Virus record (IMG/VR): IMGVR_UViG_3300033463_000014
Coordinates: 1 to 64,000 of that record
DNA from: a virus
Lineage: Duplodnaviria > Caudoviricetes
DNA length: 64,000 bases
Strand: one strand, 5' to 3'
Part shown: positions 1-64,000 of the stretch, one piece after another
Position numbering within the stretch: position 1 is the first letter of the stretch
How the letters are laid out: each line of letters starts with the position of its first letter
The notes under the pieces: generated by a model
What the model saw: the letters and a program-made list of their open reading frames with translations, nothing else
Databases searched by the model: none
What the model was told of the DNA's origin: nothing
Position numbers and translations under genes: made by a program

Positions 1-125
1 GGATACGCGCCGAGCATTGCCGCTTCCGATTTTGTCGGGTGTATCCGCATCCTTCCGCCGACCATCACGGGGAGTTTGAGCTCAACGGGGTAACCATCTA
101 CGAGTCTGTAGTAACGTTCTGTCAT
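1..125 (-). CDS. Hypothetical protein, 5' part only (MTERYYRLVDGYPVELKLPVMVGGRMRIHP...), runs off the window edge
   Basis: ATG at 125-123 with an upstream GAGG; open to position 1; same strand as all neighbours. Confidence 0.55.
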   Translation of the reverse strand, partial: MTERYYRLVDGYPVELKLPVMVGGRMRIHPTKSEAAMLGAY

Positions 126-175
126 GGGGTAGAACCTCACTTGATGGGTTCGTGGTTAGTGGATAGGTGTCGGGG

Positions 176-913
176 TTAGCCGACCCCTGTAACTGCGTCG
201 AGGTCCTGGCGGACGATCTTCACGACAGGGAGGTTGGAGGATGTCTCAGGCGTGTCCGTGATGTACAGGTCGCACCTGGCCCCCGCGTCGAACGCCGTCA
301 TTTCGGCGAGATCCTCGCCGTCCGGAACGCGCACCGCGTATGACACGCCAAGGCCCGCAAGCTCGATCGAGGCGGATGCCCCTGACGTATTGGAGACGCA
401 GACGTACAGATCCCTCGCGTAGCCGCTGACGGGAGCGGGCAGGGACACCTCTGTCGAAGCGACGGCGAGGTCGAGAAACTGGACCGATCGGTCCTTGAGA
501 CCGAGGACGGGCTGCATGGAATCCCCGACGGCAGGGGTGATCGTCCCGAATTTCAGATCCGTTATCTCCTGGTTTATGCTGGAGATGAGGCCAGTTGACA
601 CGTCGAAAAACGCGACGAATACTCCGTCGAGGTGGATGTACCCATAATCGTCGATCTGGAGTTCTGAGCCCTGGTCGGAGGAGTCGTAGTCGGTCCCGTC
701 GTAGGTGAAGGTCACGGGTGTTTCAGGCACATCCCACCCTGAACGCTCGATCGTGTCCAGCGTGTAGCGGATAGACTTCATCTCCTCATCGAGTTCATCA
801 CCCTCGACCAACCCCTCAAGGTTGACGCTGGTGACTACGGAGGGGTTCTCGTCGAGGTCCATGTGGGCGAGTTTGGCGTCCTGTATACGCGAGGATTCTC
901 GTTTGGTGGCCAT
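176..913 (-). CDS. Hypothetical virion/tail-fibre-associated protein (245 aa)
   Basis: Acidic, beta-rich ORF with AGGAG RBS at the distal end of the structural cluster; function inferred from position only. Confidence 0.6.
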   Translation of the reverse strand: MATKRESSRIQDAKLAHMDLDENPSVVTSVNLEGLVEGDELDEEMKSIRYTLDTIERSGWDVPETPVTFTYDGTDYDSSDQGSELQIDDYGYIHLDGVFVAFFDVSTGLISSINQEITDLKFGTITPAVGDSMQPVLGLKDRSVQFLDLAVASTEVSLPAPVSGYARDLYVCVSNTSGASASIELAGLGVSYAVRVPDGEDLAEMTAFDAGARCDLYITDTPETSSNLPVVKIVRQDLDAVTGVG

Positions 914-929
914 GTCTTTCTCCTACTGC

Positions 930-1547
930 CTACTGGCCCTGCTGGTCGTTCTGCTGGCTAACGATATTTGCCCCAAGCATGTCGCCGAAGATGGCTACTG
1001 CCTGCTTCAGACCGTCAATCGTGTTGACTGCGATGTCCACGCCGTCGAGGGCGTCCTTTGAAACCTTCCCGTCGACGTCCTGCTTGATTTCGTCTATCTC
1101 CTGCTGGATGGGATCCTCGTGCGGCGGGTTGCCTGGGCCGTCTGCCGTAACGGACCCTCCGGAGAACTCGACGTCCGTCTGGAGGGTGAAGTCGTTCGCG
1201 CTGTTGAGGACGTCGTATCCGCGCTGGAGCGCGCCGATGTCATCAACGAGGAGCTGCTTGGCCTCGGCGAGGTCGTCCGCGTTCCTGAGCCAGATTGTGC
1301 AGACGGACGTGCGGTACCATGGAACAATCTCTGATGCGGCGTCCTCCGGTATCTCCTGGAAATCGACCGGGGTGGCGACATGGTCGAACTCGGAGAAAGT
1401 GTTTCCGTCAAGCCCGGCGGGGAACTGGTGGTAGACGAAGATCTTGGAGGGGATGCGGTCGGAGGAGACGACCTCCGCCCTGAGGGCGTAGCCGAAAACA
1501 CCTCTTATCTCGGGTGACTGCGTAAACCTGACCTTCAGACCGCACAT
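930..1547 (-). CDS. Hypothetical structural protein (205 aa); its C-terminal module is shared with the 14796..17915 protein
   Basis: C-terminus EIDEIKQDVDGKVSKDALDGVDIAVNTIDG...LGANIV aligns with EIRGMKEEIDGKVDKDALEGVDVMTNTADG...LGANVV. Confidence 0.65.
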   Translation of the reverse strand: MCGLKVRFTQSPEIRGVFGYALRAEVVSSDRIPSKIFVYHQFPAGLDGNTFSEFDHVATPVDFQEIPEDAASEIVPWYRTSVCTIWLRNADDLAEAKQLLVDDIGALQRGYDVLNSANDFTLQTDVEFSGGSVTADGPGNPPHEDPIQQEIDEIKQDVDGKVSKDALDGVDIAVNTIDGLKQAVAIFGDMLGANIVSQQNDQQGQ

Positions 1548-1556
1548 CGCTATACC

Positions 1557-2114
1557 CTATTTGCCAATGAGTTTTAACAGAACGTTGAAATGCCCGGATA
1601 CGAAAATTACGACGATGAAGAATACGAAAGTGTAGAACGAGAGGAGAGGATGGTCAGATATAACCTTGGCGACGATGTTAGCGTGTGCGATGTCCACTGA
1701 CGGGAATGGCCCTTTATCAGGCGTTCCGCCACTTCCTTCATGGGCTAATACTGGCTTTCCTCCGCCATGCCCTGAGTCGATCTTCCTGATGATGTCCGCA
1801 AGGCCCTCTCCGAGTTCCTTCCTGAGCAGGTCGAACTCCCCGTTGTTCTCTTCCCTCAGGTTCCTGATCTCCTTTCTGACAGAGTCGAATGTCCTCTCCT
1901 GGGCGCATGTGAGCTCGAACAGGTTTTCGGCAGTCTTCTGGATCTTGTCCTCGCCAGAGAGTCCGTTGCATCCCTCCATGGCTGACTCGATCCTGGCTAT
2001 CCTGTGTTCCTTCTCCTCGGCGTCCTCGTGATCCTCGCCGTATTTCTCGTAATAGCGTACGATCCCGTCGATCGTCCGCTTAGCCTCAGCCCTTATCCTG
2101 TCAGAAATCGCCAT
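1557..2114 (-). CDS. Coiled-coil protein with one C-terminal transmembrane helix (holin-like candidate)
   Basis: Charged helical N-terminus; hydrophobic LLSFYTFVFFIVVIFVSG at the C-terminus; has its own upstream promoter. Confidence 0.55.
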   Translation of the reverse strand: MAISDRIRAEAKRTIDGIVRYYEKYGEDHEDAEEKEHRIARIESAMEGCNGLSGEDKIQKTAENLFELTCAQERTFDSVRKEIRNLREENNGEFDLLRKELGEGLADIIRKIDSGHGGGKPVLAHEGSGGTPDKGPFPSVDIAHANIVAKVISDHPLLSFYTFVFFIVVIFVSGHFNVLLKLIGK

Positions 2115-2149
2115 TTCGGATAAATCCCCTTTTATCGAAAACCTAAAAA

Positions 2150-2178
2150 ATTATACCGAACTAGAGCCTTCCGCGCAA
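2150..2178 (-). promoter_or_regulatory. Sigma70-type promoter TTGCGC-N17-TATAAT (with CGG before the -10)
   Basis: Read directly on the minus strand, about 35 nt upstream of ATG 2114. Confidence 0.6.
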
Positions 2179-5082
2179 TGTCTCAATGACGCGGGCCCTC
2201 ATGGCGCCTGTGTTTACGGAACCGCGTCTTTCGCAGGCCTGCGCGAGCGGCGATCCGGAACGTATTGTCGCCAGCCTTTCCGCCCCGATGTTCACCTGTC
2301 CGACGGAGCCTGCGCCTACGTTGCTGAACCGCACCGTGCGCATTCCCGCCTGGTCGGAAAGGTACGCGCTGATGACGGACGCGGCATCTGGCGACCTTTT
2401 GGACTCAACGGGGTTCTTGTTCCTCCCGTTCGCGGTTGCGGACGACCACCTTCCGATGATGTCCCTCCACACGGTCCTCCATCCCGGTACGCCGAACAGG
2501 CGGAGCTCCTCGGCCCTTGAGATCTCGCCGAGAAGTCCGTGCCACACCGGCGTGTCGCGGACCATGCCGGCCACGCGGAGTATCTCCATGGACTCCGATG
2601 GGGATGCGGGGGAAGGGTCGCCGGGAAGTCCGCATGACGTCCTGGCGTCCGCCCTGCGCAGCGGATCCGGACGGAAGTCTGGTTTCGGCTCATGGGCTTT
2701 TCCGTACATCGACGCTGCTATCCTTGACGCGTTCGCCCCCGTTCCCTTGGCGTACCTGCCGATGGATGGTATGGCCAGCATGGGGTCGCGCGGAACGACG
2801 TCGAGTGTCTCGAACCTGCTCGGATCGGGGAACAGGCGCTTGAGTATGGAGAGGGCGTTGCGGTAGCTCCCGTCGTTGTAGCCAACATGCGTGGCTGACG
2901 GGATCTCCCTGTCGTACGGCGAGAGGAAGACGTGGTCGTAGTCCTGCACGCCGACCACGCCGGCGAAGTTGAAGTAGCCGGAGGCGATGATCGTGTCGCA
3001 CCGGCTCTCGTACCCGCTCCATCTCGCGTAGTCGAGGAAGGTGTCGCGGTCGATCTGCATCCACATGTGCGGCTGGAAGTAGCGGGCGGCGTCGGTGACG
3101 CCTTCGGACCTCCTCCGATCCGTCTCCCTCACGAGGGTGTCGCGAAGTCTGGAGTGCCAGACCCTTCCCATGTCCGCGTAGAACCCGTCGGACGGGTCGA
3201 ACATCCTGATCCAGCGCGGCGTGAAGTCGTCCCACGTGCATTGTCGGGTCTGGAACTGGTCGTCGGAGCAGAAGAGGATGCGTTTCGCGATTCCCCTCTG
3301 CTCGCAGGCGTGGCGGAGCTTGTCGATGATGTTCGCGTCCTTGGCGTGTGAGAAGCGGTCCGGCCACTGGAGGTGGATGACCTTCGAGCGGTCGACCCAC
3401 GGCGGGCAGAAGCCGCAGATGTAGACGTTGCGGACGAATGGGCAGTTTTTCTCGACGCTTCTGAGGGCGTACCGGAGCTCTGTGTTGTTGTCGGCCGAAC
3501 CAGTGCCGATGACGAACACGGCGTCAACGGCATTCATGGCCAAGCCGGCCTCGAAGGGGGCAGGCGGAAGTTTGTCGGCCTTCGCCGCCCAGTACCTCTT
3601 CACCTCCCTTCCATGCGCGTTGCCTGTGTAGTGCAGTATTTTTCCGTTCCAAGACGACGGCATGTCGGCGAGGCGCGTAAAGCTCGTCTGCCATCCTTTG
3701 GCGGAAAAGTCACAGAAACCTTCATGCCATTTTTCGTCATTGTGGTATAGATGCCCGAAAATGCACTCGTCGTCCTCGATGGGGAACTCGCTGTCCAGGC
3801 TTTTAAGCCGCTCATTGGCGTCGTTGTGGAAAAACATCATGCAGTTCCAGCACATTCGGTTGTTATAGTCCCTGTCGGGATGGCGATTGTCTGGATTCTC
3901 CACATGATTGAGAGGCCTGCGCACAAAACCCTTTTCCTTGGGTCCGCCATTGGCCACATAGTCGAAGCTGGGGTCGTATTTCCCGGTCTCGTTTGGGGCG
4001 TAGAACTGCGTGCAGATGAACCCAGGTGATGAGGCGGCGTAGTCGAAGCACTCGTCCAGATTGCCCACGATCTCGGCGTCATCGTCAATCCACGCCCACT
4101 CCTTTGGGGAAAGCCTTGTCGCTATCGCATGCAGAAGCGCCTTCTTGGAATACCATCCGACATTGCGGCTTACGGCTCTTGACGCCAAGGGTCTGGACAG
4201 GGCCCACTCGTCGGAGCAGTCGAACACCGTTCCTCCGCTGTATTCAGCCGCGGCCTCGCAGTATTCCATGTCGTCGTCACGCCAATCTCCGGGAGGCCCG
4301 GGAACTATCACAAGAGGGATTTTGTTTCCGGAGGCGAAATACGCCCTTATCCACGGGCGTATCAGCTCGTGTCGAGGAGACACCACAATACACCTGTCCA
4401 GCATGTCCATATCGCCTCCGTCGTTGCTCCCGGAGACGATCCGGTCCATTTCCCTATGCCCTCCTTTGTCTACGTAGTGTATGCAGAAGGTCCTTCCCGG
4501 GGCTTCTCCTTTCCTCCATACCCATCCAAAGGCTGGATCCATCTCCGTGATGCTGAACATTCCGTTGAGCAGGTCCTGGTCTCGCAGCTTGAGGCCTACG
4601 CGCCTATGTATATCAAGACCGGCATCTATCTTCCTGCGCCACTCCGCCTTGTCGATCTTGCAGAGATCCATGACGAGGACGCCCGCGTTGCAATACACGG
4701 AGCCATTATATCCGCCGAACCTCGTCTTGAGATATGACTTATACTTGTTCTGTTTTACGTCAGACGCGGCGGCGAGGCCGTCCTTCCCTGTATCCACGTT
4801 CAGTATCTCGGCGAAACCTCGAAATATGTCGACGTCGACATCCAGCCATACCACCCTGTCATACTTATCGAACTGCCTCATCAGCGGGATGGCGAGCCGC
4901 GAGAAGTAGACCATCTGTCCTTCCGGCGCGCCGGTAAGCAGGCTTCTGGCCTCTTCCATGTCGAGATCCACTATGTCCACTCCGGGGACATGCTGGTGCA
5001 GACGCCTGACCACGTAGTTCCTGTATCCAACGTACCTATCGCCCGAAGCGTACACGGCGAACGCGCATTTTTTACGATCCAT
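2161..5082 (-). CDS. Multi-domain glycosyltransferase (973 aa): GT8-like + second GT-A-like + Stealth-family phosphotransferase + unknown C-terminal extension
   Basis: GT8 motifs SRLAIP..YDRVVWLDVD, NAGVLVMDL, DQDLLN, IHY; second DxD WAWIDDD; Stealth CR1-CR4-like DAVFVIG, ELRYALRSVEKNCPFVRNVYI, FCSDDQF, PH, LFPDPSRFE. Confidence 0.8.
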   Translation of the reverse strand: MDRKKCAFAVYASGDRYVGYRNYVVRRLHQHVPGVDIVDLDMEEARSLLTGAPEGQMVYFSRLAIPLMRQFDKYDRVVWLDVDVDIFRGFAEILNVDTGKDGLAAASDVKQNKYKSYLKTRFGGYNGSVYCNAGVLVMDLCKIDKAEWRRKIDAGLDIHRRVGLKLRDQDLLNGMFSITEMDPAFGWVWRKGEAPGRTFCIHYVDKGGHREMDRIVSGSNDGGDMDMLDRCIVVSPRHELIRPWIRAYFASGNKIPLVIVPGPPGDWRDDDMEYCEAAAEYSGGTVFDCSDEWALSRPLASRAVSRNVGWYSKKALLHAIATRLSPKEWAWIDDDAEIVGNLDECFDYAASSPGFICTQFYAPNETGKYDPSFDYVANGGPKEKGFVRRPLNHVENPDNRHPDRDYNNRMCWNCMMFFHNDANERLKSLDSEFPIEDDECIFGHLYHNDEKWHEGFCDFSAKGWQTSFTRLADMPSSWNGKILHYTGNAHGREVKRYWAAKADKLPPAPFEAGLAMNAVDAVFVIGTGSADNNTELRYALRSVEKNCPFVRNVYICGFCPPWVDRSKVIHLQWPDRFSHAKDANIIDKLRHACEQRGIAKRILFCSDDQFQTRQCTWDDFTPRWIRMFDPSDGFYADMGRVWHSRLRDTLVRETDRRRSEGVTDAARYFQPHMWMQIDRDTFLDYARWSGYESRCDTIIASGYFNFAGVVGVQDYDHVFLSPYDREIPSATHVGYNDGSYRNALSILKRLFPDPSRFETLDVVPRDPMLAIPSIGRYAKGTGANASRIAASMYGKAHEPKPDFRPDPLRRADARTSCGLPGDPSPASPSESMEILRVAGMVRDTPVWHGLLGEISRAEELRLFGVPGWRTVWRDIIGRWSSATANGRNKNPVESKRSPDAASVISAYLSDQAGMRTVRFSNVGAGSVGQVNIGAERLATIRSGSPLAQACERRGSVNTGAMRARVIETLRGRL

Positions 5083-5104
5083 ACTCTCCTCATCCTCCTG
5101 CCGT

Positions 5105-5114
5105 ATTATACCAA
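5105..5114 (-). promoter_or_regulatory. Extended -10 promoter TTGGTATAAT
   Basis: Intergenic, 22 nt upstream of ATG 5082; the identical 10-mer recurs before other genes. Confidence 0.65.
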
Positions 5115-5115
5115 C

Positions 5116-7548
5116 CTATTCGGATGCCGAGAATCCGAACACCCTTCCGAATCGCCTCCCGAACGCGCCGACGAGGAGTGGTGTGTCCGATCTCGGGGGG
5201 GCGTCCGAGACGCGCGTCGCCGCGTGCGTTTCCGGGGAGGGCTCAGCCTCCCTGGCGGACGCCCCTTTGAACCCGCGCTCGAACCGGCAGGCTGAGGGGA
5301 ACAGCTTTCCGGCGAACTCCATCGCCTTTTTGAACACTCCGTCCGTATAGGCGATGTGAGTAACGTCGGGGATATCCTTTGTATTCTCGCAGATGAAGCG
5401 GTGGTCGTATATCTGGCTTCCGCCCGCGTCGATGAAGTTGAAGTACCCTGAGGCGATGATGGTGTCGGACCGGTTTGCGTAGTCTGACCATTCGGCGTAC
5501 TTCAGGAAGAGGTCGCGGTCGATCTGCATCCACATGTGCGGCTCGTAGTAGAAGACACGCGTGTCGTCAAGTCCCGCGTCGCGCCTCCGCTTGGCGTCCC
5601 TCTCAAGCGTGTCGCGCAGCCGCGTGTGCCACTCCCGCTTCATGTCCGTGTACCACGTGTCTGACGGGTCGTACCTCCTGAGCCAGCGCGGGGCGAAATC
5701 CTCCCATGAGCAGACATGCGTCTGGAACTGGTCGTCGGAGCAGAAGAGGACGCGCCTGGCCATCCCCTTTTCGGAGCACGCCCGGCGGAGCTTGTCGATG
5801 ATGTTGGCGTCCTTGGCGTGCCTGTACTTGTCCGGCCACGGGATATGGCGTACCGTGTCCGTGTTGACGAACGGCGGCAGATCGCCGCAGATGTATACGT
5901 CGCGGACGAACGGGCAGTTCGTGTCTAGGCTCCGGAGCGCGTACCTGAGCTCCTCGTTCCCGTTCTTTGAACCTTTGCCGATGACGAACACGGCGTCTAC
6001 GGCCAGATCGTCTGGTATTCCCGCCTTGGAGGTCATCATGCCGCTCATGAGCGAGTCCATGTTTCCTATGAGGCACTCGAACGGCGCTGGGGGTAGTTCG
6101 CTGACCTTGGCCTCCCACATTTTCTTCACCTCCCAGCCGTTCCTCCTGGATGCGTAATGGATGGCCTTGCCATTCCAGTCCTTCGGAATATCTGAGACCG
6201 ACTTACACACCGTCTGCCATCCAAGATGCGAGAAGTCTCTGAACCCGTCATGCCATTCCTGGTCGACGTTGTAGAGATAGCCGAAGATAATTTCGTCGTC
6301 CTCTATCGGATAGTCCTTGGACAGCTTGTCTGTAAGCCTCGCGTTCGCGTCATTATGGAAAAACACAAGGGAGTTCCAGCAGAGCTTATCCCCTCGGTAG
6401 AGCCTGAACATGCCGGCCGGACGGGAATCCGTCTTTCCAGGCCTGTAGAACTGGGAGCAGATGAACCCTGGCCTCGACTCTGCATAGTCGAAGCATTCAG
6501 ACAGGTCTCCCGTTATCTCAACGTCGTCATCGACCCATGCCCACGCCTTCGGGCTTACGCGCGTGGCGACGGCTCGGAGGAGGCTTTTCTTCGTATACCA
6601 CCCGATCATCTTGTTGAGGGATGACCTTTGGGCGAGACGCGCGGAATTTTTCCACTCCTCGGAGCAGTCGAGAACCATCCCGCCGCAGAAGGCCGCGGCG
6701 GCTTTGCAGTAGTCGAGGTCGCCCTCCTTCCAGTCTCCATCCGGTCCTGTCATGATGACGAGCGGAAGCGTGTTTCCTGAGGCGAAGTACGCGCGTATCC
6801 ACGGCCTGATGAACGCATGCCTCGGGGCGATGGCGACACATCTGTCTGAGGAGAGGGATACGCCAGTCTTTTCATGTCCGGACTCTATCTTTTCCAATAG
6901 AGCCTTGTGTCCTTGATTGTCAGCGTAATGGACGAGCCATGCGTTGTCTACCGAGGACTCACGCCAGATACTGTTGTATCTCTGGTCTATAACCTTTACA
7001 TTGAACAGCCCGTTAATTAGATCCTGGTCTGCGAACCTGAACGTTTTCGCGGCATGTATTGATATGCCTAATGAAACGCGGTCATGCCACGATTTTTTAT
7101 CTATCTTGTCAAGGTCCATGACGAGAACGCCAGAGTTGACGTATACGTCTATGTCCCTGCCTTGGAAATACCTTTTTAGTTCAGCCTTTCTTCGTTCTTG
7201 ACGCATATCAGGGCTCGCGGCGAGCCCGTCGTCGCTCGTCTCAACCTCAAGCACGCCGGCGAACATACCTGAAAGGATTTCCGTGTCGCAGTCAACCCAC
7301 ACGACCCTGTCGTATTTCTCGAACCTTTCTGACATCGGGATTGAAAGCCTGGAAAACTTAGGAATATCGGAATCAGTCAATCCAGGAAGCGCCGTCCTGA
7401 CGTCATCCATGTTTAGATCGACGACATCAACGCCAGGCGCGAACCATCCGAGCTGTCCGACAAGACGCTCCCTGAACCTTTTGTACATATCGCCTTGAGC
7501 AAATACGGCGAACGCGCATTTTCTGTTTAAGGCCATTTCACCCTCCAT
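5116..7548 (-). CDS. Paralogous multi-domain glycosyltransferase (810 aa): GT8-like + GT-A-like + Stealth
   Basis: Colinear with the 973-aa ORF: YDRVVWVDCD, NSGVLVMDL, DQDLIN, WAWVDDD, ELRYALRSLDTNCPFVRDVYI, FCSDDQF, LFPSACRFE. Confidence 0.8.
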   Translation of the reverse strand: MEGEMALNRKCAFAVFAQGDMYKRFRERLVGQLGWFAPGVDVVDLNMDDVRTALPGLTDSDIPKFSRLSIPMSERFEKYDRVVWVDCDTEILSGMFAGVLEVETSDDGLAASPDMRQERRKAELKRYFQGRDIDVYVNSGVLVMDLDKIDKKSWHDRVSLGISIHAAKTFRFADQDLINGLFNVKVIDQRYNSIWRESSVDNAWLVHYADNQGHKALLEKIESGHEKTGVSLSSDRCVAIAPRHAFIRPWIRAYFASGNTLPLVIMTGPDGDWKEGDLDYCKAAAAFCGGMVLDCSEEWKNSARLAQRSSLNKMIGWYTKKSLLRAVATRVSPKAWAWVDDDVEITGDLSECFDYAESRPGFICSQFYRPGKTDSRPAGMFRLYRGDKLCWNSLVFFHNDANARLTDKLSKDYPIEDDEIIFGYLYNVDQEWHDGFRDFSHLGWQTVCKSVSDIPKDWNGKAIHYASRRNGWEVKKMWEAKVSELPPAPFECLIGNMDSLMSGMMTSKAGIPDDLAVDAVFVIGKGSKNGNEELRYALRSLDTNCPFVRDVYICGDLPPFVNTDTVRHIPWPDKYRHAKDANIIDKLRRACSEKGMARRVLFCSDDQFQTHVCSWEDFAPRWLRRYDPSDTWYTDMKREWHTRLRDTLERDAKRRRDAGLDDTRVFYYEPHMWMQIDRDLFLKYAEWSDYANRSDTIIASGYFNFIDAGGSQIYDHRFICENTKDIPDVTHIAYTDGVFKKAMEFAGKLFPSACRFERGFKGASAREAEPSPETHAATRVSDAPPRSDTPLLVGAFGRRFGRVFGFSASE

Positions 7549-7555
7549 GAATGAA

Positions 7556-7957
7556 TCACGGCACTTCGATCACATACTCGCACATTCCGACGCCCGACGT
7601 ATCGTACACCTGGCTCTTCTGCTCTCCGACACCGGGAACGGTATAGAACACGACGATCGATGGGCAATCATCCGTCTCCGGTGGCGTGACGGGGGACGAC
7701 GAACCTGCATGGCTCGGCCCTGAGGACGCTCCGTTGGACGAACCGGCATGGCTCGGTCCGGAGGAAGAGACCTTAGACGAAGACCCCTTCTGGGGGGACG
7801 ATGCAGTGGGATAGGAGACAGACGATCCGGACGTCCCGGATGATGGATACCATCCAGAGTCTTTCGATCCTGTAGACTGCGATGAATCACCGGCCGGTGA
7901 TCCGGATGTCGGATAAGACGAGGATGTTCCCCTTGCAAACGCCCATTCGTTTTCCAT
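7556..7957 (-). CDS. Ser/Gly/Pro-rich low-complexity protein (133 aa) with a small Cys-bounded C-terminal domain
   Basis: GGGAG RBS; duplicated SSGPSHAGSS unit; fills the gap between flanking genes. Confidence 0.6.
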   Translation of the reverse strand: MENEWAFARGTSSSYPTSGSPAGDSSQSTGSKDSGWYPSSGTSGSSVSYPTASSPQKGSSSKVSSSGPSHAGSSNGASSGPSHAGSSSPVTPPETDDCPSIVVFYTVPGVGEQKSQVYDTSGVGMCEYVIEVP

Positions 7958-8046
7958 TCCCTACTCCCTTAAAATTCCCCGTTCGCGTGTGGGTCCTCCG
8001 GTGGGTCCTCCGGCGGATCCTCCGTTCCGTCTTCCTCGGTTCCACC

Positions 8047-9621
8047 CTAGGTGGTCTCCGTATTCTCGTCATCGCAGCACTTGTTGACGTGGCTTGACGT
8101 GGGCAGGCAAATCGGATCGGCGTCGATTTTCGTAACGGTTCCGTTGTCTATGCACACCTTTTCCGTGGTGAAACAGTATTCCCCTCCGCTTGATGTAAAT
8201 CCCGTTATGGAGAGGAAGCAGTTTTCGTCGCTTCCGCTACCTCCTCCACCGCCTGATCCGCTTGACTGGTCTCCGTGGCTACTGGACGAACTGGACTGTC
8301 CGGACGAGCTTGATGATCCTGATGAGCTTGAGGAGCTTGAAGACCCAGATGAGCTTGATGAGCTTGATGAGCTTGATGAGCCTGACGATCCTCCGGAGCT
8401 CGACGAGTCGAACGTTGATCTTGGGATGACGATGTTGATGTCGAAGTTTGTCGAACACTCGCCATCGTCGATAGGTTCCTTCGTGATCGTCATCTTCGGC
8501 TCGTCGCCGATCTCGATCTTGCCCGTCATGCTGAGGCTGTCGAGCGGGCATGGGATTTCGAGGTTGATCTCGGGCTCATAGAAATTCAGTGTGCAGTCGT
8601 CGCCATTTCCCGAGACGAAACCGAAATTCCCGAAAACGTTGAAATTAGCCCCTCCCCATCCTGCGCGGAAAGCGATGTTTTTGGCGATCGTCGCGAACGG
8701 GCAGGGGAGGCCTATGTCGAAATCCTGGGTCTCGAGGTCGATCTCGCACTCCTCCCTCCTGCGGATAGCGAGCCTTCGCGTGTCGGACTTCTTGTCCTTC
8801 CAGTCGATCTTGATCGTGAGGTCACGGTTGAGGTCCCTGATCGGGCACGGAAGCCCCAGGTCGAAGTTCTCTGCGTCGATCTCCGGCTCGCACTCCTCCG
8901 CCTTCTTTTTCAGGGAGATGGTCTTGGTGTCCGACGTCTTGTCTGTCCAGCTAAGGCTGATCGTGATGTTGTCTGACGTGTCCTTGATAGGGCAGGGAAG
9001 CCCTAGGTCGAACTCGACGTCAAGTGGCTCGATGGAGCATTCCTCGCCGTTGTTCTCGGTTTTGACGTAGACCTTCTCGTCCTCGCCCTTGTCGTCCGCC
9101 CAGTCGATCTTTATGGAGATGTTCTTGTCGCCGTTCGTCCGGACTGGGCACCTCAGGCCTATCTCGAAGTCTATGTCGTCCGGCTCGAGACCGCACCCGT
9201 CATCCTCGTTCCAGATGTAGCGCTGGATGTGCTCTGACTTCTCGTTCCATTTGAGCTTGGCCTTGAAATACTTGTCGTCGATGCGCTCGATTGGGCAAGG
9301 CAGCTCGATGTCGAACTCGTTCTCGTAGTTCCCGTCGCAGCAGTCGCCGACCGACTTGAACGTGTAGCCGACGTTGAACCGCTCGGTGTAGCCCTCGAAC
9401 TTGAATTTGTAGTCGATGCTGACGCAGGCGCACGCGGACGGGATGTCAGGGATTGGGAAAGTCCCGATGATCTCCGGAGGCACCGGCGGATGTGTCGGGT
9501 CTATCGGGTCGCAGTAGGGGAAATCGTCGAACTGGCGGATGTCGACGGATCCCCTGTCGCACCCGTCGTCCGACAGGAACGGCAGCCTTCCGCAGTTCTG
9601 GAGTTTCTGAGCGTCTGACAT
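8047..9621 (-). CDS. Cys-containing repeat protein (524 aa) with ~6 ~50-aa repeats and a poly-Ser tract; putative fibre/whisker-like virion protein
   Basis: Repeated F(D/E)(I/L)xLxCP units; SSSGGSSGSSSSSS tract; the frame stays open 25 more codons past the TAG, to TAA at 7969-7971. Confidence 0.7.
   Translation of the reverse strand: MSDAQKLQNCGRLPFLSDDGCDRGSVDIRQFDDFPYCDPIDPTHPPVPPEIIGTFPIPDIPSACACVSIDYKFKFEGYTERFNVGYTFKSVGDCCDGNYENEFDIELPCPIERIDDKYFKAKLKWNEKSEHIQRYIWNEDDGCGLEPDDIDFEIGLRCPVRTNGDKNISIKIDWADDKGEDEKVYVKTENNGEECSIEPLDVEFDLGLPCPIKDTSDNITISLSWTDKTSDTKTISLKKKAEECEPEIDAENFDLGLPCPIRDLNRDLTIKIDWKDKKSDTRRLAIRRREECEIDLETQDFDIGLPCPFATIAKNIAFRAGWGGANFNVFGNFGFVSGNGDDCTLNFYEPEINLEIPCPLDSLSMTGKIEIGDEPKMTITKEPIDDGECSTNFDINIVIPRSTFDSSSSGGSSGSSSSSSSSSSSGSSSSSSSSGSSSSSGQSSSSSSHGDQSSGSGGGGGSGSDENCFLSITGFTSSGGEYCFTTEKVCIDNGTVTKIDADPICLPTSSHVNKCCDDENTETT
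8325..8385. repeat. Imperfect 9-bp tandem repeat (GATGAGCTT)n encoding the poly-Ser tract
   Basis: gatgagcttgatgagcttgatgagcttgatgagcct visible at about 8348-8383, with degenerate copies upstream. Confidence 0.8.
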
Positions 9622-9627
9622 GTGAGT

Positions 9628-9637
9628 ATTATACCAA
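9628..9637 (-). promoter_or_regulatory. Extended -10 promoter TTGGTATAAT, 6 nt before ATG 9621 (leaderless geometry)
   Basis: TTGGTATAAT-actcac-ATG with no Shine-Dalgarno in between. Confidence 0.6.
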
Positions 9638-9646
9638 CGGTTACCG

Positions 9647-10504
9647 TCAGGAACGCGAACCGGAAACGGCGGCCCGGTAGAGGGACATGACCTCAGTTCC
9701 CGCGGTTATCTCGATGCATGGGACATCCCTTCCTGCGCACGACCCCGTCCTTACCCTGTACGTCCCTCCGGGGGAAACGACGATCCCCCGGCCTCCCTTG
9801 AGGATGATGTTGCCGCTGTTTATTGCGTTCTGCCCGCAGAAGAAGAACAGGGGGGAGCGGCAGTCCCTCGCGCCTTCCGGTCCGTAGTCGTATCCGCACG
9901 GGTCGAGCCCGTAACGCCTTCCGACCCTGACCAGCACGCTACCGTTCCGGACGGTCGGGCTGGTCCTGTAGCCGTCCTCAAGGACGACGTCGCCCGACGC
10001 GACTGCTGGCGAACCCATGCCGGGAACGCCAGAGCTTCCATTGACGGAAATTCCGGACACGCCCGATCCGTATGACAGACGGACGACCCTAGCCCTGAGG
10101 ACCGGCAGCCCGAAACTCCACGACCCCTCGCCGACAGACGACAGGATGTACGCGTGGCTTGACATTGCCAGGGAGAATGAGACCGCCCTTCCTCCGACCG
10201 TGAAACATCCCCTCTTTGCCTCGAAAGACCCTTCACCGTCTACGCCCCCGCCGGAAAGCGAGACGGAGAGCGCGACGCCGCAATACCTGAGCGTGACAAT
10301 GGTCTCTATAGCGCCGACGCTGACAGACTCAAGGAGAAGGGTGCAGTCATCCGACGGGTCGGCCGAGCCGTCGAACACAAGCGCGTCAAGAAGGACGCAG
10401 TCAATCGCGGAACCCGCCGGAACGCGCCCTCGCCACTCGTCTCTGGCCATCGGGTAGGACCTGTTCCTGTTCTCATTGAGCCACCCAATCGTTTCGGAAG
10501 TCAC
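9647..10504 (-). CDS. NEN..R.YP-family Cys-rich tail/baseplate-associated protein (285 aa)
   Basis: N-terminal GWLNENRNRSYPM; C-terminal CGQNAINSGNI; start overlaps the upstream stop. Confidence 0.65.
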   Translation of the reverse strand: MTSETIGWLNENRNRSYPMARDEWRGRVPAGSAIDCVLLDALVFDGSADPSDDCTLLLESVSVGAIETIVTLRYCGVALSVSLSGGGVDGEGSFEAKRGCFTVGGRAVSFSLAMSSHAYILSSVGEGSWSFGLPVLRARVVRLSYGSGVSGISVNGSSGVPGMGSPAVASGDVVLEDGYRTSPTVRNGSVLVRVGRRYGLDPCGYDYGPEGARDCRSPLFFFCGQNAINSGNIILKGGRGIVVSPGGTYRVRTGSCAGRDVPCIEITAGTEVMSLYRAAVSGSRS

Positions 10505-11574
10505 AGTGCGCCTCCTGACAGTCCGGGGACCTGTATGATGACGGCGTTCGACGTGACGCTGTCCATCGTCTCGCCTTCCGCAAGCTCGACGCCCATCCCG
10601 TTCACAACAACCTCAGGTTCGGTCGTCTTAGGCGAGACGACGCCATCCTCAAGCGTGATGGAGAGCGGGTTCGCGTACCCGACCTCGTTCGGGACGACGA
10701 GGTAGAACGCGTTCTCCGCCCCGTCAGCGTTCTCGGACGTCGGTGGGACGAAGACCTCCTCAAGCTGGTATGTCTCAGGGAGGGGCTCACCGGCGTCCTC
10801 GTAGGACTTGTCGCACGGGCCGTCTTCTCCTTCCCCGCACGAGCAGGTGTCGGCCGGCATAAACGACAGCTCCCTGTGAGCGGCGGCGCAGACATCCTCC
10901 CTGTCTATCCCCTCAAGCTGGAGGGCGACGGTGTTTGATCCGGGCGCCAGTTTCGAGATCCTGAACGGCGTCTGCCCGTCAACCACGCAGATGACCCTCC
11001 TGACGGACAGGTCCTCTGCCGCCGAAGGCCTCGGCAGGACGTCGAACCTGAGCGTCTTCCGCCCGTCTTCCAGAGTTCCGCTTGAGACCCTAACCTCGTC
11101 ATCTGCTCCGTTCACGAACGATACGTCTCCAGCTGCCGGACCCGCTCCTCCAACCGTGATTGACGTGACGCCGCCGACGGAAACAGGGAAGAGGCACGAT
11201 GCGGCGAACGCAGCCTGGTCAGCCGTGTACCTCATCTCGTAGCCCCTGTGGGCGAACTCGGACAGCGCATCTACGGACGACGCGCAGAGGACGCCGCACG
11301 GCCTGGACAGACCAGAGAGGTCGGTGAACTCGACCGAAGCACCGTCCGGCCTGCCGGTCATGATGACGCCAGTTCCGTCTGACACGCTGAACAGGCCGTC
11401 CTCCGACACGGAAGACAGGTAGACGGTCCCGGACGGGTTGACCGGGTATATCGCCGCGTCGATGAAAACGCCGTCCGGGATGGCCGATCCCTCGGCGGAC
11501 GGATCCCTGCCTCCGGCGAATGGGTACGCCCTCAGCGCGTTCTCGTTCTCAAACTCAAGGAAAATGCCTTCCAT
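10501..11574 (-). CDS. NEN..R.YP-family protein (357 aa)
   Basis: N-terminal EFENENALRAYPF...DAAIY; Cys cluster CSCG..PC. Confidence 0.65.
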   Translation of the reverse strand: MEGIFLEFENENALRAYPFAGGRDPSAEGSAIPDGVFIDAAIYPVNPSGTVYLSSVSEDGLFSVSDGTGVIMTGRPDGASVEFTDLSGLSRPCGVLCASSVDALSEFAHRGYEMRYTADQAAFAASCLFPVSVGGVTSITVGGAGPAAGDVSFVNGADDEVRVSSGTLEDGRKTLRFDVLPRPSAAEDLSVRRVICVVDGQTPFRISKLAPGSNTVALQLEGIDREDVCAAAHRELSFMPADTCSCGEGEDGPCDKSYEDAGEPLPETYQLEEVFVPPTSENADGAENAFYLVVPNEVGYANPLSITLEDGVVSPKTTEPEVVVNGMGVELAEGETMDSVTSNAVIIQVPGLSGGAL

Positions 11575-11594
11575 CTGACTCTCCCACCCCTACA

Positions 11595-12314
11595 TCACCT
11601 GAAAAGAAGGACGATGTTCCCGTCCGGGTCTGGTGCAACCCCGTTTATGGACCTGATCGGCGTCGCCCCGCACACGCCGTCTCCCTCAGCGAGTCCGACG
11701 CACCTGGACATCAGCTCCTCCGCCGATCCAGGGTCAAGAGACAGCGAGAACCCTCCGCCCGAAAGGGACGCGTCAACATGGCCGGAGAACGAGAACCCGA
11801 CATCACCTGAAACCGATTCTCCGCTTCTCGGGTCCGTAATGGACCTGAGGCCCGAAGGGGTCGCCGCGGCAACGCAGCAGGGAAGGATCTCGGCGTACGA
11901 GAACCTGTACGTCTCAGGAAACGTCGGGAAGTCGAACGACCCGAACGCGATGACGCCTCCGGCGTCCGCCATCCCCGGATATCCGGAAAGGGGTTTCAGG
12001 GCATACGGGAAATACGGCCTGAACGACGCGGCGGACACCGTGACGGAAAGGGCGTCGTCCGTCGGGGAGACCCCGGCGTACGCCCTGAAGCACACAGACA
12101 CCATCGCAGGAGAGACGTGTGCGCTCTCGAGCCTGACCGACGTAACGCAGTCCGTACCGTCGCGGAACGGGACGCAGAACCTCGCGTCCGCTATAAGGCT
12201 GTCCGGCAGCTCTTTTCCGTCTTCCGACACGAGCGACGCCCAGTCGGCGAATGGGAACCTCCTCATCGCGTTCTCGTTCTCGAACTGCTCCGCCATCTCC
12301 ATCCTGACAGGCAT
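11595..12314 (-). CDS. NEN..R.YP-family protein (239 aa; start reassigned to MPVRMEMA)
   Basis: GGAGGAG RBS before ATG 12314; QFENENAMRRFPF; C-terminal IRSINGVAPDPDGNI. Confidence 0.65.
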   Translation of the reverse strand: MPVRMEMAEQFENENAMRRFPFADWASLVSEDGKELPDSLIADARFCVPFRDGTDCVTSVRLESAHVSPAMVSVCFRAYAGVSPTDDALSVTVSAASFRPYFPYALKPLSGYPGMADAGGVIAFGSFDFPTFPETYRFSYAEILPCCVAAATPSGLRSITDPRSGESVSGDVGFSFSGHVDASLSGGGFSLSLDPGSAEELMSRCVGLAEGDGVCGATPIRSINGVAPDPDGNIVLLFR

Positions 12315-12342
12315 TAGTCTCCTCCGTTCAGTTAAGCGAGCC

Positions 12343-13842
12343 CTACGCGTCCACCGTCTTCCTGAGCCTGCCGAGGTAGAACGTCTGCCCGCCCGAGACA
12401 TACGACAGGTCGAACGACGCCTCACCGCTGAACCCTCCAGTCGACACGGCGTTCACCATCTCGCTCCTGGCGGACATGAACGTGACGACGAGCGTCCTTC
12501 CTGGCGGGACCGGATAGGTCATTCCTATGAGGCCTGACGCCGAGTCGTAAGATGACGTCCGCTGCGTCCCCTCGGCGGATGACCACGAGACGGACGCCTC
12601 GACGACTTTGTCCGTTCCGGATATCGAGCTTACCCTGGCGAGGACCTCGAACGCGGACGAGTTGTTGAGGACCGCCGTGAACGAGCATCTTGACATCTTT
12701 CCCCTCACGTCCGTCGTCTGGCTCGGCTGCGGGAGTTTTGGGCTGATGTTCTTTCCAACGGGGAAGGCGGCGAGCGTCAGCGTAACGTCGTCCGGGAGGG
12801 CCGGCGCCCCCAGTCGCTCCCTGAACATCGCCACCGCGCTCTCGTAAGACGCGAGAAGGTCGTCGATGCCTGGCGCGTCTCCGTCGGACCTTGCCGACTT
12901 CGCGGACCTTATCCTATCAGCTATCTCGGCGAGGCGGCCAACGACGTCCCCGTACATCGAGCAGGTGCAGCATGCCGTGCATTTGGCGTGGATGACGAGA
13001 TCCCTCGTGAGGAGCCCGTTCTCGTCATAGTACGCCGCATCCCCAGGCTCTAGATCGTAGCAGGTGTCGTTGAAGATCCTCGCGTGTCCGGTCGGGCCGG
13101 CGAGCAGACTGTTTCCGCCGGCGGTCTCTGCGCACGAGCACGGGACCCTGCCCTCTCCGGCGCCCGGATCGGCGTTCACGGCGAACCCGTTGACAGGGCT
13201 CATCCCGTCCGGATCGGAAAGGGACACGTTGTTCCCGGGCGTCACGGCGATGTCGCCCATCAGGACGAAGTGCGGGCCGTTCGCGAGGGTGTGCCCGTCT
13301 CCCTCCCTTCCGTCATAGACCATTACGGATCTGAGGGAAGACGGCTGGAGGCTGACGCATCTCGCGCAGAGGGTAAGGTAAGAGTCCCCGTCCAGCCTGG
13401 GTGAGGAGGAGGATGGAGTAGAGGCTGGAGGGGACAAAGATTGGGACATGGATGAGCACAGGGAAACGAAGTTCCGTATGCCCTCCGAGCACATGGATAT
13501 GACATACGCGCAGAACCCGGCATTCCCGAAAACGCACGGGAAGGGGTCCTGCGACGCATAGACGGTTATCCGGACGGATGACCCGCCGGCGGACAGTGCG
13601 AACGAGATGGCGTCACCTCCCGGGAGCGAGAAGGCTCCGACGGACGGCCATCCGCCTTCCGGGATTGATTCGCTGAAAAGGGTTACGTGGGCGTCCGTGA
13701 AGCACGACTGTAGCGCATTCTGTAGGCCGTCCGCGTCGGAGTCCGATACGGTTCCCCATTGCGCCCAGTCCAGGAGCTGCCCGTCGGAAAGCGGGAAGGC
13801 TGTAAGCGAGTTATGGGACAGGTATCCGTTTCCGAGGCTCAC
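12343..13842 (-). CDS. NEN..R.YP-family-related Cys-rich protein (499 aa; start reassigned to GTG 13842)
   Basis: GTGA start/stop overlap with the upstream gene; GYLSHNSLTAFPL; KCTACCTC followed by a predicted coiled coil. Confidence 0.6.
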   Translation of the reverse strand: MSLGNGYLSHNSLTAFPLSDGQLLDWAQWGTVSDSDADGLQNALQSCFTDAHVTLFSESIPEGGWPSVGAFSLPGGDAISFALSAGGSSVRITVYASQDPFPCVFGNAGFCAYVISMCSEGIRNFVSLCSSMSQSLSPPASTPSSSSPRLDGDSYLTLCARCVSLQPSSLRSVMVYDGREGDGHTLANGPHFVLMGDIAVTPGNNVSLSDPDGMSPVNGFAVNADPGAGEGRVPCSCAETAGGNSLLAGPTGHARIFNDTCYDLEPGDAAYYDENGLLTRDLVIHAKCTACCTCSMYGDVVGRLAEIADRIRSAKSARSDGDAPGIDDLLASYESAVAMFRERLGAPALPDDVTLTLAAFPVGKNISPKLPQPSQTTDVRGKMSRCSFTAVLNNSSAFEVLARVSSISGTDKVVEASVSWSSAEGTQRTSSYDSASGLIGMTYPVPPGRTLVVTFMSARSEMVNAVSTGGFSGEASFDLSYVSGGQTFYLGRLRKTVDA

Positions 13843-14774
13843 AGGATGGCCTTTCTGGACAGGACGTAGCTTGTGATGAACTCCGTGAGCCTCTCCCCTA
13901 GGGCCGCGACGTTGCCCGTGAGCGTGTTCACCGATGTCTGGAGGTCGTTGACCGTCTGGTTTATGAACTCGGTCTCTGCGCAGCCACAGCACGGCTTCGC
14001 GCAGGTGTCTCCGATGCTGATGATGCCGCCGCTCGTCGAGACGGACACGCACCCACCGTCCGCGCCCGTGATTTTGACGTTCTCGACCGCGATGCCGTTG
14101 ATTGACCTGACGTAGTTCTGGCCAGTGTCCCCGCAGTCGCAGGACTCGGAGTATCCGGAGTCGGGGTCCGCGCTGACTTTGAGCGAGTTGGACGCAGGGT
14201 CGTAGTCGAACCTGATGTTGTCGCCGGCAACCAGGCTCACGTCCCCTGTGAGCCCAAGTGACGTGTATCCGGAGGAGTCGACCGCCCTCAGCGTGCTCAC
14301 GCCCAGAGCCGACGGCCTGACGCACGTCGGCTCAACCATCGTCTCCTCCGGGCGGAACTCGTACAGCCCGTCGGGCGTGGACTCAAGGAACTGGTCGAGG
14401 TCGCCTATGCAGATGACGCCGCGGGCGGAGGAGAACGACCCTGTCCCGGTCATCTGGTAGGACATGTTCTTCTCGTGCGTATCAGACGAGACATGGATAG
14501 ACATCGCCATCTCGCCGGACCTCGCGCGGAAGACGAGCGTCACGCCGCCGCCGAGAACGGACATCTGCCCGAGGTAGAGGAACGGGTCGAAGTCGGATCC
14601 TGCCACGGAGACGGACATGTCCACGACGAGGCAGTCCGGAACGGACCACCCGTTCTCGACGAGCGCGCCGGCGGAGTCGTTCGGACGCAGGCCGCAGCCC
14701 TCATGGAAGGGGTACTCCCTGAGGGCGTTCTCGTTGAGCCATCCGGCGGCTATCGGGTTCGATGTGACGGCCAT
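13839..14774 (-). CDS. NEN..R.YP-family protein (311 aa)
   Basis: GWLNENALREYPF; CDCG..VRSINGI; CAKPCCGC followed by a heptad coiled coil. Confidence 0.7.
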   Translation of the reverse strand: MAVTSNPIAAGWLNENALREYPFHEGCGLRPNDSAGALVENGWSVPDCLVVDMSVSVAGSDFDPFLYLGQMSVLGGGVTLVFRARSGEMAMSIHVSSDTHEKNMSYQMTGTGSFSSARGVICIGDLDQFLESTPDGLYEFRPEETMVEPTCVRPSALGVSTLRAVDSSGYTSLGLTGDVSLVAGDNIRFDYDPASNSLKVSADPDSGYSESCDCGDTGQNYVRSINGIAVENVKITGADGGCVSVSTSGGIISIGDTCAKPCCGCAETEFINQTVNDLQTSVNTLTGNVAALGERLTEFITSYVLSRKAIL

Positions 14775-14795
14775 ACTTCCTTAGACCTCCCTGCG

Positions 14796-17700
14796 CTACT
14801 TGACCACGTTCGCGCCGAGCTCCCCGGAAACGGACCTCACCGCGCTCCTGATACCGTCCGCGGTGTTCGTCATGACGTCCACGCCTTCCAGAGCGTCCTT
14901 GTCGACCTTGCCGTCGATCTCCTCCTTCATGCCGCGGATCTCGCTTGCGATGGCGCTGATGTCGCGCGAGGATCCGGCAGTCTCGGTGGAGACGAGCGAC
15001 CAGGAGATGTTGATGAATCCGAGCGGACCGGTGTAGGCGTCATAGCCGCTCGGGGTGACGGCCCTCGATATCCTGATGCCGACGAGGTTGCCAGGCCTGA
15101 GCTCCGCGACTACCCCCTCCTGACCGTAGAAGTCCGACGCGGCCGGGATCGGGCTTCCGAAGGCGTTCGAGACGACGTCGTCGCTGTCGTCCGAAAGACC
15201 GTCGTCTGTCTTGACCATGATGGGGTCGAAGCCGTTGTAGACCGTTCCTTCCGATGTCTCGTGGCCGAACGGGATGATGACCGTGCGCTCGCTGTCGGGC
15301 TTGAGAAGCCTGGTCTTCAGGTTCATGTACTCCATGCCGGTCCCGACCCTGTAGTCCGGCAGGATGTTGTACGTGAACCTGACGCAGGCGTAGCGCTTTG
15401 CCCCGGTTGCCGACACGCTGAAGCCGTTCTCGCCGAAGACGGAGGCCTGCAGCTTGAGCTCGTACCTCCCGTCGGGCAGGCTGGCCGGTACGCGCATCAT
15501 GGCCGTGAACGCCGACGGTGACGTCATCGCCGTCGCGTACCCCTTCAGGCGGACATACGGGAACATCCCGATCTTGGCCTGCTCGGCGTTCTCGAGGACG
15601 ATCTCCGAGAACTGGCTCTGGTACGCTCCGTTGTCGAGCGACAGGACGACCGTCCCCTGCCCCGACGGGCATCCTGCGCTGGAAATGACGGAGACGCCAG
15701 GGCCTCCGACGATGCGCTCGACTACGGGGCCGGCCATGAGAACGCCGTTCCTCGCGCGTTTTGGGACCATGTATCCGGGAAGGCCGGCGCCGGCGATCTT
15801 GAAGTCGAACGACCCCTCGATCTCAAGGTCGCCCGTGTTCGCCTCCGTGTCCGTCCCGTATCCGACGATTCTGAAGGGGGAGCCCTCCCTGACCTGTATC
15901 GACGTGACCGGACCTGTCGAGCACTGGAACCCTCTGACCCAGCGCAAGACCTCTGTCTTGTCTTCCGACGGGTCGATCAGGCTACCCCTGCTTGAGAACG
16001 CCTCCGGCCACGGACGCTTGCCCTCCGCGTCCGAGAACCAGTGGATCGTGTCCCTTCCGAACGAGACGGTCGGGCTGGACGGGAAGAGCGCCTTGCTGTC
16101 CATCTCTACGCCGTTCACGACGAGCGCGGCCGCCTTAACCGGCACCGGGGGCCAATGGGATGCGATGGCCTGGTCGAACCCGATCGCGTAGTCGTAGACT
16201 GCCCCGGGCTCGAAATCGGTGATGGAGCAGGAGAGGATGTCTCCTGGGCTGATCGTCGCAGAGCTACCTGCGATGTCCTGGAACACCATGACGGATAGCC
16301 CGTTCCCGATATCCTTCCATACATACGATGAGACGTCCGTGACGACCGCCTCGTCTCCGAGAACGCGGCTGTTGCCGTCATAGACGACCATCCGCATGCC
16401 CGTTCCGCCGACCACTCCGTATCCGGACGACATCGAGTCGCTTCTTACGTATGACGAGACGATGTCGCCCGAGCCCTCCGGGATCGTCTCAGCCCCCATG
16501 GCCACGAGGCTGGCCTCCGTCCCGCTTTCGTTGGACAGGACGGCGAACGTCCCGCCGCCGGTCCCGTTCAGGGCCCCGGCGAGATAAAGGGCGGAGTCGG
16601 CGAGCGTCGACCCCAGCAGAACCTGGCTTCCCGCGTTCGGGTCCGGGTCCGCGCTGAACGTGTACGTCACGCCGCGGTAGGTGAAAGTAGAACCCTCCGC
16701 GATGACGCCGAGCCCAAGGACCTGCACGGTTGACGGGAACGCGACGTTCACCGTCGCGGGGGACGCGTCGATCCTTCCCATGACGGCGACGTGCGGCTCC
16801 GGTGTCGATCCCTGGCCGCCGCCCGAAGGTAGGGAAGCGACCGACAGAGGACTGTGGTCTATCCATCCCCTGCCGGCCTCAGGGAAGGTGAGCGCGGGCC
16901 ATGTCCGCTGGCTCTCCGTGAGGTCCCGGAAGGCAAAGCCGCTGTTCGACTCCGGGAAATGCACCCTGGCGGTCATTCCGTTGGAGATAGGGACCTCGAT
17001 TCCCGGGCCTGGGATCTGGACGCTTCCCTCGACCGGCGATCCGCCCGTCGGGGTCTCGGTCCAGTACAGCGTGACTCCGTTCGGCCAACCGCCGTCTGAC
17101 GATCCGCTCGACGGCGAGACGAGCCAGAAGGAGTATGTGACGTCCGTTTCGGCCGTCCATGTCCCTCCGAACGTGAGCGTCGGAGCGGATGACGGATCCT
17201 CCACATCGTATGAGACGGGAAGATACCCAGCGGTCGAAAGAGTGCCGGCTGGCCTTGCGGTGAGGACGGCGCACCGGTGTATGTGGGACATGCCGATGTC
17301 GAGGAACTGGGGCGTGACCATGGCCGACCCGGAGGAGAACACGCCGCTTCCGGAGACTTCGCCAGTGATCGAGCAGACGTAGATGAGCGGGCCGTTCGGG
17401 CTCGCGGTAAGCTTTCCGGCCTCGTTGGACGAGAGGTAGTACCGCCCATTCCTGAACGTCTCGCCCTCCTGGATCATGTCGGATACGGCGATCGGGATTC
17501 CCGCGGAGAGGCCCATCTTGCCGTAGACGAGGACGTCGCCGTTGGAGGAGTACGCGTCGCGCCGGACGAGGATGCCGATCGAGAACGCGGAGTCGGCGGC
17601 CTTGAAGTCGTCGTACAGGCTCATGGTCGCCCTCGCCTTCGAGAACGTTCCGTTCTCGGAGTCGATGTAGACGACGCTGCCGACCCTCAGATCGTCCGAC

Positions 17701-17915
17701 GAGTCAGACGAGTCCGTCCCGTCGCCGCTGTCTCCGAGCCTGACGTCTGTCAGGATGACGGATGACATCTTGCCGCTGTCGAGCAGCTCGCGTAGGCGCT
17801 CGTAAAGGTATGCCGTCCTGTCGCCGAGCTGCCCGATCGGCACGTTGAGAACCTCCGCGCTGAGGTCTTCCCCGTTCTCGAACTTCGTCAGCTGTGGCCA
17901 CATCAGTGTAGACAT
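14796..17915 (-). CDS. Large baseplate/tail-fibre-associated structural protein (1039 aa)
   Basis: Follows the baseplate wedge genes; N-terminal NGE..SAEVLN.PI.QL..RT.YL resembles tail-fibre/baseplate N-termini; beta-rich. Confidence 0.6.
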   Translation of the reverse strand: MSTLMWPQLTKFENGEDLSAEVLNVPIGQLGDRTAYLYERLRELLDSGKMSSVILTDVRLGDSGDGTDSSDSSDDLRVGSVVYIDSENGTFSKARATMSLYDDFKAADSAFSIGILVRRDAYSSNGDVLVYGKMGLSAGIPIAVSDMIQEGETFRNGRYYLSSNEAGKLTASPNGPLIYVCSITGEVSGSGVFSSGSAMVTPQFLDIGMSHIHRCAVLTARPAGTLSTAGYLPVSYDVEDPSSAPTLTFGGTWTAETDVTYSFWLVSPSSGSSDGGWPNGVTLYWTETPTGGSPVEGSVQIPGPGIEVPISNGMTARVHFPESNSGFAFRDLTESQRTWPALTFPEAGRGWIDHSPLSVASLPSGGGQGSTPEPHVAVMGRIDASPATVNVAFPSTVQVLGLGVIAEGSTFTYRGVTYTFSADPDPNAGSQVLLGSTLADSALYLAGALNGTGGGTFAVLSNESGTEASLVAMGAETIPEGSGDIVSSYVRSDSMSSGYGVVGGTGMRMVVYDGNSRVLGDEAVVTDVSSYVWKDIGNGLSVMVFQDIAGSSATISPGDILSCSITDFEPGAVYDYAIGFDQAIASHWPPVPVKAAALVVNGVEMDSKALFPSSPTVSFGRDTIHWFSDAEGKRPWPEAFSSRGSLIDPSEDKTEVLRWVRGFQCSTGPVTSIQVREGSPFRIVGYGTDTEANTGDLEIEGSFDFKIAGAGLPGYMVPKRARNGVLMAGPVVERIVGGPGVSVISSAGCPSGQGTVVLSLDNGAYQSQFSEIVLENAEQAKIGMFPYVRLKGYATAMTSPSAFTAMMRVPASLPDGRYELKLQASVFGENGFSVSATGAKRYACVRFTYNILPDYRVGTGMEYMNLKTRLLKPDSERTVIIPFGHETSEGTVYNGFDPIMVKTDDGLSDDSDDVVSNAFGSPIPAASDFYGQEGVVAELRPGNLVGIRISRAVTPSGYDAYTGPLGFINISWSLVSTETAGSSRDISAIASEIRGMKEEIDGKVDKDALEGVDVMTNTADGIRSAVRSVSGELGANVVK

Positions 17916-17926
17916 AAGAACTCCTT

Positions 17927-18655
17927 TTAACGGAACACGACCGTCCAGTCAAGGGCGATCTCGAACCCGGACGGCTTCTGGAGATAGACGCCTACCGACG
18001 CTCCCGAACCGGACGGCGAGGAATACCCGGATGACGCGGACGTGTCCTTTAGCGAAGCCCTGGCGATGACGCGGTATTCCCCGCCGCTGTATCCGAGAAG
18101 GACGCACTGGTAGATGTAGCTTCCGTCGCTGAACGTAGCGCCGTTCAGGATTCCGCTGTCCTGGGAGTTCGACACGGCGTGGAACGTCACGGCGTTCCTG
18201 ATAGACCCGTATACCTGTCCGCCGTCACCACCGGGGGACTGGTCCGACGATCCGGAGGAGCCTGAGCCTGATTCCTGGGCGCCCCCTCCGATCGGGGCCG
18301 CGGACTCGCGACCGACCGTGGGAGAGTACGAGAACCCGACGATCTGGATGTCGACCGTCGCCCCGTCCTGCGCCGACGTGAGTTCGCTCACCAGACCGTC
18401 CCACGTCTGGTTCCTCGTGATGACGGACTCGGTCGGCATCGTCGCCTTGTCTCCGTAGATGAACCCTATCCTGGACGGGATGAACGACGTGTCGCCGCCG
18501 AACGCGGCGGCCACGGACTCGGCGGCCATGTAGCTCAGCGTGTTGTGCCTGGCTCCGGAAATGAACGGGGAGCGCCTGCCGGTTGAAAGGTCAATGAACG
18601 ACGGGCTGACGACGCCCCTGTGAAGACGGATACCATCCGAAATTTTCATCATCAC
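17927..18655 (-). CDS. Baseplate structural protein (242 aa; possible fibre-attachment wedge subunit)
   Basis: Position after the wedge genes; N-terminal HNTL and C-terminal K.S.FEIALDWTVVF pattern. Confidence 0.5.
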   Translation of the reverse strand: MMMKISDGIRLHRGVVSPSFIDLSTGRRSPFISGARHNTLSYMAAESVAAAFGGDTSFIPSRIGFIYGDKATMPTESVITRNQTWDGLVSELTSAQDGATVDIQIVGFSYSPTVGRESAAPIGGGAQESGSGSSGSSDQSPGGDGGQVYGSIRNAVTFHAVSNSQDSGILNGATFSDGSYIYQCVLLGYSGGEYRVIARASLKDTSASSGYSSPSGSGASVGVYLQKPSGFEIALDWTVVFR

Positions 18656-20412
18656 TCCCTGACTGCCCTCTTTTTCGCGGGCGCTGGCCTCACGAACCTG
18701 AACCCCACCCTGTCCCCGTAGGACGCGCCCCTTCCCTCCAGACCAGGCAGCGCGACGGCGTCGAACGTCTCCACGACGGCCGGCGCCGACGCCGACACGA
18801 GGGCTCTTTCCATCGAGCTTCCCAGATCCATCCTGTCGTCTTTTCCGACAGGTTGGTGTTCCACGAGGAACAGCCGTATCGCGGACGGGACTACACTTGT
18901 CAGTGTACCAAAAAACATGGGGTCCCGCATGAGTGACGGGTTCTCCAGCTGCGACCTGTCGATGACGGCGAAAATGGTGTTCGCGCCAACGAGGTTCCTC
19001 AGCATGAACTCAGCCGGGGATATCTCAGACCCCTCTTGGCCGATGAGGCTCTCCATGCTCACGCCGGCCTTCTCGGCCGACTCCCACACGCCCTTCCAGA
19101 ACGCCTCGCGGTCACCGTCCGTCCCGCCGACGTCGAAATAGAGCCTCCCGCTTCCGGACGGGTCGCGCTTGACCCTCGTCGTGCCCCACATGGCGTACAC
19201 GCCGTACTCGGTCCTTACCCTGAGGATGTCCGGCGGCAGGATGACGGACGGTATGTCCATCTTGAGGGGGACGGAGAACCCGGTCGCGTATTCCGGCTCG
19301 GCGACCGGGCCGGACGAACCGCCACCAGATTCAGATCCGGATCCTGAGTCCGACCGGACGGAAGGGGTCTCCTCCCTCAGGAGGTTCAGGTAGGGATAGA
19401 CGCGCAGGGACTCGTCGAGTAGGTCCCCCCTGGAGAGTACAGACCCGGGATGGAGCCCCTTGACGAGCGTTGCCCTTTTGCAAACCCTGTACATGCCCAT
19501 GTCCGTCTCGACCTCCTTCGCGTCGTCAGTCTCCGTTATGCTGACGACCGTCTCGCGCTCGTTCTGGATGACGGGGATGTTCAGCATGGCCGCCATGAGC
19601 GTCCTGATGAGCTCAGGCGTAAGCCCGCTGGCGACCGAGCTCCATGCGGCGTTGATGATGCGCTTGACGATCGCGGACGACGGGGCGCTGAGCCCGAGCG
19701 GGTACGAGAGGTGGTCGGCTATGTAGTTCTTGTCGAACAGGACATCCGACGCCCATAGGATTGCCTCCATGTCGGCGTCCTCAGGGTCGTCGCTTTCGCC
19801 CGGTATGTCGTACCGCTCGAACGGCGACCCGTCGGCGAGCGGGTCGTCGGACTCCCTGAAGATTATGGTGTTGTTCCTGAAGGCGAAATCGCCGCCGTCC
19901 CCGGTGTCTGCGTTCAGGACGACCGTCGGGTTGATGATGTTGTCGACGATGCTGGAGGCCATCCCGACGATGTTACCACCGATGGGGTACGTCACGTAGT
20001 CCGCGTGGTTGGCCATAAGCCCCATCTGCAGGACGGTCCCCTCCCCGTACACGCTTCCTTCCGGCTGGGCCCCGATCACGCCTTCCCCGCCGATCGACAG
20101 CATGTTCTCCTGCGCCCTGTTCCTCTGCGAGCGCCTGACGGAGATCGGGTGCCACAGCTCCCTGTGGAAGACGGGCGCCCCGTTCCTGTCCTGGAGCTTA
20201 GCGGCCTCGAGGATGTCAAGGTAGAGCTGGGCGAGCCGGATTCCCCTGGCTCCCTGCAGGCCGCGGATCATTCCCTCCCCCTTGTGGACGCTCCTCCAGA
20301 TGCTGCCGAGCCAGGAGTAGAGCGTGTTCCCCGCGCTCTCGGCGTATCCTTCCGGGATGTCGACGATCGAGTTCCTGACCATCGGGTCGTCCTGTCCGTA
20401 GATGTCTCTCAT
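18652..20412 (-). CDS. Baseplate wedge protein (gp7/gpI-equivalent position, 586 aa)
   Basis: Directly follows the baseplate J-like gene; inferred from synteny. Confidence 0.5.
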   Translation of the reverse strand: MRDIYGQDDPMVRNSIVDIPEGYAESAGNTLYSWLGSIWRSVHKGEGMIRGLQGARGIRLAQLYLDILEAAKLQDRNGAPVFHRELWHPISVRRSQRNRAQENMLSIGGEGVIGAQPEGSVYGEGTVLQMGLMANHADYVTYPIGGNIVGMASSIVDNIINPTVVLNADTGDGGDFAFRNNTIIFRESDDPLADGSPFERYDIPGESDDPEDADMEAILWASDVLFDKNYIADHLSYPLGLSAPSSAIVKRIINAAWSSVASGLTPELIRTLMAAMLNIPVIQNERETVVSITETDDAKEVETDMGMYRVCKRATLVKGLHPGSVLSRGDLLDESLRVYPYLNLLREETPSVRSDSGSGSESGGGSSGPVAEPEYATGFSVPLKMDIPSVILPPDILRVRTEYGVYAMWGTTRVKRDPSGSGRLYFDVGGTDGDREAFWKGVWESAEKAGVSMESLIGQEGSEISPAEFMLRNLVGANTIFAVIDRSQLENPSLMRDPMFFGTLTSVVPSAIRLFLVEHQPVGKDDRMDLGSSMERALVSASAPAVVETFDAVALPGLEGRGASYGDRVGFRFVRPAPAKKRAVRE

Positions 20413-20436
20413 GTCCTGGAGGCCTCCTCAACCGAA

Positions 20437-22146
20437 TCACGCGTTCGGGATCATCTTGATCTGTATGCCGCCCCTTTCTGCGGCGAACACGACCGTGTCC
20501 TTCGATATCATCGCAGGTCCGTCCTCGATGGACGAGATGTCCAGGGCGTCCCCGCTCAGGCTGTGGGCCACTCCGAGCGCGTCATGGAGCGTTCCGTAAA
20601 GCATATCCTGGTTCGGCATGTCGACCGACACGGCGCCGAGGTTCTTCAGGATCTGGACGATGTCCGACCTCGTGAGCCTTCCGACGAACCCAAGACCGTT
20701 GATGTGGGTCCTGATGAGGGTCTTCGCCTCCTCCTCGTCGATAGGGTTTTTCGGGTCGTAGTGCACGACCGCGTTCACGGACACGCTGCAGACGATCGGG
20801 CACCTGACGACGACGTCCGTGGCGACGCTCCTGACGTCGTCCCTGTCCACATACGCCTGGATGTCGACGGCCTGCGGTAGGCAGTACATCGTTACCTTGA
20901 AGTCCCGTGAGGATGACCACTCGTATCCCGTTTCGGCCGATCCTCCGTCCGGCGGGACGTCCGTGAGCCTTATCCTGAAGCCCTGCCAAACCGTGTTGAA
21001 CGCCTCCGCGGGTCCGGAGGACACGTCGATGTCGTGCCACGTGCCCGAGACGTCGGCCGTGCGCTCGGCCGTGAATGCGAGCGACGACAGGACGGTCTCG
21101 TACTCCTCCGCGCCGACCGACCCGGAGGAGGAGGACGACGCCGCCAGTCTGCTGAACGGGTCTGAGACTGACTTTACCCAGCACGCGCCCGGGAACATGC
21201 CGGTGGGGACTTCGACTGTGTACGTCCCGTCCGACTCACCGGCGGAGCCCGTGACGGTCTTCGTAACCGTGAAGGCGTCCGTGAAGTTCCTGACGTAAAG
21301 GTCGATCCTTCCTCCGACACCGACACCGAACACGTTGTGCCTGTCCCTCCTCTGGGCCGGATGCCCGTATCCCACGGACGAAACCGCGACGATGGGGTTG
21401 TCTCCGGAGTCGAACTCGGCCCGCAGCATGCCCTCTGACGCCGTCCTGCTCACGAACCCCCTGATCGAAAGACCGGATGGGATGCTCTCGATGATCGACT
21501 CGAGCGACTGCGTGTCTGACCCTCCGCCGAAATCCTTGTAGGCCTCGGCCATGACGAACGTGGAGACCTGCGACCCGGGGGAGAGAGACGTGCCCTGCTG
21601 GATGTTCCCGGCCTCGCCCACCTCGGACGCCGTCACGGGGACGAGGAAGAAGTATCCTGCGGCCCCCTCGTAGAGCTTCGTGGTGGGCGTCACGCTCGGG
21701 TTACGGATGCCTGCGGACGTGGCGACAACCTGCGCGTCGGCTTCGAACGACAGCCCGTCGGCGGTCGTGAACACGGCCCCCTCCGGGACGGAGTATGCGA
21801 GCGCGCCGTCGGAGACGACGATTTTCACGGTTCCCCTGGCCTTCGTCCCGGACGACGGCGTGATGTTGAAGTTGGAGAGGATGGACGCCACGTCCTCCGG
21901 GTCGATCTCCTCCCCATCGTCCTGCGCCTCCTTGAGCATGGCGAGGGACGACGACTTCCTGGCCTCCGCTATCTGGCCCGACACGACGCTCTCGACAGCC
22001 GCCTCCGGATCGACCAGGAGGTCCCTCAGGACCGTCCCGCTCCTCGTGTCGAGCTTCCTGTTGTAGGCCTTGATGCCGGCTATGACCGTCTGGGCGGCCG
22101 AGTCGAAATCCTCCTGCGTGATGTCATCTAGCGTGATCGTCTTCAT
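20437..22146 (-). CDS. Baseplate J/gp6-like wedge protein (569 aa)
   Basis: LDTRSGTVLRDLL, ARGTVKI, VPEGAVFTTADGLSF, VTASEVGEAGNI, FGGGSDTQS, GGRIDLYV motifs typical of Baseplate_J. Confidence 0.85.
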   Translation of the reverse strand: MKTITLDDITQEDFDSAAQTVIAGIKAYNRKLDTRSGTVLRDLLVDPEAAVESVVSGQIAEARKSSSLAMLKEAQDDGEEIDPEDVASILSNFNITPSSGTKARGTVKIVVSDGALAYSVPEGAVFTTADGLSFEADAQVVATSAGIRNPSVTPTTKLYEGAAGYFFLVPVTASEVGEAGNIQQGTSLSPGSQVSTFVMAEAYKDFGGGSDTQSLESIIESIPSGLSIRGFVSRTASEGMLRAEFDSGDNPIVAVSSVGYGHPAQRRDRHNVFGVGVGGRIDLYVRNFTDAFTVTKTVTGSAGESDGTYTVEVPTGMFPGACWVKSVSDPFSRLAASSSSSGSVGAEEYETVLSSLAFTAERTADVSGTWHDIDVSSGPAEAFNTVWQGFRIRLTDVPPDGGSAETGYEWSSSRDFKVTMYCLPQAVDIQAYVDRDDVRSVATDVVVRCPIVCSVSVNAVVHYDPKNPIDEEEAKTLIRTHINGLGFVGRLTRSDIVQILKNLGAVSVDMPNQDMLYGTLHDALGVAHSLSGDALDISSIEDGPAMISKDTVVFAAERGGIQIKMIPNA

Positions 22147-22649
22147 CAGTGAACCCCCACCGCTACCGGTATGATGTATGTGTACGACTGTCCGGACGCC
22201 GTCGTCAGCAAAACCGAAATCTCGACCCTCGACCTCTCCCTCGAGTAGCTGAGACCGGTGACCTCGGACTCCTCGAGCGACTCGTCCGCCGGCGTGTCCT
22301 CGTCCGTTTCCTCGTCCCCCTCCTTGGTCTGCGTCCTGGCCATCATGTTCGCCTCGGCGGCGACTGCCTCAAGGGTCGGCATGTTGTACACGAGCCCCTC
22401 GGCGACGCTCGGTACCAGGTTCGTGCCGTGGCCATCCCTGAATTTGGCGCTTCCGAGGGCGGTGATGAACGCGTTCGCGTACCGCTGGACCATCTTCTCG
22501 ACTCCCGTGACGATCATGGGCTCGCCCGAGACATTGGAAACGTCCACGTCTACCGGGACCCTGACCGCAGGGGCGTCCAGGATCGTCTTGAGCATCAGGA
22601 GGTCAACCGTCCTACCGTCATAGTCAATCTTCGCCGCTCCAGAAGCCAT
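22146..22649 (-). CDS. gp25/gpW-like baseplate (sheath-initiator) protein (167 aa)
   Basis: TGVEKMVQR...ITALGS..F...GTNL pattern; immediately upstream of baseplate J. Confidence 0.7.
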   Translation of the reverse strand: MASGAAKIDYDGRTVDLLMLKTILDAPAVRVPVDVDVSNVSGEPMIVTGVEKMVQRYANAFITALGSAKFRDGHGTNLVPSVAEGLVYNMPTLEAVAAEANMMARTQTKEGDEETDEDTPADESLEESEVTGLSYSRERSRVEISVLLTTASGQSYTYIIPVAVGVH

Positions 22650-23051
22650 TTAACCCTCCTCCGCGAACTCGTCCCTCATCGACCTGAGCGGAGTCCTGGA
22701 CGTCACGAACGGAGTCCTCAGGTCCCTCAAGCATGAGACGGACCCCCGCCCGAAGTCCTCGTTGATCTCGCGCCACCCGCCGATCGCGAAGCACACGCGC
22801 CTCCTCAGCCTGATGAGCTCCTCTACGCTGTTCCGCTTCTTGTCGTACTCGGCTATCCACGCCGCGTCGTCATCTTTCCAGTCGAAAAGCCCGAGAAGCT
22901 CATCAATCGCCATGCCCTTCCCGTCCTCCCCGCACCTCTGGAGGAGAGAGCGGTACGGGCGGTCCATCGCGAAGTCGTTTCGGTAACCCGTCTCCCCGTT
23001 CTTGTCCCCGCTGTCCTCGATCAGTAAATCGACCGCCTCTTTAGCCCCCAT
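22650..23051 (-). CDS. Hypothetical protein (133 aa; start reassigned to MGAKEAVD)
   Basis: ATG 23051 overlaps the end of the sigma gene; the longer upstream extension is out-of-frame overlap. Confidence 0.55.
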   Translation of the reverse strand: MGAKEAVDLLIEDSGDKNGETGYRNDFAMDRPYRSLLQRCGEDGKGMAIDELLGLFDWKDDDAAWIAEYDKKRNSVEELIRLRRRVCFAIGGWREINEDFGRGSVSCLRDLRTPFVTSRTPLRSMRDEFAEEG

Positions 23052-23802
23052 GTCTACCCCCACCTGCGAAATCGGCGATATCCCTCGCGATGGCCGACGC
23101 CCTCTGCGAGACGGCAGCCTGCGAGATGTTAAGCATGTCGGCGAGGCTTGACCCGGACATCTCCTTCTTACCGTGCATGCCCGTCTTCCCGTCGAAAATG
23201 GCCTTGTCCCTATCGTCCAGCCCCATGTAGACCGCATCGGCGGCGTATGACGCCCTGTCAGGCTCTCGGAGCCCGGGGTCACCGTACGAGCGCTCGTCGT
23301 CAGGGTCCGACTCAGATAACCCGCTCACCGAGTGGACGGCCGACCCCCTGATCTTAGCGATGGCCTTCGCGCTCCAGCCCGTCTCGTCCGTCAGCTCCTC
23401 GTCGGTTGGTCTCCTGCCGAGCTCGTCCTCAAGCCGTTTCTCGGTCGCGGCGAGCTCCGCCGCGTTCCTCAGCATCTCCTCGGACGCCCTGACCGGACGC
23501 AGCCGCTTCCCGTAGCGGGAGAGCTGGCGCAGGTTCGTGACCACCCACGAGTTTAGCCTCGTGTTCCCCATCGGGTTGTACGACCGTATCGCCTGCGTGA
23601 CGATGAATCGCCCCCTGGACCTCAGGAGCTCCTTCGGCCCGGAATACTGCATGATCTCTGCGTTGACCGTCGGCATGAAGGCCTCGACCAGCCCGGCCAT
23701 GTTCTCCGGCGTCTGGTTGACGACCCACGCGTTGTACGCCCTCGTGTAACTGTCCTGTCCTTTTGGATCCATGCTCCCTCCGAAATCCCAAACCCTAGCC
23801 AA
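23041..23802 (-). CDS. Sigma-70 family RNA polymerase sigma factor (FliA/SigF-like; regions 2, 3, 4)
   Basis: QAIRSYNP..NTRLNSWV (region 2), LEDELGRRPTDEEL (region 3), LDDRDKAIF...LADMLNISQAAVSQR (region 4 HTH). Confidence 0.8.
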   Translation of the reverse strand: MARVWDFGGSMDPKGQDSYTRAYNAWVVNQTPENMAGLVEAFMPTVNAEIMQYSGPKELLRSRGRFIVTQAIRSYNPMGNTRLNSWVVTNLRQLSRYGKRLRPVRASEEMLRNAAELAATEKRLEDELGRRPTDEELTDETGWSAKAIAKIRGSAVHSVSGLSESDPDDERSYGDPGLREPDRASYAADAVYMGLDDRDKAIFDGKTGMHGKKEMSGSSLADMLNISQAAVSQRASAIARDIADFAGGGRHGG

Positions 23803-25288
23803 GGTCGTAGACCGCGTTGATGTTTCCGTCCGGAACCGTCTGAACGGTCTTTGTCGGCCTGACGTGGGTCATCTCGACAAGCGTCGAGCATCCGCCATTG
23901 GACGACATCGTGTGCACGACCTTCCTGCCGTACCCGTAATAGATGTCCTTGCCGTCCGACACGAACCTGAACGTGTTTCCGGGAAGGATAAGCTTGCCGT
24001 CTACGTCCCTGAAGCCGAGCGCCATCTGGGCCCTGGCCGTGTTGAGCGATCCGTACGAGATCTCGTAGACGGCCCGGCAGTAGTTCATGATCGCTCTGTT
24101 GAAGCTGTCTGTCGCAAGGTCGGTCATCGCGATCTCGGATTCGGATATGTTCTGGCCTTTCGCCCCGTCCTCGGCGAACGCCTGGCACAGGATGGGCGGC
24201 GCGCTCGTCTTCATGATCCTGCCGTCGGAGCTCTCCGGGTCGACGGGGGCGTAGAGGATGTCGCAGACTCCCTCGTTCCTCTTTTTCTTCTCTCCCTTGA
24301 ATCCGGACTGCAGCGGTTTCGTGAACATGTTGACCGGGCGGGCCATCACGCCGACGAGCTTCATCATGTCCATCCCCGGCAGCTCGGTCATCATGCAGCG
24401 GTCCTCGTCCAGCCTGATGACGCTGTCCGTCCTCCACGGCTTCAGGGGCTCGATGACCAGCCCCTTCTCCATGGTGTAGTTGTTCTTCTCGTTCTGGACG
24501 ACTCCCAGAAAGAGCGATCCTGACGACCTGACGATCATGTCCCACGTGGACGTTCCGTCATCGGCCGGGCAGACCATGGTCCCGATCGCGGCGGCGATCT
24601 TATTGACGGCGTCCTGCGTGGTCACGGCATTCCAGAAGATCATTTTCCCGGAGCCATTGTATTTCTCGGCGATGTACCTCTCCGGGTCGTACTCGTTCAC
24701 GCCGAGGTTCTTCCTGTACTCCTCCGGCATGTCGTCCGGCGCCTGGTAGAAATCGACGTCATCTCGCATGGCGCTGTAGACCGCGGACACAATCTCAAGG
24801 AACGACCCGCAGTTGGCGGACGCGGACGATATGACGCTGTACGCCGTTGACTTTGGCTCCTCGTAGATCGACCCGACCTTCGTCAGGTAGCATGACGGGT
24901 GCTGCAGGATCACGGACAGGTGTGGAGCTGCGGTCGCGCTGGCGCCGGAGAGTCCGACGCCGCATAGGACCCAGTTCTCAAGCGTCAGCTTCTCGTCCTT
25001 GATATCCTTCTCGGTGCTTTTCGTCTTGAGCGTGATCTTGACGGTACCGCGCGTCTTGAGGCCCTCGGCCTTCTTTGAGAGCTTCTTGTAGAGATCGGCG
25101 AAATCGGAGATCCTCGGCCTTGAGACTGACGGGGAGAGCGGCGACGCGTCGTAATTTTTCGACGGGGGGACCATGAGCTCGATGCGCGGGATCTCGTTGA
25201 CCGCGAGGATGATGTTCGCACCGCATACATCGACGCTCTCTCCGTCGATCTTCGCCTCGAACGATAATGTTACGACCCTCTCCTCCAT
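23795..25288 (-). CDS. Baseplate hub protein (gp27/gpD-like, 497 aa)
   Basis: Position downstream of the tape measure gene; C-terminal ILPGNTFRF...YYGYGRKVVH...T.VEMTHVR resembles hub proteins. Confidence 0.6.
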   Translation of the reverse strand: MEERVVTLSFEAKIDGESVDVCGANIILAVNEIPRIELMVPPSKNYDASPLSPSVSRPRISDFADLYKKLSKKAEGLKTRGTVKITLKTKSTEKDIKDEKLTLENWVLCGVGLSGASATAAPHLSVILQHPSCYLTKVGSIYEEPKSTAYSVISSASANCGSFLEIVSAVYSAMRDDVDFYQAPDDMPEEYRKNLGVNEYDPERYIAEKYNGSGKMIFWNAVTTQDAVNKIAAAIGTMVCPADDGTSTWDMIVRSSGSLFLGVVQNEKNNYTMEKGLVIEPLKPWRTDSVIRLDEDRCMMTELPGMDMMKLVGVMARPVNMFTKPLQSGFKGEKKKRNEGVCDILYAPVDPESSDGRIMKTSAPPILCQAFAEDGAKGQNISESEIAMTDLATDSFNRAIMNYCRAVYEISYGSLNTARAQMALGFRDVDGKLILPGNTFRFVSDGKDIYYGYGRKVVHTMSSNGGCSTLVEMTHVRPTKTVQTVPDGNINAVYDLG

Positions 25289-25306
25289 CGCCTGAAACCC
25301 CCGTCT

Positions 25307-25885
25307 CTACTTCAGGGACTTGATGTCTCCGCCCCCGACCCTCTTGTCCGATGCGATGTCTGGGCCGCCCTCGAACGACCGGATGTCGCCCTCGCCGAGC
25401 TTCTTGCCCTTCTTGCTCTTGTCCTCAAGCTGCATGATGAACGCAGCCGTTGCGTGGCAGATTCCCTTCGTGCCCTCGATCTGCCCGATGTCGATCCCGA
25501 CCAGCCATCCCTTCGTCGAGAAGCTGCCTATCGTGATGTTCATGGCCTTCGTCTTCTGCGAGATGCGGTTCGCGACGTATTTTGTCAGGCCGGCCTTGAT
25601 GGCGCCCGTGTTGCTCTTGCCCCTGCACGCCGCCGTTCCGATGAACACGGCGAACTGGAGCGTGATGCCGCACCTCGCCTGGTCGTTCCCGAGGGCGTAG
25701 ATGTACGACACGTCGTTGAAGCACTGGCGCACGTCCACGATCTCCTTGGCCCCGATCGCGACGTTCTCAAGGATCCACGAGTCGTCTATGAGGGAACCGA
25801 ACGCGCCGACCCTCACCTTGACCGACGCCGTCGGACCCCACACGACCGTTGACCTTCCTACACCGACTATGCTGAAAACTTCCAT
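25307..25885 (-). CDS. Tail-tube-like baseplate protein (tube initiator, gp48/54-like; 192 aa)
   Basis: Directly after the tape measure gene; VRQCFNDVSYIYALG resembles the tube's VINTIGDKRVISIG. Confidence 0.5.
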   Translation of the reverse strand: MEVFSIVGVGRSTVVWGPTASVKVRVGAFGSLIDDSWILENVAIGAKEIVDVRQCFNDVSYIYALGNDQARCGITLQFAVFIGTAACRGKSNTGAIKAGLTKYVANRISQKTKAMNITIGSFSTKGWLVGIDIGQIEGTKGICHATAAFIMQLEDKSKKGKKLGEGDIRSFEGGPDIASDKRVGGGDIKSLK

Positions 25886-25897
25886 GTCCGGACCGAT

Positions 25898-28800
25898 CTA
25901 TGACATTTTACCCAGGCTTTGAGTAGCCTCTTTAGCTGCCTTAACTTGATCACCTACAACGCCCAGAGCTGGTGTGAACTTTTCAAGTTCTTTAAAGATT
26001 TTACCGACTAACTCAAGGATATCATACACCACGGAGTCCTGCCTGTAGGCGCCTTTCGTAAGCTCCGCCATCTTCGTGTCATCTATTCCAGCGGCATCTT
26101 TTATACCTTTAACAGTATCGAATCCCTCCTTCACCAGGTTCTGCAGGAATGCGGCGGCGTACTTGGAGTCGCCGAAGACCTTGTTCCCCTTAGAATCCTT
26201 GATCTCCGCCAGACTTTCGGCGATTTTTCTCCTTTCGTCCGATGACCCATCCTTATATTTCTTCAGAACGTCATCAGTGATCTCGGCCTCGCCCATGTAC
26301 TTAGCGAGGTCCCTGACGAGCTTCCTGCTCCGGTTTATCTCTTCCTTGGCGATCGACCCTGAACCCATGTTGATCGCGTTCGAGATCGCGTTCTGACCCT
26401 TCCAGGCGGCCGTGTCGTCGAGGGCGGTGATGAAGTCGGCCACGTGCTCCTCATCCACCCCCATTCCTTTCCAGTATTCCTCGTTGTGGATATCACCGCC
26501 AGCCATCTCGATCATCGTAGCGGCCTGCGCGAGGAGCCCAACCTGGGCGTTCTCGCTACCGAGGACGGCGCGTATCTTGTCGATGCGCTTGGACGAGACC
26601 CTCGATCCCAGAAGTTTGGACAGGGCCCTCATGCGGCCCTGACGGGTGTTGAGACCCTTCATGCCGGTCTTCCTGAGCTTGTCGATCTTGTCCTTGTCCA
26701 GCATGCCGAGCCCGGCTAGCTTGTCGGCGCTTTTCAGGAAATCTTCCGCGTTTCCAGCCCCGAAGATGCTGTCTATTGACTCGGAGACCATGCCGCCGGA
26801 CAGGCGGTTGATTTCCCTCATCTCCTCGGACGCCACATCTTCCCTTCCTATAAGGTTTTCTTTGGAAAGCAGTTGCTCAATACGCTTCTTCCCATCTTCT
26901 CCAAGAGCTTCTCCGTGGATTTCTGCATATGCCCTAAGAGCGTTCTTTGCCGCTTCCTCAATGGAGGAACCGGTAAAACGCGCGTTTTCAACGCTTTCAG
27001 TAACGATGTCAACAAGCGCCGAAAAATTCTCGTCACCCTCCTTGACATTTCCGACACCCCCATTGAGCATGTTCCTCACCGCGTTCCTATACGCCGATTT
27101 GCGGATTCTCCCCATGCCTCCTTCGCCGAGGTCCAAGCCTGATTTCTCAAGCTCAAGAATCTTATTCTCGAAAGCGGACAGAGCCTCCTCGTCTGTCTTC
27201 TTGCCCTTGAAGTCCTTGTCCATCAGGTTGCCGAACTTGAACGTGTTCGCCACGTTCATTCGGTCCCTGGCCGCGTTGAAGACCTTCCTCATCTGGTCCT
27301 CAGTCGCGTCCGCCTGCCAGAAATCCCTGTCGCCCTTCAGGTCGTTCTTCATCCTTTCCGCCGCGGCGCGCGATATCTTGCCCCCGGTGACGCTCGCGTC
27401 GTATTTCATGTCGAACGCCTCGGTGATCCGCTCGTATATGCCGGACACGTCCGCACCTTCGGCGTCCAGTGATTCCAGAAGCTCCCGTTTCTTCTCCTTG
27501 CTGACGCCGAGCGACCCTATTATTCCCCTTATGCGTTTCTTGGCCCTCGCCTCCTCGGCCCCGGTCATCACGCTTTTGTCGATTTCCCTGATCTGGCTGT
27601 CGATCTCGGCGGACTTCTCCGTGCGCTCGATCTCGTCCTCGTCAGCGCCGTACGCCCTGAGGTATTTCCTGATCTGCTCGATGCTCCTTCCCTGCGCGTA
27701 TCCGGCGTCCATGCCGTACTCGCTAACGGCCAGCCTCCTGAGGGCGTCGGCCGCTGCGTCTTTGCGCCAGCCGCCCGCCCTGTCCTTCCTGCCGGTCAGC
27801 GTCTTCAGCGTTGAGTCGCTGTCTTCGAAGTGGTAGGCCAGCATCTGCCTTCCGCCCTCGAGGGCGGTCTGGATGAGGTTGCCCTCCACGCCGGACATGG
27901 CGAGCCTGTCCCACGTTTCCCTGTCTCCGTTCAGCCTGAACGCCTGGATGGCGGACGGGTTGCTCATGTACGAGTCGAAGGCCACGCCGCCTATGCGTTT
28001 CCTGATGAGCGCCTTCGCGCTGTCCGGATGGCCGGACCTGAACGCCTCCTCGATCCTGGACATGTCCTCCTCGGTGAACTTGTCCTTGTGGGCTGACACG
28101 ATGGAGACGGCGTGCTCGGTCGAGGTGTCCATGAACTGGGTGAACCTCGACTGGATCCCGAACAGCGCGGTCATCTTCTGCGGTTTCGAGGCTTTCGGGT
28201 TGTTCGCCGCCCATGTGGTGAACGCGTTCATGGCGCCCTCGGACAGCGCCCTGATGGCCTCGTTGAGGCCTGACATGTCCGCGATCGTCCTGTTCGTCCC
28301 GAGCTTGCTGTCGAGCGCCTGCTGCGTGCTCGTCATGATGCCGTAGGCCTCCTGCGGGTCCATGCCGGCCATGGCGGATGTCACGCGGACCCTTGCCGCC
28401 ATGTTCCTGGCCCTCATGGCGATCTTTCTGGCGTCCTCCTCCGAACCGCCCAGGAAGTTGCCTCCGGCCATCCTGTCCATGACGTTCAGGGCCTCCTCGA
28501 CGCTTCCCGTAACCTTCGCGAGCATCGACGCGGCGTCGTTGAACTTTGAGCCGAGCTCCTCAAGCCTCCTCTTAAACCTGTCCGCCTCCTCGGCCCCGCC
28601 GAACGGGTTGATTTTGCCGTTCGCGTCGTTGTACGGGAGAGACGACGACAGGAGCCTCTGCGTCACGGCGCCGACCTCGTTCATGTTGAGCCCGTGGGTG
28701 AAGCTGACGTTGTAGCCCCTCCCCTCGGAGTTCGACATGTTGAAGACGCTGTGGGCGAGTGCGACCGACCTGTCGAACGCCGCCCTCGCCCCGTACGGGT

Positions 28801-29212
28801 TGAGCAGGTTCGGCGTTCCGAACCCGGCAGCAGCGTTGATCCCGGACGCACCGTTGGCGATCTGCTGGAAGAAGCTCTTTGGGCTCTGGATGCCGATCAT
28901 GGGCCCGATCATGTCAGGCGCGAACCGGTAGAGGCTTGATATGACGTTGGACATGCCCTGCCCGAAGCCGGTCATGGGGTTGAGCCCGAGCGTGTCGAGG
29001 AACGCGCCAGAGTTCCTCGCCACGATTGCGTCGCTCGGCCTCAATTCGAGACCGTTCCCCCTGACGAAGTCTCCGAGGCGGGCCGACATCATTCCCCTGA
29101 GCCCGTCGTAGGACGCGCCGCCCCCACCGCCTCCAGCGAGGTGGCTGAATATGGTCTTGATGTCTGCCCCGCTCATGAGCAGGGGCAGGAGTACGCCTAG
29201 AAGATCGTTCAT
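25898..29212 (-). CDS. Tape measure protein (1104 aa)
   Basis: Long helical Ala/Gly/charged protein immediately downstream of the frameshifting chaperone pair. Confidence 0.75.
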   Translation of the reverse strand: MNDLLGVLLPLLMSGADIKTIFSHLAGGGGGGASYDGLRGMMSARLGDFVRGNGLELRPSDAIVARNSGAFLDTLGLNPMTGFGQGMSNVISSLYRFAPDMIGPMIGIQSPKSFFQQIANGASGINAAAGFGTPNLLNPYGARAAFDRSVALAHSVFNMSNSEGRGYNVSFTHGLNMNEVGAVTQRLLSSSLPYNDANGKINPFGGAEEADRFKRRLEELGSKFNDAASMLAKVTGSVEEALNVMDRMAGGNFLGGSEEDARKIAMRARNMAARVRVTSAMAGMDPQEAYGIMTSTQQALDSKLGTNRTIADMSGLNEAIRALSEGAMNAFTTWAANNPKASKPQKMTALFGIQSRFTQFMDTSTEHAVSIVSAHKDKFTEEDMSRIEEAFRSGHPDSAKALIRKRIGGVAFDSYMSNPSAIQAFRLNGDRETWDRLAMSGVEGNLIQTALEGGRQMLAYHFEDSDSTLKTLTGRKDRAGGWRKDAAADALRRLAVSEYGMDAGYAQGRSIEQIRKYLRAYGADEDEIERTEKSAEIDSQIREIDKSVMTGAEEARAKKRIRGIIGSLGVSKEKKRELLESLDAEGADVSGIYERITEAFDMKYDASVTGGKISRAAAERMKNDLKGDRDFWQADATEDQMRKVFNAARDRMNVANTFKFGNLMDKDFKGKKTDEEALSAFENKILELEKSGLDLGEGGMGRIRKSAYRNAVRNMLNGGVGNVKEGDENFSALVDIVTESVENARFTGSSIEEAAKNALRAYAEIHGEALGEDGKKRIEQLLSKENLIGREDVASEEMREINRLSGGMVSESIDSIFGAGNAEDFLKSADKLAGLGMLDKDKIDKLRKTGMKGLNTRQGRMRALSKLLGSRVSSKRIDKIRAVLGSENAQVGLLAQAATMIEMAGGDIHNEEYWKGMGVDEEHVADFITALDDTAAWKGQNAISNAINMGSGSIAKEEINRSRKLVRDLAKYMGEAEITDDVLKKYKDGSSDERRKIAESLAEIKDSKGNKVFGDSKYAAAFLQNLVKEGFDTVKGIKDAAGIDDTKMAELTKGAYRQDSVVYDILELVGKIFKELEKFTPALGVVGDQVKAAKEATQSLGKMS

Positions 29213-29238
29213 CTCTCGTCCCGTTACCGGCTGGCTTA

Positions 29239-29267
29239 ATTATACCAATTTGGGGACCCGGGATCAA
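29239..29267 (-). promoter_or_regulatory. Sigma70-type promoter TTGATC-N17-TATAAT with extended TGG
   Basis: Read directly; 26 nt upstream of ATG 29212. Confidence 0.65.
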
Positions 29268-29758
29268 ACGCCGGACGCCGGCTCCTCACGAGCATACCTC
29301 CCCGTCGGTAGTCCGGATGGCGGGAGCCGACCCTCGGCGATAGCCCTGTTTTTCTCCTCTATGATCTCGTCAAGCTCGCGGAACAAAGCGTCGTAGTCGG
29401 TATCGTCCGATCCTCCTCCAGCGTTTTCTCCGTCACCGTCTCCGCCCGAACCGCCCTCTTGGGTCTTTTTAGACGAAGCGTACGGGAACGCGGACCTTAT
29501 GAGCTCGGACCTGATGTCCGAAACGCGGGACGCGGCTACACTGAAGTCGACGGACTTGCTGGAGCTCTGCGACGCGACAGACATCATCGACGCCATGAGG
29601 ACGAGGATCGTGTCCCTCCTCTCAAAGAAGTCCCTCCTCGCCCTCCTGTGCGTCACGGTGTGCCGGAAAACCGCCTCGCGGCCGTCCTCAAGCCTTCGGC
29701 AGTCGTACCCGATAGCGCCCTCCAGCTCCCTCAGGGCGTATCGGGAAGCCAGAAATTT
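29264..29758 (-). CDS. Tail assembly chaperone -1 frame extension (gpT-like part of a G/GT fusion)
   Basis: Frame is open from the slippery site to TGA 29264: FLASRYALRELEGAIGYDC...THRRARRDFFERR... Confidence 0.7.
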   Translation of the reverse strand, partial: KFLASRYALRELEGAIGYDCRRLEDGREAVFRHTVTHRRARRDFFERRDTILVLMASMMSVASQSSSKSVDFSVAASRVSDIRSELIRSAFPYASSKKTQEGGSGGDGDGENAGGGSDDTDYDALFRELDEIIEEKNRAIAEGRLPPSGLPTGRYAREEPASGV

Positions 29759-30438
29759 TCGTCTTCCGCCTTTTCGCAGAGAATCCTGTACCTTGTGTCG
29801 AAGTCTGAGATGCAGTTCATGACGGCGTCAACGACGCCCGCGCCGATCCCCTCCCAGAAGTCGGCCCGGCCGACCCACCCGGGCTCCGACAGCGTCTTTC
29901 CGTCGCTCCCTAGGGTCTCGAACAGGGGCTTCTCCATCGGCGGCATGTCCGTCCCGTTGAACCTCGCGATCTGGGCCACGAGAATGTGCCTCCGGCCGCG
30001 CCCTGAGACGTTCCATGTCGGGTCGGCCACGGCCTTCTTGAACGCCCACGCGGCGAGGGCGTTGGACTCCTCGGCCGTTATCGACCTTACGGTGAGCGAG
30101 ATCCTGCCGCCGAACAGGGTATAGTTCCTCTCGAACCGGCTGTTCGAGGCGACGGCGTCGATGAACCGCACCTTGTCCTCAGCCGTTACGGTCACGGTCC
30201 TCGTCTCGGGAATCGACTTGAGTCCGCCCTCTCTGCCGGGAGCGTCCCCGTCGACGTCATCCGGGATCTCGACCTCCGTATCCTCGGCGATGCGCTCCTG
30301 CGAGAAGATGCCTCCGCTTTCATCATACTTGCCGGATTCCCTTTCGGCCGCATCACGAGCGTCCGGATCCTTCCCGGCATTCACGTCTTTACCGGACGTC
30401 TCCGGCTTCACTTCCCTGTCTTCTCCTATGACCGTCAT
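29731..30438 (-). CDS. Tail assembly chaperone (gpG-like, ~235 aa; start 30438 or 30456)
   Basis: AAGGAGG RBS; ends ENFWLPDTP; lies between the spike and tape measure genes. Confidence 0.7.
   Translation of the reverse strand: MTVIGEDREVKPETSGKDVNAGKDPDARDAAERESGKYDESGGIFSQERIAEDTEVEIPDDVDGDAPGREGGLKSIPETRTVTVTAEDKVRFIDAVASNSRFERNYTLFGGRISLTVRSITAEESNALAAWAFKKAVADPTWNVSGRGRRHILVAQIARFNGTDMPPMEKPLFETLGSDGKTLSEPGWVGRADFWEGIGAGVVDAVMNCISDFDTRYRILCEKAEDENFWLPDTP
29752..29758 (-). other. -1 programmed ribosomal frameshift heptamer A AAT TTC
   Basis: X XXY YYZ in the correct phase (E-N-F), 6 sense codons before the chaperone stop. Confidence 0.75.
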
Positions 30439-30479
30439 CCTGTCCTCCTTTTCCATTGCGCCTTTCGGCGCGTTTACCT

Positions 30480-32945
30480 CTACCCCCTGACGAGGTACCC
30501 GATCTCCAGATCCTCGTACACGACGTCCGTGCTCGGCAGGACCTCTTTCCTGCTCGCGTTGAACCCCTTGTCCGTCAGGTTCGCGGGCTTGTCGCCCGAA
30601 AGCCTGGCATACTCGGAACCCGATCCGGCCCCCGGGAAAGGCGATCCGGACTCCTCCCAAAACTGCTCGGAGTACGCCTTCGCCTTTACCCCGGACAGCG
30701 TCTCGAAAACGCGCATGACCTGCGCCCACGCAGGCTGGTACATCCTGAAGACGTTGTCCTCCGCGCCTATCGTCCACGACCTGTCCGTCCCGCACTCGGC
30801 CGCCGTCCTGAAGCTGAAGGACATCTTGTCCAGCGCCTCGACGCTGAATCCGAGGGAGGCCTCCTTCTCGTCGGCGAGGTCCGTCGTCACCTCGTCTATC
30901 TCGGGAAGGAACTCGGACGCGACGTTTTCCACATCGGCCCACATGAGCGGAACGGGAAACTTGTCTCCCTTCGTGAGCGTCAGGTTTTTCTCCGAGAACA
31001 TCCCGATCGATCCAGCGACGGCCTGGACGCTCCTCCCGTTGACGATGAGGTGGGCGTCACCCTCCCTTGCCGAAAGGATGGTCGATCTCGCCCTCGTCCT
31101 GAGCGTCTTCGCGGCGATGGACACGTTTCCCTCGATCTCCTCTCCGCCGGATATGATCCGTGTGTCCTTCCTGGACCTCAGGTTCAGCGTGTTCCCGTCT
31201 ATGACGACGCCCTGGCCCTTCGTCCGTATGGTGATTCCCCTCACGGCGGCGCCCTCGCCGATTCCGGAGTCGCCCCACGGGGCCATGCCGTTGCCCCTGG
31301 ACTCGATGACGACCCCGCCCGGCCTGTCCTCCCCGTTCGCGCCGCCGAGGATCTCCATGTTCCTCGCCGCGCTGAGCCTCACGTCGTGGGCCGACGCGTG
31401 GATGTCGACCGAGTTCTGGGCCTTCTGTACGATGTCGTCGCCGGCTATCGTGAGCGCGGTCTTTCCGGGAAGGCTCATCACGCTTCCGGCGCACGCGATC
31501 GTGACGTTCCCGCCTAGCATGACGATCTCGCTTCCCCAGGCGTCCCTGATGATCACGCTCCCGTCCTCGCCGACGTAGACGCCTGCCCTGCGCCTGTCGT
31601 ACTTGGCGAGCTTGACCGTCTCGCTCCCCCCGTCCACGCCCTGTATGGCCGAGTCGTACGCGTCGGAGGACGGGCCCATGTCCTCCTCCTGGGGCGTGTA
31701 GTAGTCCGGTTCGCCGCCGGCGCCGTTTCCGTCCACCCTCGAGTACTGGTTCTTCAGGTCGTACGCCTGCCTGTCGTAGAGCTCGACCTGCCTGAGCGCG
31801 GGATCACCCTCCTTGTGCTCGAACGGCGTGAGGACATCGGGTCCCTCGCTGATGTCATGCCCCTTGTCCGTCGGGTATGCCGTCCTTACCGGGACGGGTA
31901 TCCTTCCGGCCCTCTCGAGGACGAGCATGCCTGAGGACGAGATGCGCGTCTGTCCGGACGGGTCGACCGTCTCGCGGAAGACGCCCTGCTCTGTCGGCTC
32001 CCCTTCCCCCATGACCCTGATCGCGGCGTCCCCGGGGTCCGGACGGAGGCAAAACCTGGACACGACGTTGCCGAAATAACCGGAGAGCTCCTTGAACCTA
32101 GGCCGCATGGCCTGGTTCTCTCCGCCTATGGGAGCCTCCGCGTCCGGCGTCCAGACCTGCTGCCCCCTGTACTTCCCGCCCAGTCGCTCCTCCTGGAACA
32201 CAGCGACGTCCCTCTCGGACGAGAGGAACCTTCCGTTGTGGAACTCGTGCAGGCTCCCGGACATCGAGTGGCGCTGGTAGGTCTCGCAGGTGACCCTCGC
32301 CAGGTTCGAGAGGGCTGACACCCTCACGGAAGCCCCGCCGCCGAGCAGTGTGGCCGAGAACATTCCTCCCTTGATGCCGCAGTTGTGCTGGTTTACGTTG
32401 GCGAACTCCCCCGGGTAGACGTCCGTGGGGCGTAAATGGGTGTGGATGTGCGTCGAGCCGTTGAACTCGTCGTGCATCGGCTTCATCATGCCGGGGACGT
32501 TCCTGTCCCACGTCCTCCTCTCCAGATCGTCCATGGTGAAGAGGCGCCTGTGGTACTGGTCGGGGTCGTTGTACTCGTCTCCCGTGCCCGAGAACAGCAT
32601 CTCGATTGGCATCCTTCCGATGATGACCCCGGACATGATCTTCCTCCCGACAGGCCTGACGAGCACGAACTCGCCTTCCCTCGGCGGGAACGTGCAGGAG
32701 TAGCCGTATGAGAGGGAGACGGGCTCGTCGGCGAAACGGCAGCTCCACTGGCTGCTCGTCCCGAAGGCCTGGACCGTCGCCGTGTGCGTGTTCGGGTTGT
32801 ATGTGATGACCCTTCCGAGGAGGACGTCCTCGACGCCGTTGTACGCTCCGGAATAGAAGCGCGTGCATCCCATCGGGTCTGAAGACCCGAACGGGACCGT
32901 GCCGCCGACCCATCCCATCGGCAGGGCGTTTAGCGTGACTAGCAT
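30480..32945 (-). CDS. Baseplate central spike (gp5/gpV/VgrG-like, 821 aa)
   Basis: N-terminal OB-like GRVITYNP...PREGEFVLV; beta-helix-like GSVIIRDAWGSEIVMLGGNVTIACAG... Confidence 0.7.
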   Translation of the reverse strand: MLVTLNALPMGWVGGTVPFGSSDPMGCTRFYSGAYNGVEDVLLGRVITYNPNTHTATVQAFGTSSQWSCRFADEPVSLSYGYSCTFPPREGEFVLVRPVGRKIMSGVIIGRMPIEMLFSGTGDEYNDPDQYHRRLFTMDDLERRTWDRNVPGMMKPMHDEFNGSTHIHTHLRPTDVYPGEFANVNQHNCGIKGGMFSATLLGGGASVRVSALSNLARVTCETYQRHSMSGSLHEFHNGRFLSSERDVAVFQEERLGGKYRGQQVWTPDAEAPIGGENQAMRPRFKELSGYFGNVVSRFCLRPDPGDAAIRVMGEGEPTEQGVFRETVDPSGQTRISSSGMLVLERAGRIPVPVRTAYPTDKGHDISEGPDVLTPFEHKEGDPALRQVELYDRQAYDLKNQYSRVDGNGAGGEPDYYTPQEEDMGPSSDAYDSAIQGVDGGSETVKLAKYDRRRAGVYVGEDGSVIIRDAWGSEIVMLGGNVTIACAGSVMSLPGKTALTIAGDDIVQKAQNSVDIHASAHDVRLSAARNMEILGGANGEDRPGGVVIESRGNGMAPWGDSGIGEGAAVRGITIRTKGQGVVIDGNTLNLRSRKDTRIISGGEEIEGNVSIAAKTLRTRARSTILSAREGDAHLIVNGRSVQAVAGSIGMFSEKNLTLTKGDKFPVPLMWADVENVASEFLPEIDEVTTDLADEKEASLGFSVEALDKMSFSFRTAAECGTDRSWTIGAEDNVFRMYQPAWAQVMRVFETLSGVKAKAYSEQFWEESGSPFPGAGSGSEYARLSGDKPANLTDKGFNASRKEVLPSTDVVYEDLEIGYLVRG

Positions 32946-32977
32946 GTTTAAGTATCCTCCCGATCCGTATCCGCCGA

Positions 32978-32987
32978 ATTATACCAA
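32978..32987 (-). promoter_or_regulatory. Extended -10 promoter TTGGTATAAT
   Basis: Just downstream of the tube terminator, 32 nt upstream of ATG 32945. Confidence 0.65.
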
Positions 32988-33009
32988 ACGCGGCCAGCTG
33001 TGACGGCTG

Positions 33010-33041
33010 AAAAAAAGGAGGCCCCGTTTCCGGTGGCCTCC
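33010..33041 (-). terminator. Rho-independent terminator after the tail tube gene
   Basis: GGAGGCC-accggaaacgg-GGCCTCC followed by TTTTTTT on the minus strand. Confidence 0.85.
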
Positions 33042-33067
33042 GTTCGAGTCAAACTAGCCCGTCATCG

Positions 33068-33496
33068 TCACATGGTCAGGCCTGTGAACACCGCCTGAAC
33101 GCCCTGCCCGATGAACCCCCGCCCTCCCTGGACGGTCAGGCTGACGGCGCTCGCCACGCAGTTGTGGCAGGTCAGCGTCTTTCCGTAGATGTTGCAGGTC
33201 GATCCGCCGAACGTGACGGACATCGTGAACGTGTCGCACCCGCCCTCGTTCAGGTGCATCGCCTCCGCGATGTCGTAGTCCTTCGACAGGATCGTCTCCG
33301 CGGAGAACGAGCCCTGCGCCTCGCCGATACTGATGACGCGCTTGTCACCGATCGTGTTGATCACCTCGACCTGGCGGCCGAACTGGATCTGTGCGTTGAT
33401 GGCAAGCATCGTAGCCCCGTTGATGGTGATGATCGCCTTGCCAGTCCTTACGACCACGGGCTTTCCAGTGTCTGTTCCAAAAACCGAATTAGGCAT
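33068..33496 (-). CDS. Tail tube protein (142 aa)
   Basis: Small beta-rich protein directly downstream of the sheath gene and followed by a terminator. Confidence 0.75.
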   Translation of the reverse strand: MPNSVFGTDTGKPVVVRTGKAIITINGATMLAINAQIQFGRQVEVINTIGDKRVISIGEAQGSFSAETILSKDYDIAEAMHLNEGGCDTFTMSVTFGGSTCNIYGKTLTCHNCVASAVSLTVQGGRGFIGQGVQAVFTGLTM

Positions 33497-33528
33497 TTCT
33501 TTATCTCCTTGATTTCACAAGACCGGCG

Positions 33529-35754
33529 TTAGACCGTCAGGACGATGTCGATGCGGTTGCACGGGTACGGGACGCTGAGCCTGATGGCCACGTCCACGTG
33601 GTCCTTCACGAGGGGGTTCTGCCTGATGTAGAGGATCTCGGTCTCCTCCGCGATCAGCTGCGGGCCGTACACGCTCGAGCTGCCAGCGAACTGGTCGATC
33701 AGCCGGACGGCCAGGTTGTTCAGGATCGCGATCAGGCCCGGGAAGATGTTGTACTTGCCGTAGTACGGGCGGAAGGTATCGGCGAAGGCGTAGGAGATGC
33801 TGTCAACGTTCTTCGTGATCGAGATCTCCCCTGTGTTGAGGTTTCCGTCCGAGTACGCCGTCGTGATCTGGTGCCTGACGTAGACGACGTCGTCGGGGAG
33901 GTCCTGCGCGATGATGAGCGTCCCGCCGGCGGCGATCCTGTTGAGGTCGTCGCGGCCGTAGCGGCTGTAGGTGAGCGGGATGGAGTCGATCCCCCTGACC
34001 GTCATGTTCGTGAACGGCTGCTGGGGCTCGAGGGACGAAACGAGGCCGGCGATTGCGCAGGCCGCGAACTCGCCTGTCATCTCGACTCCTCCGGAGACGA
34101 ACTTCGGGGGGAACACGTTCATGGTCCTGCGGTCGGAGAGGTGCCGCGAAAGGCTCGCGATCTCGTCGGCGGACTCGGAGGCGGATAGCCTGTGGTAGAT
34201 CTCGATCTTGGCCGGCACGTAGCTCGTGCTGCCGATCTTTCCGAGACTGGACACGTCGACCTTTCCGTAGACCTCAACGGTGTAGTTGTTCACGACGCGC
34301 TTGACGGTGTAGGTGTCGGGCTCGGTCTCGCCCCAGGCGTTCTCGCCGAACCTGAACAGGACGATGTCTCCCTCTTTGAGGTTCGCCGAGCGGAGCGCGA
34401 TGTCCGTGTTGCCGTTCGTGTCCGAAACGGACTTTGTTACCCTGAGCATCGTGTAGTCCGTACCGTCTGGAGCGACGCCGACGGTCGGCGAAACGGGGAT
34501 CGCCAGGTAGTCGTTCCCGTTAAGGTCCATCGAGGAGTCCAGGACGGGAACCGTCTCAGGGACGTCCTTGGAGACGTACGAGACGCGCCACTGCTTCTCC
34601 GTCTCGCTGGACATGCTGGCGACGTGGCTCATGACCTTTTCGATGACGGCGCCGTCCCTCGTGACCGGCGCGAGGTTGTAGACCCTGCTGGTCAGGGACG
34701 CCTTGTTCAGCACGAAGTCCCAGCCCGCGGAATCGTTCGTCGGGATGGCCATGAAGTAGACCGGAGGGGCCTCGTTTCCGGACGCCGCGTTCAGGCAGGC
34801 CATGTGGACGCCCTCGGCGAGGGGGTTGTCCGGCGAGACCGCCCCGAGAAGCCCCTCCACCTGGGAGTCGCCGGTCACGGAATGGATGTTGTCAGCGTAG
34901 GACGTGTCGAGCTCGCGGAACTGGACGTAGAGGTCTGCGAAAAGGACGCCGCTGTATTGCGGCTCCTCGAAGTAGTCGGTGACCTTGAACTTCAGGGTGG
35001 TGATCTGGACGCCGTAGAAAGACCCGTCGCTGTCAGTCAGTTTCGTGTCGGGCTGCGTCCACTGGTAGTTTCCCGGGCGGTCGAAGTCCTTAGATGTGAA
35101 CTCGACGCCGCTCCGGACCTCGACGAGCTTGACGGAGACGGAGGATGTGTTGACGGTATCGGGGATGGCGTCTCCGATCGTGATGACCGTTCCGACAGCG
35201 ATCTCCGTAGAGGAGTCGCCTCCGGATAGCGAGCTGTCGATATCCGTCGCGCTGTCGTAGTACCGGAATCCCTTGACGGTGGTCTTCAGGTAGGTGGTAG
35301 GGGCGCCCGATCCGGTCTCCTGATAGGATACGATCAGCGTGTCGCCGACCTTAAGGTCCTGTTTGAGGGCGTCCATCCTGCCCTGTCCGGCCACTTTTTC
35401 GCCGGCGAGCCCGAGGAGGGTGTACCCGCCGTTCGCGTCACGCACGGCCTTGACGGCGTCCTTCTCGGGGAGCGTCACGCTGCCGATGTTCGCGAGCTCG
35501 ACGACCACGTTGTCGCCGAAGAGCCTCGTGAAGGACTTGTCCACCTTCTCCTCGTCGAGTACGGAGGGATAGCGGACGCTCATGGAGGCGCCCTCGTAAA
35601 GCCCGACGTACGTTCCCGCCTTCTCTGCCTCGTCCGTGTACCTGTGGAGATAGAAGCTCGGCCCGAAGACGAAAGCGGGCTGCTCACGCTCGACCGAAGT
35701 CGGGGCGATTGTCAGATCCTGTTTTACAGTGACCATCGGTTGCTGGTATGCCAT
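33529..35754 (-). CDS. Contractile tail sheath protein (741 aa)
   Basis: N-terminal MAYQQPMVTV.Q; C-terminal DDLNRIAAGG..VYVRHQITT..EISITKNVD..VPYPCNRIDIVL sheath signature. Confidence 0.85.
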   Translation of the reverse strand: MAYQQPMVTVKQDLTIAPTSVEREQPAFVFGPSFYLHRYTDEAEKAGTYVGLYEGASMSVRYPSVLDEEKVDKSFTRLFGDNVVVELANIGSVTLPEKDAVKAVRDANGGYTLLGLAGEKVAGQGRMDALKQDLKVGDTLIVSYQETGSGAPTTYLKTTVKGFRYYDSATDIDSSLSGGDSSTEIAVGTVITIGDAIPDTVNTSSVSVKLVEVRSGVEFTSKDFDRPGNYQWTQPDTKLTDSDGSFYGVQITTLKFKVTDYFEEPQYSGVLFADLYVQFRELDTSYADNIHSVTGDSQVEGLLGAVSPDNPLAEGVHMACLNAASGNEAPPVYFMAIPTNDSAGWDFVLNKASLTSRVYNLAPVTRDGAVIEKVMSHVASMSSETEKQWRVSYVSKDVPETVPVLDSSMDLNGNDYLAIPVSPTVGVAPDGTDYTMLRVTKSVSDTNGNTDIALRSANLKEGDIVLFRFGENAWGETEPDTYTVKRVVNNYTVEVYGKVDVSSLGKIGSTSYVPAKIEIYHRLSASESADEIASLSRHLSDRRTMNVFPPKFVSGGVEMTGEFAACAIAGLVSSLEPQQPFTNMTVRGIDSIPLTYSRYGRDDLNRIAAGGTLIIAQDLPDDVVYVRHQITTAYSDGNLNTGEISITKNVDSISYAFADTFRPYYGKYNIFPGLIAILNNLAVRLIDQFAGSSSVYGPQLIAEETEILYIRQNPLVKDHVDVAIRLSVPYPCNRIDIVLTV

Positions 35755-35811
35755 TCATTTCTCCTTCCGTGGAGACCCGTTGCGGGCTCGTAAAGATTGA
35801 CTCTGAACATT

Positions 35812-35841
35812 ATCCTACATAAGAGGAGGCCTAGTTGTCAA
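35812..35841 (-). promoter_or_regulatory. Sigma70-type promoter TTGACA-N18-TAGGAT upstream of the sheath gene
   Basis: Perfect -35 and near-consensus -10, read directly. Confidence 0.6.
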
Positions 35842-36634
35842 CGGGCGTGTCCGTCTCGGAAGACAGGTCGCCGAACCTGATGTCGGTCACTCCGGGCGTG
35901 ACGTCGACCGGCGTTCCGGACACGAAGATCCCGGTCGGGAGGACCGGCTTCATGCCGACGGTCTTCAGAATGGGCGACTCGATCTTCACGGACCACGCGT
36001 CCGCCCAAGAAAACGAGACCTGAACGGCGGACATCAGCCTGTCCCTGCCGTCCGCCTGCCCCGATTCGCCCTTCTGGACCGGGACGCGCCCCCTGACGAC
36101 GAAGCTCTCGAAGCAGTACTGGTCGGCGATCTGGCCCTGGAGGGAGGAAAGGAAGCTCTCCGTGTTGTCAGCGAGGCAGCACGCCTCACCGACGCTTGTC
36201 CCGACGTGCGCGAAGGTTGCGGAGCACGACCCGGTGCGCTCGTAGCGCATCTCACCTCCCGGGCTGACGTACGTCAGGCCCTCCGGGCTGATGGACGGGA
36301 CGGGCTCGTAGGCGATCTCGCCAAGCCTGACGAAGATGGCAGGCAGAAAGTCTGGGCGCATGTCCTCCCACCTGAGCTCGGTGTCTATCCATATCCCGGT
36401 ACGCTCAGGATCAGGCTTCCAGACGACGCTAGGGCATCCGAACACGCGCCCCTTTTTGTCCGCGTATATCGAGCGCGCGGTGGAGACGAGCATGGCGTAG
36501 AGGACGGACGCGGACTTCCTGAGCTCGCAGATGTGCTCCATCCCGCCCACGCGGTGCCACGGCTGCACCTCCTCCTGTGAAATCCCCAAACGCGCCTTAC
36601 TGATCCTCGGGTCAGACGCCTTCCTCCTGCCCAT
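35831..36634 (-). CDS. Tail completion/terminator-like protein (267 aa)
   Basis: Between neck and sheath genes; LPAIFVRLG motif typical of tail terminators. Confidence 0.55.
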   Translation of the reverse strand: MGRRKASDPRISKARLGISQEEVQPWHRVGGMEHICELRKSASVLYAMLVSTARSIYADKKGRVFGCPSVVWKPDPERTGIWIDTELRWEDMRPDFLPAIFVRLGEIAYEPVPSISPEGLTYVSPGGEMRYERTGSCSATFAHVGTSVGEACCLADNTESFLSSLQGQIADQYCFESFVVRGRVPVQKGESGQADGRDRLMSAVQVSFSWADAWSVKIESPILKTVGMKPVLPTGIFVSGTPVDVTPGVTDIRFGDLSSETDTPVDN

Positions 36635-36635
36635 C

Positions 36636-37454
36636 CTAGTCCTCCCCTTCTCCGGAATCCGTTCCGCCGGCGACGCCTATCCTGTAGGCCGCGTCGCTGA
36701 GCGGGGCCTCGCTGAACGAGACGTTCTGCAGGCAGGGTATGCGCCTCACCTCGGACGTCACGCTGACTGACGCTATGACGTAACGCTTGTCCTGAGCCCT
36801 GTCGATGACGACGTCCCCCATCTTCAGGACGGGGTTTCCGATCGCAAGGGCCTCGAACACGCGCTCCTCCCGCGTGCCGTCGTTCGTCCTCGCCTCCCTG
36901 TGGGCCGCGTCGGCCGAGAAGGACATCATCATCCTGTGCGGGCCGTAGTAGGCCGGGAACCTTCCGGTCCCGAAGCACTTCGGGCAGTGCGTGTCCCTGA
37001 CGACGCCTGTCACCGGGTCGAGGCACCTCGGGCATCTCGGGCCGAACGTCGAGCGGATGTACACGTCGCACTCGACGCCGGCGAGGACGCGGGCCCTCAG
37101 GAGCTCCCTCCGGATGATCTCGCGAGCGAGAAGGAAGTCGCGCCTCCCGAGATCACCGTACGGCTGCCTGGCCGAGGAGAAGTACGTTCCCTTCGGCGTG
37201 TCCATCCTAAGCCTGAAATACAGGACGTCCGACTTCCCGACGAGGTTCTCTCCCCCGGGAGCCCTCCACGAAACGACGTTGACGAGGACGGGCGACACGT
37301 CCTCCCACGGCCCGCCGGACGAAGGGCCCCTCTGCACGCGGAAGGTCCACGGCGATGGGTCGCTGAACCCGCCGAAGACCTCCCACGAGTAGGAGAATCC
37401 GCCCGCGTAGCCTGGCGCTATCGTGAACGCGCTGAATGGGCTCTCAACAGGCAT
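36636..37454 (-). CDS. Neck/head-closure protein with a CxxC..CxxCxGxG zinc finger (272 aa)
   Basis: RCPRCLD...HCPKCFGTG; C-terminal LKMGDVVID..KRYVI..V stopper-like pattern. Confidence 0.6.
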   Translation of the reverse strand: MPVESPFSAFTIAPGYAGGFSYSWEVFGGFSDPSPWTFRVQRGPSSGGPWEDVSPVLVNVVSWRAPGGENLVGKSDVLYFRLRMDTPKGTYFSSARQPYGDLGRRDFLLAREIIRRELLRARVLAGVECDVYIRSTFGPRCPRCLDPVTGVVRDTHCPKCFGTGRFPAYYGPHRMMMSFSADAAHREARTNDGTREERVFEALAIGNPVLKMGDVVIDRAQDKRYVIASVSVTSEVRRIPCLQNVSFSEAPLSDAAYRIGVAGGTDSGEGED

Positions 37455-37456
37455 TC

Positions 37457-37615
37457 CTACTTTCTGTCCGGGCTAGGACGCCTTTCGGTCTTGTGTTCTT
37501 GCCGCCCGGTATTCCCACCGTCTGCTTTCGCCGCGAACTTGGCGAGCGCGACCGGATCGACCCCTCGGTCCTCGGCTGCCTTGACGAAACCCCTAATGAA
37601 TGTCTCTCTGCTCAT
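37457..37615 (-). CDS. Small head-associated protein (52 aa; start reassigned to MSRETF)
   Basis: CAGGAG RBS; FIRGFVKAAEDRGVDP motif shared with the scaffold C-terminus. Confidence 0.55.
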   Translation of the reverse strand: MSRETFIRGFVKAAEDRGVDPVALAKFAAKADGGNTGRQEHKTERRPSPDRK

Positions 37616-37634
37616 GCGTTTCTCCTGTTGCCAC

Positions 37635-38579
37635 TTATTTACCACTGCCTTGTCCGTCGGTCTGTGCGTCATCAAGCGCCTTTAACAGGCTTCCCCAGTC
37701 GATCCTGGAGGCACCTCCTGCGAGGGCTCCCAAAGCGGCCCCCCTGCCGGCTTTACCACCGAAAAGCTTGCTTATGGCGGCTCCGCCTATCGCGCCTCCT
37801 CCCGTTGAAAGGAGAGCCTTCGTCACGGCGTTCTGTTGCCCGTACCAGTCCCTGGCCCTTCCAGCGTATTTCCCGATCTGCTCCTTGACCTGGTCCCATG
37901 TCGCGGACGCCTTTTTCTCGGCATTGCCATTGGCCTCGGCCTCGTCCCTTTCTCCCTGCGATCTGCCTAAGCGCTTGAGAAGGCCATAATCCGCGAGCCC
38001 AGGAACTACATACTTTGCGAGTAACGAACCCTTGTCAGCCTCGATCTGCTCCCTAGCCGTTCTGCGTCGTTTCACAGCGGCCGCTATGGCCGCCGCAAGA
38101 TGTCCGGCTACTGCCAGTGCAGCTCCGGAAGCCCCTCCTTTTATGGCTCCTTTCTTCCCGCCGGCCGCCGCTCCTATTCCAGCTCCAGCTCCAATAGCCG
38201 ACAGTAGAGCTATCGGACTACCAATATGCTCTGCAACGGCGTGCGCGACAGGTCTTGCGTCTTTGTCTCCCTCGTTCTCTTTGATGGCGGCAAGTTCCCT
38301 CATCACTTGCGTCTTTATGCGGTTACCCAGCCGATATGAACCTACCCCAGGGAAAAAAGCTGGCCACATTTTTTTCTGTCGGTTGTCCGGTTGGGACGCC
38401 AGTCCAGCAAGATACGCGAGGCCCATTTTGGAAGCCGCCACTGGACCCACACCCGGAAGTGCAGAAATCAAAGCGGATGCCGGCATCCCGGCTACCACAT
38501 CTCCGGCAACACCGACACCTTCCGCGCGCTTCACGGATGAACACTTCTCCATTGCCATGGTTAGCTTTTCCTTATACAT
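37635..38579 (-). CDS. Gly/Ala-rich hydrophobic protein, putative internal/ejection protein (314 aa)
   Basis: Glycine-zipper segments IGAGAGIGAAAGG and GGGAIGGAA; KxA motifs (VKRA, EKKAS). Confidence 0.55.
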   Translation of the reverse strand: MYKEKLTMAMEKCSSVKRAEGVGVAGDVVAGMPASALISALPGVGPVAASKMGLAYLAGLASQPDNRQKKMWPAFFPGVGSYRLGNRIKTQVMRELAAIKENEGDKDARPVAHAVAEHIGSPIALLSAIGAGAGIGAAAGGKKGAIKGGASGAALAVAGHLAAAIAAAVKRRRTAREQIEADKGSLLAKYVVPGLADYGLLKRLGRSQGERDEAEANGNAEKKASATWDQVKEQIGKYAGRARDWYGQQNAVTKALLSTGGGAIGGAAISKLFGGKAGRGAALGALAGGASRIDWGSLLKALDDAQTDGQGSGK

Positions 38580-38593
38580 GCCTTATCCTTTCA

Positions 38594-41335
38594 TCAGTCC
38601 TGCTGGACCGTCTTCTCCTTGAGCTGTAGCGTGAGGTCGCCCAGCGACTTGAACACGTTGCGGAGCCTGTCCTCCATCTGGACGACGTCGTCGCTCCCGT
38701 ACCTCTGGTTGAAGTCCTCGTGCTTCCAGTAGAACAGGAACAGGATGCGTCCGAGCCGGTCGATCGTGTCCATGAACTCAGGGACGTACGAGTCTACGAC
38801 GTTGCCAACGTCGTAGACCTTGACGAGCCCGCCGATGGCGGCCTGGTCGAACACGTGGCGCTGACCGGCGGCCGCCGCATCCGCGGCGAGGGCCTTCGCC
38901 TCCTCGTCAAGCGGGAGGGCGCCCTCGAGCGAGTCCGTGTGCCCGTCGGGGATCTCCTCGCCCCCCATGTTGCGCTCCATCTCTCCGCCGATGTTGATGC
39001 CGCGAGTCATGCCGCCCTCGGGCGGGAGCCCCGGGACGCCGGTGAACTGGCCGTGGACCATCTCGACGTACGGCGACGCGTATACGGGAACTCCGGAGTA
39101 GGGGTCCGTCGCGGGGATCTGGTCCATCGGGGCAGGCATCGCGACGTTCACGAGGCTTCCGACCTGCGCCGACTTCCCAATCCCGGCCTTTCCGGACAGG
39201 GACGGTACCATTACGAGAATCCTTACGCCGTCCGAGGAAGCAGCCGCCTTTGAGAGGTAAGAGAACGCCCGCCTTGGCCTCATACCGAACCTTGTGACGA
39301 GGTCTACGGCCGCCTGCTTGTATCCCATGGGGCCGTGCGGGCGTTTGGCGCCGTCGACGCTGAAGTAGAAGTCGGATCCGTCTGAGGCGATCTTGATCCT
39401 CTCGACTCCCTCGCTCTTCATCTGGTCGAGGATGTCCCCGGGATGTCCGAACGTGTACCTGCTGATCAGGGCCTTCCGTTCCTCGCCGGCCCTGGCAATG
39501 CTCATTTCCCGATCCGCATCGCTCTCGTCCGGATTGTATGCGTGTTCCGGCAGCGTCCTGACCTTTAGCGCCTTCCAGTCTGCAGGGATGATGACTCCGG
39601 ACGATGTCTTCTTCGGCATGCCGCCCTCCGAGCCGACGCTGAGGAAGTCCGAGGACCCGCAGATTTCGCACTCGCAGCAATTGTCTGCGTCGTACCACGT
39701 CTTCCTTCTCCCGTCGAAGTCGTGGTAGCGGTCGGACATATCCCAGTCCATGAAACCGTAATGCGGCTCAAGGGAACCGGACGGCTCTGTCTCGATGACG
39801 CAGTTCCCCCATCCGGTTGAGAACCTAGTGTGGTCCCCGTCCTTGAAGACGTGCTTGATGAAGAACGGACCGGCCGCATTCCCCTTGTCGTCGATGAACA
39901 TGTACGGCGTTCCCCTGTCCCTTCCGTCAGTCCCGACCTCGATTCCGCCGATGTCGGAAGCCTTCCCGTAAAGAGCCTTGAGATCGTCACCCTTGTCATC
40001 CTTCGCGGAATCCTCCTTGAACTCAGTCGTGAGGACTGACATCGGGGATGCCTCCGCGATCACGAACCCGTTGTCCTCGAAGCAGAAAAGCGTGCAGTCC
40101 TTGCCGCAGGTCGGAGAGACGACTGCGTTCAGCATAAAGCCCTCGCGGGTCATACCGTCCCCCATTACGAAATTGTACATCCCGGGACCGTCCGGAGGAT
40201 TGAACCTGCGCTCGAAGCTGACGAGGGCGTCGTCGTCCGTAACCTTGGCCGTCTCCTCGTCAGGGCGGAGATCCTCGATGGTGAAGTCGCGCTCGACGAT
40301 CTGCCTGGCGTTCTCCTCGACCGTGAGAGGGCTATCCTCCTTACCGACGTCGGATGCAGGGGTGTCCTGGGCGGACTTAGACAGGTCACCGATGTCACCG
40401 ACGACCCTTACCTTAGGCGATGAAGCGGCGATCTTGCGCATCCTGTCGACGTGGATGGATGCGTTCGCGAGCCTGTCGGTCCAGAACGCTCCTGCGTCCT
40501 TGTAGAGCGTGAGGGCCGCGTTGGCGAACCCTGCGTCGTGCATTGCCCCGAGGAACATGACCATGCACTCCGGTCCTCCCACCTTCTCCATGAAGGACCG
40601 GATGTATCCGGACTCGGCGCGCTTCTCAACCTTTCCAACCACCGACGACGCGAGGCCTGCCAACATTTCCGCGGTGTCCGGATCGGAGAGGGCTTTCGCG
40701 GTAGCCTCCTTGATGTGTTCCCACGCGTCGGAGAACGTCCACAACTCGTCTTTTTCAGCCGATCCCATCTTCCCGAGCATCACCTGCGGGCGCTGGACAA
40801 ACGTGAGGTCAGGATTCCGCATGGTCTCCCTGACGCGGTCGTCGGCAGCCTCGCCGATGCTGACGGAATGCCGGCTGATGATGAAGTCGATCCATTTCTC
40901 CTCAAGCGGGATGAACTGGTTCGTCTTCTTGTTGAGGATCATGTCGATCCCGCGAACCTGATTGTTCAGGAAGAACGCGGGGACATAGTAGAAGTCGTCG
41001 CCGATCTTGTATCCGAAGATGCCGACGGCCTTCGAGCCGTCCTCGCTCCTGTCGACGACCTCGAACCCGATGAGGTACTTGATGAGGGCCGGCGCCCTGT
41101 CCTGGACGAACTGGAACGCGAGCGACCCGAAATCGTCCTCGTACTGGCGCTGGTTCGCCGACTCCGGGGCCTGCATCTCGTCCGGGTTACCAGTCACGGG
41201 GGACTGTCCCGGGTCTGGCGGGATCCCCTCAGGGCCTCCCGGCGCAGCCATCTGCGCCTCCTTGAAAATGAGCGTTCCCAGCCCGATTTTCGGGCTTATC
41301 CTGAGAGAGTCGAAAGTGGGTCTAGAGCTTGCCAT
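38594..41335 (-). CDS. Large head-module protein (913 aa), putative inner-head/core protein
   Basis: Own promoter and AGGAG RBS; multiple KxA motifs (KEAQ, KRAE, KIAA, KSAQ twice). Confidence 0.6.
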   Translation of the reverse strand: MASSRPTFDSLRISPKIGLGTLIFKEAQMAAPGGPEGIPPDPGQSPVTGNPDEMQAPESANQRQYEDDFGSLAFQFVQDRAPALIKYLIGFEVVDRSEDGSKAVGIFGYKIGDDFYYVPAFFLNNQVRGIDMILNKKTNQFIPLEEKWIDFIISRHSVSIGEAADDRVRETMRNPDLTFVQRPQVMLGKMGSAEKDELWTFSDAWEHIKEATAKALSDPDTAEMLAGLASSVVGKVEKRAESGYIRSFMEKVGGPECMVMFLGAMHDAGFANAALTLYKDAGAFWTDRLANASIHVDRMRKIAASSPKVRVVGDIGDLSKSAQDTPASDVGKEDSPLTVEENARQIVERDFTIEDLRPDEETAKVTDDDALVSFERRFNPPDGPGMYNFVMGDGMTREGFMLNAVVSPTCGKDCTLFCFEDNGFVIAEASPMSVLTTEFKEDSAKDDKGDDLKALYGKASDIGGIEVGTDGRDRGTPYMFIDDKGNAAGPFFIKHVFKDGDHTRFSTGWGNCVIETEPSGSLEPHYGFMDWDMSDRYHDFDGRRKTWYDADNCCECEICGSSDFLSVGSEGGMPKKTSSGVIIPADWKALKVRTLPEHAYNPDESDADREMSIARAGEERKALISRYTFGHPGDILDQMKSEGVERIKIASDGSDFYFSVDGAKRPHGPMGYKQAAVDLVTRFGMRPRRAFSYLSKAAASSDGVRILVMVPSLSGKAGIGKSAQVGSLVNVAMPAPMDQIPATDPYSGVPVYASPYVEMVHGQFTGVPGLPPEGGMTRGINIGGEMERNMGGEEIPDGHTDSLEGALPLDEEAKALAADAAAAGQRHVFDQAAIGGLVKVYDVGNVVDSYVPEFMDTIDRLGRILFLFYWKHEDFNQRYGSDDVVQMEDRLRNVFKSLGDLTLQLKEKTVQQD

Positions 41336-41358
41336 TGCTTCTCCTTTGATTCGTCCCT

Positions 41359-41368
41359 ATTATACCAA
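41359..41368 (-). promoter_or_regulatory. Extended -10 promoter TTGGTATAAT
   Basis: 23 nt upstream of ATG 41335. Confidence 0.65.
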
Positions 41369-41405
41369 CAAATGCCCGAAACATCTTTTGCTGAGGGCCA
41401 GCGGC

Positions 41406-41867
41406 CTACGCCCACCCCCATCCGAGATTGGCGTTCAGCTCGCGCTTTTTCTTCCTCACCGCGGTAAGGAACTCGTCCCTGAGCCGCATGGACGCCTGGT
41501 CATACTCTGCAGCCTTCGCCTGGTCGTTGACCGACGTTCCACCCGCGCTGATCTGGAGGCTGTTCCTCCTGTACCGGTGGGCCGCCATGGCGAGAAGGTT
41601 GGACGCGACGCCGAGGAGGAGAATCGATCGGTAGGGGAACTTGTCCCAGTCCGTCCTGTAGATCTCCGGCGGAGTGTCGTTCCACCTGTCCACCGTGATG
41701 TTCATAGCCGTCCGGATCTCCTCCGGAGTGAACTCGAAATCGTCGAGAAGGATGTTCGCCGCCGGGTTTTTGTCCCTGAGGAAGACGCGGACCTCCATGT
41801 CCGTCATCGGGGCGTCGTTTCCCTTTGGATCGATCGGCCTACCGTCTCTGTCCGTCACACCAGCCAT
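41406..41867 (-). CDS. Head-tail adaptor/connector protein (153 aa)
   Basis: EVRVFLRD...EFTPEEI...SAGGTSV pattern of adaptor proteins; two genes after the MCP. Confidence 0.65.
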   Translation of the reverse strand: MAGVTDRDGRPIDPKGNDAPMTDMEVRVFLRDKNPAANILLDDFEFTPEEIRTAMNITVDRWNDTPPEIYRTDWDKFPYRSILLLGVASNLLAMAAHRYRRNSLQISAGGTSVNDQAKAAEYDQASMRLRDEFLTAVRKKKRELNANLGWGWA

Positions 41868-42367
41868 TCGGACCTCCCGGAATTCTTCTTTTCACCGTCC
41901 GTCCCTCCGGACCCTCCAGTGCCGTTGAGCCTGAGCAGGGGCGATTTCTTAGGGTCGACCGGGCTCACGTATCCAGGCGTGTCCGTGAAGGCGCTCTCAA
42001 TGGCGCTCCTGTTAAGCCCTAACAGCTCCCTTACCCTGTCCACGACCCTTCCCCACGCGTTCGAGAGGTGTCCCCTGTCTGCCCTGCCGTGCCTCTCGCC
42101 GTCCGCTCCCAGATAGAACGCGGCGCTTCCGACCAGCGCGGGGATCAGCCAGGACTTGTTCCTGTCCCAGAACGTCTCCTCGACATACCCTCCGTGTCCG
42201 CCGTGCCCGCCGTATGCGACCTTTCCGATGGACGCCTCCTTGCACAGCCTCTCCGCGACGGAGATCGCGTCGTCCGCCGGAAGCCCAGCCTCCGAGGCCG
42301 CCATCATTGCGCCTGCGGCGAACATAGGCGCCATGTTGTCCCTCAGGAACCTGTCTCTGATATCCAT
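41855..42367 (-). CDS. Hypothetical head-module protein with a hydrophobic segment (170 aa)
   Basis: KEAS/KVA motifs; WLIPALVGSAAFYLG. Confidence 0.55.
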   Translation of the reverse strand: MDIRDRFLRDNMAPMFAAGAMMAASEAGLPADDAISVAERLCKEASIGKVAYGGHGGHGGYVEETFWDRNKSWLIPALVGSAAFYLGADGERHGRADRGHLSNAWGRVVDRVRELLGLNRSAIESAFTDTPGYVSPVDPKKSPLLRLNGTGGSGGTDGEKKNSGRSEWLV

Positions 42368-42380
42368 GAATGTCCCCCAC

Positions 42381-42419
42381 AGAAGAGAGGCGGGACCGGA
42401 AACTAATCCGGCCCCGCCT
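42381..42419 (-). terminator. Terminator-like hairpin downstream of the major capsid gene
   Basis: AGGCGGGGCCGGA-ttagtt-TCCGGTCCCGCCT followed by a weak CTCTTCT tail. Confidence 0.65.
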
Positions 42420-42474
42420 GGCCGTTAAGACCGTTGGACGGCTTGCTGGCTATGTCTCGATTCGCTCCATACGG

Positions 42475-43494
42475 CTAGCTGCCGCTGCCAGAGTCAGAGC
42501 CCGAGGTTTCGGTGTCCCAGCTTCCCTGGAACTGCGACCCGAACCGGGCCACCGCCATGCCGGCGATGTTGCCGAACGAGAAGCCGCCCAGCCAGTAGCT
42601 GAACCACTTGATGAAGTACGCCTCCTTGTTGAGGTACATCGTCCAGTCGGTCAGCGTGTAGTTGTGGCCGAGGAACGACGGCTCCGCGAAGAAGTAGATG
42701 TACCCCTCCGGGACCAGGCTGCGCTTGATCGTGGAGATCGCCTTGATGCCCATGATCGTGGTCTCGGTGAGGCCGTTCTTCCAGTGCTCCTGGGCAAGGT
42801 CGCCACCGATTTCCTGACGGTTGAGCTTCAGCACGTCGCGCAGCGTGTTCTCGTGCGCAAGCATGACGTAGTTGCGGGCGATGAACTTGTCGTTGGCGTT
42901 TCCGGCCGGCAGCATCTTCGTTGCATCCGTGAACGTGTCGCGGTTGAGGCCTTCCTCGAAGTCCCTCCACTGAACCTTGCCGGTGACGGGATGGACGTTG
43001 CCGGCCACTCCGCCGCCAACAGTGTTGCTGACGATCGAGTTGACGGTGTCGATGAACTTCCGGTCGTGCGTAGCCATGCCGTCCTTGATGCTGTTGTCGG
43101 TGAGCATCTTGCGGATCGGGTAGTTGTACGTCCGGAGCTGGTCGATGTCCTTCGTGAACGCCGGGGTGACGATCCGGGCGAGCGGGGTGATGTACTTGGA
43201 CCCCGTGATGATCTCGCCCTCGGGGACCATCTCGAACGGGACGTACTTCGCTCCCGGGGAATCGGGCTCGAGGTCGTCGATGACGATCAGGTCCTCGGTC
43301 ATGGTCTTCGCCAGCTTCTCGTTGCCGATCTTCTCGGGCGGGAGGATCTTGTTGGCGAAAGAACCCTCACGGATGTTGATGCGCGTCACGTCGCTCGCGG
43401 CCTGCGCCACCTTCTCGATGTCGGCGGACGCGCCCTTCTCGAGCATGGCGCGGAGGTTGCGGTCAAGAATCTGCTCCTGTGCTTCCTTAGTCAT
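42475..43494 (-). CDS. Major capsid protein (HK97-fold, 339 aa)
   Basis: Canonical protease-scaffold-decoration-MCP order; strong codon bias and AGGAG RBS; IREGSFANKILPP and VPEGYIYFFAEP motifs; followed by a hairpin. Confidence 0.8.
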   Translation of the reverse strand: MTKEAQEQILDRNLRAMLEKGASADIEKVAQAASDVTRINIREGSFANKILPPEKIGNEKLAKTMTEDLIVIDDLEPDSPGAKYVPFEMVPEGEIITGSKYITPLARIVTPAFTKDIDQLRTYNYPIRKMLTDNSIKDGMATHDRKFIDTVNSIVSNTVGGGVAGNVHPVTGKVQWRDFEEGLNRDTFTDATKMLPAGNANDKFIARNYVMLAHENTLRDVLKLNRQEIGGDLAQEHWKNGLTETTIMGIKAISTIKRSLVPEGYIYFFAEPSFLGHNYTLTDWTMYLNKEAYFIKWFSYWLGGFSFGNIAGMAVARFGSQFQGSWDTETSGSDSGSGS

Positions 43495-43509
43495 CTGTCT
43501 CTCCTTTCC

Positions 43510-44049
43510 CTAGATGGCGGTTTTGAAGCGGATGACCGAAACGTTGGCGCCGGTGCGGACAGCCAGCCTGCGGTCGTTGGGGCTGCCGGGGACGGCGACC
43601 GCGTCATTCACCCAGCGCTCGAACGGGGCCGCGGTGACATATCCGACGAGGGGGTTAGTCCCGTCGCTTCCGGTCGTGGTGAGCAGTCCGTCGGCGACAT
43701 ACAGCTTAGCCCCGACCGTGTAGTTAGTCTTGGACTTGTCGTACACGCTCGTCTCGTACTCGCCGTCCTGGGTGAGGTCGATGGCGCCGATCGCGGGCTT
43801 GCCGCCATTCGGGTCGAACGCCGTACCGACAAACCCGGCCGTCGGGTCGGAGCTGTCATGGAGCGCGACGTAGAGAATATTGTCCGTGTTTCCGGCGATC
43901 TTGAACTCGGCGTTGGCGCCGGTTGCGTCGGAGGTAACCGCGACGATCATGCCGCGCTCGAACGTCGTAACGCTGTCCGCTGCCGGAAGCGTCTTGTCGA
44001 CCTGGGCGAGGCTCGGGTAGGGTCCCTTAACAGGAGAAAACCATCCCAT
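43510..44049 (-). CDS. Capsid decoration/cement protein (179 aa; start reassigned to MGWFSP)
   Basis: Immediately upstream of the MCP; YETSVYD...YTVGAKLYV..GLLT...VGYVT pattern. Confidence 0.65.
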   Translation of the reverse strand: MGWFSPVKGPYPSLAQVDKTLPAADSVTTFERGMIVAVTSDATGANAEFKIAGNTDNILYVALHDSSDPTAGFVGTAFDPNGGKPAIGAIDLTQDGEYETSVYDKSKTNYTVGAKLYVADGLLTTTGSDGTNPLVGYVTAAPFERWVNDAVAVPGSPNDRRLAVRTGANVSVIRFKTAI

Positions 44050-44108
44050 GTTTTTTGCCTTTCCTTTGGTTTTGGCTTGTTGGTTGTGAACCGGCTGGCC
44101 CACATGGG

Positions 44109-44546
44109 TCAGTCGACGTAACCCGCCCCGCGGCGGCAGCCGAGGAGCAGGGCAGACCACGGATCATCGACGCTCCGGGAGGAATCGAAGTCTGATGCCC
44201 TGCCGAGCGTGGGCGCGGAAATGCTTTCCGCCATCTTCTCGACAAGATCCCAGACCCCTGACGGATCCTCCGCGACCTTGTTGACGAAGTCGTCAACCTT
44301 GTCGTTCCCGATCGCGCCGCATCCGGCCAGAACCCTAGCGGCGTGCGCGGCCTTCTTGTTGAAGCTCTCGCGGGCCTCAACGAAATTATTCAGCGTTTTC
44401 TTCGTCTCGCCAATCTCGACCTCGGCGGAAGCGAGCTTCTCGGTGAGGCGCCTCCCGAAGTCGCAAAGGTCGAGGATGCGGGCTGTCCTCCGGAGCTCTT
44501 CAGCCTCGGGGACCAGAACCTGCCTTTTCTGAATCTCTGCGCTCAT
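44109..44546 (-). CDS. Head assembly/scaffold-associated protein (145 aa)
   Basis: Helical; four KxA motifs (KLAS, KKAA, KVAE, KMAE). Confidence 0.55.
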   Translation of the reverse strand: MSAEIQKRQVLVPEAEELRRTARILDLCDFGRRLTEKLASAEVEIGETKKTLNNFVEARESFNKKAAHAARVLAGCGAIGNDKVDDFVNKVAEDPSGVWDLVEKMAESISAPTLGRASDFDSSRSVDDPWSALLLGCRRGAGYVD

Positions 44547-44562
44547 CGGAGAACACCTCCCG

Positions 44563-46068
44563 TCAGTTCGACTTGCGGCACGCGAGGGCGTACCGGGCGA
44601 GGGCGGCGGGGTCTACACCCATCTCGGCGGCCTTCTTGCAGAACCCCTCGATGTACTTGGCCTCGTCGCCAGTCGGACTGGCGGATGCCGTCTTCTCGCG
44701 GATCTTGGCCTCGATGGCGTCCTTGCGGCGCTGCAGGCATGCGGCGACCTTTCCGAGAAGCCCGCCCTTCGCTGACGCGGCGCTGGCCCTGTTGGCGACG
44801 ACCGCGGAGGCGACCTTGCTGATGGCGTTTTTCCTGATCGCAGCGGCGGCGGTCTTCATGGCCTCCTCGGCGGCGGCGGCACCGGCCGCCTCGTCCTGGG
44901 CGTCCTGGATCGCCTGCGCGGCGTCGGCCTCTCCGGCCGCTGCGGCATCATCGGCGGCGGCGGCTTCAGCGCCGGCCCCGGAACCACCCTCGATCTCGCC
45001 TACGATGGCCTTGGCCTGCTCCGGTGTGATCTCCCCGCTCTCGAGCCCCTGCGCGATGATCTCGGCGGCCTCGTCCTCCGTGATGTCTCCGTTCTCACCG
45101 GCGGCCGGCTCGGATCCTTCGTCCCCGGCGAGCTCATCGACGAGGGCCTTGGCCGTGTCGACGTCGAGCTCTCCTGTGCGGACGAGGTCCACGATCGCGG
45201 CTCCGAGCTCTTCCTCCGTCACGTCCTCGGGGATCTGGACATCCCCAACGCCGGTGGCTGCATCGGCGGCGGCTGCATCGGCGGAACCTGCGTCAGCGGC
45301 GGCCTCGGCGGCCGCGGCGTCCTCGCCGGAGATTCCGGCCATGGCCATGGCGTTGTTCGCGGCTGCCTCGGCGGCGGCGGGATCAAGCCCGTCGGCCTGT
45401 GCGGCCTTCACGCAGGCGGCCTTGATCAGGGAGATGACGGACTCCCTGTCGGAGGCCTTCTTCTCCTGGGCCTTCTGGATAGCGTTCTCGGCGGCCCCGC
45501 GACCGGCCATGAACGCGGCACTCGCGGCGGCGATCTTGGAGATCGTTTCGTCGTCCAGGGCGATAGTCGTCTTGGAGGGGTTCTGAGGCACGTCCGTCTG
45601 GGCCTGCTTCTGGGCGGACGGTGCGGGCTGTGCCTGCTTCTGGGAGGCCTGCTTCTGTGTTTCCTGCTTCTGGGCGGCCTGCTTCTGCCCGCTGTCGATG
45701 TCGGACAAAAGGTCGTTGATGAGGCTGGCCATGCGGTCGGACGCCTCCTTGGCGCTGAGGGCGTCGTCCGTCACGAGGGGCTTCTCGTCCGGGTTCAGAA
45801 GCGGCTGGTCGACCTCAAGCTTGCCCTCGTTGAGAGGCTTTGCGTCGCCACCGTTCACGGCCCCCTCGGAGGATGTCGCTCCGGCGGGTAGGCCCTGCGT
45901 GACCTCCGGATCGGGTTTCTCAGCGTCCTTGGGGACTTTCTCGTCATGCTCGGAACCCGGAAGGGAGTCGACGCCGACAAGAGCCCCCGGTTCTGCAGCG
46001 AGCGTCTCGTTCGCAAGCTTCTCGAGCCTGTTGAACTGTTGGATGAGCTGGTTCAGCGGAAGTGCCAT
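44563..46068 (-). CDS. Scaffolding protein (501 aa)
   Basis: Acidic, Ala-rich low-complexity protein between the protease and MCP genes; more than 10 KxA motifs including QKQA repeats. Confidence 0.7.
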   Translation of the reverse strand: MALPLNQLIQQFNRLEKLANETLAAEPGALVGVDSLPGSEHDEKVPKDAEKPDPEVTQGLPAGATSSEGAVNGGDAKPLNEGKLEVDQPLLNPDEKPLVTDDALSAKEASDRMASLINDLLSDIDSGQKQAAQKQETQKQASQKQAQPAPSAQKQAQTDVPQNPSKTTIALDDETISKIAAASAAFMAGRGAAENAIQKAQEKKASDRESVISLIKAACVKAAQADGLDPAAAEAAANNAMAMAGISGEDAAAAEAAADAGSADAAAADAATGVGDVQIPEDVTEEELGAAIVDLVRTGELDVDTAKALVDELAGDEGSEPAAGENGDITEDEAAEIIAQGLESGEITPEQAKAIVGEIEGGSGAGAEAAAADDAAAAGEADAAQAIQDAQDEAAGAAAAEEAMKTAAAAIRKNAISKVASAVVANRASAASAKGGLLGKVAACLQRRKDAIEAKIREKTASASPTGDEAKYIEGFCKKAAEMGVDPAALARYALACRKSN

Positions 46069-46169
46069 TTTTACTCCTTTAGTTTGTCTTGTTCCGTCTT
46101 TCCTGCCTGCGCCGTCGGTCGCCGGCTAGTACGCGGAGTACTTCCCAAGCAACTTGGCTGACACAGTAA

Positions 46170-46198
46170 ATCATACATAATCCTCTGTGGCGTGTCAA
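46170..46198 (-). promoter_or_regulatory. Sigma70-consensus promoter TTGACA-N17-TATGAT for the scaffold-capsid operon
   Basis: Read directly; lies in the 126-nt intergenic region, with the -35 overlapping the protease stop. Confidence 0.75.
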
Positions 46199-47670
46199 CT
46201 CGCGGACGGCGACACCATGTCCTGCGCCGCTGCGATCGCGATCACGTCGTCCTCACGTATGCCGGCGCATGCCGGCCCTGACAGCGCCGCGGCCAGCGCG
46301 GCCACCTTGTACATCGCGTAGCGCCTGGCCAGCCTGTCCGCGACAGCGGAAACCTCGCCGTCCGCATCCGCGTCCGCGCTTTTCTCCATACGGACGAACT
46401 GCGGGCACTCCCCGGACGCCATGGCAGACAGAATTCCAGTCACGGCGTCCCATGCGGAGAACCCGCCGGCGGACGCGGACTTCGACAGGGCCTCGCGGAT
46501 CGGACCGGGGACCGGACTAGAGAGCGCGAGCGGGCAGGACGGGTCGTAAGACGCGCAGTTGCAGAACCCGGCGCACGACGCCGTCTTGACGGCCTCCGTT
46601 ATGATCCCGGGAACCCTGCGGGCGACATGGCCAGCGTATCGCACGACCTTCCCGTATTCGGGGCCGAACGCGTACTTCAGGAACGATTCGGCGTCGAGGA
46701 TGACGCCGGCGTTCCCGAGCGCGGCGAAGGCGTCGGAAGGGTCAAGGGCCCTGAGCGACGACAGAGTCTCCCCGTCCAGCCTGGCGCCTGCGAGCTTCCT
46801 GAGCTCGAACTCGTATGCCTCCCTAGCCCCCGACGGCTTCGCGCCGCCGAAAATCCACGAGTCCATCCTGGAATAGGCGCCGGCCAGCTTTTTCATGATC
46901 CCGAGCTTCCTGACCGCCAGGTCCGACTCGATGACCAGATCGTCAGGGAGTACGTATCCCTCGATCTCTGCCCGCTTGACGGAACTGCAGATGGGGATGT
47001 CCTCCGGCATGCCAGAAGCGACCTTCAGGCTCCACGCGATGCGGTCCGCTGGCCGGCCGACGAAGGAGATGTCGAACCACGTCGGCTCGTCATTGTAGGT
47101 CCCGATCTGACTGCCGTCCTCCGCGATCTTCCCGAGGCTGTATTTGACGTGGTCGCACTCGTTCTCGTCGCCCGCCTGCTTCCGTATGGCCCCGCAGCAT
47201 GAGCAGCGGTCAAAAGGCACCTTGGCCGCCATGCTGAAGCTGACCTCGCCGGTCTTCTCGAGGCGGTCAAGATGGTCGCGGGCCTTCTCGTTGTCCGCCC
47301 AGATGTACAGCTCGATCCTGTGCATGTCCGGGTTGTATGCCGCGGCCTTGATCTGACCGATTGCCTTTTCGGGGTCCTTGTTCCTGTGGTGCTGGAAGAC
47401 GTGGCCGTACTTCACGAACGTGTCGTGGTACTTGACGCACGCCTCCTTAGGGAACAGATCCCCGTTCCTGTTCATCGGGTACGCCTCTGAGTCCCCGAGG
47501 GCGACCAGGTGGATCCCCGTCATGCCATCCGGAGGCTTGAGCTGGTCGTACCCGCACCTGAAGATCGTGGAGGCCTGCTTTCTCATCTCGGACGCGGACT
47601 TCACGATCTCCCCGCCAACCCCGACGGACTGGCTGATGTCGGAAGAGTATGTGACCTTGATCATCGACAT
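46195..47670 (-). CDS. Prohead maturation protease (HK97/assemblin-like Ser-His protease with a CxxC insert, 491 aa)
   Basis: NRNGDLF, HVFQHH, SFSMAAKVPFDRCSCCG...CDH, FDISFVGRPAD motifs; upstream of the scaffold gene. Confidence 0.75.
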   Translation of the reverse strand: MSMIKVTYSSDISQSVGVGGEIVKSASEMRKQASTIFRCGYDQLKPPDGMTGIHLVALGDSEAYPMNRNGDLFPKEACVKYHDTFVKYGHVFQHHRNKDPEKAIGQIKAAAYNPDMHRIELYIWADNEKARDHLDRLEKTGEVSFSMAAKVPFDRCSCCGAIRKQAGDENECDHVKYSLGKIAEDGSQIGTYNDEPTWFDISFVGRPADRIAWSLKVASGMPEDIPICSSVKRAEIEGYVLPDDLVIESDLAVRKLGIMKKLAGAYSRMDSWIFGGAKPSGAREAYEFELRKLAGARLDGETLSSLRALDPSDAFAALGNAGVILDAESFLKYAFGPEYGKVVRYAGHVARRVPGIITEAVKTASCAGFCNCASYDPSCPLALSSPVPGPIREALSKSASAGGFSAWDAVTGILSAMASGECPQFVRMEKSADADADGEVSAVADRLARRYAMYKVAALAAALSGPACAGIREDDVIAIAAAQDMVSPSAS

Positions 47671-47710
47671 GAATCACCCCTCTTTGAATAAACAAACTAC
47701 TCCAGAAGAT

Positions 47711-48781
47711 CTATTGATCCCCCAGAAGTTCTATTGCTCTATTGAGGTTATCCACACCGCCGCTGTTCATGTTAGCCAATACGGACAGTAACCCGCCGGC
47801 GAGTGCCGACGCTCCTCCTGCAGCAGCGGGCGTCCTGCTTGCCCTGTACCTATGATCGGATCCTTTTATCTTTACTACTCCTTTTGGCTGAGCTCCCGGT
47901 TCTTTGCTAGCAGTCAATGCTTTGTAATTACTGGCTGCTTCTGCAGCATTGACACCTCTACGAGCATCTGAAACAGCTTTGTTTTTACCTCCTGGATTTG
48001 TGAAGGTATTTGCTTTCGCATTGCTCACTTCACCCAAACCAACCTTCGAATTCGCAAATGCCAAATTAGCGTCAGTAACGTTTTTAGCATCTCTCAGAAA
48101 ATCTGACCATTTCGCATTATAATCCCTTGCGCTAAGCAAGTTACCAATGTATTTTCCGAGCCCCCAAGCTCCTCCTGCATAAAACGGAATACTAGCCAAA
48201 TTTTCGACTGTACCAGCGAGGTTCCCCTCCGAAGCCAACCCTTCTAACGTTCCTTTCGGATCCGCTCCCGTGGCCGCCCTTCTCGCCTCTGCGTAATTAG
48301 TATCACGGCCTTTGCGAATACCGCTGATAAGATCGAGCACTTCGCTGGTATCCGCGGCTTTCTTCTTAAGCATGTCACCGAGGGCATAACCACCGTAAAT
48401 TCCAAGTCCAGCCGCGCCTAGTGGAAGGATCTTGGAAAGTGCGCGCCTCCACGCCGGCTTCCTTTTCCCGTTTTCGTCATTATCTCCACCGGCGAGCTCA
48501 GAGGCAACCGAATGAGACAGAAGCCCACCACCAGCCATAAGGGCCAGCGTTGTCCAGTCGAGATCTTTCACGGACGGGGCGGGACTCTCCGCCTCCCCAT
48601 CTAGACCATTGGCCGCGGCGTTACTGATCTGCTCTTTAACTTTCTCCAGTTTCCTCTCGGCCCTCCTGCTGTCCACGGGAACGAGAAAATCGTACCATGA
48701 CCTAGGAAGAACGGACTTCACAACATTCATATCATCACCATTCTTTCTCTGACTTCTATCAGTAGAGTGTTCCAGCATCAA
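47711..48781 (-). CDS. Lower-GC hydrophobic protein, putative internal head/ejection protein (~340-356 aa)
   Basis: Gly-rich hydrophobic segments; LKKKAAD motif; visibly lower GC. Confidence 0.55.
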   Translation of the reverse strand: MMLEHSTDRSQRKNGDDMNVVKSVLPRSWYDFLVPVDSRRAERKLEKVKEQISNAAANGLDGEAESPAPSVKDLDWTTLALMAGGGLLSHSVASELAGGDNDENGKRKPAWRRALSKILPLGAAGLGIYGGYALGDMLKKKAADTSEVLDLISGIRKGRDTNYAEARRAATGADPKGTLEGLASEGNLAGTVENLASIPFYAGGAWGLGKYIGNLLSARDYNAKWSDFLRDAKNVTDANLAFANSKVGLGEVSNAKANTFTNPGGKNKAVSDARRGVNAAEAASNYKALTASKEPGAQPKGVVKIKGSDHRYRASRTPAAAGGASALAGGLLSVLANMNSGGVDNLNRAIELLGDQ

Positions 48782-49200
48782 ATCTCAACAACCTCTTCCG
48801 TCGGGATCTGCGCCGTGAAGCTGGCGCGGAGATCATCAACGGCGCCCTCGATCCGTCCAATGACGATCTCCTTCCACTCGTTCCCGACGGCCCTCGCCTC
48901 TCCTACGGAAGAGTAGTCCCTAGAGTCGAAGCTACGCATGTACGGGAAGCCATGCAGGACCCTGACATACTCGTCGCCGAAAGTGACCGTCTTCTCCGGA
49001 TCCACGGAGGCCGACCTTGCCGACGCGCCCTGTGACTTAATCGTGGTGTCCGAGTACGTGTAGGTGACGTCTCCACCGACGTTGATCTCCGGCTCGCCGT
49101 ACTGGACCATCAGCTCAAGGTCTCTCTCGCTCCAGTCCTCTGTGTTGATCAGAACCCTGAAGACCGAATCGTCCATTGAAAGAAAAACGCGAATCTTCAC
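48778..49200 (-). CDS. Hypothetical protein (140 aa)
   Basis: GGAGG RBS before GTG; packs tightly between neighbours. Confidence 0.6.
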   Translation of the reverse strand: MKIRVFLSMDDSVFRVLINTEDWSERDLELMVQYGEPEINVGGDVTYTYSDTTIKSQGASARSASVDPEKTVTFGDEYVRVLHGFPYMRSFDSRDYSSVGEARAVGNEWKEIVIGRIEGAVDDLRASFTAQIPTEEVVEI

Positions 49201-49208
49201 GGAACCTC

Positions 49209-50681
49209 CTAGAGATAGTTGGAATCCTTGATCGAGCTGTCCAGCCTCGTAAGGTCCTCGACGTTCGACATCCTTATCCCCTTGTCCACGTCAGTCATGA
49301 CCTTCATGTCCGCAGGAGACACGGCGACCGAGTTCACCGCGGACCTGAGGACGGACCTCACCATGGCCTTGTCAAGGGATATGCGGGGGGACGACATGAC
49401 GATCGACTTGTACACCTCCGCTACGACGTTCGGATCGGCGTCACGGATGATGGGGTCGTTTGCCATCAGGTCGTCAAGCAGCATCGACCTCCTGACGTTG
49501 AGAAGCATCTCGTCCTCACCCGACAGCTTGCCGTTGTCCGAAAGCGCCTTAAGCGCCGGGCTGAAGCTCACGGTCGGCAATATGTTCGCTATCGGGGCGG
49601 CGTCCTTCTCGATTTCCGTACCGGTCCCGTCTGAGGTGAGGGAACCATCCGCCATCTCACTGATGACAGACGCCAGTTTATCGCTCAGACGGCTGTCCGC
49701 GATGGTGTCCCATCCCGTACCGTTTGACGATCCTGAAACGTCTCCTTCAGGCTTGCCGTCAGGGGCATCCATGCCAGACGCTACCGGTTCGGCAGGGTCG
49801 AAAAAATCCGAAAGCGAAGACCCTCCTGCGTTATCATCCGGAAGTCCTGTGACGGAGGACTCAGCCTCCTCCGCTTTCTTGATGTAGAACGCCTCCTTGC
49901 CCCTGAACTCGGATGCCATGCCGAGAATGGTGTCGACCTCCTCGGCCATCTTGAGCAGGTCTTCCACGGGGGACGCGTCAAACACGGCGGACGACGCGAA
50001 CGCACCTCCGTCGGACGACGCGACGGACCCGCATACAGAGGAAACGAGTGAAAGGGCTTTGCCCGCCGTACAGGCCGATTTGAACATGGCGGCCGTTGTT
50101 TCCGGATCTTTGGACATCTCGATCGCCTCGGCGATCTTAACGGCCCGTTCGCGCGCGGCGATGTCCATCTCCCTGGAGAGACTTCCCGCCATCTCGCCGG
50201 CGGACTTCAGGAGATCGATGTCCCCGAAAATCATCTTCAGCACGCTCGCGCTCGACATTCCGGACGTTCCGTCATCATCCTCCCTTGACGAGGCCTCCTT
50301 CACGGCGGAACTGAATCCGGCATCCATGGCCTCCATCGTGGCGTTCGTTTTCGAAGGCGGATTCGCGTAGAAAGAGTAATCGCATACGTTTCCGGTTTCT
50401 GACGAAGCGGCCTTTTTGAGCCCGCCGTCCGACGCGCCGTCAAGGAGGATCTTGGCTACAGCCTCCTTGCTCGCCAGCTCGCAGGCCCCTGTCGGGTCGT
50501 TCTTGTCGCGCTCCTTGCTGATCGCGGCGAGCGTGTTGAACATCTCGACCAGACGGTCGGTCTGGTTACCGTTGAAATCGGCAGCCGACGCGGCCTTGGC
50601 AACCGCGTCGTTCGCGCCCATCCCGCCGTTGTAGTCCGCGGCAGCGGATTTCACGGCCTCCATCAGCTTTTCTTTAATCAT
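49209..50681 (-). CDS. Head-module protein (490 aa), putative prohead core protein
   Basis: Own promoter; Ala/Ser-rich; many KxA motifs (KSAA, KKAAS, KEAS, KSAG, KDAA). Confidence 0.6.
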   Translation of the reverse strand: MIKEKLMEAVKSAAADYNGGMGANDAVAKAASAADFNGNQTDRLVEMFNTLAAISKERDKNDPTGACELASKEAVAKILLDGASDGGLKKAASSETGNVCDYSFYANPPSKTNATMEAMDAGFSSAVKEASSREDDDGTSGMSSASVLKMIFGDIDLLKSAGEMAGSLSREMDIAARERAVKIAEAIEMSKDPETTAAMFKSACTAGKALSLVSSVCGSVASSDGGAFASSAVFDASPVEDLLKMAEEVDTILGMASEFRGKEAFYIKKAEEAESSVTGLPDDNAGGSSLSDFFDPAEPVASGMDAPDGKPEGDVSGSSNGTGWDTIADSRLSDKLASVISEMADGSLTSDGTGTEIEKDAAPIANILPTVSFSPALKALSDNGKLSGEDEMLLNVRRSMLLDDLMANDPIIRDADPNVVAEVYKSIVMSSPRISLDKAMVRSVLRSAVNSVAVSPADMKVMTDVDKGIRMSNVEDLTRLDSSIKDSNYL

Positions 50682-50710
50682 GGGACAAAAGTCTCCTTAG
50701 TCATGTCATG

Positions 50711-50739
50711 ATTATACCGAATAAAACGTGTAGAGTCTA
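50711..50739 (-). promoter_or_regulatory. Sigma70-type promoter TAGACT-N17-TATAAT (CGG before the -10)
   Basis: 29 nt upstream of ATG 50681. Confidence 0.65.
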
Positions 50740-51978
50740 ACCGCCAATCTCGAGCCGGGACAGGTAATCGTCCAGCGCTTTCATTTTCTCTTTTCTTATG
50801 CCATCTGCCTTCGGAAAATCCTTGTGGATTGACTTAACCATCTCAGACGCCATTTCGCGGCTCCACGGCTTTCCAAGGATCTCGTCGTACATCCTGTTCT
50901 TCGCATACGTGTCCCATATCACCTTGTCTTCATCGTTAAGCACGCCTTTCATTCTCTTGAGTAACTCCATACCCTCGTATTCCTTGGGCCTGATTTCCTC
51001 GCCTTCCATTATTTTCCCAAGAACCCTGTCTATCTTGTACCTTAACTCTGCCCTTTTTCTGTCGACCCTGTTTCCCTGAGCCCCGATTTCCGCGGCTGCG
51101 GTCTGGAGAGGGGCAACCATATACAACGGGAACTTAGCCGCTTCGGTCACAGCGGACCGGACACCTTTCCTTATACCATTCTCCAAGCCTTCGGATCTCG
51201 CCGACTTCCCTCCTTCTGACAGTCCAATTCCGGCAACGAAAGCTGGCAACGCGTACTTCCCTCCGAGGAAGAAGCTCGGGAACGCGTATCCGTTAAGAGC
51301 GGATCCCGCTATCTCTCCCGAGTTTCCTCCCTTGAGGTACGTTCCTATACCCTCCTTCGCGCCCATGGAAACGCCTATAGGTGTCTTGAGCTTACTGAGG
51401 GCGCCGAACGCCTTACCAAATCCTGACGCCACAGCGCTGCCTCCGGGAATCTTTGATGCGACACTTCTCATGGCGCCAGACACACCCCTCGCCATGGGAA
51501 CAATGCCGAGCCTTTTGAGGAGGACGGCCGCTGAGTTTGCCCCGACCATACCTGCTGTCGCCTCAGGGAGATAGGATCCGGCCGCCATTACCTTCTCAAG
51601 CGGGGTCCCCTTCTCGAATGCGTATTCCCTTCCAGCATCCAAGGCCGACTGAAGGCTAGGGTTTCCGAGCGCCCCGTACCATCCCCTGTATGCCATGTCA
51701 GGGTTTGCGCCGTTGACAGACCCGGAACCTCCGTTCCATTTGCCCTTTCCGGATGTCATGACGGACTTCTGTTCTCCGCCAGGAGCGACATTTTTCCACG
51801 CCCTTATCTGCGGTACCGGTCTTCCTGAACTATCAAGCATGTGTCCGGAAGGCGATCTCGCGTCCCTGTTGTAGCCATGGTATCCCTCAAGCCACTCCGC
51901 CGGCCTCATCTGCGCTGTCTTCAACATGTCTACCCACGACGTCTTTCCTTCCATCGCCATACTGAACCCTCCTGACAT
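50737..51978 (-). CDS. Hypothetical Gly/Ala-rich protein, putative internal head protein (413 aa)
   Basis: N-terminal MLKTAQ motif; amphipathic/hydrophobic middle region; lower GC. Confidence 0.55.
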   Translation of the reverse strand: MSGGFSMAMEGKTSWVDMLKTAQMRPAEWLEGYHGYNRDARSPSGHMLDSSGRPVPQIRAWKNVAPGGEQKSVMTSGKGKWNGGSGSVNGANPDMAYRGWYGALGNPSLQSALDAGREYAFEKGTPLEKVMAAGSYLPEATAGMVGANSAAVLLKRLGIVPMARGVSGAMRSVASKIPGGSAVASGFGKAFGALSKLKTPIGVSMGAKEGIGTYLKGGNSGEIAGSALNGYAFPSFFLGGKYALPAFVAGIGLSEGGKSARSEGLENGIRKGVRSAVTEAAKFPLYMVAPLQTAAAEIGAQGNRVDRKRAELRYKIDRVLGKIMEGEEIRPKEYEGMELLKRMKGVLNDEDKVIWDTYAKNRMYDEILGKPWSREMASEMVKSIHKDFPKADGIRKEKMKALDDYLSRLEIGG

Positions 51979-51995
51979 TTATGTTCATCAATGAA

Positions 51996-53642
51996 TCAGT
52001 TCTTTCTCCTTGCCCTGTCAGCCTGTCCTCCTGCGTCTTTTGCAGCTTGGCTAATCATCCCGCCGGAAAGATCATCAAGCCGAGACACAATGTCTGGATG
52101 TTTCTCAATAAACGGGACGAAGTCTCTCCACCCCTTTTCAATCGACGGGAAAAGTCCGATTGTCTTACTGTTGAACCCTATGTCCCCAAGAGCTGTTTTA
52201 GGCATAAAAACGTATGGCCCGACGTTGTCAAAAAACCTTAGAAGCTCGTCGTAATGTCTCTTCATGGACTCTTCTGTATGGTATGCGCCGGTTCTCCTTA
52301 TGTCTGCGACAACCTTCTTGAGAGCATTAGACCCCTCCAGAGTGGGCGCTGACGCCGAGTAGTCCCAGAAAGGCCTCTTGATCCCGTACCCTTTCATGTC
52401 TGACACGTCTCCGAAACCACCGTTTATGTACGCCGACAGGACATTCCTTGAGGCAGGATACCTTGCGGATGTCCACTTTATCGCATCCATGACAGCGCGG
52501 TCGAGACCGTTTGTCTCTACAGCATCTTTCTGTTCGGCAGACCATCCTTTTCGTTTCGCGTACAAACCCATGACTCCCGGCATGGCGTATGCGAGATTTC
52601 CAATGTAAGCCGATTCTCCTTCCGGCCGCCGATATCCGCTGTCTGGCAACATCCCGGCGGCAAGATATGTCAGTGGGGCAACCCTTACGTCCTCCTTAAT
52701 GCCGTAGACCCCGGGGTTTTCCCCATTAGACGGAACGACTTGAGGCTCTATGGCCGAGACTGCACGCTCGATTGGTCCGACCCTAGGCTTATAAATAAAA
52801 AGCTCCTCGTCATCAGGGTCCGCGAACGCATTCTCCCAAAGGTACACGTTTTTTGGCCTAGGGATATAACCTGTTCCTACTCCTTTTTCCTGGTTCTTCC
52901 GTACGAGCTCCCTAAATGATTCATTGAACGCACGATAATCATTTTTCGTTTTAGCCGTTGCTGCCCTATCGAACAGCGCGACCTCGGGGATTGCGGCCCT
53001 TGCGAGACGAGGATGAAGCGCATCAGGAGTTAAGGTTTCCGCAATCCACTTTCCGAAATCAGCTTTTTTGAGCATCCTCCTTTTCTTCTTCTTCTCCCTG
53101 AGAGCCCTTACCTTTTCCGCTATAACAAACGAGAGCGCTATGGCGCCAGCGACAGATCCTGCTATCTGCGCACCATTACGGACAAGATCCATCCATCGCG
53201 GAACCTGATTTTCTCCTGGAACTTTTGATAATGTCCTATTCCTCCGTCTCCTTCCTCTTCGACTTTTAGATGATCTGGATTTTTCACGTAAAGATTTTTC
53301 GATTTCCGATCCAGAACCGGGAGAAGGGTCAGAAGTGGGAGAAGGGTCAGAACTGGATGATGTCCCAGAAGGGGCTAGAGTGGCAGAAGAGTCTTCTGTC
53401 CCTACGTAAGTGGCCCACCTACCCATTTCTTTAATATCCTTATCCGAGTATACGTCCTGTTTTCGCGAATTGAACGATCTTTCAGCAAAAGATCTCACTA
53501 TTGGAGCGCCCCATTCGTCCCAATCATTTATCCTTTTTCTATCATAAGGCGTACTTCCTGCTATTAACACTTTTAGAGGATCGGGAAGTCGGCTGAAATC
53601 GATTCGTCCTTCTCTCAATGCATTTTCAAGCGTTTTATCCAT
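51996..53642 (-). CDS. Hypothetical modular protein (548 aa) with a Ser-rich linker, basic patches and one hydrophobic helix
   Basis: SGTSSSSDPSPTSDPSPGSGS; IAGSVAGAIALSFVIA; MLKKAD motif; lower GC. Confidence 0.6.
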   Translation of the reverse strand: MDKTLENALREGRIDFSRLPDPLKVLIAGSTPYDRKRINDWDEWGAPIVRSFAERSFNSRKQDVYSDKDIKEMGRWATYVGTEDSSATLAPSGTSSSSDPSPTSDPSPGSGSEIEKSLREKSRSSKSRRGRRRRNRTLSKVPGENQVPRWMDLVRNGAQIAGSVAGAIALSFVIAEKVRALREKKKKRRMLKKADFGKWIAETLTPDALHPRLARAAIPEVALFDRAATAKTKNDYRAFNESFRELVRKNQEKGVGTGYIPRPKNVYLWENAFADPDDEELFIYKPRVGPIERAVSAIEPQVVPSNGENPGVYGIKEDVRVAPLTYLAAGMLPDSGYRRPEGESAYIGNLAYAMPGVMGLYAKRKGWSAEQKDAVETNGLDRAVMDAIKWTSARYPASRNVLSAYINGGFGDVSDMKGYGIKRPFWDYSASAPTLEGSNALKKVVADIRRTGAYHTEESMKRHYDELLRFFDNVGPYVFMPKTALGDIGFNSKTIGLFPSIEKGWRDFVPFIEKHPDIVSRLDDLSGGMISQAAKDAGGQADRARRKN

Positions 53643-53659
53643 ACAAACCCACCTTCACT

Positions 53660-53989
53660 TCATTTTCGATCTATCGGGTATAGAACCGTGTCGGCAACCG
53701 CCTCCAGGCACGTGTCCGCAGCCGGTATAACGGAGACAGGCACCGACAATACATTATACCATGAAAACCTGAATACGCCGTCCGTCGCCATCATCTGCGG
53801 GAACGCCGTAACGGCCGTCCACGACGCCATCTCCCTCGTGGACTGGTAGGGCCTCTCTATCCTCGCGTCCGTCCACGGGCATCGGTTGTAGACGTTCATG
53901 CAGCCGGACGATATCGCAAGGACGGCCGCCAAAAGCGCCGGTATTACGATGCGGGCAGGGATAAGAACACATTTTGTCGCATAGTCCAT
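53660..53989 (-). CDS. YceK/YidQ (DUF1375)-like lipoprotein (109 aa; start reassigned to MDYATK)
   Basis: Signal/lipobox LLAAVLAISSG-C; PYQST; C-terminal DTCLEAVADTVLYP. Confidence 0.6.
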   Translation of the reverse strand: MDYATKCVLIPARIVIPALLAAVLAISSGCMNVYNRCPWTDARIERPYQSTREMASWTAVTAFPQMMATDGVFRFSWYNVLSVPVSVIPAADTCLEAVADTVLYPIDRK

Positions 53990-54003
53990 CAAGCTCGCCA
54001 CAA

Positions 54004-56106
54004 CTACACCCCCTTTATCTCGACAGGGTCGTTCGGGCCGATCTCGCCGCCCCTGTACGCCCTGATCGCGTCCGCCTTCGTCTCGAACACCCTGACCGGA
54101 CGCTTCGTCCTGCCCCTCGTAAGCGCCCACAGCCCGGATATCTGCTCCTTCTCGGGCTTGTACCTGACGGACTTCATGTCCGTAAGGCTGATGAGGTTCT
54201 CGGACGGGAGCATCTTCTCAAGGGACTGCTTTGCGGCCTTGTCGCTCGCCGGCACGTGGATGTTCACCGTGTTGCTGAGAACGACGCCGTCGTCTGAAAT
54301 GAACGTGTCGGGGCCTGGCACAGTAAGATCATACCCGATTTCCTCCTTGCCCGTCTTCTCGACGGACTTGATCTTGAGCCACGAAACCTTATATGACGCC
54401 GTCTCCGAAAGGGCCTTCATCTCGGCGCAATCCCTGAGTTCGGTGTCCGGGCTTCCGTACAGGGAAAACAGAGCCTTTATGTCCCCCAATTGTGACCATG
54501 TAAGGAATCCCTTCTTCCTCGCGATGTATATGTCGTTAACCGATTTCCTCACATCGGAGGACCATGTCGGAGCGATCCTTGGCTTCGAGGCGTTCCACCC
54601 GTCCGAGAGGGCTTTCAGCTCGTCGCCGCTCACGCTGACCTTCCACGACCTCCTGCTTCCGCCCGCGTCCTTCTCGAGCATCCCGGAGAACCTCGACTCG
54701 ATATCAGCAAGCACGGACAATCCATTATCCCTTGCGATTGTGTTCTTTTCGGCCATCTCGTTCCCAATGGCCTCGATATCGCGGACGGTATTCCTGGTTA
54801 TCGTTCCGATACACGCGCGATTCCTCACGTTCATGGCGACACTATTCACTTTTCTTCTCATCGCCATCTCGTCTTCTCCTGCGGATCCCTCGTCAGAACC
54901 CGAAACCTCGAAAGTCGGTATCAGACGCGATATCTTTTCCGCTATTCCGCGAGGGAACGGGATCACATCGTTCCTGACGTAGGTTGAGCGCGTGTCAACA
55001 TGGGAAGAGACGAAAATGTCCCTCTTTCTCGAATGGCAGCACATCGAGAGGAGATCCACGCGCTTCGCGTCAACTGTGCTTACTGAGCATATCCAAGAGT
55101 CGTTCCCTCCGGACGTGCGCTTGCTGTAGGAAATAGAAGACCCGACCCCGAGGAGCTGGCAGCACCTCCTGAACTCCCTGACGAGACGGATGGATGTGCT
55201 TGAGAACGATATCAGGAGCTGGGGCTTCTCTTTGCTGTGGCTCAGGCATACCGTCCCGTCCGTAGCGATAAGCCCGTTAACGAGACCAAGGATAAACTCC
55301 CTTCCAGCGAACTGGAACCAGACCGGAAGCCTCTTATTGGCTGACCCGGACGTTTTCTCGTCCCCATGCCCGTCGATGAGCTCCTTGATCCGTCCTCCGA
55401 GAATACTTCGTCTACCGGAGTTCAGCCTGTAAGCGGTCGTGTCCCCGTACCTACCGGACTCATCGCAGAACCTGTGCTCGATCTTCGATATCGTGAAGTC
55501 CGGGAAAACGGTCTTCAGGAAGTCTGATACGAAGGCGATGTTATATCCATCGTTGTCCGAGAGATATGGGTTTAGGCACCTGTCCGCCCATCCGTCTCCA
55601 GCCATGATTCCGACGAACTGTCCGAAACCGAACCCGATTTCAGTACACAGCCCTGACTTTTCCAGCTTGATCATCCCATCCTGAAAATCAAACGACAGGC
55701 CATCAACAGAGGAGGCTAGAGGACAGTCCGATACGGGGACGAGAACATTCTTGTCCATCGCATCGGACGGCGTGAACCTCCCCGGAGTCATTGAGTCTCC
55801 GTTGGCCGCGATGCCGTAGACTGCCCTCGGGTCGTTGTCCGTGATGATCTGCCTTCCGTCCTCAAGGTTTACGATCTCAACCTTCTTCCCCCGATGCACG
55901 GACCAGAATTTGACATCCCTGAACTCGGGGAGACCGGTCTTCTCGTTGTATGAGGAAACCCTCACGCCTTCCGGGACATCGTAGAACTCAATGTCGTATC
56001 CGGAATCCTTCCTCACTGACGAGAGCCCGCCATGGGGGAAGTCCTCGAGATCAACGACAACCGGGACACCTTCCATCTCAGCCACCACGCTCTTTTTGAT
56101 CTGCAT
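54004..56106 (-). CDS. C-terminal split-intein-like part with LAGLIDADG endonuclease, fused to the last 88 aa of the beta'-like RNAP segment (700 aa)
   Basis: FVGIMAGDG and LVNGLIATDG motifs; GYDLTVPG..F...GVVLSN followed by TVNIHVP, which continues NADFDGD. Confidence 0.8.
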   Translation of the reverse strand: MQIKKSVVAEMEGVPVVVDLEDFPHGGLSSVRKDSGYDIEFYDVPEGVRVSSYNEKTGLPEFRDVKFWSVHRGKKVEIVNLEDGRQIITDNDPRAVYGIAANGDSMTPGRFTPSDAMDKNVLVPVSDCPLASSVDGLSFDFQDGMIKLEKSGLCTEIGFGFGQFVGIMAGDGWADRCLNPYLSDNDGYNIAFVSDFLKTVFPDFTISKIEHRFCDESGRYGDTTAYRLNSGRRSILGGRIKELIDGHGDEKTSGSANKRLPVWFQFAGREFILGLVNGLIATDGTVCLSHSKEKPQLLISFSSTSIRLVREFRRCCQLLGVGSSISYSKRTSGGNDSWICSVSTVDAKRVDLLSMCCHSRKRDIFVSSHVDTRSTYVRNDVIPFPRGIAEKISRLIPTFEVSGSDEGSAGEDEMAMRRKVNSVAMNVRNRACIGTITRNTVRDIEAIGNEMAEKNTIARDNGLSVLADIESRFSGMLEKDAGGSRRSWKVSVSGDELKALSDGWNASKPRIAPTWSSDVRKSVNDIYIARKKGFLTWSQLGDIKALFSLYGSPDTELRDCAEMKALSETASYKVSWLKIKSVEKTGKEEIGYDLTVPGPDTFISDDGVVLSNTVNIHVPASDKAAKQSLEKMLPSENLISLTDMKSVRYKPEKEQISGLWALTRGRTKRPVRVFETKADAIRAYRGGEIGPNDPVEIKGV

Positions 56107-56242
56107 CTCCTAAACTCCTTTTCTGATTGGATGCGTGATAATTTATCAAAAACTTAAGATTGATGCAACCAATATCTTTGCTACTCAAAAAGTCGTCAAG
56201 AGCCTTGCCAGTAAGGCTGACGCGAACGCTTCCAATCTGCTG
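54271..56242 (-). mobile_element. Atypical split intein/homing-endonuclease element at the RNAP catalytic motif (IntN 56242-56081, IntC 56106-54271)
   Basis: Removing it restores NADFDGD-TVNIHVP, equivalent to NADFDGD-QMAVHVP of bacterial beta'. Confidence 0.75.
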
Positions 56243-59200
56243 GTCGCCGTCGAAGTCGGCGTTGAACGCGCCACAGACTAGAGGGCAGACGTTGATTGAG
56301 CGCCCTTTCACGATGTGAGGCTTGAAGGCCATGATGTTGAACTTGTGCCACGTCGGGGCCCTGTCCATGAGAACGGGCCGCTCCTCCATGACGTCGTCCA
56401 GTATGTGCCTCGCAGTGGCGTTTCTCTCGTCGATCATCTCCTTTGAGGCGACCGGGGAATAGCCGCGCTGGACGAGCTTGCGCTCTACGAAGGGTCTGAA
56501 TATTGTCCAGGCCATGTCCTCAGGGATCCCGATCTGGTCCATGCTGAGGTTGCCGTTCGGGGTGATGACGGAGCGTCCGACGAGGTCCTGGGTCTTCGAG
56601 ACGGTCTTTGCCTGGAACATCCCCATCTTCGGGACTGTCCCTATCACCTGCCTGACGGCGCCCTTGAGGTTCTTCGCGCGGCCCTCCTGCGTTACGGGGT
56701 CACCGAGCCCGTAGGCGGCCTTCACGGCCCCGTAGACGGCAAGGCGCTCGTCCGCGAGGGCGGAGGCGGGGAGCTCCCTGGAGAGGTCCTCGTAGTTGCG
56801 CTTCATCTCGATGAGCTCCTTGTAGAGCTCGTTCATGTCGGGCACGAGGGCTACGTCGCCCATCTTGGAGACCGGGCGGAACATGGGCGGGAGAACGGGA
56901 ACCCGCGAGATCATCCAGTCTGACGGAGAGATGCCCATCTTATTGGCGGACTTCAGGTATCCGAGGACCTTAACGGCGTTGTCCCGCTGCGCCCCGCGCC
57001 TGGTTAGAACCTCCGAGCGGGCCTTCTCGATGGCGCCGTCCACGTCGACCTTCGACAGGGCTTCCCTGAGGGCTTCCCCGCCCGTCTTGCCGTTCAGCTC
57101 CTCGCGTCCGGAGAGGACGGCCTCCATTTTCTTCGCCGTCAGTCCGAGGACGCGGCGTACGGGCTCCTCCATCATCGGGTTTGGGACGGGATCCGGGAGC
57201 GTGATCATGCTCCAGCGGTTTCCGCCCATCCCGCCCGTCTTTCCGAGGTCGAAGAGTCCTCCCCTTACGGGGTTCATGTCGGGGTCGACCATCTGCGAGG
57301 AGTCGATCACTCGGCCCTGGGCGAGCTCGTCGATGTCCTTGTCGGTCTGCGGCATGATGGATGTGACGTCTCCCTTCTCCACGACGTTCACGCCGCCGGC
57401 GCGGAGTGTGTTCAGGAACTTCTGGTAGATGAACGGCACTCCGGGCTCCTCGACGGGGAGCCCGAGGCGGTAGCGGCGCCAGTACTCGTCGTTGCGCGAG
57501 CCGCGCAGGGTTATGGAGTCCTTCAGGACGTCGGTCGCGCCGTGAGAGAGCAGGGCCGTCGCGTCAAAACCAGAATTTGAAACCAGGCAGTCAGAAGCAC
57601 AGTATTTGTGCGATTTCGCAACTGTAATGTCATACAGGCATATTTCGTCGTCTGGACCATGCTTGCCATCGCTGTACGGCCTCACAGATGTGACAAGCGC
57701 CGGGACGCTTCCAAGTGCGTAAGCAGTGTCTACACCTACGTACGTTTCATACAGCCTTGAAACTTCATTTATCAGCCACTTCTTAGAGGCTGGTATGTCT
57801 TCAGGCCTGATGTATTTGGCTACAATACGAGCCATACTGCGGCAGGCATCAGCAGACAACCCCAAGTAATAATACTCTTTTTTTACACCTTTGTAGGTTT
57901 TATGCGTCGTCCTGACAGTCACGCCAGCGCCAAGCCTCCCGCAAAGCCATTCGGCAAGCCTACAGTTCTCTTCATACGTAAAGTTCAATGTTGATATTGC
58001 CCCAAATGGGCTACCGGTCGGCACTCCATTCTTCGTGTGCTCAGATGCGCAGCCATCGTCAAGGAACCATGCGGCTATGCCGACATCATTTATGTTAGAC
58101 AGGTCGACGTTGACAAGGCTCTTACGACCGAGAGACCCGTCTGGCTGTCTATAGAACATGTTCTTGAGCCGTTCTGCTATGTCATGGCGGTGAATCTGAA
58201 AATACACAATATGCGAGTCGTCTCCATCAGCACGCCTAAATCCAGTCTTGCTCTTCCTCTGGGTGTTCTTTCTGCTTGACACCAGCGCTCCTAGGCAGTG
58301 TATCTTCCAGTTGACGTAGGCGTACTGATGGTGGCTGTGCTGCTCTTGGTAGAACGGTATACATCCGACGTCTAAGCTATTCGTCCTGTCAGACTTGCAT
58401 AGATTGTCGTTTATATTGCATATGCATCCATCGCCAAGCATAGAACCCATTAGAATGGACATCTGGTCCTCTGTAGGCACATACCCGTATGTCGTCAGCC
58501 AGTCACCAGGCCTTAAATCACCAGCAAGAACTTCACCTTTGTTGAAGGAGTACATGTGATGCTGACGTGTGACATGCATCGTCTTGCCTGTGTATACTAC
58601 TCGCTTACGGCTACAATTATCTGACCCTGGCAGATAGTTAATTGATATGGACAGAACCTCTGACATCTTCCCCTTGCGGCAGAACCAGTTCGTTATGAGA
58701 GAATAACCCCATGACCCGTTGTCGAAGCGGGTCCACACGTATTCGGGAATTTTCTTGTCTACGATATGACCTATGGATTCCTCTCCATGCAATACCCTGA
58801 TCGGCTGATCTGCGGTGAAACACATACGCTTAGCACCGTCATCGCCCCCCTTGGCCGGCTGCTCGTCCATCGTGTAGGCGCTGTCCACGCCGCGTGCCGA
58901 GAACTTCTTTTCGGCCAGGTGGTGGAACGCCTTGACGTACGCGTACCCGTCTCCGACGTTCTTGATGATCCTTCCCGTCTGCGGGTCGAACACGTCTGAC
59001 GACTCCTTGACGCCGTTCTCGTCCATCTGCCGTTTGACCCATGCGGTCCACCCCTCTTGCGGCGGCAGCTGAGGGATGCGGATCTGCTTCCCTGTCTTCT
59101 TGGCCACCTTGGCGAGGTTCATCAGGGCTATCTGGCCCGGGGCGACGCGGGAGAGGAAACCCATGGGGTTCATCAGCATGTCGTACGGCTCGTTCGTGGC

Positions 59201-62200
59201 CGCGTCGCGCGGCATCTTATCGTCCGGGATGACGTCCGAGACGACCCCCTTTAGAGAGAAATCGGGGCACAGCTTGTCGCCGGGCTTCACAGGAGGGTCG
59301 CTGTTGACGATCACCTTCGCGCCGTGCGGTCCCGACACGATGTCCGTGACGACTCCAGGCCAGTCGTGCTCCCACTTCTGTGATCTGTCCGTGATGGCGT
59401 TCCTCAGGACGCCGGAGAGCTTTCCGAGCTGTGCGTTCTCCGGTGACAGCATCTTGGGCCCGATGGCGAGGATCATGGGGTCGTCCCTGTGGAGCACGGT
59501 ACCGACCTTTACGACGCCGTCGTCCCCGATCGTGTCGGCCTGCGCCTTCGTGTAGGCCGACGGGAACGCCGCGAGGAACTTCGACCTGGCGATCTGCACG
59601 CCGTTCTTAGTGTCCTGCTCGAAGTTGTACGTGCGCGACGTGGCGAGCTTCTTCGCCGCGGATTCCGAGATCACGATGGCGTCCTCGAACGACGACGTGC
59701 CCTGCGGGGCGGGAAGCACGGCGACCTTCAGGTTCCGTCCCATGGTGACCGTTCCGGTCTTCGGGTCGGTGAAGTTGGAGTTGGCGAGGATTCCGCCCTC
59801 CTCCACCTCGTCTCCCTTTTTCACCTGGGCGGTGAACGAGAGGGAGGACAGGCGGTTGAACGGGAGGCCCTTGACGAGCGACGCGGTGTGCTCGCGGCCG
59901 TCCTTCCCGCGGAGGACGATCTCATTGTCGCTCACCTTCACTACGGTACCGGCGAACGGGGCCGTCAGGCATCCGACCCTCCGCCCGTAGTACTCGCCGT
60001 ACGTCGTTTTCCCGTCGTCGGTCAGGCTCTCGACAAGAGGAACCTCTCCCTCTTTCTGGGGGAGGAACTGCTCCCAGAACTTCGACATGTAGAACTGGCG
60101 GGCGCCCATGACGGCCGTTGGCATCGGGTTCATGTTGATGCCGGCAGACACGGTGTTGCCGAACCCAGGCACCATGAAGTCCACCTCGTCCCTGGGGACC
60201 ATCGTAGGCACGCCCTTGCGCATGACGTAGAGGTTGGGTGACTTCGGGTCCTGGCCCGGGAAGGCCACGGTGTGGGACGACGCGTCGTTCAGGGAGACGT
60301 AGCGGGTTTTACCGGTCCGCATGTCGATCATCTTGTTGTAGATCCGGTTGTCGCTCCCCTTCATCGTCCCGAGCGCCGCCCTGACGTCGATCCCGATGCC
60401 GAACGACTCAGGACCGCTGATGAAGTCCACGTAGCCCAGGTAGTCACCCTGGACGTTGCGGGCCTCGTTGGTCACGAGGTCGGGCGAGGAGATGCCGCCC
60501 TCCCCAAGGCGGGTGATGCGGGACTGCTGGGTGAGGAGCGACATCGGGTTCGCCTCCTCTCCTGGCATCGCGAGTCCGGACCCCGAGAGAAAGGTGTCGA
60601 GATAGGGCCCGAGCGCGTTCCTGGCTATGCGGGCCAGCGAGCGGTCCCGCTTCGCCCTGAACAGGAGGGACTTCGTGAGGCGTCCAGAGTCGCGGTCGAT
60701 GCGCTCGCGCATCATGTCCTCCACCCCGTAGAACCGGCTGAAGCGGGGGTTGTCGCGCTCGTCCGGCTCCTCAGCGCCCCTGTTGATGTTCAGGAGCTTC
60801 TGCGCGGCCCTGAGCATGACCTTCCCGGTCACTCCAGAGGCGTTCTCAAGCCCGAGCGTCCGGACGACGACGTCTGGGTCGAGCCCGCTGGAGGCAAGCG
60901 ACTCGGAGATGAACGAGGCCTTCTCGGACGGGGTCAGGCTCATGTCGGCCCGGCGGCCGGCGTAGCGCGCGTAGACCTTGTCGACGGCCCTAGGGTCGAA
61001 CTTGGCGATGTTCACGTTCGCAACGGCGTCTCCCCAGGACTTCCGCATGTCGTCATCCGACACGCCGAGGGCGCTCAAAATGGGGTAAAGGGGGACATGG
61101 CCCTGTCCGACGCTCATGTTCAGTGCGCCGGTCGACCTGTCCAGTCCGATCCGGAAGCCGAGCCCGTTCGCCACGTTGAACTGGGACTCGAGCTCGCCGT
61201 TCTGCTTGCGGCGCACGTAGACCCCGGGGGACAGGCGGGCCTGAGAGATGACGGTGTACTCGCTCCCGTTATTGATGATCGTTCCCCTGTCGGTGTAGTA
61301 AGGTACCCTGATGACGCCGTCCCTTCGCTCGTCCAGGACTTTCCCGGTGCGCTTGTCCGTCAGGCGCCACGTCCCGGCGACAGAGCATCCGAGGCGCCTG
61401 TTGTTCAGGATGGCCCTCTTCTGCTGCTCAAGCGTGTAGGAGGTAGGACCCTCGTATTTAACGTCCAGAAGCTCGAGGCGCACGTCGTCGTTCTCGATCG
61501 GGAAGCGGTTCTTGACGGCTTCAAGGACGTTGTCCATGATGGCCTGCCGAGTGGCCGGCGCGTCCGTGAACCCGCGTAGCCTCACGCCCGGAGGCACGCC
61601 CTCCATGGGATCGTCGGCGTCGTCCGCCTGGGAAGTCTTGACTATGCTCTTCTCTTTCTTATATCCGGAAGCAGTCTCCTCGTCGTCAAGATTCTTCTGA
61701 GCCTCTTCCCGAGTGTTGAACACCTTCCCGGGATGGTCTCCGAACCCGCCGTACATGGCGAGTCCGGTGGTCTTAAACCTTCCCCCTTCTTCGATGTCTG
61801 GGGAATCTAGCCAGCAGCAGTAGTAATCCTTTCCGTTGGACCGCTTCCCGCCGTAATAGTATCCTACGATCTTACGTACCTTTCCACTCATCCTCGCGTG
61901 AGGGAAGGTTACCCATTTCCCGATAGGAAATTTTTCCTTCATTTCCGCGGGGATATCATCCTCCTCATGACGATCTTGCGATGTCTTGACGATGCTCTTT
62001 TTTTCGGCTGGATCTGATTTGGCGGCAGGGGCCTTGTCCGCGGGAGCCTGTTTTTCGGTCTTGGCTGGATTCGAGGCCTCCTGGTTCAGGACCCAGACGT
62101 CACCGTTCCTCCTGAGCCTCTTCATGAAGTCGCTGTGGAGCTTCGCCGACTTCGCGACGGCCGCCTCGCTGTAGCTCCTGTTCCCGGGTATCGTGTGGGC

Positions 62201-63349
62201 AGGAGTAAACACCTTTCTCAGAAGCCAGTCGGCGTACTTGTCAGCGGTGAACTCCGCCCCGGCGGCCATGTGGGCCTTGTAACCGGACCTGGACGGCATG
62301 TAGACCTTCGTGAAATAGTCGATCTGGCTGTCGGACGAGTCTTGAAGCCCGTTCTTCGCGAGCCACGCCTTATAAGCATCAAGAGAGGGGCCCGTGTACT
62401 GGAAGAGCCCGCGTCCACCTCCCCCTCCCATCTGCTTAGTGGCGTAGTCGAATCTACCTCCTGTCTCCCTGTCTATGTTCGCCAGCACAGCGGCCTCTAG
62501 AATCGGGTTGTTCAGATTCTCGTGGAGCCTCTTTGCAACGTTATTGAACCTTTCGTAGACATCCACCGGACCGGCGGCTTGCTTTGGCGGGGGGATAACA
62601 ATTTTCTGCCCGATAGAGAGAACGTTCGGGTTCTTGAGGCTGTTCGCGGCGATCAGCTCTTTCAAAGGAACCTTTAGCTTTTGGGCGATACCGTAAAGCG
62701 AGTCGCCCTTCTGGACGACGTATTCGGACGGGCGATTGACAGGATTGACCTGGGCCGCCTTCTCGTTGACCTTTATCGGATCGACGATCGGAGCGACGGA
62801 CCTGTACTCGTGGAACGGCTTGGTCTTGCGGTCAGACGAGTCGATCCACTTCCTGAACTCGGCCTTGGAGACAGGCGTGATCCATCCTAGGCCATTCCAC
62901 CCCTTCTGGTAGCAGGCTAGGTAGGTCTTCTTGGCGTCCTCGACGCTGTCGAAACCGTACATGACCTTGTGCTCGTCGAACTTTCCGGTCTTGGGGTCCA
63001 CCTGGTCGATGACGAAGACGCACCCCTTCTCCGGATGGTCGGACAGGTAGATGTCCACCGGGTCGCCGTCCGTGTCTGTCGTGCCCCTGATGTCTCCGTA
63101 GTCGCATGCGAGAGCATTGCTCCACCTCGTCCCGTCCGGAGAGACCCCGGATCGGATTGACCCCTTCGGGTTCTCTATGGACACGCGGAACCCGTCGATG
63201 GACAGGTGGACCTTTCTGTAGTTCCCCGCCCTTCTCTGCCCTTCTGTGGGGTTCTCGGCTGCGTCAGGGGCTCCTGCGTTCACGGCGCGCTGCGCCGGCG
63301 AGGAGGCCTTTTTCGAGAAGATCGAGTCGATGGTTTCAAGTAGCGTCAT
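56078..63349 (-). CDS. Polyprotein (2423 aa): PPase-like + LysM + phage-tail-lysozyme-like + small insert + fused beta/beta' multisubunit-type RNA polymerase, with a cis intein and a terminal IntN
   Basis: ENPKGS..DYG..DGDPVD..DEHK; YVVQKGDSLYGIA..NPNVLSIGQKIVIP; ANIDRETGG..GLFQYT; beta motifs GRNL..FEDAIVISE, GDKL..KGVV, NPMGFLSR, HHLAEKKFSAR; beta' motifs VPVLPPMFRP, GRSVITP, RAPTWH, NADFDGD. Confidence 0.9.
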   Translation of the reverse strand: MTLLETIDSIFSKKASSPAQRAVNAGAPDAAENPTEGQRRAGNYRKVHLSIDGFRVSIENPKGSIRSGVSPDGTRWSNALACDYGDIRGTTDTDGDPVDIYLSDHPEKGCVFVIDQVDPKTGKFDEHKVMYGFDSVEDAKKTYLACYQKGWNGLGWITPVSKAEFRKWIDSSDRKTKPFHEYRSVAPIVDPIKVNEKAAQVNPVNRPSEYVVQKGDSLYGIAQKLKVPLKELIAANSLKNPNVLSIGQKIVIPPPKQAAGPVDVYERFNNVAKRLHENLNNPILEAAVLANIDRETGGRFDYATKQMGGGGGRGLFQYTGPSLDAYKAWLAKNGLQDSSDSQIDYFTKVYMPSRSGYKAHMAAGAEFTADKYADWLLRKVFTPAHTIPGNRSYSEAAVAKSAKLHSDFMKRLRRNGDVWVLNQEASNPAKTEKQAPADKAPAAKSDPAEKKSIVKTSQDRHEEDDIPAEMKEKFPIGKWVTFPHARMSGKVRKIVGYYYGGKRSNGKDYYCCWLDSPDIEEGGRFKTTGLAMYGGFGDHPGKVFNTREEAQKNLDDEETASGYKKEKSIVKTSQADDADDPMEGVPPGVRLRGFTDAPATRQAIMDNVLEAVKNRFPIENDDVRLELLDVKYEGPTSYTLEQQKRAILNNRRLGCSVAGTWRLTDKRTGKVLDERRDGVIRVPYYTDRGTIINNGSEYTVISQARLSPGVYVRRKQNGELESQFNVANGLGFRIGLDRSTGALNMSVGQGHVPLYPILSALGVSDDDMRKSWGDAVANVNIAKFDPRAVDKVYARYAGRRADMSLTPSEKASFISESLASSGLDPDVVVRTLGLENASGVTGKVMLRAAQKLLNINRGAEEPDERDNPRFSRFYGVEDMMRERIDRDSGRLTKSLLFRAKRDRSLARIARNALGPYLDTFLSGSGLAMPGEEANPMSLLTQQSRITRLGEGGISSPDLVTNEARNVQGDYLGYVDFISGPESFGIGIDVRAALGTMKGSDNRIYNKMIDMRTGKTRYVSLNDASSHTVAFPGQDPKSPNLYVMRKGVPTMVPRDEVDFMVPGFGNTVSAGINMNPMPTAVMGARQFYMSKFWEQFLPQKEGEVPLVESLTDDGKTTYGEYYGRRVGCLTAPFAGTVVKVSDNEIVLRGKDGREHTASLVKGLPFNRLSSLSFTAQVKKGDEVEEGGILANSNFTDPKTGTVTMGRNLKVAVLPAPQGTSSFEDAIVISESAAKKLATSRTYNFEQDTKNGVQIARSKFLAAFPSAYTKAQADTIGDDGVVKVGTVLHRDDPMILAIGPKMLSPENAQLGKLSGVLRNAITDRSQKWEHDWPGVVTDIVSGPHGAKVIVNSDPPVKPGDKLCPDFSLKGVVSDVIPDDKMPRDAATNEPYDMLMNPMGFLSRVAPGQIALMNLAKVAKKTGKQIRIPQLPPQEGWTAWVKRQMDENGVKESSDVFDPQTGRIIKNVGDGYAYVKAFHHLAEKKFSARGVDSAYTMDEQPAKGGDDGAKRMCFTADQPIRVLHGEESIGHIVDKKIPEYVWTRFDNGSWGYSLITNWFCRKGKMSEVLSISINYLPGSDNCSRKRVVYTGKTMHVTRQHHMYSFNKGEVLAGDLRPGDWLTTYGYVPTEDQMSILMGSMLGDGCICNINDNLCKSDRTNSLDVGCIPFYQEQHSHHQYAYVNWKIHCLGALVSSRKNTQRKSKTGFRRADGDDSHIVYFQIHRHDIAERLKNMFYRQPDGSLGRKSLVNVDLSNINDVGIAAWFLDDGCASEHTKNGVPTGSPFGAISTLNFTYEENCRLAEWLCGRLGAGVTVRTTHKTYKGVKKEYYYLGLSADACRSMARIVAKYIRPEDIPASKKWLINEVSRLYETYVGVDTAYALGSVPALVTSVRPYSDGKHGPDDEICLYDITVAKSHKYCASDCLVSNSGFDATALLSHGATDVLKDSITLRGSRNDEYWRRYRLGLPVEEPGVPFIYQKFLNTLRAGGVNVVEKGDVTSIMPQTDKDIDELAQGRVIDSSQMVDPDMNPVRGGLFDLGKTGGMGGNRWSMITLPDPVPNPMMEEPVRRVLGLTAKKMEAVLSGREELNGKTGGEALREALSKVDVDGAIEKARSEVLTRRGAQRDNAVKVLGYLKSANKMGISPSDWMISRVPVLPPMFRPVSKMGDVALVPDMNELYKELIEMKRNYEDLSRELPASALADERLAVYGAVKAAYGLGDPVTQEGRAKNLKGAVRQVIGTVPKMGMFQAKTVSKTQDLVGRSVITPNGNLSMDQIGIPEDMAWTIFRPFVERKLVQRGYSPVASKEMIDERNATARHILDDVMEERPVLMDRAPTWHKFNIMAFKPHIVKGRSINVCPLVCGAFNADFDGDQQIGSVRVSLTGKALDDFLSSKDIGCINLKFLINYHASNQKRSLGDADQKERGG
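56140..56168 (-). promoter_or_regulatory. Internal promoter TTGCAT-N17-TAAATT with downstream AGGAG RBS for the IntC ORF
   Basis: AT-rich island inside the IntN coding sequence; AAAAGGAG 8 nt before ATG 56106. Confidence 0.55.
57575..58822 (-). mobile_element. Canonical class-1 intein (416 aa) with LAGLIDADG homing endonuclease in the beta C-terminal region
   Basis: GAKRM/CFTAD start; block B VTRQH; GSMLGDG and AWFLDDG; YDITVAKSHKY..LVSN/SGFD end; lower GC than the flanks. Confidence 0.9.
61626..62005. repeat. Imperfect direct repeat (KSIVKTSQ, gtcttgac.atgctctt) flanking a ~105-aa insert in the RNAP polyprotein
   Basis: EKKSIVKTSQD at about 61975-62005 and KEKSIVKTSQAD at about 61626-61658. 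Confidence 0.75.
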
Positions 63350-63464
63350 TTCTTCACCTGTGAGTTCTCAGCGCCGGTCACCGCGTTTCCTCTCGAATAG
63401 ACCGGAACGGGCCATTTTTCGTTGAGCCGGCCATCTTTGATCGGGTAGTGTATTAAGCGGTCTT

Positions 63465-64000
63465 CTAGGTTTTGGCATTCGAGACGGTGGAAGGCTGCGG
63501 AGCCATACCTGAAAGAGCCTTGTTCACATAGTTTCTAGTGAACATCCTCCTCAATCCCAGACCGTTCATAAGCCAGCTCAGGAATCTAAACCACAGGCTC
63601 CCTCCCCTAGCCCACCCGTTATTTACGATCATTCTGTTCGTCCTGTCCTCCACCAATTGGTTCCACCCGGGGTGACTCCCATCGTTTAGGTAGCTCGTGA
63701 ACAGGTCCCCTACCCTCTTGTCGGTGGTAACCCTTCTCTGAAGCTCATTCGGATCAAGTTTGGCGAACATGCCAAGCCTGTCCTTCGGAATCATCTCAAG
63801 CATTTTTTCCCTAGCGAGACGGGTATTCGGGTTTTCAGGGTCATACGCTTTCGCTATATCCAAAAGCTTATCCTTGTTCTTCTCATCGCTTATGATACCG
63901 TATATTTCGTTTACGGCGTTACCGTATCCTGTGTCATTAGCTTCATACGCATCCTTTGGGACGAATTCCTCCTTAATTTTGTCCACGGCCCTACTGAATA
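63465..64000 (-). CDS. Hypothetical protein, probably 5'-truncated by the window edge
   Basis: Lower-GC ORF of at least 173 aa; amphipathic WFRFLSWLMNGLGL near the C-terminus. Confidence 0.5.
   Translation of the reverse strand, partial: FSRAVDKIKEEFVPKDAYEANDTGYGNAVNEIYGIISDEKNKDKLLDIAKAYDPENPNTRLAREKMLEMIPKDRLGMFAKLDPNELQRRVTTDKRVGDLFTSYLNDGSHPGWNQLVEDRTNRMIVNNGWARGGSLWFRFLSWLMNGLGLRRMFTRNYVNKALSGMAPQPSTVSNAKT

Follow-up and report, generated by a model that had tools for sequence, protein, structure and literature searches.

What two large adjacent genes at the end of a phage tail module might build is the question raised by this locus, which belongs to the 181-kb genome of an uncultured phage from cattle gut; the window analyzed here is a stretch of 64,000 nucleotides. 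Our main reading, to which we assign a probability of about one half, is that the genes encode late-expressed enzymes that put a phosphodiester-containing O-glycan on their presumed targets, the virion proteins, using host UDP-sugars. The two genes are as follows.

5116..7548, minus strand: P0002, 810 aa, the upstream paralogue, consisting of domains D1, D2 and D3 and a 48-residue disordered tail (ORF, translation and AF2 model).
2161..5082, minus strand: P0001, 973 aa, the downstream paralogue, consisting of D1, D2 and D3 and a C-terminal extension of ~215 residues (ORF, translation and alignment).

In pairwise alignment, P0001 and P0002 are colinear and share 50% identity over 778 residues (E = 0); they are therefore real paralogues, and a chance match is excluded. 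The AF2 model of P0002 has a mean pLDDT of 85.2 and contains three folded blocks (residues 8-224, 235-494 and 512-762), followed by a tail (residues 763-810) with pLDDT below 50. Each protein possesses three folded domains of catalytic type. The top whole-protein matches in Foldseek are the two-GT-A enzymes LARGE1, LH3 and WbbM, and matches in BFVD are mostly multi-GT viral proteins. None of these dual GT-A enzymes, nor LgtC, glycogenin or GlyE, has the Stealth domain that follows the tandem GT8 and GT8-like pair in P0001 and P0002. A Kyte-Doolittle search revealed no transmembrane segment in either protein (maximum mean of 1.3 in a 19-residue window), and no amphipathic anchor was found; as judged from sequence, both are soluble proteins. 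The initial annotation had described tandem colinear paralogues with three domains each. Both points are borne out, the former by ORFs at exactly the coordinates it gave on the minus strand together with the alignment, and the latter by Pfam and profile matches and the AF2 folds.

The first domain is the most readily classified.

6877..7527, minus strand: P0002 D1, residues 8-224, predicted GT8 retaining glycosyltransferase domain (PF01501, LgtC alignment, fold and motifs).
4438..5073, minus strand: P0001 D1, about residues 4-215, GT8 domain (PF01501 at residues 56-177; boundaries from the P0002 alignment).

PF01501 (GT8) matches D1 with 44.5 bits in P0001 and 44.0 bits in P0002, above the cut-off of 24.3, and the best PDB sequence match of the family profile in this region is LgtC (3.7e-9). 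The fold (model residues 7-240) is of the GT8/GT24-like GT-A type, matching UGGT (Z 19.1), WbbM (19.0), LgtC (18.7) and glycogenin (17.4). P0002 D1 contains the conserved motifs D86xD88, N138xG140, D174-Q175-D176 and H207-Y208; the first, third and fourth are kept in 14-18 of 18 D1-bearing family members and align with the motifs of LgtC. D1 is thus a true GT8 domain, as the initial annotation had proposed, with the DxD, DQD and HY motifs of LgtC, glycogenin and GlyE.

The second domain is more divergent.

6067..6846, minus strand: P0002 D2, residues 235-494, second, divergent GT8-clan GT-A domain (fold and motifs).
3550..4398, minus strand: P0001 D2, about residues 229-511, GT8-like GT-A domain carrying an insert of 28 residues that P0002 lacks (pairwise alignment and family conservation).

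D2 (residues 235-494) gave no Pfam or NCBIfam match at E ≤ 1 and no match in the PDB profile search. Its AF2 model (pLDDT 95.9) is closest to retaining GT-A enzymes of the GT8 clan, namely glycogenin (Z 15.5), LARGE1 (15.3), GlyE (15.2) and LgtC (15.1) over domain residues 1-266, which together with UGGT and AgtA are its top matches in Foldseek and VIA-wide (Z 14.6-15.5); the PBCV-1 capsid GT (2p6w) also matches, at Z 13.0. The D340-D341-D342 motif is kept in 29-31 of 31 family members. Further conserved motifs are H398, E416-D-D-E419 and H464-Y465, and alignment places the D2 motifs in register with those of D1, so that D2 shares with LgtC, glycogenin and GlyE the fold and in-register motifs. 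The predicted structure and the near-invariant DDD motif agree with the earlier description of a second DxD GT-A-like domain and indicate that D2 is a second, divergent member of the GT8 clan, without sequence-level family membership. GlyE, the GT8 enzyme of Streptococcus pneumoniae that is a top structural match of D2, glycosylates a serine-rich repeat adhesin in the pneumococcal serine-rich-repeat-protein pathway.

The proposed phosphodiester depends on the third domain.

5263..6015, minus strand: P0002 D3, residues 512-762, compact Stealth-type domain, hexose-1-phosphate transferase-like (sub-cut-off Stealth_CR2, PHROG 7999 and fold).
2809..3534, minus strand: P0001 D3, about residues 517-758, Stealth-type domain (Stealth_CR2 at 532-621; PHROG 7999 at 529-759).

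When the Stealth Pfam models (PF11380/PF17101/PF17102/PF17103) were used, Stealth_CR2 matched D3 with 35.0 bits in P0001 (E 1.7e-8) and 24.8 bits in P0002 (E 2.6e-5), both below the 39.4-bit cut-off, and the CR1, CR3 and CR4 models gave no match at E ≤ 1. PHROG 7999 matches over profile positions 4-229 of 230 (E 1.3e-16 for P0001 and 1.1e-17 for P0002), and the family profile finds GNPTAB (9.7e-8) and CpsY (5.6e-4) in the PDB. The D3 fold could be superimposed on human GNPTAB (GlcNAc-1-phosphotransferase) with an rmsd of 2.5 Å over 224 residues (Z 20.8, 21% identity) and on CpsY with an rmsd of 2.6 Å over 212 residues (Z 19.3); both matches span the entire catalytic core (D3 model residues 512-759), and the Foldseek TM against CpsY is 0.66, normalised to CpsY. 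NEELRYALR, SDD, PH..IDRD and a terminal FP..RFE are near-invariant in 31 family members. By eye, D3 also has a CR1-like D-A-V-F-V-x-G, and it is the P-H..I-D-R-D segment that looks CR3-like and the terminal F-P..R-F-E that aligns to GNPTAB.

Residues that matter in CpsY are E305, N322 and D324 in CR2 and R419 in CR3, and its N322A variant loses activity 200-500-fold (PMC10668966). In the HMMER alignment, D324 corresponds to D606 of D3 (29/31 members) and N322 to S604, which is Ser in 29/31. The E305 column corresponds to E592, which is Glu in 28/31 members including P0001; P0002 has Ser there with Glu at 593, and a near-invariant D585 lies close by. R419 has no sequence-aligned counterpart in D3, and R678 (30/31) sits in the CR3-equivalent segment. 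The CR4 tetrapeptide CLND/CIND, almost universally conserved in Stealth proteins (PMC10668966), is absent from P0001 and P0002; the family consensus in that region reads T-H-V-A-Y-H-D. The closest known systems to D3 are the Stealth hexose-1-phosphate transferases (the GNPTAB core, Mycobacterium tuberculosis CpsY, and Neisseria meningitidis CsaB and CsxA), which share with it the CR2 core NEELRY.LRS, the metal-binding Asp, PH...R at the CR3 position and the terminal FP..S.FE. Yet D3 differs from them in its length of about 250 residues without spacer segments, in SDD for NDD and in DAVFV.G for IDVVYTF, besides the missing tetrapeptide. Modeling and profiles together indicate that D3 is a compact, divergent Stealth-type domain. 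Of the full CR1-CR4-like Stealth domain claimed at first, the Stealth relationship is supported, in a divergent form that the CR1, CR3 and CR4 models do not match.

These departures leave room for a different reading, in which the GT domains are active but D3 is a UDP-releasing GT, a carbohydrate- or protein-binding module or an inactive scaffold, so that a plain O-glycan without phosphodiester would result. The profile scores, the Ser at the N322 position and the absent tetrapeptide are all consistent with this, and Stealth domains share the GT-A-like fold to the point that D2 itself matches CpsY at Z 11.8. We nevertheless consider it unlikely, since the near-invariance of the D3 motifs, among them the metal-binding Asp of SDD, points to selection on an active site, and the whole-core matches to GNPTAB and CpsY (Z 19-21, 18-22% identity) are well above ordinary GT-A matches.

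Two further segments complete the gene pair.

2164..2808, minus strand: C-terminal extension of P0001, residues 759-973, absent from P0002 (the family consensus runs past the Stealth domain).
5083..5115, minus strand: 33-bp spacer between P0002 and P0001, with an extended -10-like box, TGGTATAAT, and a GGAGG ribosome-binding site (both putative, read from the sequence).

The P0001-type extension is kept in many relatives, including the L004 and L005 homologues, and has no Pfam match. A protein-atlas look-up returned borderline clusters with a Stealth_CR3/CR4 flavor (score 0.90, 150 shared features) and TM below 0.4, and was uninformative. The extension possibly serves docking or substrate recognition. 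A generic promoter and terminator scan performed at chance level, and the -10-like box in the spacer is thus only a candidate.

The acceptor of the glycan is suggested by the position of the genes. P0001 and P0002 close a run of genes on one strand, being the final large genes in a myovirus module for tail, baseplate and fibres. The run contains the following landmarks and, directly upstream of the pair, genes for two Ser-rich or poly-Ser proteins.

46195-47670, in the same-strand run: head protease gene.
33529-35754, in the same-strand run: tail sheath gene.
20437-22146, in the same-strand run: baseplate J/wedge gene.
8047..9621, minus strand: P0073, 524 aa, Cys-rich repeat protein with a poly-Ser/Gly tract of ~65 residues, candidate acceptor (translation).
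7556..7957, minus strand: P0074, 133 aa, ~90 residues of Ser-rich low complexity and a small Cys-containing C-terminal module, candidate acceptor (translation).

P0074 is separated from P0002 by a gap of only 7 bp. No coding-strand ORF in the 181-kb genome is richer in Ser than P0073 and P0074, and only one other has a comparable tract; the tract of P0073 is the strongest on the coding strand. Pfam and PHROG scans of ten neighbouring ORFs gave no match and no recognised fibre domain, for P0073 and P0074 as for the rest. Since these scans were empty, the immediate neighbours are presumed, not proven, to be fibre proteins. The earlier placement inside a virion gene cluster accordingly holds for the distal end of the sheath, baseplate J and head protease run, and less firmly for the adjoining genes. 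As a separate observation, the putative capsid protein P0235, which has no Pfam or PHROG match, ends in a Ser-rich tail that is a further acceptor lead; the tails of its homologues are S/T-rich, and their sequence is not conserved.

A search of the whole genome found no thymidylate-synthase-type hydroxymethylase, GT2, epimerase or NTP-transferase genes. This bears on the idea that the enzymes act elsewhere, either on phage DNA bases as an anti-restriction hypermodification or, after being packaged and injected, on host targets. DNA glycosylation by phage GTs is well known, and GTs of various folds have been co-opted for it (the review PMC12619734, and Pyle et al. 2024 as cited there). DNA glycosylation ranks low because the hydroxymethylase that would supply a hydroxymethyl acceptor base was not found, and the two genes lie in the tail/fibre module, away from replication genes. 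We know of no nucleic-acid acceptor for Stealth or GT8 enzymes either, and overall these targets appear highly improbable.

The initial annotation's proposal of a phospho-glycan, placed either on virion proteins or on the host surface, is plausible, and our leading reading favours the virion proteins. If the host cell is the target, each protein would be a self-contained poly(oligosaccharide-phosphate) polymerase, and a free or lipid-anchored capsule-like or teichoic-acid-like phosphoglycan would alter the cell; receptors masked late in infection could then curb superinfection or keep progeny from adhering to debris. Indeed, the bacterial Stealth enzymes that have been characterised produce capsule polymers with phosphodiester linkages (PMC5974469; PMC10668966), and two GT domains plus one phosphotransferase domain per chain resemble the logic of CslB and Cps1B (PMC5974469). 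The distant relatives of D3 point the same way, some being fused to TagF-like and capsule-synthesis domains. Against a host-surface polymer stand the missing membrane anchor, the lack of a recognised exporter or lipid-primer gene nearby (Pfam and PHROG scans of the neighbours), and the location at the end of the tail/fibre module beside Ser-rich proteins. Moreover, when 185,579 species genomes were scanned by sequence pattern, no homologue and no host or prophage link emerged, although divergent copies could escape such a scan, and the family therefore looks viral, not borrowed from host capsule loci. We regard a host-surface polymer as rather improbable.

Modification of virion proteins draws further evidence from the relatives. 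The compact Stealth-like domain family comprises more than 1,000 clusters, almost only from metagenomes. In relatives, the domains of P0001 and P0002 occur fused or separate, as D1+D2+D3, D2+D3, D3 plus extension, D3 alone or D1+D2. Among 45 more distant multi-domain relatives of D3, Stealth_CR2 is found in 40 at E ≤ 1e-3, and the partner domains (GT2, GT8, methyltransferase, sulfotransferase, TagF-like, GT29 and GT4) are all glycan-building or glycan-tailoring; the TagF-like PF04464 is fused in one of them and has no Pfam match in P0001 or P0002. In several related rumen phages, giant poly-Ser proteins adjoin the Stealth-like gene. The co-occurrence of Ser tracts was assessed at 21 loci only, the contigs of ~70 homologue clusters and 150 representatives being left out. 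Ser-tract proteins of differing architectures lie within about 1 kb of the Stealth-like gene, on either side, at L005, L006, L025/L026, L017 and L018, and weakly at L004; no adjoining Ser-tract ORF is present at L013, L019, L021, L022, L023 or on short contigs. The L005 protein (1359 aa) has pure poly-Ser runs, and the L006 protein (1479 aa) has Ser-Gly runs, a BspA-type LRR and a collagen-like stretch; the latter is the only one of these proteins matched by Pfam (BspA-type LRR and weak collagen). As these phages are related, their shared synteny is not independent evidence.

Comparison with known systems sets the arrangement apart. PHROG 7999, whose full profile D3 matches, consists of actinophage proteins of about 230 aa and unknown function, which are found near tail genes in phages MissDaisy and TurkishDelight. 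In the latter, a Streptomyces phage, the 236-aa homologue of D3 is flanked by the gene for the major tail protein and by the adaptor genes, and an annotated glycosyltransferase is two genes away. The actinophage members stand alone and share 25-36% identity with D3, whereas D3 is fused here to two GT domains and duplicated. Characterised bacterial Stealth capsule polymerases are likewise described as single-domain enzymes (Litschko et al. 2018, PMC5974469), and D3 differs from them in being fused to two GT-A domains in a viral, soluble protein encoded in a tail-gene module. Multi-domain polymerases that join a GT to a phosphotransferase, such as CslB, Cps1B and Cps7D, use TagF-like or GT-B-like domains with no similarity to Stealth (PMC5974469), which contradicts the statement in the initial annotation that multi-domain GT+Stealth fusions act as capsule polymerases. 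TagF-like polymerases (CslB, Cps1B, Cps7D and Bcs3) follow the same logic, with GT domain(s) and a phosphotransferase in one polypeptide yielding oligosaccharide-phosphate repeats, but their phosphotransferase part is analogous, not homologous, to that of P0001 and P0002.

Viruses offer the nearest parallel for the proposed target. Mycobacteriophages encode GTs that modify their own capsid and tail tube proteins with sugars (Freeman et al. 2023, cited by PMC12619734 and PMC12363180). As in the present locus, virion-glycosylation systems of mycobacteriophages Che8, Corndog and Myrna, chlorovirus PBCV-1 (A64R) and mimivirus (fibril GTs) have virus-encoded GTs in or beside structural genes and multi-domain GT proteins. 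Their acceptors carry short C-terminal tails, whereas the candidate acceptors here have long poly-Ser tracts, and glycosylation is predicted here from the genes. No Stealth-type phosphotransferase has been reported for such systems in the literature searched, and PMC12363180 mentions neither Stealth nor phosphotransferase. The view that the locus is not a standard phage module therefore needs qualification: GT genes in structural modules are known and the Stealth-like domain is already represented by PHROG 7999, but the literature searched describes no fusion of GT8, GT8-like and Stealth domains, no tandem copies of such a fusion and no example of it next to poly-Ser proteins.

The domain identities, the conserved catalytic-type motifs, the solubility and the gene context are observed; from them we infer how sugar-phosphate would be transferred, which proteins would accept it, when the genes are expressed and what the glycan does. 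The genes for P0001 and P0002 would be expressed together with those for tail and fibres, or shortly afterwards, and encode soluble cytoplasmic proteins with three active sites each; a look-up returned no RNA run that contains the region. D1 would act as a GT8-type retaining glycosyltransferase and D2 as a second, GT8-like one. D3 would use a UDP-sugar as its donor of sugar-1-phosphate, with UMP as the leaving group and a phosphodiester as the new bond; GNPTAB, its best match, phosphoglycosylates glycoproteins and is counted as a precedent. Because the genome has no recognisable nucleotide-sugar synthesis genes, the UDP-sugar donors would be supplied by the host, and because no initiating protein O-glycosyltransferase of a known type is present, one of the three domains would have to act on Ser directly, a point against this reading. 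The product would be a short oligosaccharide-phosphate glycan, possibly repeating, attached to hydroxyls of virion proteins while particles assemble or earlier. Its likeliest acceptors would be the tracts of Ser-rich and poly-Ser sequence in P0073 and P0074, and Ser/Thr-rich tails of other structural proteins may serve as well. The two paralogues may differ in donor or acceptor specificity, and the extra C-terminal domain of P0001 may dock the substrate. The glycan might shield, stiffen or solubilise the fibres, or bind receptors or mucus. A bolder version, which we hold doubtful, makes each protein a self-contained polymerase of repeating, teichoic-acid-like oligosaccharide-phosphate chains directly on the poly-Ser of phage fibre or adhesin proteins, that is, of a bacteriophage "proteophosphoglycan". 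Were this so, Stealth-type phosphoglycosylation of proteins would be seen for the first time in a bacterial virus, and a characterised Stealth enzyme would for the first time be part of a multi-domain assembly line.

To our knowledge, few phages have been shown to carry glycosylated virions, and in these the glycans alter antibody recognition. If the main reading is correct, phosphodiester-linked glycans and long poly-Ser acceptors would join the chemistry of phage particles. Oligosaccharide-phosphate polymers are of interest for glycoconjugate synthesis, which now relies on single-domain Stealth or TagF-like polymerases, and the locus would provide soluble enzymes, each with three active sites, to produce defined polymers of this kind. 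PHROG 7999 and more than 1,000 clusters of compact Stealth-like domains would also gain a function, and for the ecology of the rumen and gut the reading would suggest that host-like glycans coat the fibres of large phages.

P0002 and P0001 are minus-strand paralogues, each consisting of three distinct domains: a GT8 domain (D1), a second GT-A domain (D2), and a Stealth-like domain (D3). The tandem three-domain paralogues described in the initial annotation at 2161–7548 are borne out: the ORFs match its coordinates exactly, and the two proteins are colinear over 778 residues with 50% identity (E = 0). In the AlphaFold2 model of P0002, for which 31 family members were used (mean pLDDT 85.2), three folded blocks (residues 8–224, 235–494, and 512–762) are connected by low-confidence linkers and followed by a disordered tail.

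5116–7548, minus strand: P0002, 810 aa
5083–5115, minus strand: 33-bp spacer between the two genes, with an extended −10-like box, TGGTATAAT, and then a GGAGG ribosome-binding site
2161–5082, minus strand: P0001, 973 aa

Because the spacer contains both this box and a GGAGG site, the downstream copy, P0001, may be driven by a promoter of its own; a generic promoter scan of the paralogue region gave hits at chance level.

D1 is a GT8 domain. It matches PF01501 with 44.5 and 44.0 bits (cut-off 24.3), its top PDB sequence match is LgtC, its fold resembles those of LgtC, WbbM, and UGGT (Z 18.7–19.1), and the DxD, NxG, DQD, and HY motifs are kept across the family. D2 has no profile match. Modelled by itself, it reaches a pLDDT of 95.9, and two independent structure searches placed GT8-clan retaining GT-A enzymes closest to it, with Z scores of 15.5 for glycogenin, 15.3 for LARGE1, 15.2 for GlyE, and 15.1 for LgtC, followed by UGGT, AgtA, and WbbM. 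BLASTP similarity between D1 and D2 is weak (E 0.064), and their motifs are in register (DxD/DDD, NSG/NS, and DQD/EDDE). Given these fold matches and aligned motifs, D2 is best regarded as a second GT8-like domain that has diverged strongly.

D3 matches Stealth_CR2 with E values of 1.7e-8 and 2.6e-5, yet under the Pfam cut-off, and the CR1, CR3, and CR4 models have no match in it. The family profile matches GlcNAc-1-phosphotransferase (9.7e-8) and M. tuberculosis CpsY (5.6e-4). Structurally, the whole core of D3 can be superimposed on human GNPTAB (Z 20.8, rmsd 2.5 Å for 224 residues, 21% identity) and on CpsY (Z 19.3). Judged against the mutagenesis of CpsY, our reference for the active-site comparison (PMC10668966), D3 keeps the metal-binding Asp (S-D-D), whereas the Asn that lies two positions ahead of it in CpsY is Ser in 29 of the 31 members. 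At the CR3 position, a nearly invariant Arg forms part of a P-H..I-D-R-D segment. The CLND/CIND tetrapeptide, "almost universal" in Stealth proteins (PMC10668966), is absent from D3. Owing to the Asn-to-Ser change and the missing tetrapeptide, D3 is not a textbook Stealth member; judging from sequence and model, it is a compact, divergent Stealth-type domain. These same two departures could mean that D3 no longer transfers sugar-phosphate, but such a loss is unlikely in view of motifs of active-site type that hardly vary and of a fold that matches very closely.

The initial annotation had likened the pair to GT-plus-Stealth fusions known as capsule polymerases. The three-domain, Stealth-like architecture holds, but that precedent does not: Stealth capsule polymerases have been described as single-domain (PMC5974469), and the multi-domain GT-plus-phosphotransferase polymerases CslB, Cps1B, and Cps7D lack Stealth similarity (Litschko et al., PMC5974469), in contrast to the Stealth-like D3.

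A word-based search of 5.8 billion proteins revealed 70 homologue clusters, all from metagenome assemblies and several on contigs of 100–190 kb; none bears a functional name, the sole source label being "hypothetical protein". Among 185,579 species genomes scanned by pattern, none yielded a relative. The relatives' architectures comprise D1+D2+D3 with or without a C-terminal extension, D2+D3, D1+D2, D3 plus extension (509 aa, in related-phage locus L005), and D3 alone (262 aa, in locus L006). Three homologue pairs agree in the length of their longest contig, which hints at further tandem pairs elsewhere. Searched exhaustively with HMMER, D3 by itself retrieved 1,093 representatives at E ≤ 1e-3 (253 at E ≤ 1e-10), either stand-alone (~230–260 aa) or at varied positions within proteins of 400–1,100 aa. 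Among 45 distant multi-domain members, Stealth_CR2 was matched in 40, and the partner domains, which include GT2, GT8, methyltransferase, sulfotransferase, TagF-like, GT29, and GT4, are by their profile assignments nearly all glycan-building or glycan-tailoring. All ten clusters sampled were metagenomic.

The window covers the initial 64 kb of an IMG/VR record of 181,382 bp that has direct terminal repeats and is rated complete. Two runs of a single bovine gut metagenome sample contain almost all of its DNA, and this sample may be where the record comes from. All real-looking ORFs of at least 250 aa lie on the minus strand over the full 181 kb, and any plus-strand ORF that large overlaps a longer one on the minus strand. 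The module is transcribed from high to low coordinates, in the order head protease, sheath, baseplate J/wedge, a run of Cys-rich proteins without annotation, P0073, P0074, P0002, and P0001, after which come three small ORFs and then the end of the genome. A possible further glycan gene adjoins the terminase gene; it encodes a methyltransferase with a weak GT25-like segment fused to it, perhaps another enzyme of glycan tailoring. The 181-kb genome yielded no GT2, epimerase, NTP-transferase, or thymidylate-synthase-type gene. The phage also encodes a C92 permuted papain-like amidase and a caspase-domain protein. Coordinates below refer to the whole record (G000) and to a segment of it (L029).

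G000 68131–69375 (L029:4732–5976), minus strand, just outside the window: methyltransferase/GT25-like protein, 414 aa; Methyltransf_24 E 1.2e-7, GT25-like segment E 1.4e-3 (weak)
L029:6623–8371: large terminase gene
G000 about 72407–73054 (L029:9008–9655), minus strand: C92 amidase, E 4e-16
G000 about 74763–75683 (L029:11364–12284), minus strand: Peptidase_C14 protein, E 2e-16

Ser-rich proteins are encoded just upstream of P0002, where they are candidate acceptors, and, in related phages, beside the Stealth-like gene; a further protein in the window has a Ser-rich tail.

8047–9621, minus strand: P0073, Cys-rich repeat protein, 524 aa, with a ~65-residue poly-Ser/Gly tract
7556–7957, minus strand: P0074, 133 aa, about 90 residues (about 70%) being Ser-rich low complexity
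L005:5817–9896, plus strand: giant Cys-rich protein, 1359 aa, with uninterrupted poly-Ser runs, adjoining the Stealth-like gene
L006:11182–15621, plus strand: giant Cys-rich protein, 1479 aa, with Ser-Gly runs, BspA-type LRR, and a collagen-like stretch, adjoining the Stealth-like gene
42475–43494, minus strand: 339-aa protein with a Ser/Gly/Asp-rich C-terminal tail

The consecutive genes for P0073 and P0074 carry the strongest coding-strand Ser tracts in the whole 181-kb genome, where only one further coding-strand ORF has a comparable tract. In related rumen-type loci, Ser-tract proteins of unrelated architectures are encoded at most ~1 kb from the Stealth-like gene, on either side. The giant L005 and L006 proteins combine very long Ser runs with Pro-rich, collagen-like stretches, neighbours in L025 and L026 contain SPNSS repeats, and L017, L018, and, weakly, L004 also encode a Ser-tract protein. 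No Ser-tract ORF lies by the Stealth-like gene in L013, L019, L021, L022, L023, or the short contigs. Since several loci lack the tract and the phages concerned are all related to one another, we take the association as suggestive, only partial, and not independent. The 339-aa protein has no Pfam or PHROG match, and in its homologues from two related phages a conserved A-R-F motif is followed by S/T-rich tails that differ.

What we observe are the identities of the domains, the conservation of their motifs, the solubility of the proteins, and their gene context; from these we infer a chemistry, an acceptor, and a role. With a probability of about 0.5, P0001 and P0002 would draw UDP-sugars from the host and, late in infection, build an O-glycan with phosphodiester bonds on proteins of the virion. 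D1 and D2 would attach sugars in alpha linkage, and D3 a sugar-1-phosphate; acting once, the three activities in one chain would give a short glycan, and acting iteratively, a polymer of oligosaccharide-phosphate. The presence of a second paralogue, P0001, with its extra C-terminal domain may widen the donor or acceptor range. The Ser tracts of the neighbouring proteins would be the most plausible acceptors, although their assignment as the specific acceptor is tentative. Alternatively, the pair might make a capsule-like polymer directed at the host. Neither P0001 nor P0002 contains a transmembrane-strength hydrophobic segment, and this lack of membrane anchoring, together with the lack of recognisable export genes nearby and of homologues in the pattern-scanned species genomes, renders a host-directed product quite unlikely. 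Roles on DNA or as injected effectors are highly improbable.

The pair relates to two things already described, virus-encoded virion glycosylation and Stealth phosphotransferases. In mycobacteriophages, virion glycosylation by phage-encoded GTs is established, as set out in two papers (PMC12619734, PMC12363180); the latter, on pangenome annotation, mentions neither Stealth nor phosphotransferase. A full-text literature search for Stealth and phage glycosylation returned no description of such a phage enzyme. D3 matches PHROG 7999 (no assigned function) over the full profile, and its relatives in isolated phages, which are small proteins, come from mycobacteriophages and from Streptomyces phage TurkishDelight. 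In the latter, the gene lies between those for the major tail protein and the adaptor, with an annotated glycosyltransferase two genes away.

NC_073473.1 13245–25583 (L010): capsid, membrane protein, hypothetical protein, 678-aa glycosyltransferase, major tail protein, 236-aa Stealth-like protein (annotated hypothetical), adaptor

By its gene order, this locus is likely a virion glycosylation cassette, and TurkishDelight offers an isolated phage in which the function of a Stealth-like gene could be tested.

Follow-up and report, generated by a model that had tools for sequence, protein, structure and literature searches.

A split intein-like element lacking a residue-1 nucleophile interrupts the catalytic loop of a phage RNA polymerase β′ subunit

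Introduction

Features of the phage element reported here recur, in part, in several described groups of inteins. Cysteine-less split inteins (PMC10189870) resemble it in being encoded by two genes with the break just past the first Hint strand, in occurring in phage or metagenomic polymerase genes, in having a hydroxyl residue at +1 and in containing a histidine that aligns with that of motif NX, for which the same study reports a function at the N-terminal scissile bond; in these inteins Ser1 is present and used and the block B His is kept, although in the PolB16 intein the latter is reported to be dispensable. Class 2 inteins, all of them Mja KlbA orthologues, share with the phage element a non-nucleophilic residue 1, Ser G:6, Asp F:4, Thr B:7 and a terminal Asn; their mechanism bypasses step 1, and they begin with Ala1, use Cys+1 and require His B:10 (PMC4031507). 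Class 3 inteins (MP-Be DnaB type) also combine a non-nucleophilic residue 1 with Thr or Ser at +1 and a proposed phage origin, and their internal nucleophile is a concept shared with one of the mechanisms proposed below. Their defining Cys F:4 is accompanied by two other signature positions, Trp B:12 and Thr G:5.

PI-PkoII, TliVMA, PI-PfuI and PI-SceI, like the phage element, have a LAGLIDADG domain inserted into the Hint fold (Z 22-29) but differ from it in being contiguous and in their Cys1 or Ser1, TxxH motif and (mostly) HN termini. The inteins of "fractured genes" reportedly carry canonical catalytic residues. In such genes (Dassa et al. 2009, PMC2677866), a free-standing endonuclease gene lies between the split intein halves and, as in the phage, an essential metagenomic or phage gene is broken at the intein.

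Here we describe an intein-like element in the window, a 64,000-nucleotide stretch of viral DNA (positions 1 to 64,000 of IMG/VR record IMGVR_UViG_3300033463_000014), which spreads the catalytic Mg loop of an RNA polymerase (RNAP) over two overlapping genes. With no residue-1 nucleophile and with the loss of all three histidines on which studied inteins rely, the element probably makes the enzyme dependent on protein-processing chemistry that is as yet uncharacterized.

Results and discussion

An RNAP loop divided between two overlapping genes

The 181-kb phage genome is complete, with terminal repeats. Its ORF1 (56078-63349, minus strand) encodes a 2423-aa virion polyprotein (InPase-LysM-lysozyme-RNAP β-β′N) in which Pfam RNA_pol_Rpb1_2 covers residues 2306-2371. 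Translation bears out the initial annotation, according to which ORF1 reaches NADFDGD, adds 54 codons starting with QQIGSVRV (56242-56081) and stops at a TGA (56080-56078), and is overlapped by a second gene with its own ribosome-binding site; this ORF2 (700 aa, 56106-54004, minus strand) lies in a different frame and shares 29 nt with ORF1. The features of the locus are:

56243..56263, minus strand: NADFDGD, catalytic Mg-binding loop of RNAP β′ and final N-extein residues of ORF1 (translation)
56081..56242, minus strand: IntN, the N-terminal intein fragment, 54 aa from Gln1, followed by TGA at 56078-56080 (translation, docking model)
56138..56199, minus strand: AT-rich stretch at the junction, containing a sigma-70-like sequence, TTGACG-17-GATATT (56199-56171), and GATAAATTAT (56147-56138) (consensus matches)
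56115..56120, minus strand: Shine-Dalgarno AAGGAG within the end of ORF1, 8 nt upstream of the ORF2 ATG (56106-56104)
54271..56106, minus strand: IntC, ORF2 residues 1-612, consisting of Hint N-lobe, LAGLIDADG endonuclease and Hint C-lobe and ending in Ser611-Asn612 (Pfam, AF2, Foldseek, VIA)
55894..55902, minus strand: Ser69-Val-His71, an [ST]-x-His motif (conservation, profile alignment)
55822..55842, minus strand: block B (N3), TDNDPRA within ITDNDPRA, with Thr B:7 retained and His B:10 replaced by Asp92
54997..55644, minus strand: LAGLIDADG homing-endonuclease domain, ORF2 residues ~155-370 (Pfam LAGLIDADG_3, structure matches)
54271..54336, minus strand: blocks F and G, GYDLTVPGPDTF...GVVLSN (sequence and family conservation)
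54007..54270, minus strand: C-extein, 88 aa from Thr+1 (TVNIHVP...), followed by a stop at 54004-54006 (PDB profile search, element-free alleles)

The element directly follows the third catalytic Asp of phage RNAP β′ and directly precedes the next residue of the subunit. In three element-free relatives the loop reads uninterrupted as HDGD-TVNIHVP or FDGD-QVNIHVP, which places the insertion precisely at the Asp-Thr boundary and agrees with the join NADFDGD-TVNIHVP that had been read for the phage; a PDB profile search equates the C-extein with T. aquaticus β′ 745-830 and E. coli β′ 466-550. Homologues were collected and compared with intein-free alleles, as the initial annotation had suggested: the 117 closest RNAP clusters comprise 72 without the element, 29 with a split and 16 with a contiguous one, a pattern of presence and absence among close relatives to which the mobile LAGLIDADG domain would give rise. 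Because Thr+1 is the native residue in 69 of the 72 element-free alleles, its conservation is uninformative about chemistry or a catalytic role. The phage RNAP already consists of several gene products, β′C being encoded ~120 kb away, and a nicked form might therefore be enough, with no need of ligation, a point that counts against splicing.

A Hint fold predicted to be completed by the ORF1 tail

ORF2 matches Pfam LAGLIDADG_3 (E 2e-7); a match to Intein_splicing covers that model's C-terminal half and, at 24 bits, stays under the 35.8-bit cut-off. Its AF2 model (pLDDT 82) has the TliVMA intein as top Foldseek match (E 4e-12), and VIA returns 7qsu (Z 29.3, rmsd 3.5, 345 aligned residues) and PI-PkoII (Z 26.0). 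The endonuclease part (model residues 135-373) matches I-DmoI and I-Tsp061I (Z 15-17), and both LAGLIDADG motifs (..MAGDGW, ..LIATDGT) retain their acidic residue, D171 being nearly invariant and D283 invariant. In the model of a contiguous relative, L022 (pLDDT 83.4), which is a close structural match to the fused cysteine-less Aes123 PolB1 split intein (PDB 9hth; Z 19.2, rmsd 2.7), the residue that follows DGD takes the place of residue 1 (Cys1/Ser1) of solved inteins; model residues 13-14 are matched to chain residue 1, and N533 to the last residue, of the PI-PkoII, Pho RadA, Mtu RecA and Ssp DnaE inteins.

The docking prediction has the 54-aa tail completing this fold. IntN residues 2-15 form the first Hint strand and are predicted to contact ORF2 residues 11-20, 45-51, 87-89 (block B), 591-594 (block F), 602-605 and 610, while a helix of residues ~24-39 (CINLKFLINYH...) is predicted to pack against the endonuclease domain. 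The confident IntN-IntC contacts of this prediction do not include ORF2 residues 69 and 71, which counts against the internal-hydroxyl route considered below. The docking reached an ipSAE of 0.68 (best of three controls, 0.00), a mark that 58 of 80 solved complexes attained, as did 2 of 110 mismatched pairs, although this may partly reflect likeness to the solved split-intein structures that exist; contact agreement between runs was at least 67%, with a partner pLDDT of 53-56.

Catalytic losses shared by a family

The family comprises at least 184 clusters at 50% identity (E<=1e-30). In 90 contiguous representatives residue 1 is Gln (35), Glu (13), Asp (12), Ala (11), Leu (7), Tyr (4), Cys (4), Gly (2), Asn (1) or Lys (1); family-wide, Cys accounts for ~4% and Ser occurs once across all sets, and even near-identical sisters differ (E/L, E/F, Y/F, L/D). 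Residue 1 is, on this comparison, evidently unconstrained and unused, and the Gln in place of Cys, Ser or Ala to which the initial annotation had drawn attention, although present in the phage copy, is not a conserved signature.

Other departures from the canonical pattern are constant. Block B follows [TS]D[DNEH][DH]P[RK][AG], mostly as TDDDPRA, block F GYDLTVPGx[ED]TF and block G LSN-T, and a set of 46 diverse members shows no change at H71, D90, D92, R94, D593, S611 or N612. The phage copy, with its TDND, a block F (GYDLTVPGPDTF) in which Asp F:4 (D593) is retained and Asp600 (Glu in most members) replaces the His, and its GVVLSN end (Asn612, 54273-54271) directly preceding TVNIHVP, agrees with what had been read from it; the SN-T terminus occurs in 105 of 107 members, and the family alignment of the Hint part contains no conserved Cys. 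Judged by these alignments, the missing nucleophile, the block B and F histidine losses and the penultimate Ser are conserved family traits and not the decay of one copy. Terminal Asn and Thr+1 are present, but the view that nothing else remains did not hold: the family also retains Thr B:7, Asp F:4 and an invariant [ST]-x-His (S69/H71). Of 197 members with a His 18 residues before block B, 189 have Ser and 8 have Thr at the His-2 position, and His71 aligns with the motif-NX histidine of the Ser1 (oxyester) cysteine-less inteins in a weak profile alignment (E 0.044). The N-junction machinery is, in other words, still under selection.

Unlike the cysteine-less inteins, the phage element has Gln1, Asp in block B, Asp/Glu for the block F His and a penultimate Ser, as well as a LAGLIDADG endonuclease embedded in IntC and an extra helix in IntN. 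It differs from class 2 in its Thr+1, its nearly arbitrary residue 1, its phage RNAP host gene and the replacement of the required His B:10 by Asp, and from class 3 in having Asp at F:4, with Arg and Leu at the two other signature positions. Compared with "fractured genes", its endonuclease is still within IntC and its genes overlap, whereas the relatives L042 and L043 have the fractured layout (13-aa Cys1 IntN, 1.0-1.3-kb gap, IntC without endonuclease). The earlier description of an intein-like element split near its N-terminus, with its endonuclease kept and outside classes 1-3, is thus stronger at the level of the family, which is large, strongly conserved and apparently so far undescribed; a literature search found no paper on a nucleophile-less RNAP β′ intein family.

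Proposed fate of the element

On balance, we favor the view that the element is a functional intein, mobile and naturally split, which falls outside classes 1-3 and is removed after translation. The IntN strand would insert into IntC beside blocks B, F and G, and the completed Hint fold would bring DGD and Thr+1 together; cyclization of Asn612 would release the C-terminal side, and the N-terminal junction would be broken without any residue-1 side chain, yielding an intact NADFDGD-TVNIHVP loop. Thr+1 might attack the scissile amide directly, following class 2 logic, and we know of no precedent for such an attack on an unactivated amide. Alternatively, the acyl group might pass to an internal hydroxyl and then to Thr+1, as in class 3 but with an oxyester; the best candidate site, suggested by conservation and the weak profile alignment (E 0.044), is the Ser69/His71 pair. 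In either case the conserved carboxylates Asp90/92, Asp593 and Asp/Glu600 may replace the three lost histidines.

Both options raised initially, new chemistry and cleavage or non-covalent complementation, gain support from the conservation of the catalytic losses. In a less probable reading, the element is excised without ligation: the Hint domain would hydrolyze the N-junction, with water activated by the carboxylates or His71, and Asn612 cyclization would free the C-extein, leaving a nicked, non-covalent RNAP with free DGD carboxyl and Thr amino ends. The absent nucleophile, the clustering of invariant acids at positions that are usually His in inteins and the invariant Asn612 are consistent with it, as are splits of independent origin in at least four separate clades, the plausibility of further fragmenting a multi-gene RNAP and the precedent of type B BIL domains, whose N- and C-terminal cleavage is uncoupled from splicing (PMC4031507). 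Against this, a break after the third metal-binding Asp would place a charged chain end in the catalytic center, none of the 117 closest clusters has an RNAP naturally split at DGD-T without a Hint domain, and the retained Thr B:7, Asp F:4 and NX His are the acyl-transfer set of splicing inteins.

It is improbable that cleavage is C-terminal only, or does not occur, with IntN-IntC acting as a permanent non-covalent clamp on the 88-aa C-extein while the tail or element stays on NADFDGD. Such a clamp, an option already raised in the initial annotation, would need no residue-1 chemistry and would suit the tight docking predicted; however, contiguous forms predominate (90 of the 139 representatives compared, versus 21 stand-alone C-fragments starting at the Hint N-lobe), a 500-650-aa domain would stay on the catalytic loop inside the active-center cleft, and there would be no evident reason for the N-junction residues H71, T89 and D593 to be invariant.

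Conservation of the split and its junction

The split is not an assembly indel, since the same split is found in 29 of the 117 closest RNAP clusters, with a homologous 39-54-aa tail after DGD, and the unbroken element in 16. An identical ORF1 is recorded on two contigs, ORF2 has ~45 stand-alone clusters (676-703 aa, 37-67% identity), and the two-gene layout is identical in the relatives' contigs examined. Element dN/dS is 0.03-0.12 in four close pairs, and this purifying selection, together with the family-wide conservation, indicates that the element is functional. It is therefore very improbable that the intein is decaying in a defective genome or that the split is an artefact: absent canonical residues and a GC dip (to 0.34 at 56100-56199) with a frame change at the break would fit such a reading, but the selection, the recurrence of the split in several other clades, the complete genome and the presence of the element in 45 of the 117 closest alleles do not. 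It is scarcely credible that the element is removed before it becomes protein, as an intron in the RNA or by ribosomal bypass during translation: the AT-rich junction would suit this, but an Rfam scan of 53800-56500 (E<=1) matched no intron family, the element and the C-extein share one reading frame, and the encoded Hint and endonuclease protein is conserved under purifying selection.

AAGGAG occurs at the equivalent spot in three split relatives (L006, L009 and L010), and GATAAATTAT is conserved in split relatives; with the sigma-70-like match, it may constitute ORF2's own promoter. RNAP activation conditional on a second gene product, as initially suggested, is a possibility to which this promoter-like element is the one pointer. 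Elsewhere in the same genome, the β and β′C genes each contain a canonical intein, which is evidence that the phage copes with inteins in its RNAP and depends on their processing.

Two overlapping genes divide the RNAP catalytic loop

The catalytic loop of the phage RNAP is distributed over two genes on the minus strand, the first of which (ORF1) reads through NADFDGD, continues for 54 codons (Gln-Gln-Ile-Gly-Ser-Val-Arg-Val...) and stops at 56078.

Genes and motif at the junction
56078-63349, minus strand: ORF1, 2423 aa; InPase + LysM + phage-tail-lysozyme + RNAP β-like part (with an intein) + N-terminal half of β′
56263-56243, minus strand: NADFDGD, end of the β′ N-terminal half
56106-54004, minus strand: ORF2, 700 aa, in another frame; start 8 nt after AAGGAG, 29-nt overlap with ORF1

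In ORF2, Pfam identifies LAGLIDADG_3 at residues 270-340, along with the last third of Intein_splicing; its element part (IntC, residues 1-612) terminates in ...GVVLSN and is followed by TVNIHVP and 81 more residues, a C-extein that aligns with T. aquaticus β′ 745-830 and E. coli β′ 466-550. What the initial annotation had read from the sequence is correct throughout, including NADFDGD, the 54-aa tail (here called IntN), the RBS, GVVLSN and TVNIHVP. GC content falls to 0.34 at the break between the two ORFs. The junction (56138-56199, minus strand) also contains a sigma-70-like match, TTGACG-17-GATATT, and a GATAAAyTAT-like element lies ~25 nt upstream of the ORF2 RBS and recurs at the junctions of split relatives (L006, L007, L009 and L010); ORF2 may have a promoter, and hence a timing, of its own.

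The element occupies an exact insertion site

Three IMG/VR relatives (β′N 59-78% identical) carry no element and read HDGD-TVNIHVP or FDGD-QVNIHVP. The comparison with intein-free alleles that had been proposed at the outset was carried out, and relatives reading DGD-TVNIHVP fix the insertion site exactly. Among the 117 closest RNAP clusters, taken from a 5.8-billion-protein collection, the element is absent from 72 (with Thr at the +1 position in 69 and Gln in 3), unbroken in 16 and represented in 29 by a homologous 39-54-aa tail at the end of the protein. As expected of an intein, it is thus an in-frame insertion at a conserved RNAP site for which element-free alleles exist, and its presence and absence among near relatives is the pattern that an active homing element would make. 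By both sequence and fold it contains a predicted LAGLIDADG homing endonuclease: ORF2 matches Pfam PF14528 (E 2e-7), the endonuclease domain superposes on I-DmoI and I-Tsp061I (Z 15-17), in keeping with the αββαββα fold of such enzymes, an acidic residue is kept in both LAGLIDADG motifs, and D171 and D283 are conserved. A shift of the boundaries, which would make DGD-x1 the end of the extein and ...SNT that of the element, was rejected: the C-junction would lack both an Asn and a nucleophile, and x1 varies far more than a neighbour of the catalytic triad should.

The split recurs in separate clades

The claim of a split gene, which an assembly indel could have undone, holds: the same split is found in the 29 tail-bearing clusters and in several clades, the exact ORF1 of the window is on record on two contigs, and the genome record is complete (181,382 bp, with terminal repeats). 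At the level of sequence, an assembly indel can in practice be set aside. Stand-alone ORF2-like proteins form ~45 clusters (676-703 aa, 37-67% identity), and on the contigs of three of these the two genes are arranged in the same way, the tails measuring 44, 50 and 24 aa. Scans of IMG/VR and JGI/ENA metagenomes yielded 53 distinct elements, 12 split and 41 contiguous; in the split elements the tail measures 13-54 aa and the gap from stop to next start is -32 to +138 nt, or >1 kb in L042 and L043. The layout of two genes, each fragment being fused to one extein, is also found in the relatives L006, L007, L009-L011, L021, L047, L063 and L094, and split forms fall into at least four separate clades in a tree of 46 element cores (quick IQ-TREE search), from which 8 rows with no recognisable DLxDFP anchor (L024, L054, L056, L057, L074, L088, L089 and L096) were left out.

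Two of the relatives, L042 (1633-3927) and L043 (IMG/VR 3300045988_177643 and _177658), have a 'fractured gene' layout. Their ORF1 ends with DFDGD-CQWGHVFVCIRNS and a stop codon, giving a 13-aa IntN with Cys1, and is followed by a 1.0-1.3-kb gap that holds an unrelated 158-aa ORF; the IntC, of 236 aa, has no endonuclease and still contains TDDDPRA and LSN|T.

Intein fold and predicted assembly of the two fragments

The AlphaFold2 model of ORF2 (pLDDT 82, pTM 0.71) is matched by Foldseek to the TliVMA intein (E 4e-12) and by VIA to 7qsu (Z 29.3, RMSD 3.5, 345 residues aligned), PI-PkoII (2cw7; Z 26.0) and PI-SceI (Z 23); with VIA the element models also match the Pho RadA mini-intein (4e2u; Z 18.3) and the Npu DnaB and Npu DnaE inteins (Z 15-16). 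The element models (pLDDT 82 and 83) accordingly have the Hint fold of inteins. In the model of the contiguous relative L022 (pLDDT 83.4, pTM 0.84), the first residue of the Pho RadA, Mtu RecA and Ssp DnaE inteins falls on residue 14, directly after DGD, that of PI-PkoII on residue 13, and the last residue of these inteins on the terminal Asn. This superposition identifies x-Gln-[Ile/Val/Leu]-Gly-x-Val after DGD as block A, x being the Cys1/Ser1 position, and in these models the 54-aa tail is the true N-terminus of the element.

A different reading had been suspected first, in which ORF2 Met1 would hold the Cys1 position and the 54-aa tail would be a degenerate duplicate; it was prompted by the resemblance of QQIG-SVRV to MQIKKSVV and by the ORF2-only model, which aligned residues 3..612 to chain residues 4..end. 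It was rejected because contiguous relatives carry both segments in tandem and because in the contiguous model it is the post-DGD residue, rather than the Met segment further on, that coincides with residue 1 of solved inteins.

Complex prediction with the window's own IntN plus 19 extein residues against ORF2 gave an ipSAE of 0.68 (best control 0.00), a mark that 58 of 80 solved complexes passed, as did 2 of 110 mismatched pairs; because many split inteins have solved structures, the result reflects likeness as much as binding. At least 67% of the contacts were common to runs, with a partner pLDDT of 53-56. IntN residues 2-15 are predicted to contact ORF2 residues 11-20, 45-51, 87-89 (block B), 591-594 (block F), 602-605 and 610, so that the IntN strand adjoins blocks B, F and G, and a helix further along the tail contacts 132-146, 261-267 and 310-314 of the endonuclease region; IntN is thereby predicted to complete the Hint fold of IntC. 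In the model of ORF2 without IntN, the slot of the missing IntN strand is occupied by the N-terminal strand of ORF2 itself (residues 6-11; region 56074-56106, minus strand), where contiguous relatives have a semi-conserved M-x-A-R-F-K-E, modelled at low confidence (L022 model residues 39-58). This strand may be a self-cap for unpaired IntC or a modelling artefact.

A conserved family with an unconstrained first residue

Collecting homologues, as the initial annotation had advised, with an N-lobe profile in an exhaustive HMMER search returned 184 representatives of 50%-identity clusters at E<=1e-30, and by this measure the family comprises at least 184 sequence clusters. The missing residue-1 nucleophile, the block B Asp and the penultimate Ser first noted in the window are therefore a family signature and not decay. 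Although it sits at the Cys1 position, residue 1 is unconstrained: in 90 contiguous representatives it is Q35 E13 D12 A11 L7 Y4 C4 G2 N1 K1, in close split relatives Q9, L8, K6, M5 and E1, and even between near-identical sisters it varies (E/L, E/F, Y/F, L/D). Ser occurs there once in all sets (relative P0046) and in 0 of the 90 contiguous representatives, and the four contiguous Cys1 representatives, like the Cys1 tree rows, keep the same atypical blocks.

Block B, wherever it was located, reads [TS]D[DNEH][DH]P[RK][AG], with TDDDPRA in 90 of 123 representatives, TDDHPRA in one family member and TDNDPRA in the window (Thr kept, His replaced by Asp). The elements of 105 of 107 representatives end in SN|T, corresponding in the window to Asn612-Thr+1, the C-terminal Asn followed by Cys, Ser or Thr that is typical of inteins; Thr+1 was dropped as evidence for chemistry, as element-free alleles also have Thr. 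Residues H71, D90, D92, R94, R110, D593, V596, P597, T601, F602, S611 and N612 (ORF2 numbering) are invariant in 46 diverse members. In the 197 members with a His 18 residues before block B, the position two residues ahead of His71 always carries a hydroxyl (189 Ser, 8 Thr); if on a β-strand, the Ser/Thr and His71 side chains would point in the same direction. Four close pairs give the element a dN/dS of 0.03-0.12, equal to or below that of the adjacent extein. Together with the family-wide conservation, these ratios argue that the element is maintained as a working protein whose residue 1 is free to drift.

Two further RNAP inteins are canonical

The RNAP β part of ORF1 holds a second intein of 416 aa (57575-58822, minus strand), with Cys1 (..KRM|CFTADQ), block B TRQH, LAGLIDADG_2 and the end ..CLVSN|SGFD (penultimate Ser, Ser+1). 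The RNAP β′C part is a separate 1019-aa gene ~120 kb away, outside the window (own genome, G000:C1:172628-175687, minus strand), which carries a third intein (..KH|CLSEGT, block B STSSHK with His, block F DHLF with His, end ..LIVSN|SGKK). Since both of these are canonical, only the NADFDGD intein is atypical among the three of the phage RNAP.

Relation to the known intein classes

Three mechanisms of intein splicing are known, each with a defined nucleophile: Cys/Ser1, Cys+1 or Cys F:4. Class 1 inteins need Cys, Ser or Thr at residue 1 and normally Thr-x-x-His in block B, whereas in the element residue 1 is Gln (and mostly non-nucleophilic in the family), the block B His is Asp, the block F His (F:13) is Asp or Glu and G:6 is Ser, Asp593 (F:4) being kept. 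Class 3 inteins require Cys F:4, which is here Asp593, invariant in 46 of 46 members; the other signature positions of that class, Trp B:12 and Thr G:5, read Arg94 and Leu610. Class 2 (KlbA) inteins have Ala1, Ser G:6 and Cys+1 and require Thr B:7, His B:10 and Asp F:4 (PMC4031507). The element family shares with them a non-nucleophilic residue 1, Ser G:6, Thr B:7 and Asp F:4, but has Thr+1, Asp B:10 and an RNAP host gene that is not a KlbA orthologue. His G:6 is itself absent from ~5% of working inteins (PMC4031507), and Ser stands there in both canonical inteins of the same genome as well. Like naturally split inteins, ORF1 and ORF2 encode IntN and IntC in separate genes with one extein each, association of the fragments being a prediction (ipSAE 0.68).

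The N-lobe profile matches PDB chains weakly (PI-PkoII and TFIIB inteins, E 0.044-0.29); in these alignments His71 falls on the His of ..RH (PI-PkoII) or ..SRH (TFIIB inteins), the preceding Arg/Lys not being conserved, and because the matches are weak the equivalence of His71 with the motif NX His is tentative. That His is conserved only in cysteine-less Ser1 inteins, lies near the N-terminal scissile bond and is essential, and the atypically split PolB16 OarG intein, with its IntN of 15 aa, can do without its block B His (Pasch et al., PMC10189870). On this alignment the family may derive from oxyester class 1 inteins, which combine Ser1 with Ser or Thr at +1, and would have abandoned the use of residue 1 altogether. 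Its fold, its genetics and the chemistry expected of its C-terminus clearly mark the element as an intein, and its residues place it outside all three mechanistic classes; in the window it additionally has an unusual split form that retains its LAGLIDADG endonuclease.

Mechanistic readings

The invariant Asn612 points to C-terminal release by succinimide formation, and the invariance of Thr B:7, Asp F:4 and the putative NX His, residues that act at the N-junction, to continued selection for a reaction there. The element would have to leave the catalytic loop, because most members are contiguous and an active centre would hardly be compatible with a 500-650-aa domain tethered to its third metal-binding Asp. 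On balance we lean towards complete splicing that bypasses residue 1, in which Thr+1 would attack directly or transfer would proceed via Ser69 with His71 assisting. A bolder proposal, which we hold only tentatively, is a fourth mechanistic class of protein splicing: a branched ester would form with neither a residue-1 nucleophile nor the three canonical His, through the S69/H71 Ser/Thr-His pair of motif NX or by direct Thr+1 attack with help from an all-carboxylate active site, and in split members completion of the RNAP loop would depend on a second gene product, perhaps made from its own promoter, as a post-translational switch on phage transcription.

The main rival to splicing, rather unlikely in our estimate, is hydrolytic excision with no ligation, which would leave a nicked but assembled RNAP; such an enzyme is credible because this RNAP is already modular, β′C being a separate gene (genome position 172628-175687). 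A permanent clamp is improbable, as the 500-650-aa domain would stay tethered at the catalytic Asp. A dead element is hard to credit in a conserved family with dN/dS of 0.03-0.12, and removal at the RNA level is the most far-fetched reading, since an Rfam scan of 53800-56500 for an intron or other RNA element turned up nothing beyond a miRNA match due to chance.

Literature searches turned up no account of an intein at the NADFDGD site or of the residue pattern of the element; ORF2 had no tblastn match among 50,697 deposited phage genomes, and the extein found only matches below 40% identity in the same records. The family is under strong purifying selection and sits in the loop where an essential enzyme is most constrained, with none of the three known nucleophiles and with all three catalytic His replaced by Asp, Glu or Ser. 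If it truly splices, it would represent a new cysteine-free, histidine-poor chemistry, of interest for protein engineering as redox-insensitive, tolerant of any residue 1 and served by a short IntN (13-54 aa); if it only cleaves, a multisubunit RNAP would be able to run with a nicked catalytic loop. With either outcome the tolerance of phages for mobile elements in their transcription machinery becomes testable, and the natural contiguous and split pairs are ready-made experimental material.

Gene context

Three domains are fused ahead of RNAP β-β′N in the single ORF1 (62294-63241).

N-terminal domains of ORF1
62843-63241, minus strand: InPase
62591-62722, minus strand: LysM
62294-62494, minus strand: phage-tail-lysozyme

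The InPase part has PHROG matches whose annotations name virion structural, minor head and DarB-like proteins, and by its domain content ORF1 is probably a polyvalent protein delivered with the virion. Directly downstream of ORF2 lies a small ORF (53660-53991, minus strand), whose likely start, MDYATKCVLIPARIV..LLAAVLAISSGC, resembles a lipoprotein signal peptide with a lipobox.

Follow-up and report, generated by a model that had tools for sequence, protein, structure and literature searches.

Cellular rpoBC fusions, as in Helicobacter and Wolbachia, join beta head-to-tail with beta' in one reading frame; beta' is full-length and keeps its Zn-ribbon, and alpha and omega are used. In cyanobacteria and plastids, beta' is encoded as RpoC1 (gamma) and RpoC2, with the cut falling past the catalytic barrel and ahead of the bridge helix, and gamma is not fused to beta. 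The phiKZ/AR9-type phage polymerases are two-barrel, phage-encoded enzymes with a virion form and without alpha and omega, in which beta' comes as an N and a C polypeptide divided behind the catalytic barrel; their beta is split into 2-3 unfused proteins, and they comprise two paralogous sets (virion and non-virion) without sigma (PMC7598289; PMC7824862). Among uncultured tailed phages, the mReC group has beta and beta' of a bacterial-like kind; in the members listed these are two separate proteins, beta of 920-1563 aa and beta' of 907-1052 aa, frequently from neighbouring genes, and neither a fusion nor an intein nor a role in the virion is mentioned (Weinheimer and Aylward 2020, PMC7481178). 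Polyvalent virion proteins are giant proteins in which entry or counter-defence domains, such as InPase and lysozyme, are combined with a polymerase used on arrival, which in that paper is only of the single-subunit N4/T7 type (Iyer et al. 2017, PMC5512222). Another close system is Salmonella phage Arash, whose virions contain gp206 as the top protein by spectral count in mass spectrometry, together with gp216 and a sigma factor; gp206 and gp216 were labelled simply beta and beta', and a fusion was not described (PMC10585845).

The window analysed here is a stretch of 64,000 nucleotides from a tailed phage whose 181-kb genome is complete with a circular map. ORF1 and ORF2, which encode the fused chain and its continuation, lie inside the window, whereas the gene for the C-terminal part of beta' (beta'C) lies outside it. 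The features are as follows.

56078..63349, minus strand: ORF1, 2423 aa, with a polyvalent N-terminus, beta, intein-1, the N-part of beta' to NADFDGD and an intein-like tail
62843..63241, minus strand: InPase domain, aa 37-169 (Pfam PF18823, E 2e-50)
62591..62722, minus strand: LysM domain, aa 210-253 (Pfam PF01476, E 3.5e-15)
62294..62494, minus strand: phage tail lysozyme-like domain, matched aa 286-352 (Pfam PF18013, E 1.3e-7)
61628..61975, minus strand: 116-aa cassette between two KSIVKTSQ motifs, aa 459-574 (sequence reading)
58823..61615, minus strand: main part of beta, aa 579-1509, up to the GG..GAKRM site (Rpb2_6, phmmer)
57575..58822, minus strand: intein-1, aa 1510-1925, 416 aa, canonical, with Cys1, TRQH in block B and LAGLIDADG; ends ...VSN/S
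57371..57574, minus strand: C-terminal segment of beta, aa 1926-1993, ending GVNVVEKGD (direct reading; alignment with the intein-free relative P0028 and Arash gp206)
56243..57370, minus strand: N-terminal part of beta', aa 1994-2369, with a Zn-ribbon-less N-terminus, clamp helices and the catalytic barrel to NADFDGD (phmmer, Rpb1_2)
56081..56242, minus strand: N-terminal fragment of intein-2, the 54-aa ORF1 tail after NADFDGD (QQIGSVRVSL...CINLK...)
54004-56106, minus strand: ORF2, the next ORF after ORF1, with the intein-2 body and then 88 aa of beta'
54271..56106, minus strand: intein-2 body, ORF2 aa 1-612, with the predicted rest of the Hint fold and LAGLIDADG; ends ...VVLSN
54007..54270, minus strand: 88-aa continuation of beta', TVNIHVP...KGV, the C-terminus of ORF2, reaching about E. 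coli beta' 550
Genome 172,628-175,687, outside the window: beta'C gene, 1019 aa including an intein (PF04998 match at 173-175 kb, then read through)
Genome 152375-154237: sigma-70 factor, 620 aa, with regions 2, 3 and 4 (domain matches)

With a probability of roughly three in four, these genes encode a bacterial-type, two-barrel, sigma-dependent RNA polymerase of the phage, with an unusual gene partition in which beta and the N-part of beta' (beta'N) form one chain and beta'C another. Homology to beta starts at ORF1 aa 579 (window 61615), and phmmer alignments with bacterial beta chains are colinear from residue ~32-47 to ~980 (E down to 2e-41). Positions 33-836 of the beta part aligned with residues 47-892 of the 1119 in Thermus aquaticus beta, indicating that nearly the whole beta is present in one colinear stretch interrupted by the intein only. 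The beta catalytic barrel (Rpb2_6, PF00562) was matched at aa 1183-1501 with E 3e-30. The end of beta, GVNVVEKGD, passes into the start of beta', VTSIMPQ, with no stop between them; the beta' part aligned with B. subtilis beta' 145-453 (phmmer, E 2.7e-44), and its Rpb1_2 match (PF00623) ends at NADFDGD, aa 2363-2369. The original prediction of beta and N-terminal beta' in a single chain was thus correct. The upper limit of the interval it gave, 56243-61600, fits the start of beta, but this interval also holds the 416-aa intein-1, and ORF1 runs 578 aa further upstream. Absence of the four-Cys Zn-ribbon from the beta' N-terminus had likewise been predicted; none was found in the beta' part of ORF1 or in Arash, and GGLFDLGKTGGMGGNRW stands in its place at aa 2030. 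The alignment with bacterial beta' begins only at E. coli ~166 or B. subtilis 145, corresponding to residue ~76-86 of the beta' part, so that ~85 N-terminal residues of bacterial beta' have no counterpart.

A beta' C-terminal fragment, for which a search of the rest of the genome had been proposed, was found by PF04998. F-loop, bridge helix, second Zn site, trigger loop and C-terminus are all encoded in this gene, and the alignment of its product with B. subtilis beta' spans residues 558 to about 1093. Since beta'C begins ~15 residues past the end point of the fused chain, which covers the first 40% of beta' (to about E. coli residue 550), nothing is missing. The C-terminal half of beta' had been called missing; it is a separate gene ~60 kb away on the circular map, and the bridge helix and trigger loop are encoded elsewhere, as one of two options offered, rather than replaced. 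The description as minimised did not hold either, as beta without inteins has ~999 aa and beta' ~464 + 630 = 1094 aa, only ~10% below the smallest bacterial enzymes. The polymerase is re-partitioned rather than minimal. The predicted difference from both RpoB/RpoC and the phiKZ-type enzymes was borne out, as beta is whole and fused, and the fusion ends at ~E. coli beta' 550 rather than containing the full-length beta' of an ordinary cellular rpoBC. In comparison with the cyanobacterial/plastid split, alignment places the cut ~50-60 residues earlier (B. subtilis ~542-557 vs ~604).

One beta barrel, in ORF1, and one beta' barrel make up the complement of the whole genome. In contrast to the phiKZ/AR9 type, this single set is accompanied by a sigma-70 family factor, whose role in initiation is predicted from its sequence. 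For alpha and omega, PF01000, PF01193 and PF01192 had no match anywhere in the complete genome of the phage, with positive results for the controls; host alpha could still be recruited.

This partition is common to hundreds of metagenomic phage proteins. Both barrels are in one chain in 120 of 120 beta-part homologues among the matches listed, and in 135 of the best 148 beta'N representatives the chain also contains beta, upstream of beta'N; most end 85-103 aa past DGD. Among the ~340 proteins retrieved, none contained beta'C in the same protein except P0196, a separate beta' of 1213 aa without a beta domain. The chain had been predicted to end 88 aa after NADFDGD; this is exact for intein-free relatives such as P0028, whereas in this phage ORF1 ends after 54 aa and the 88 aa lie in ORF2 behind the 612-aa intein body. 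Arash gp206 and gp216 have the same partition and the same N and C boundaries of both chains: gp206 aligned with P0028 over 1513 columns with 31% identity and ends ~88 aa after DGD, and gp216 aligned with beta'C of this phage from residue 2 (PMC10585845). Arash also encodes sigma factors, and both of its chains are found in virions; it differs in having no InPase/LysM/lysozyme N-terminus, no inteins and only 4.8 kb between the two genes. Indeed, the N-terminal module of the fused chain differs among relatives. The clade is frequent in metagenomes and has cultured members, namely Arash and the Vibrio phages D69, D148 and D181. Judging by these homologues, the layout is a family-wide design of a large phage clade, hence shared beyond this phage, and no paper describing it was found in the literature. 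With regard to the mReC phages, in which beta and beta' are separate rather than fused as here, two further mReC traits are a PF03237 terminase and a Gp23-like capsid protein; PF03237 had no match in this phage genome, and the IMG sample numbers of two relatives were absent from the supplement of the mReC paper.

The polymerase gene sits between the large terminase gene (70.0-71.8 kb) and protease-like and sheath genes; for the ORF upstream of it, searches did not confirm a portal identity. ORF1 combines several unrelated effector domains (hairpin-less InPase PF18823, LysM, lysozyme and polymerase) in this packaging-gene context. The PHROGs matched by its InPase domain are annotated as minor head or virion structural proteins, and the domain is of a kind typical in packaged polyvalent proteins (PMC5512222). 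The motif K[TSA][AS]Q, a candidate cleavage motif set after inspection of the sequence, occurs 9 times in the proteome; 8 are within ORFs at 38.5-65.3 kb and 3 at domain borders of ORF1, whose second KSIVKTSQ ends 5 aa ahead of the start of beta homology. That the polymerase is packaged and injected is suggested by the InPase, LysM and lysozyme domains and by the location among virion genes, with packaging extrapolated from Arash, a relative at 31% identity whose protein lacks the N-terminal domains. Alternatively, the polymerase may not be packaged but synthesised in the infected cell to transcribe middle and late genes, with the N-terminal domains serving another purpose. The single polymerase set has to cover late transcription too, in agreement with this alternative; however, the alternative is unlikely given the virion proteomics of Arash, the location of the gene inside the morphogenesis block and the lysozyme, LysM and InPase domains, which are typical of ejected virion proteins.

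Three inteins were found, all at conserved sites: GGxxxGxM of beta, NADFDGD/T of beta' and the trigger loop, the last in the beta'C gene. Intein-1 has a LAGLIDADG_2 endonuclease (Pfam, E 1.4e-15), and relatives without it read GAKRVSGFD uninterrupted. The NADFDGD intein is divided between two ORFs. The ORF1 tail starts with QQIGSVRV and ends with ERGG and a stop; ORF2, which overlaps ORF1 by 29 nt and has its own ATG and AAGGAG ribosome site, matches Pfam LAGLIDADG_3 and Intein_splicing. Intein-2 has no canonical (class 1) Cys/Ser at position 1, where this phage has Q and the relatives have Q/K/L/M/E/D/Y, apart from a single Cys; both conserved histidines are also absent, block B reading TDNDP and block F having D, and these absences exclude splicing by the standard route. 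The Hint fold (from a model of the contiguous homologue P0171), the C-terminal Asn and a +1 residue of the Ser/Thr/Cys set, here Thr, are present, and the Ser-Asn/Thr C-terminal junction is invariant in 47 sequences. Over its full length from residue 1, the P0171 model aligned with solved inteins at Z 18-23, the residues right after DGD matching their residue 1 onward. From the sequences and this model, we infer that intein-2 would be trans-spliced; if it stayed unspliced, the catalytic barrel would be discontinuous next to the Mg-binding loop.

Two other accounts of the split were considered. A programmed +1 ribosomal frameshift in the overlap (CAA AAA GAG) could join ORF1 and ORF2 into a contiguous intein, as the overlap contains an A5G run and contiguous forms are known (P0085, P0009 and P0171). 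This is very unlikely, because ORF2 has its own start signals, the ORFs of the distant relative L014 do not overlap but are separated by a 57-nt spacer with AAGGAG and ATG, and distant homologues retain the Met start and not the A-run. The stop and frame change after NADFDGD could also reflect an assembly error or a gene disrupted recently, with a defective polymerase as the result, in line with the same contiguous versions and the lack of canonical catalytic residues in intein-2. That is highly improbable, since stand-alone ORF2 homologues (~700 aa, 37-67% identity) that begin with Met at the same place and are covered over their full length form at least 60 protein clusters, at least 30 representatives show conserved ORF1 tails, a ribosome-binding site lies ahead of ORF2 both here and in L014, and the broken gene would hold the sole beta barrel of a complete genome. 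That the fused chain is a self-sufficient minimal single-chain polymerase, with bridge helix and trigger loop absent or replaced, is scarcely credible: the ORF1 chain has neither element and single-chain two-barrel phage polymerases such as YonO and crAss gp66 are cited in PMC7481178, but the same genome encodes a colinear beta'C that has F-loop, bridge helix and trigger loop, and Arash packages the orthologue together with its fused chain.

For the packaged polymerase with a trans-spliced intein-2, the following sequence of events is proposed. The two canonical inteins would be excised after translation, while the ORF1 tail and ORF2 would rebuild the Hint fold and trans-splice, restoring DGD-TVNIHVP. 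Cleavage by a prohead protease at the K-[TSA]-[AS]-Q sites may then release a ~1467-aa beta-beta'N from the N-terminal domains; this subunit would pair with the ~630-aa beta'C and sigma, be packaged into the head and enter alongside the DNA. In the cell, peptidoglycan would be the target of LysM and lysozyme, with InPase clearing pyrophosphate, and the covalent beta-beta' link would take over from the alpha-dimer as assembly platform. It is possible, though doubtful as a whole, that a large, mostly uncultured clade injects a polyprotein with a sigma-dependent bacterial-type RNA polymerase as cargo, in which the beta-beta' link replaces alpha and a nucleophile-less split intein completes the catalytic loop by joining two products. 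If so, polymerase activity would be conditional on an assembly or splicing step.

Phage multisubunit polymerases are a basis for reasoning on how the cellular enzyme came together from parts. In this clade a third natural partition is seen, in which an undivided beta continues into the beta' barrel and the remaining beta' is a chain of its own. The frequency of the clade in metagenomes and the existence of cultured members make three questions testable: whether a covalent beta-beta' link can stand in place of alpha, whether a phage sigma is carried in the virion, and whether a split non-canonical intein beside the Mg site is tolerated or exploited by the polymerase. If the injected-polyprotein reading is true, the polyvalent-protein idea would be widened from N4-type to two-barrel polymerases, here as a multisubunit module that needs a second gene product.

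The noted polymerase (window 56243-61600) lies wholly within ORF1, a fused chain followed by ORF2. The parts of the two ORFs are as follows, with slashes marking predicted splice junctions.

56078-63349, minus strand: ORF1, 2423 aa
ORF1 aa 37-169: InPase domain (Pfam)
ORF1 aa 210-253: LysM domain (Pfam)
ORF1 aa 286-352: phage tail lysozyme domain (Pfam)
ORF1 aa 579 (window 61615): start of beta homology
ORF1 aa 1183-1501: Rpb2 domain 6 (Pfam)
ORF1 aa 1510-1925: intein-1, start GAKRM/CFTAD, end CLVSN/SGFD, TRQH as block B
ORF1 aa 1631-1818: LAGLIDADG endonuclease of intein-1 (Pfam)
ORF1 near aa 1993: end of beta
ORF1 aa 1994 to NADFDGD at aa 2363-2369 (window 56263-56243): beta'
ORF1 up to NADFDGD: Rpb1 domain 2 (Pfam)
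54004-56106, in another frame and overlapping ORF1 by 29 nt: ORF2, 700 aa

Small bacterial beta subunits were colinear with the beta part of ORF1 over almost their whole length (Thermus aquaticus beta 47-892 of 1119 with query 33-836; cyanobacterial beta 32-980 of 1104 with query 32-923), and B. subtilis beta' 145-453 matched the beta' part, clamp helices included (E 2.7e-44). The four-cysteine ribbon of bacteria was replaced by GGLFDLGKTGGMGGNRWSMITLPDPVPNP, and only ~80 residues at the start of the beta' part stood in for E. coli beta' 1-165. These alignments bear out the original prediction that beta runs directly into beta' in one chain lacking the Zn-ribbon cysteines. The near-universal NADFDGD was retained by the phage itself (window 56243-56263), whereas the Mg-binding loop reads NMDHDGD in many close relatives (metagenomic proteins P0028, P0006, P0072 and P0024).

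After NADFDGD, ORF1 continued for 54 aa (QQIGSVRVSLTGKALDDFL...ERGG) before its stop. ORF2, whose ATG is preceded by AAGGAG, showed LAGLIDADG_3 and intein-splicing matches (Pfam) and ended with ...GVVLSN/TVNIHVP followed by beta', 88 aa in all. In the intein-free relatives P0028 and P0006 the sequence runs DHDGD-TVNIHVP and the chain ends exactly 88 aa past DGD, indicating that the predicted chain end 88 aa after NADFDGD describes the spliced or intein-free form and not the literal ORF1. E. coli beta' 165-540 aligned with P0028 residues 1402-1772. A scan for an intron between ORF1 and ORF2 (Rfam, 52-64 kb, permissive threshold) returned a chance microRNA match only.

A programmed frameshift joining ORF1 and ORF2 might use CAAAAAG, a possible +1 slip site in the 29-nt overlap (window 56078-56106), but the overlap and the A-run are both missing in distant relatives; CAAAAAG was therefore judged incidental and a frameshift unlikely. 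A broken gene is also unlikely: ORF2 was matched along its entire length (37-67% identity) by stand-alone proteins of ~700 aa in 60 or more clusters, 30 or more fused chains stop 35-54 aa past DGD with conserved tails (xQIGxVxIxL...C-I-N-x-K-T-L), and in the distantly related locus L014 the ORF1 and ORF2 equivalents are separated by 57 nt with AAGGAG and ATG. Judged from these sequences, the split of the predicted intein at the catalytic loop (intein-2) is real and maintained.

Contiguous versions of intein-2 were found in P0085, P0009 and P0171. The AlphaFold model of P0171 (mean pLDDT 76) placed a strand and two helices right after DGD, which ends at residue 291, followed by a 30-residue low-confidence linker at the position of this phage's split. 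Solved intein-endonucleases aligned with the model from their residue 1 at ~290 through to 953 (Z 18-23), and the insert was flanked on both sides by bacterial beta' alignment. Because the model aligns with solved inteins directly after DGD, the ORF1 tail is assigned as the N-terminal piece of the predicted intein-2. In the contiguous versions the first residue varied (Q, K, L, M, E, D, Y or, in one case, C); block B was TDxDP in place of TxxH, and Ser-Asn/Thr at the C-terminal junction was invariant in 47 sequences. If intein-2 splices, the +1 Thr may attack directly, as happens in inteins without an N-terminal nucleophile.

The virus record is complete (181,382 bp, with terminal repeats; the window is its first 64 kb). 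No polymerase match was found in the ORFs downstream at 44.5-54.1 kb (Pfam, PHROGs), and a PF04998 search of the whole genome recovered the following ORF, listed together with the sigma factor of the phage.

172,628-175,687, minus strand: beta' C-half, 1019 aa
beta' C-half: F-loop, SKARGNKVQLASF
beta' C-half: bridge helix, EGLSPAEYWAGSFGARAGVISTKSATAKGG
beta' C-half: second Zn-site cysteines
beta' C-half: trigger loop
beta' C-half: C-terminal domain
beta' C-half aa 331-719: intein-3, canonical, within the trigger loop, NFKH/CLSEGT...IVSN/SGKK
152,375-154,237: sigma-70 protein, 620 aa, regions 2, 3 and 4

The start of the 1019-aa ORF, MITTVGQVLVNEALP, aligned with B. subtilis beta' 558-576. With the end of the fused chain at about residue 542 and the start of the C-half gene at 558 (B. 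subtilis numbering), essentially nothing of beta' is lost. The search for a beta' C-terminal fragment thus succeeded, and the strong reading of a missing half was wrong, since bridge helix and trigger loop are encoded in the same genome; the observation behind it was largely right, as was the claim of a different partition. Without inteins, beta comprises ~999 aa and beta' 464 + 630 aa. The genome holds a single beta barrel and a single beta' barrel, and profiles for alpha and omega matched nothing in it while all controls matched. The sigma-70 protein carries a ~370-aa N-terminal extension before regions 2-4 with no Pfam match. The C-half gene, outside the window, is adjoined by a Peptidase_S8 subtilase (E 5e-34) and a BspA-type leucine-rich-repeat protein (176527-177432 and 177803-179443 of the record).

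Nearly all long ORFs were on the minus strand, and virion genes occupied the region around ORF1; ORFs that bear a short motif are listed after them.

33,529-35,754: tail-sheath-like ORF
46,195-47,670: protease-like ORF (weak match)
70,022-71,770: large terminase (phrog_675, E 1e-60)
38594-41335, 44563-46068, 50737-51978, 56078-63349 and 63465-65291: ORFs bearing K[TSA][AS]Q

A portal identity for the 608-aa ORF upstream of ORF1 (63465-65291) found no support (PHROG and Pfam, none; BLAST against the portal of Salmonella phage Arash, E 0.06); without a usable match in PHROG, Pfam or Atlas, no portal-polymerase synteny is claimed. K[TSA][AS]Q, a candidate prohead-protease cleavage motif, was found at nine sites in the predicted proteome: eight within ORFs at 38.5-65.3 kb and the ninth in the terminase. 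Three lie at domain borders of ORF1 (aa 200, 458 and 574), the last 5 residues ahead of the beta start, a pattern that fits such cleavage. A cut by the prohead protease would yield a ~1467-aa subunit, near Arash gp206 in size. The InPase domain matched PHROGs of virion and minor-head proteins and is described in packaged polyvalent proteins by a paper whose list of polymerases in such proteins is confined to the N4 type (PMC5512222). We infer that the chain may be packaged, cleaved and spliced.

The beta part as query matched more than 570 proteins; in all 120 listed both barrels were in one chain, and most carried InPase. A HMMER search of the full library for the beta' N-part recovered 1336 representatives (E ≤ 1e-30). 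Among the best 148 of these, 135 had beta upstream in the same chain, ~75 stop insert-free 85-103 aa past DGD and ~50 carried an insert at DGD. No beta' C-half was present in ~340 fetched proteins except P0196 (1213 aa), a separate, intein-carrying beta' protein with no beta domain. The partition is a family trait. ORF2 as query for related loci returned two intein-free loci and no others. Intein content varied widely among near-identical polymerases (1625-2663 aa), some with a further beta intein at GDKL (P0085, VGDKL/C...WCGN/SPENG). Relatives differed by exchange of the module between InPase and beta, which comprises LysM and lysozyme in this phage, inserts with HExxH in other members and no more than a short cassette in most. 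The HExxH inserts (N-terminal regions of P0009 and P0032) matched no Pfam family, so no metallopeptidase assignment is made.

The closest GenBank phage relatives were Arash and Vibrio phages D69, D148 and D181 (~30% identity). Arash gp206 (1525 aa), its fused beta-beta'N, aligned end to end with P0028 with an identical stop point, and the alignment of gp216 (606 aa) to the beta' C-half began at residue 2. In purified Arash virions gp206 reportedly gave the highest number of spectra of any protein, and the preparations also contained gp216 and a sigma factor (PMC10585845). Members listed for the metagenomic phage group mReC have beta and beta' as separate proteins (PMC7481178), in contrast to the fusion here, and the IMG sample numbers of related loci L011 and L012 had no match in the mReC contig list. 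No description of the partition, the N-terminal fusion or the inteins was found in the mReC paper, a jumbo-phage comparative paper, reviews and targeted searches. The enzyme, its partition undescribed in the literature examined, is a widespread form of phage multisubunit RNA polymerase with cultured relatives.
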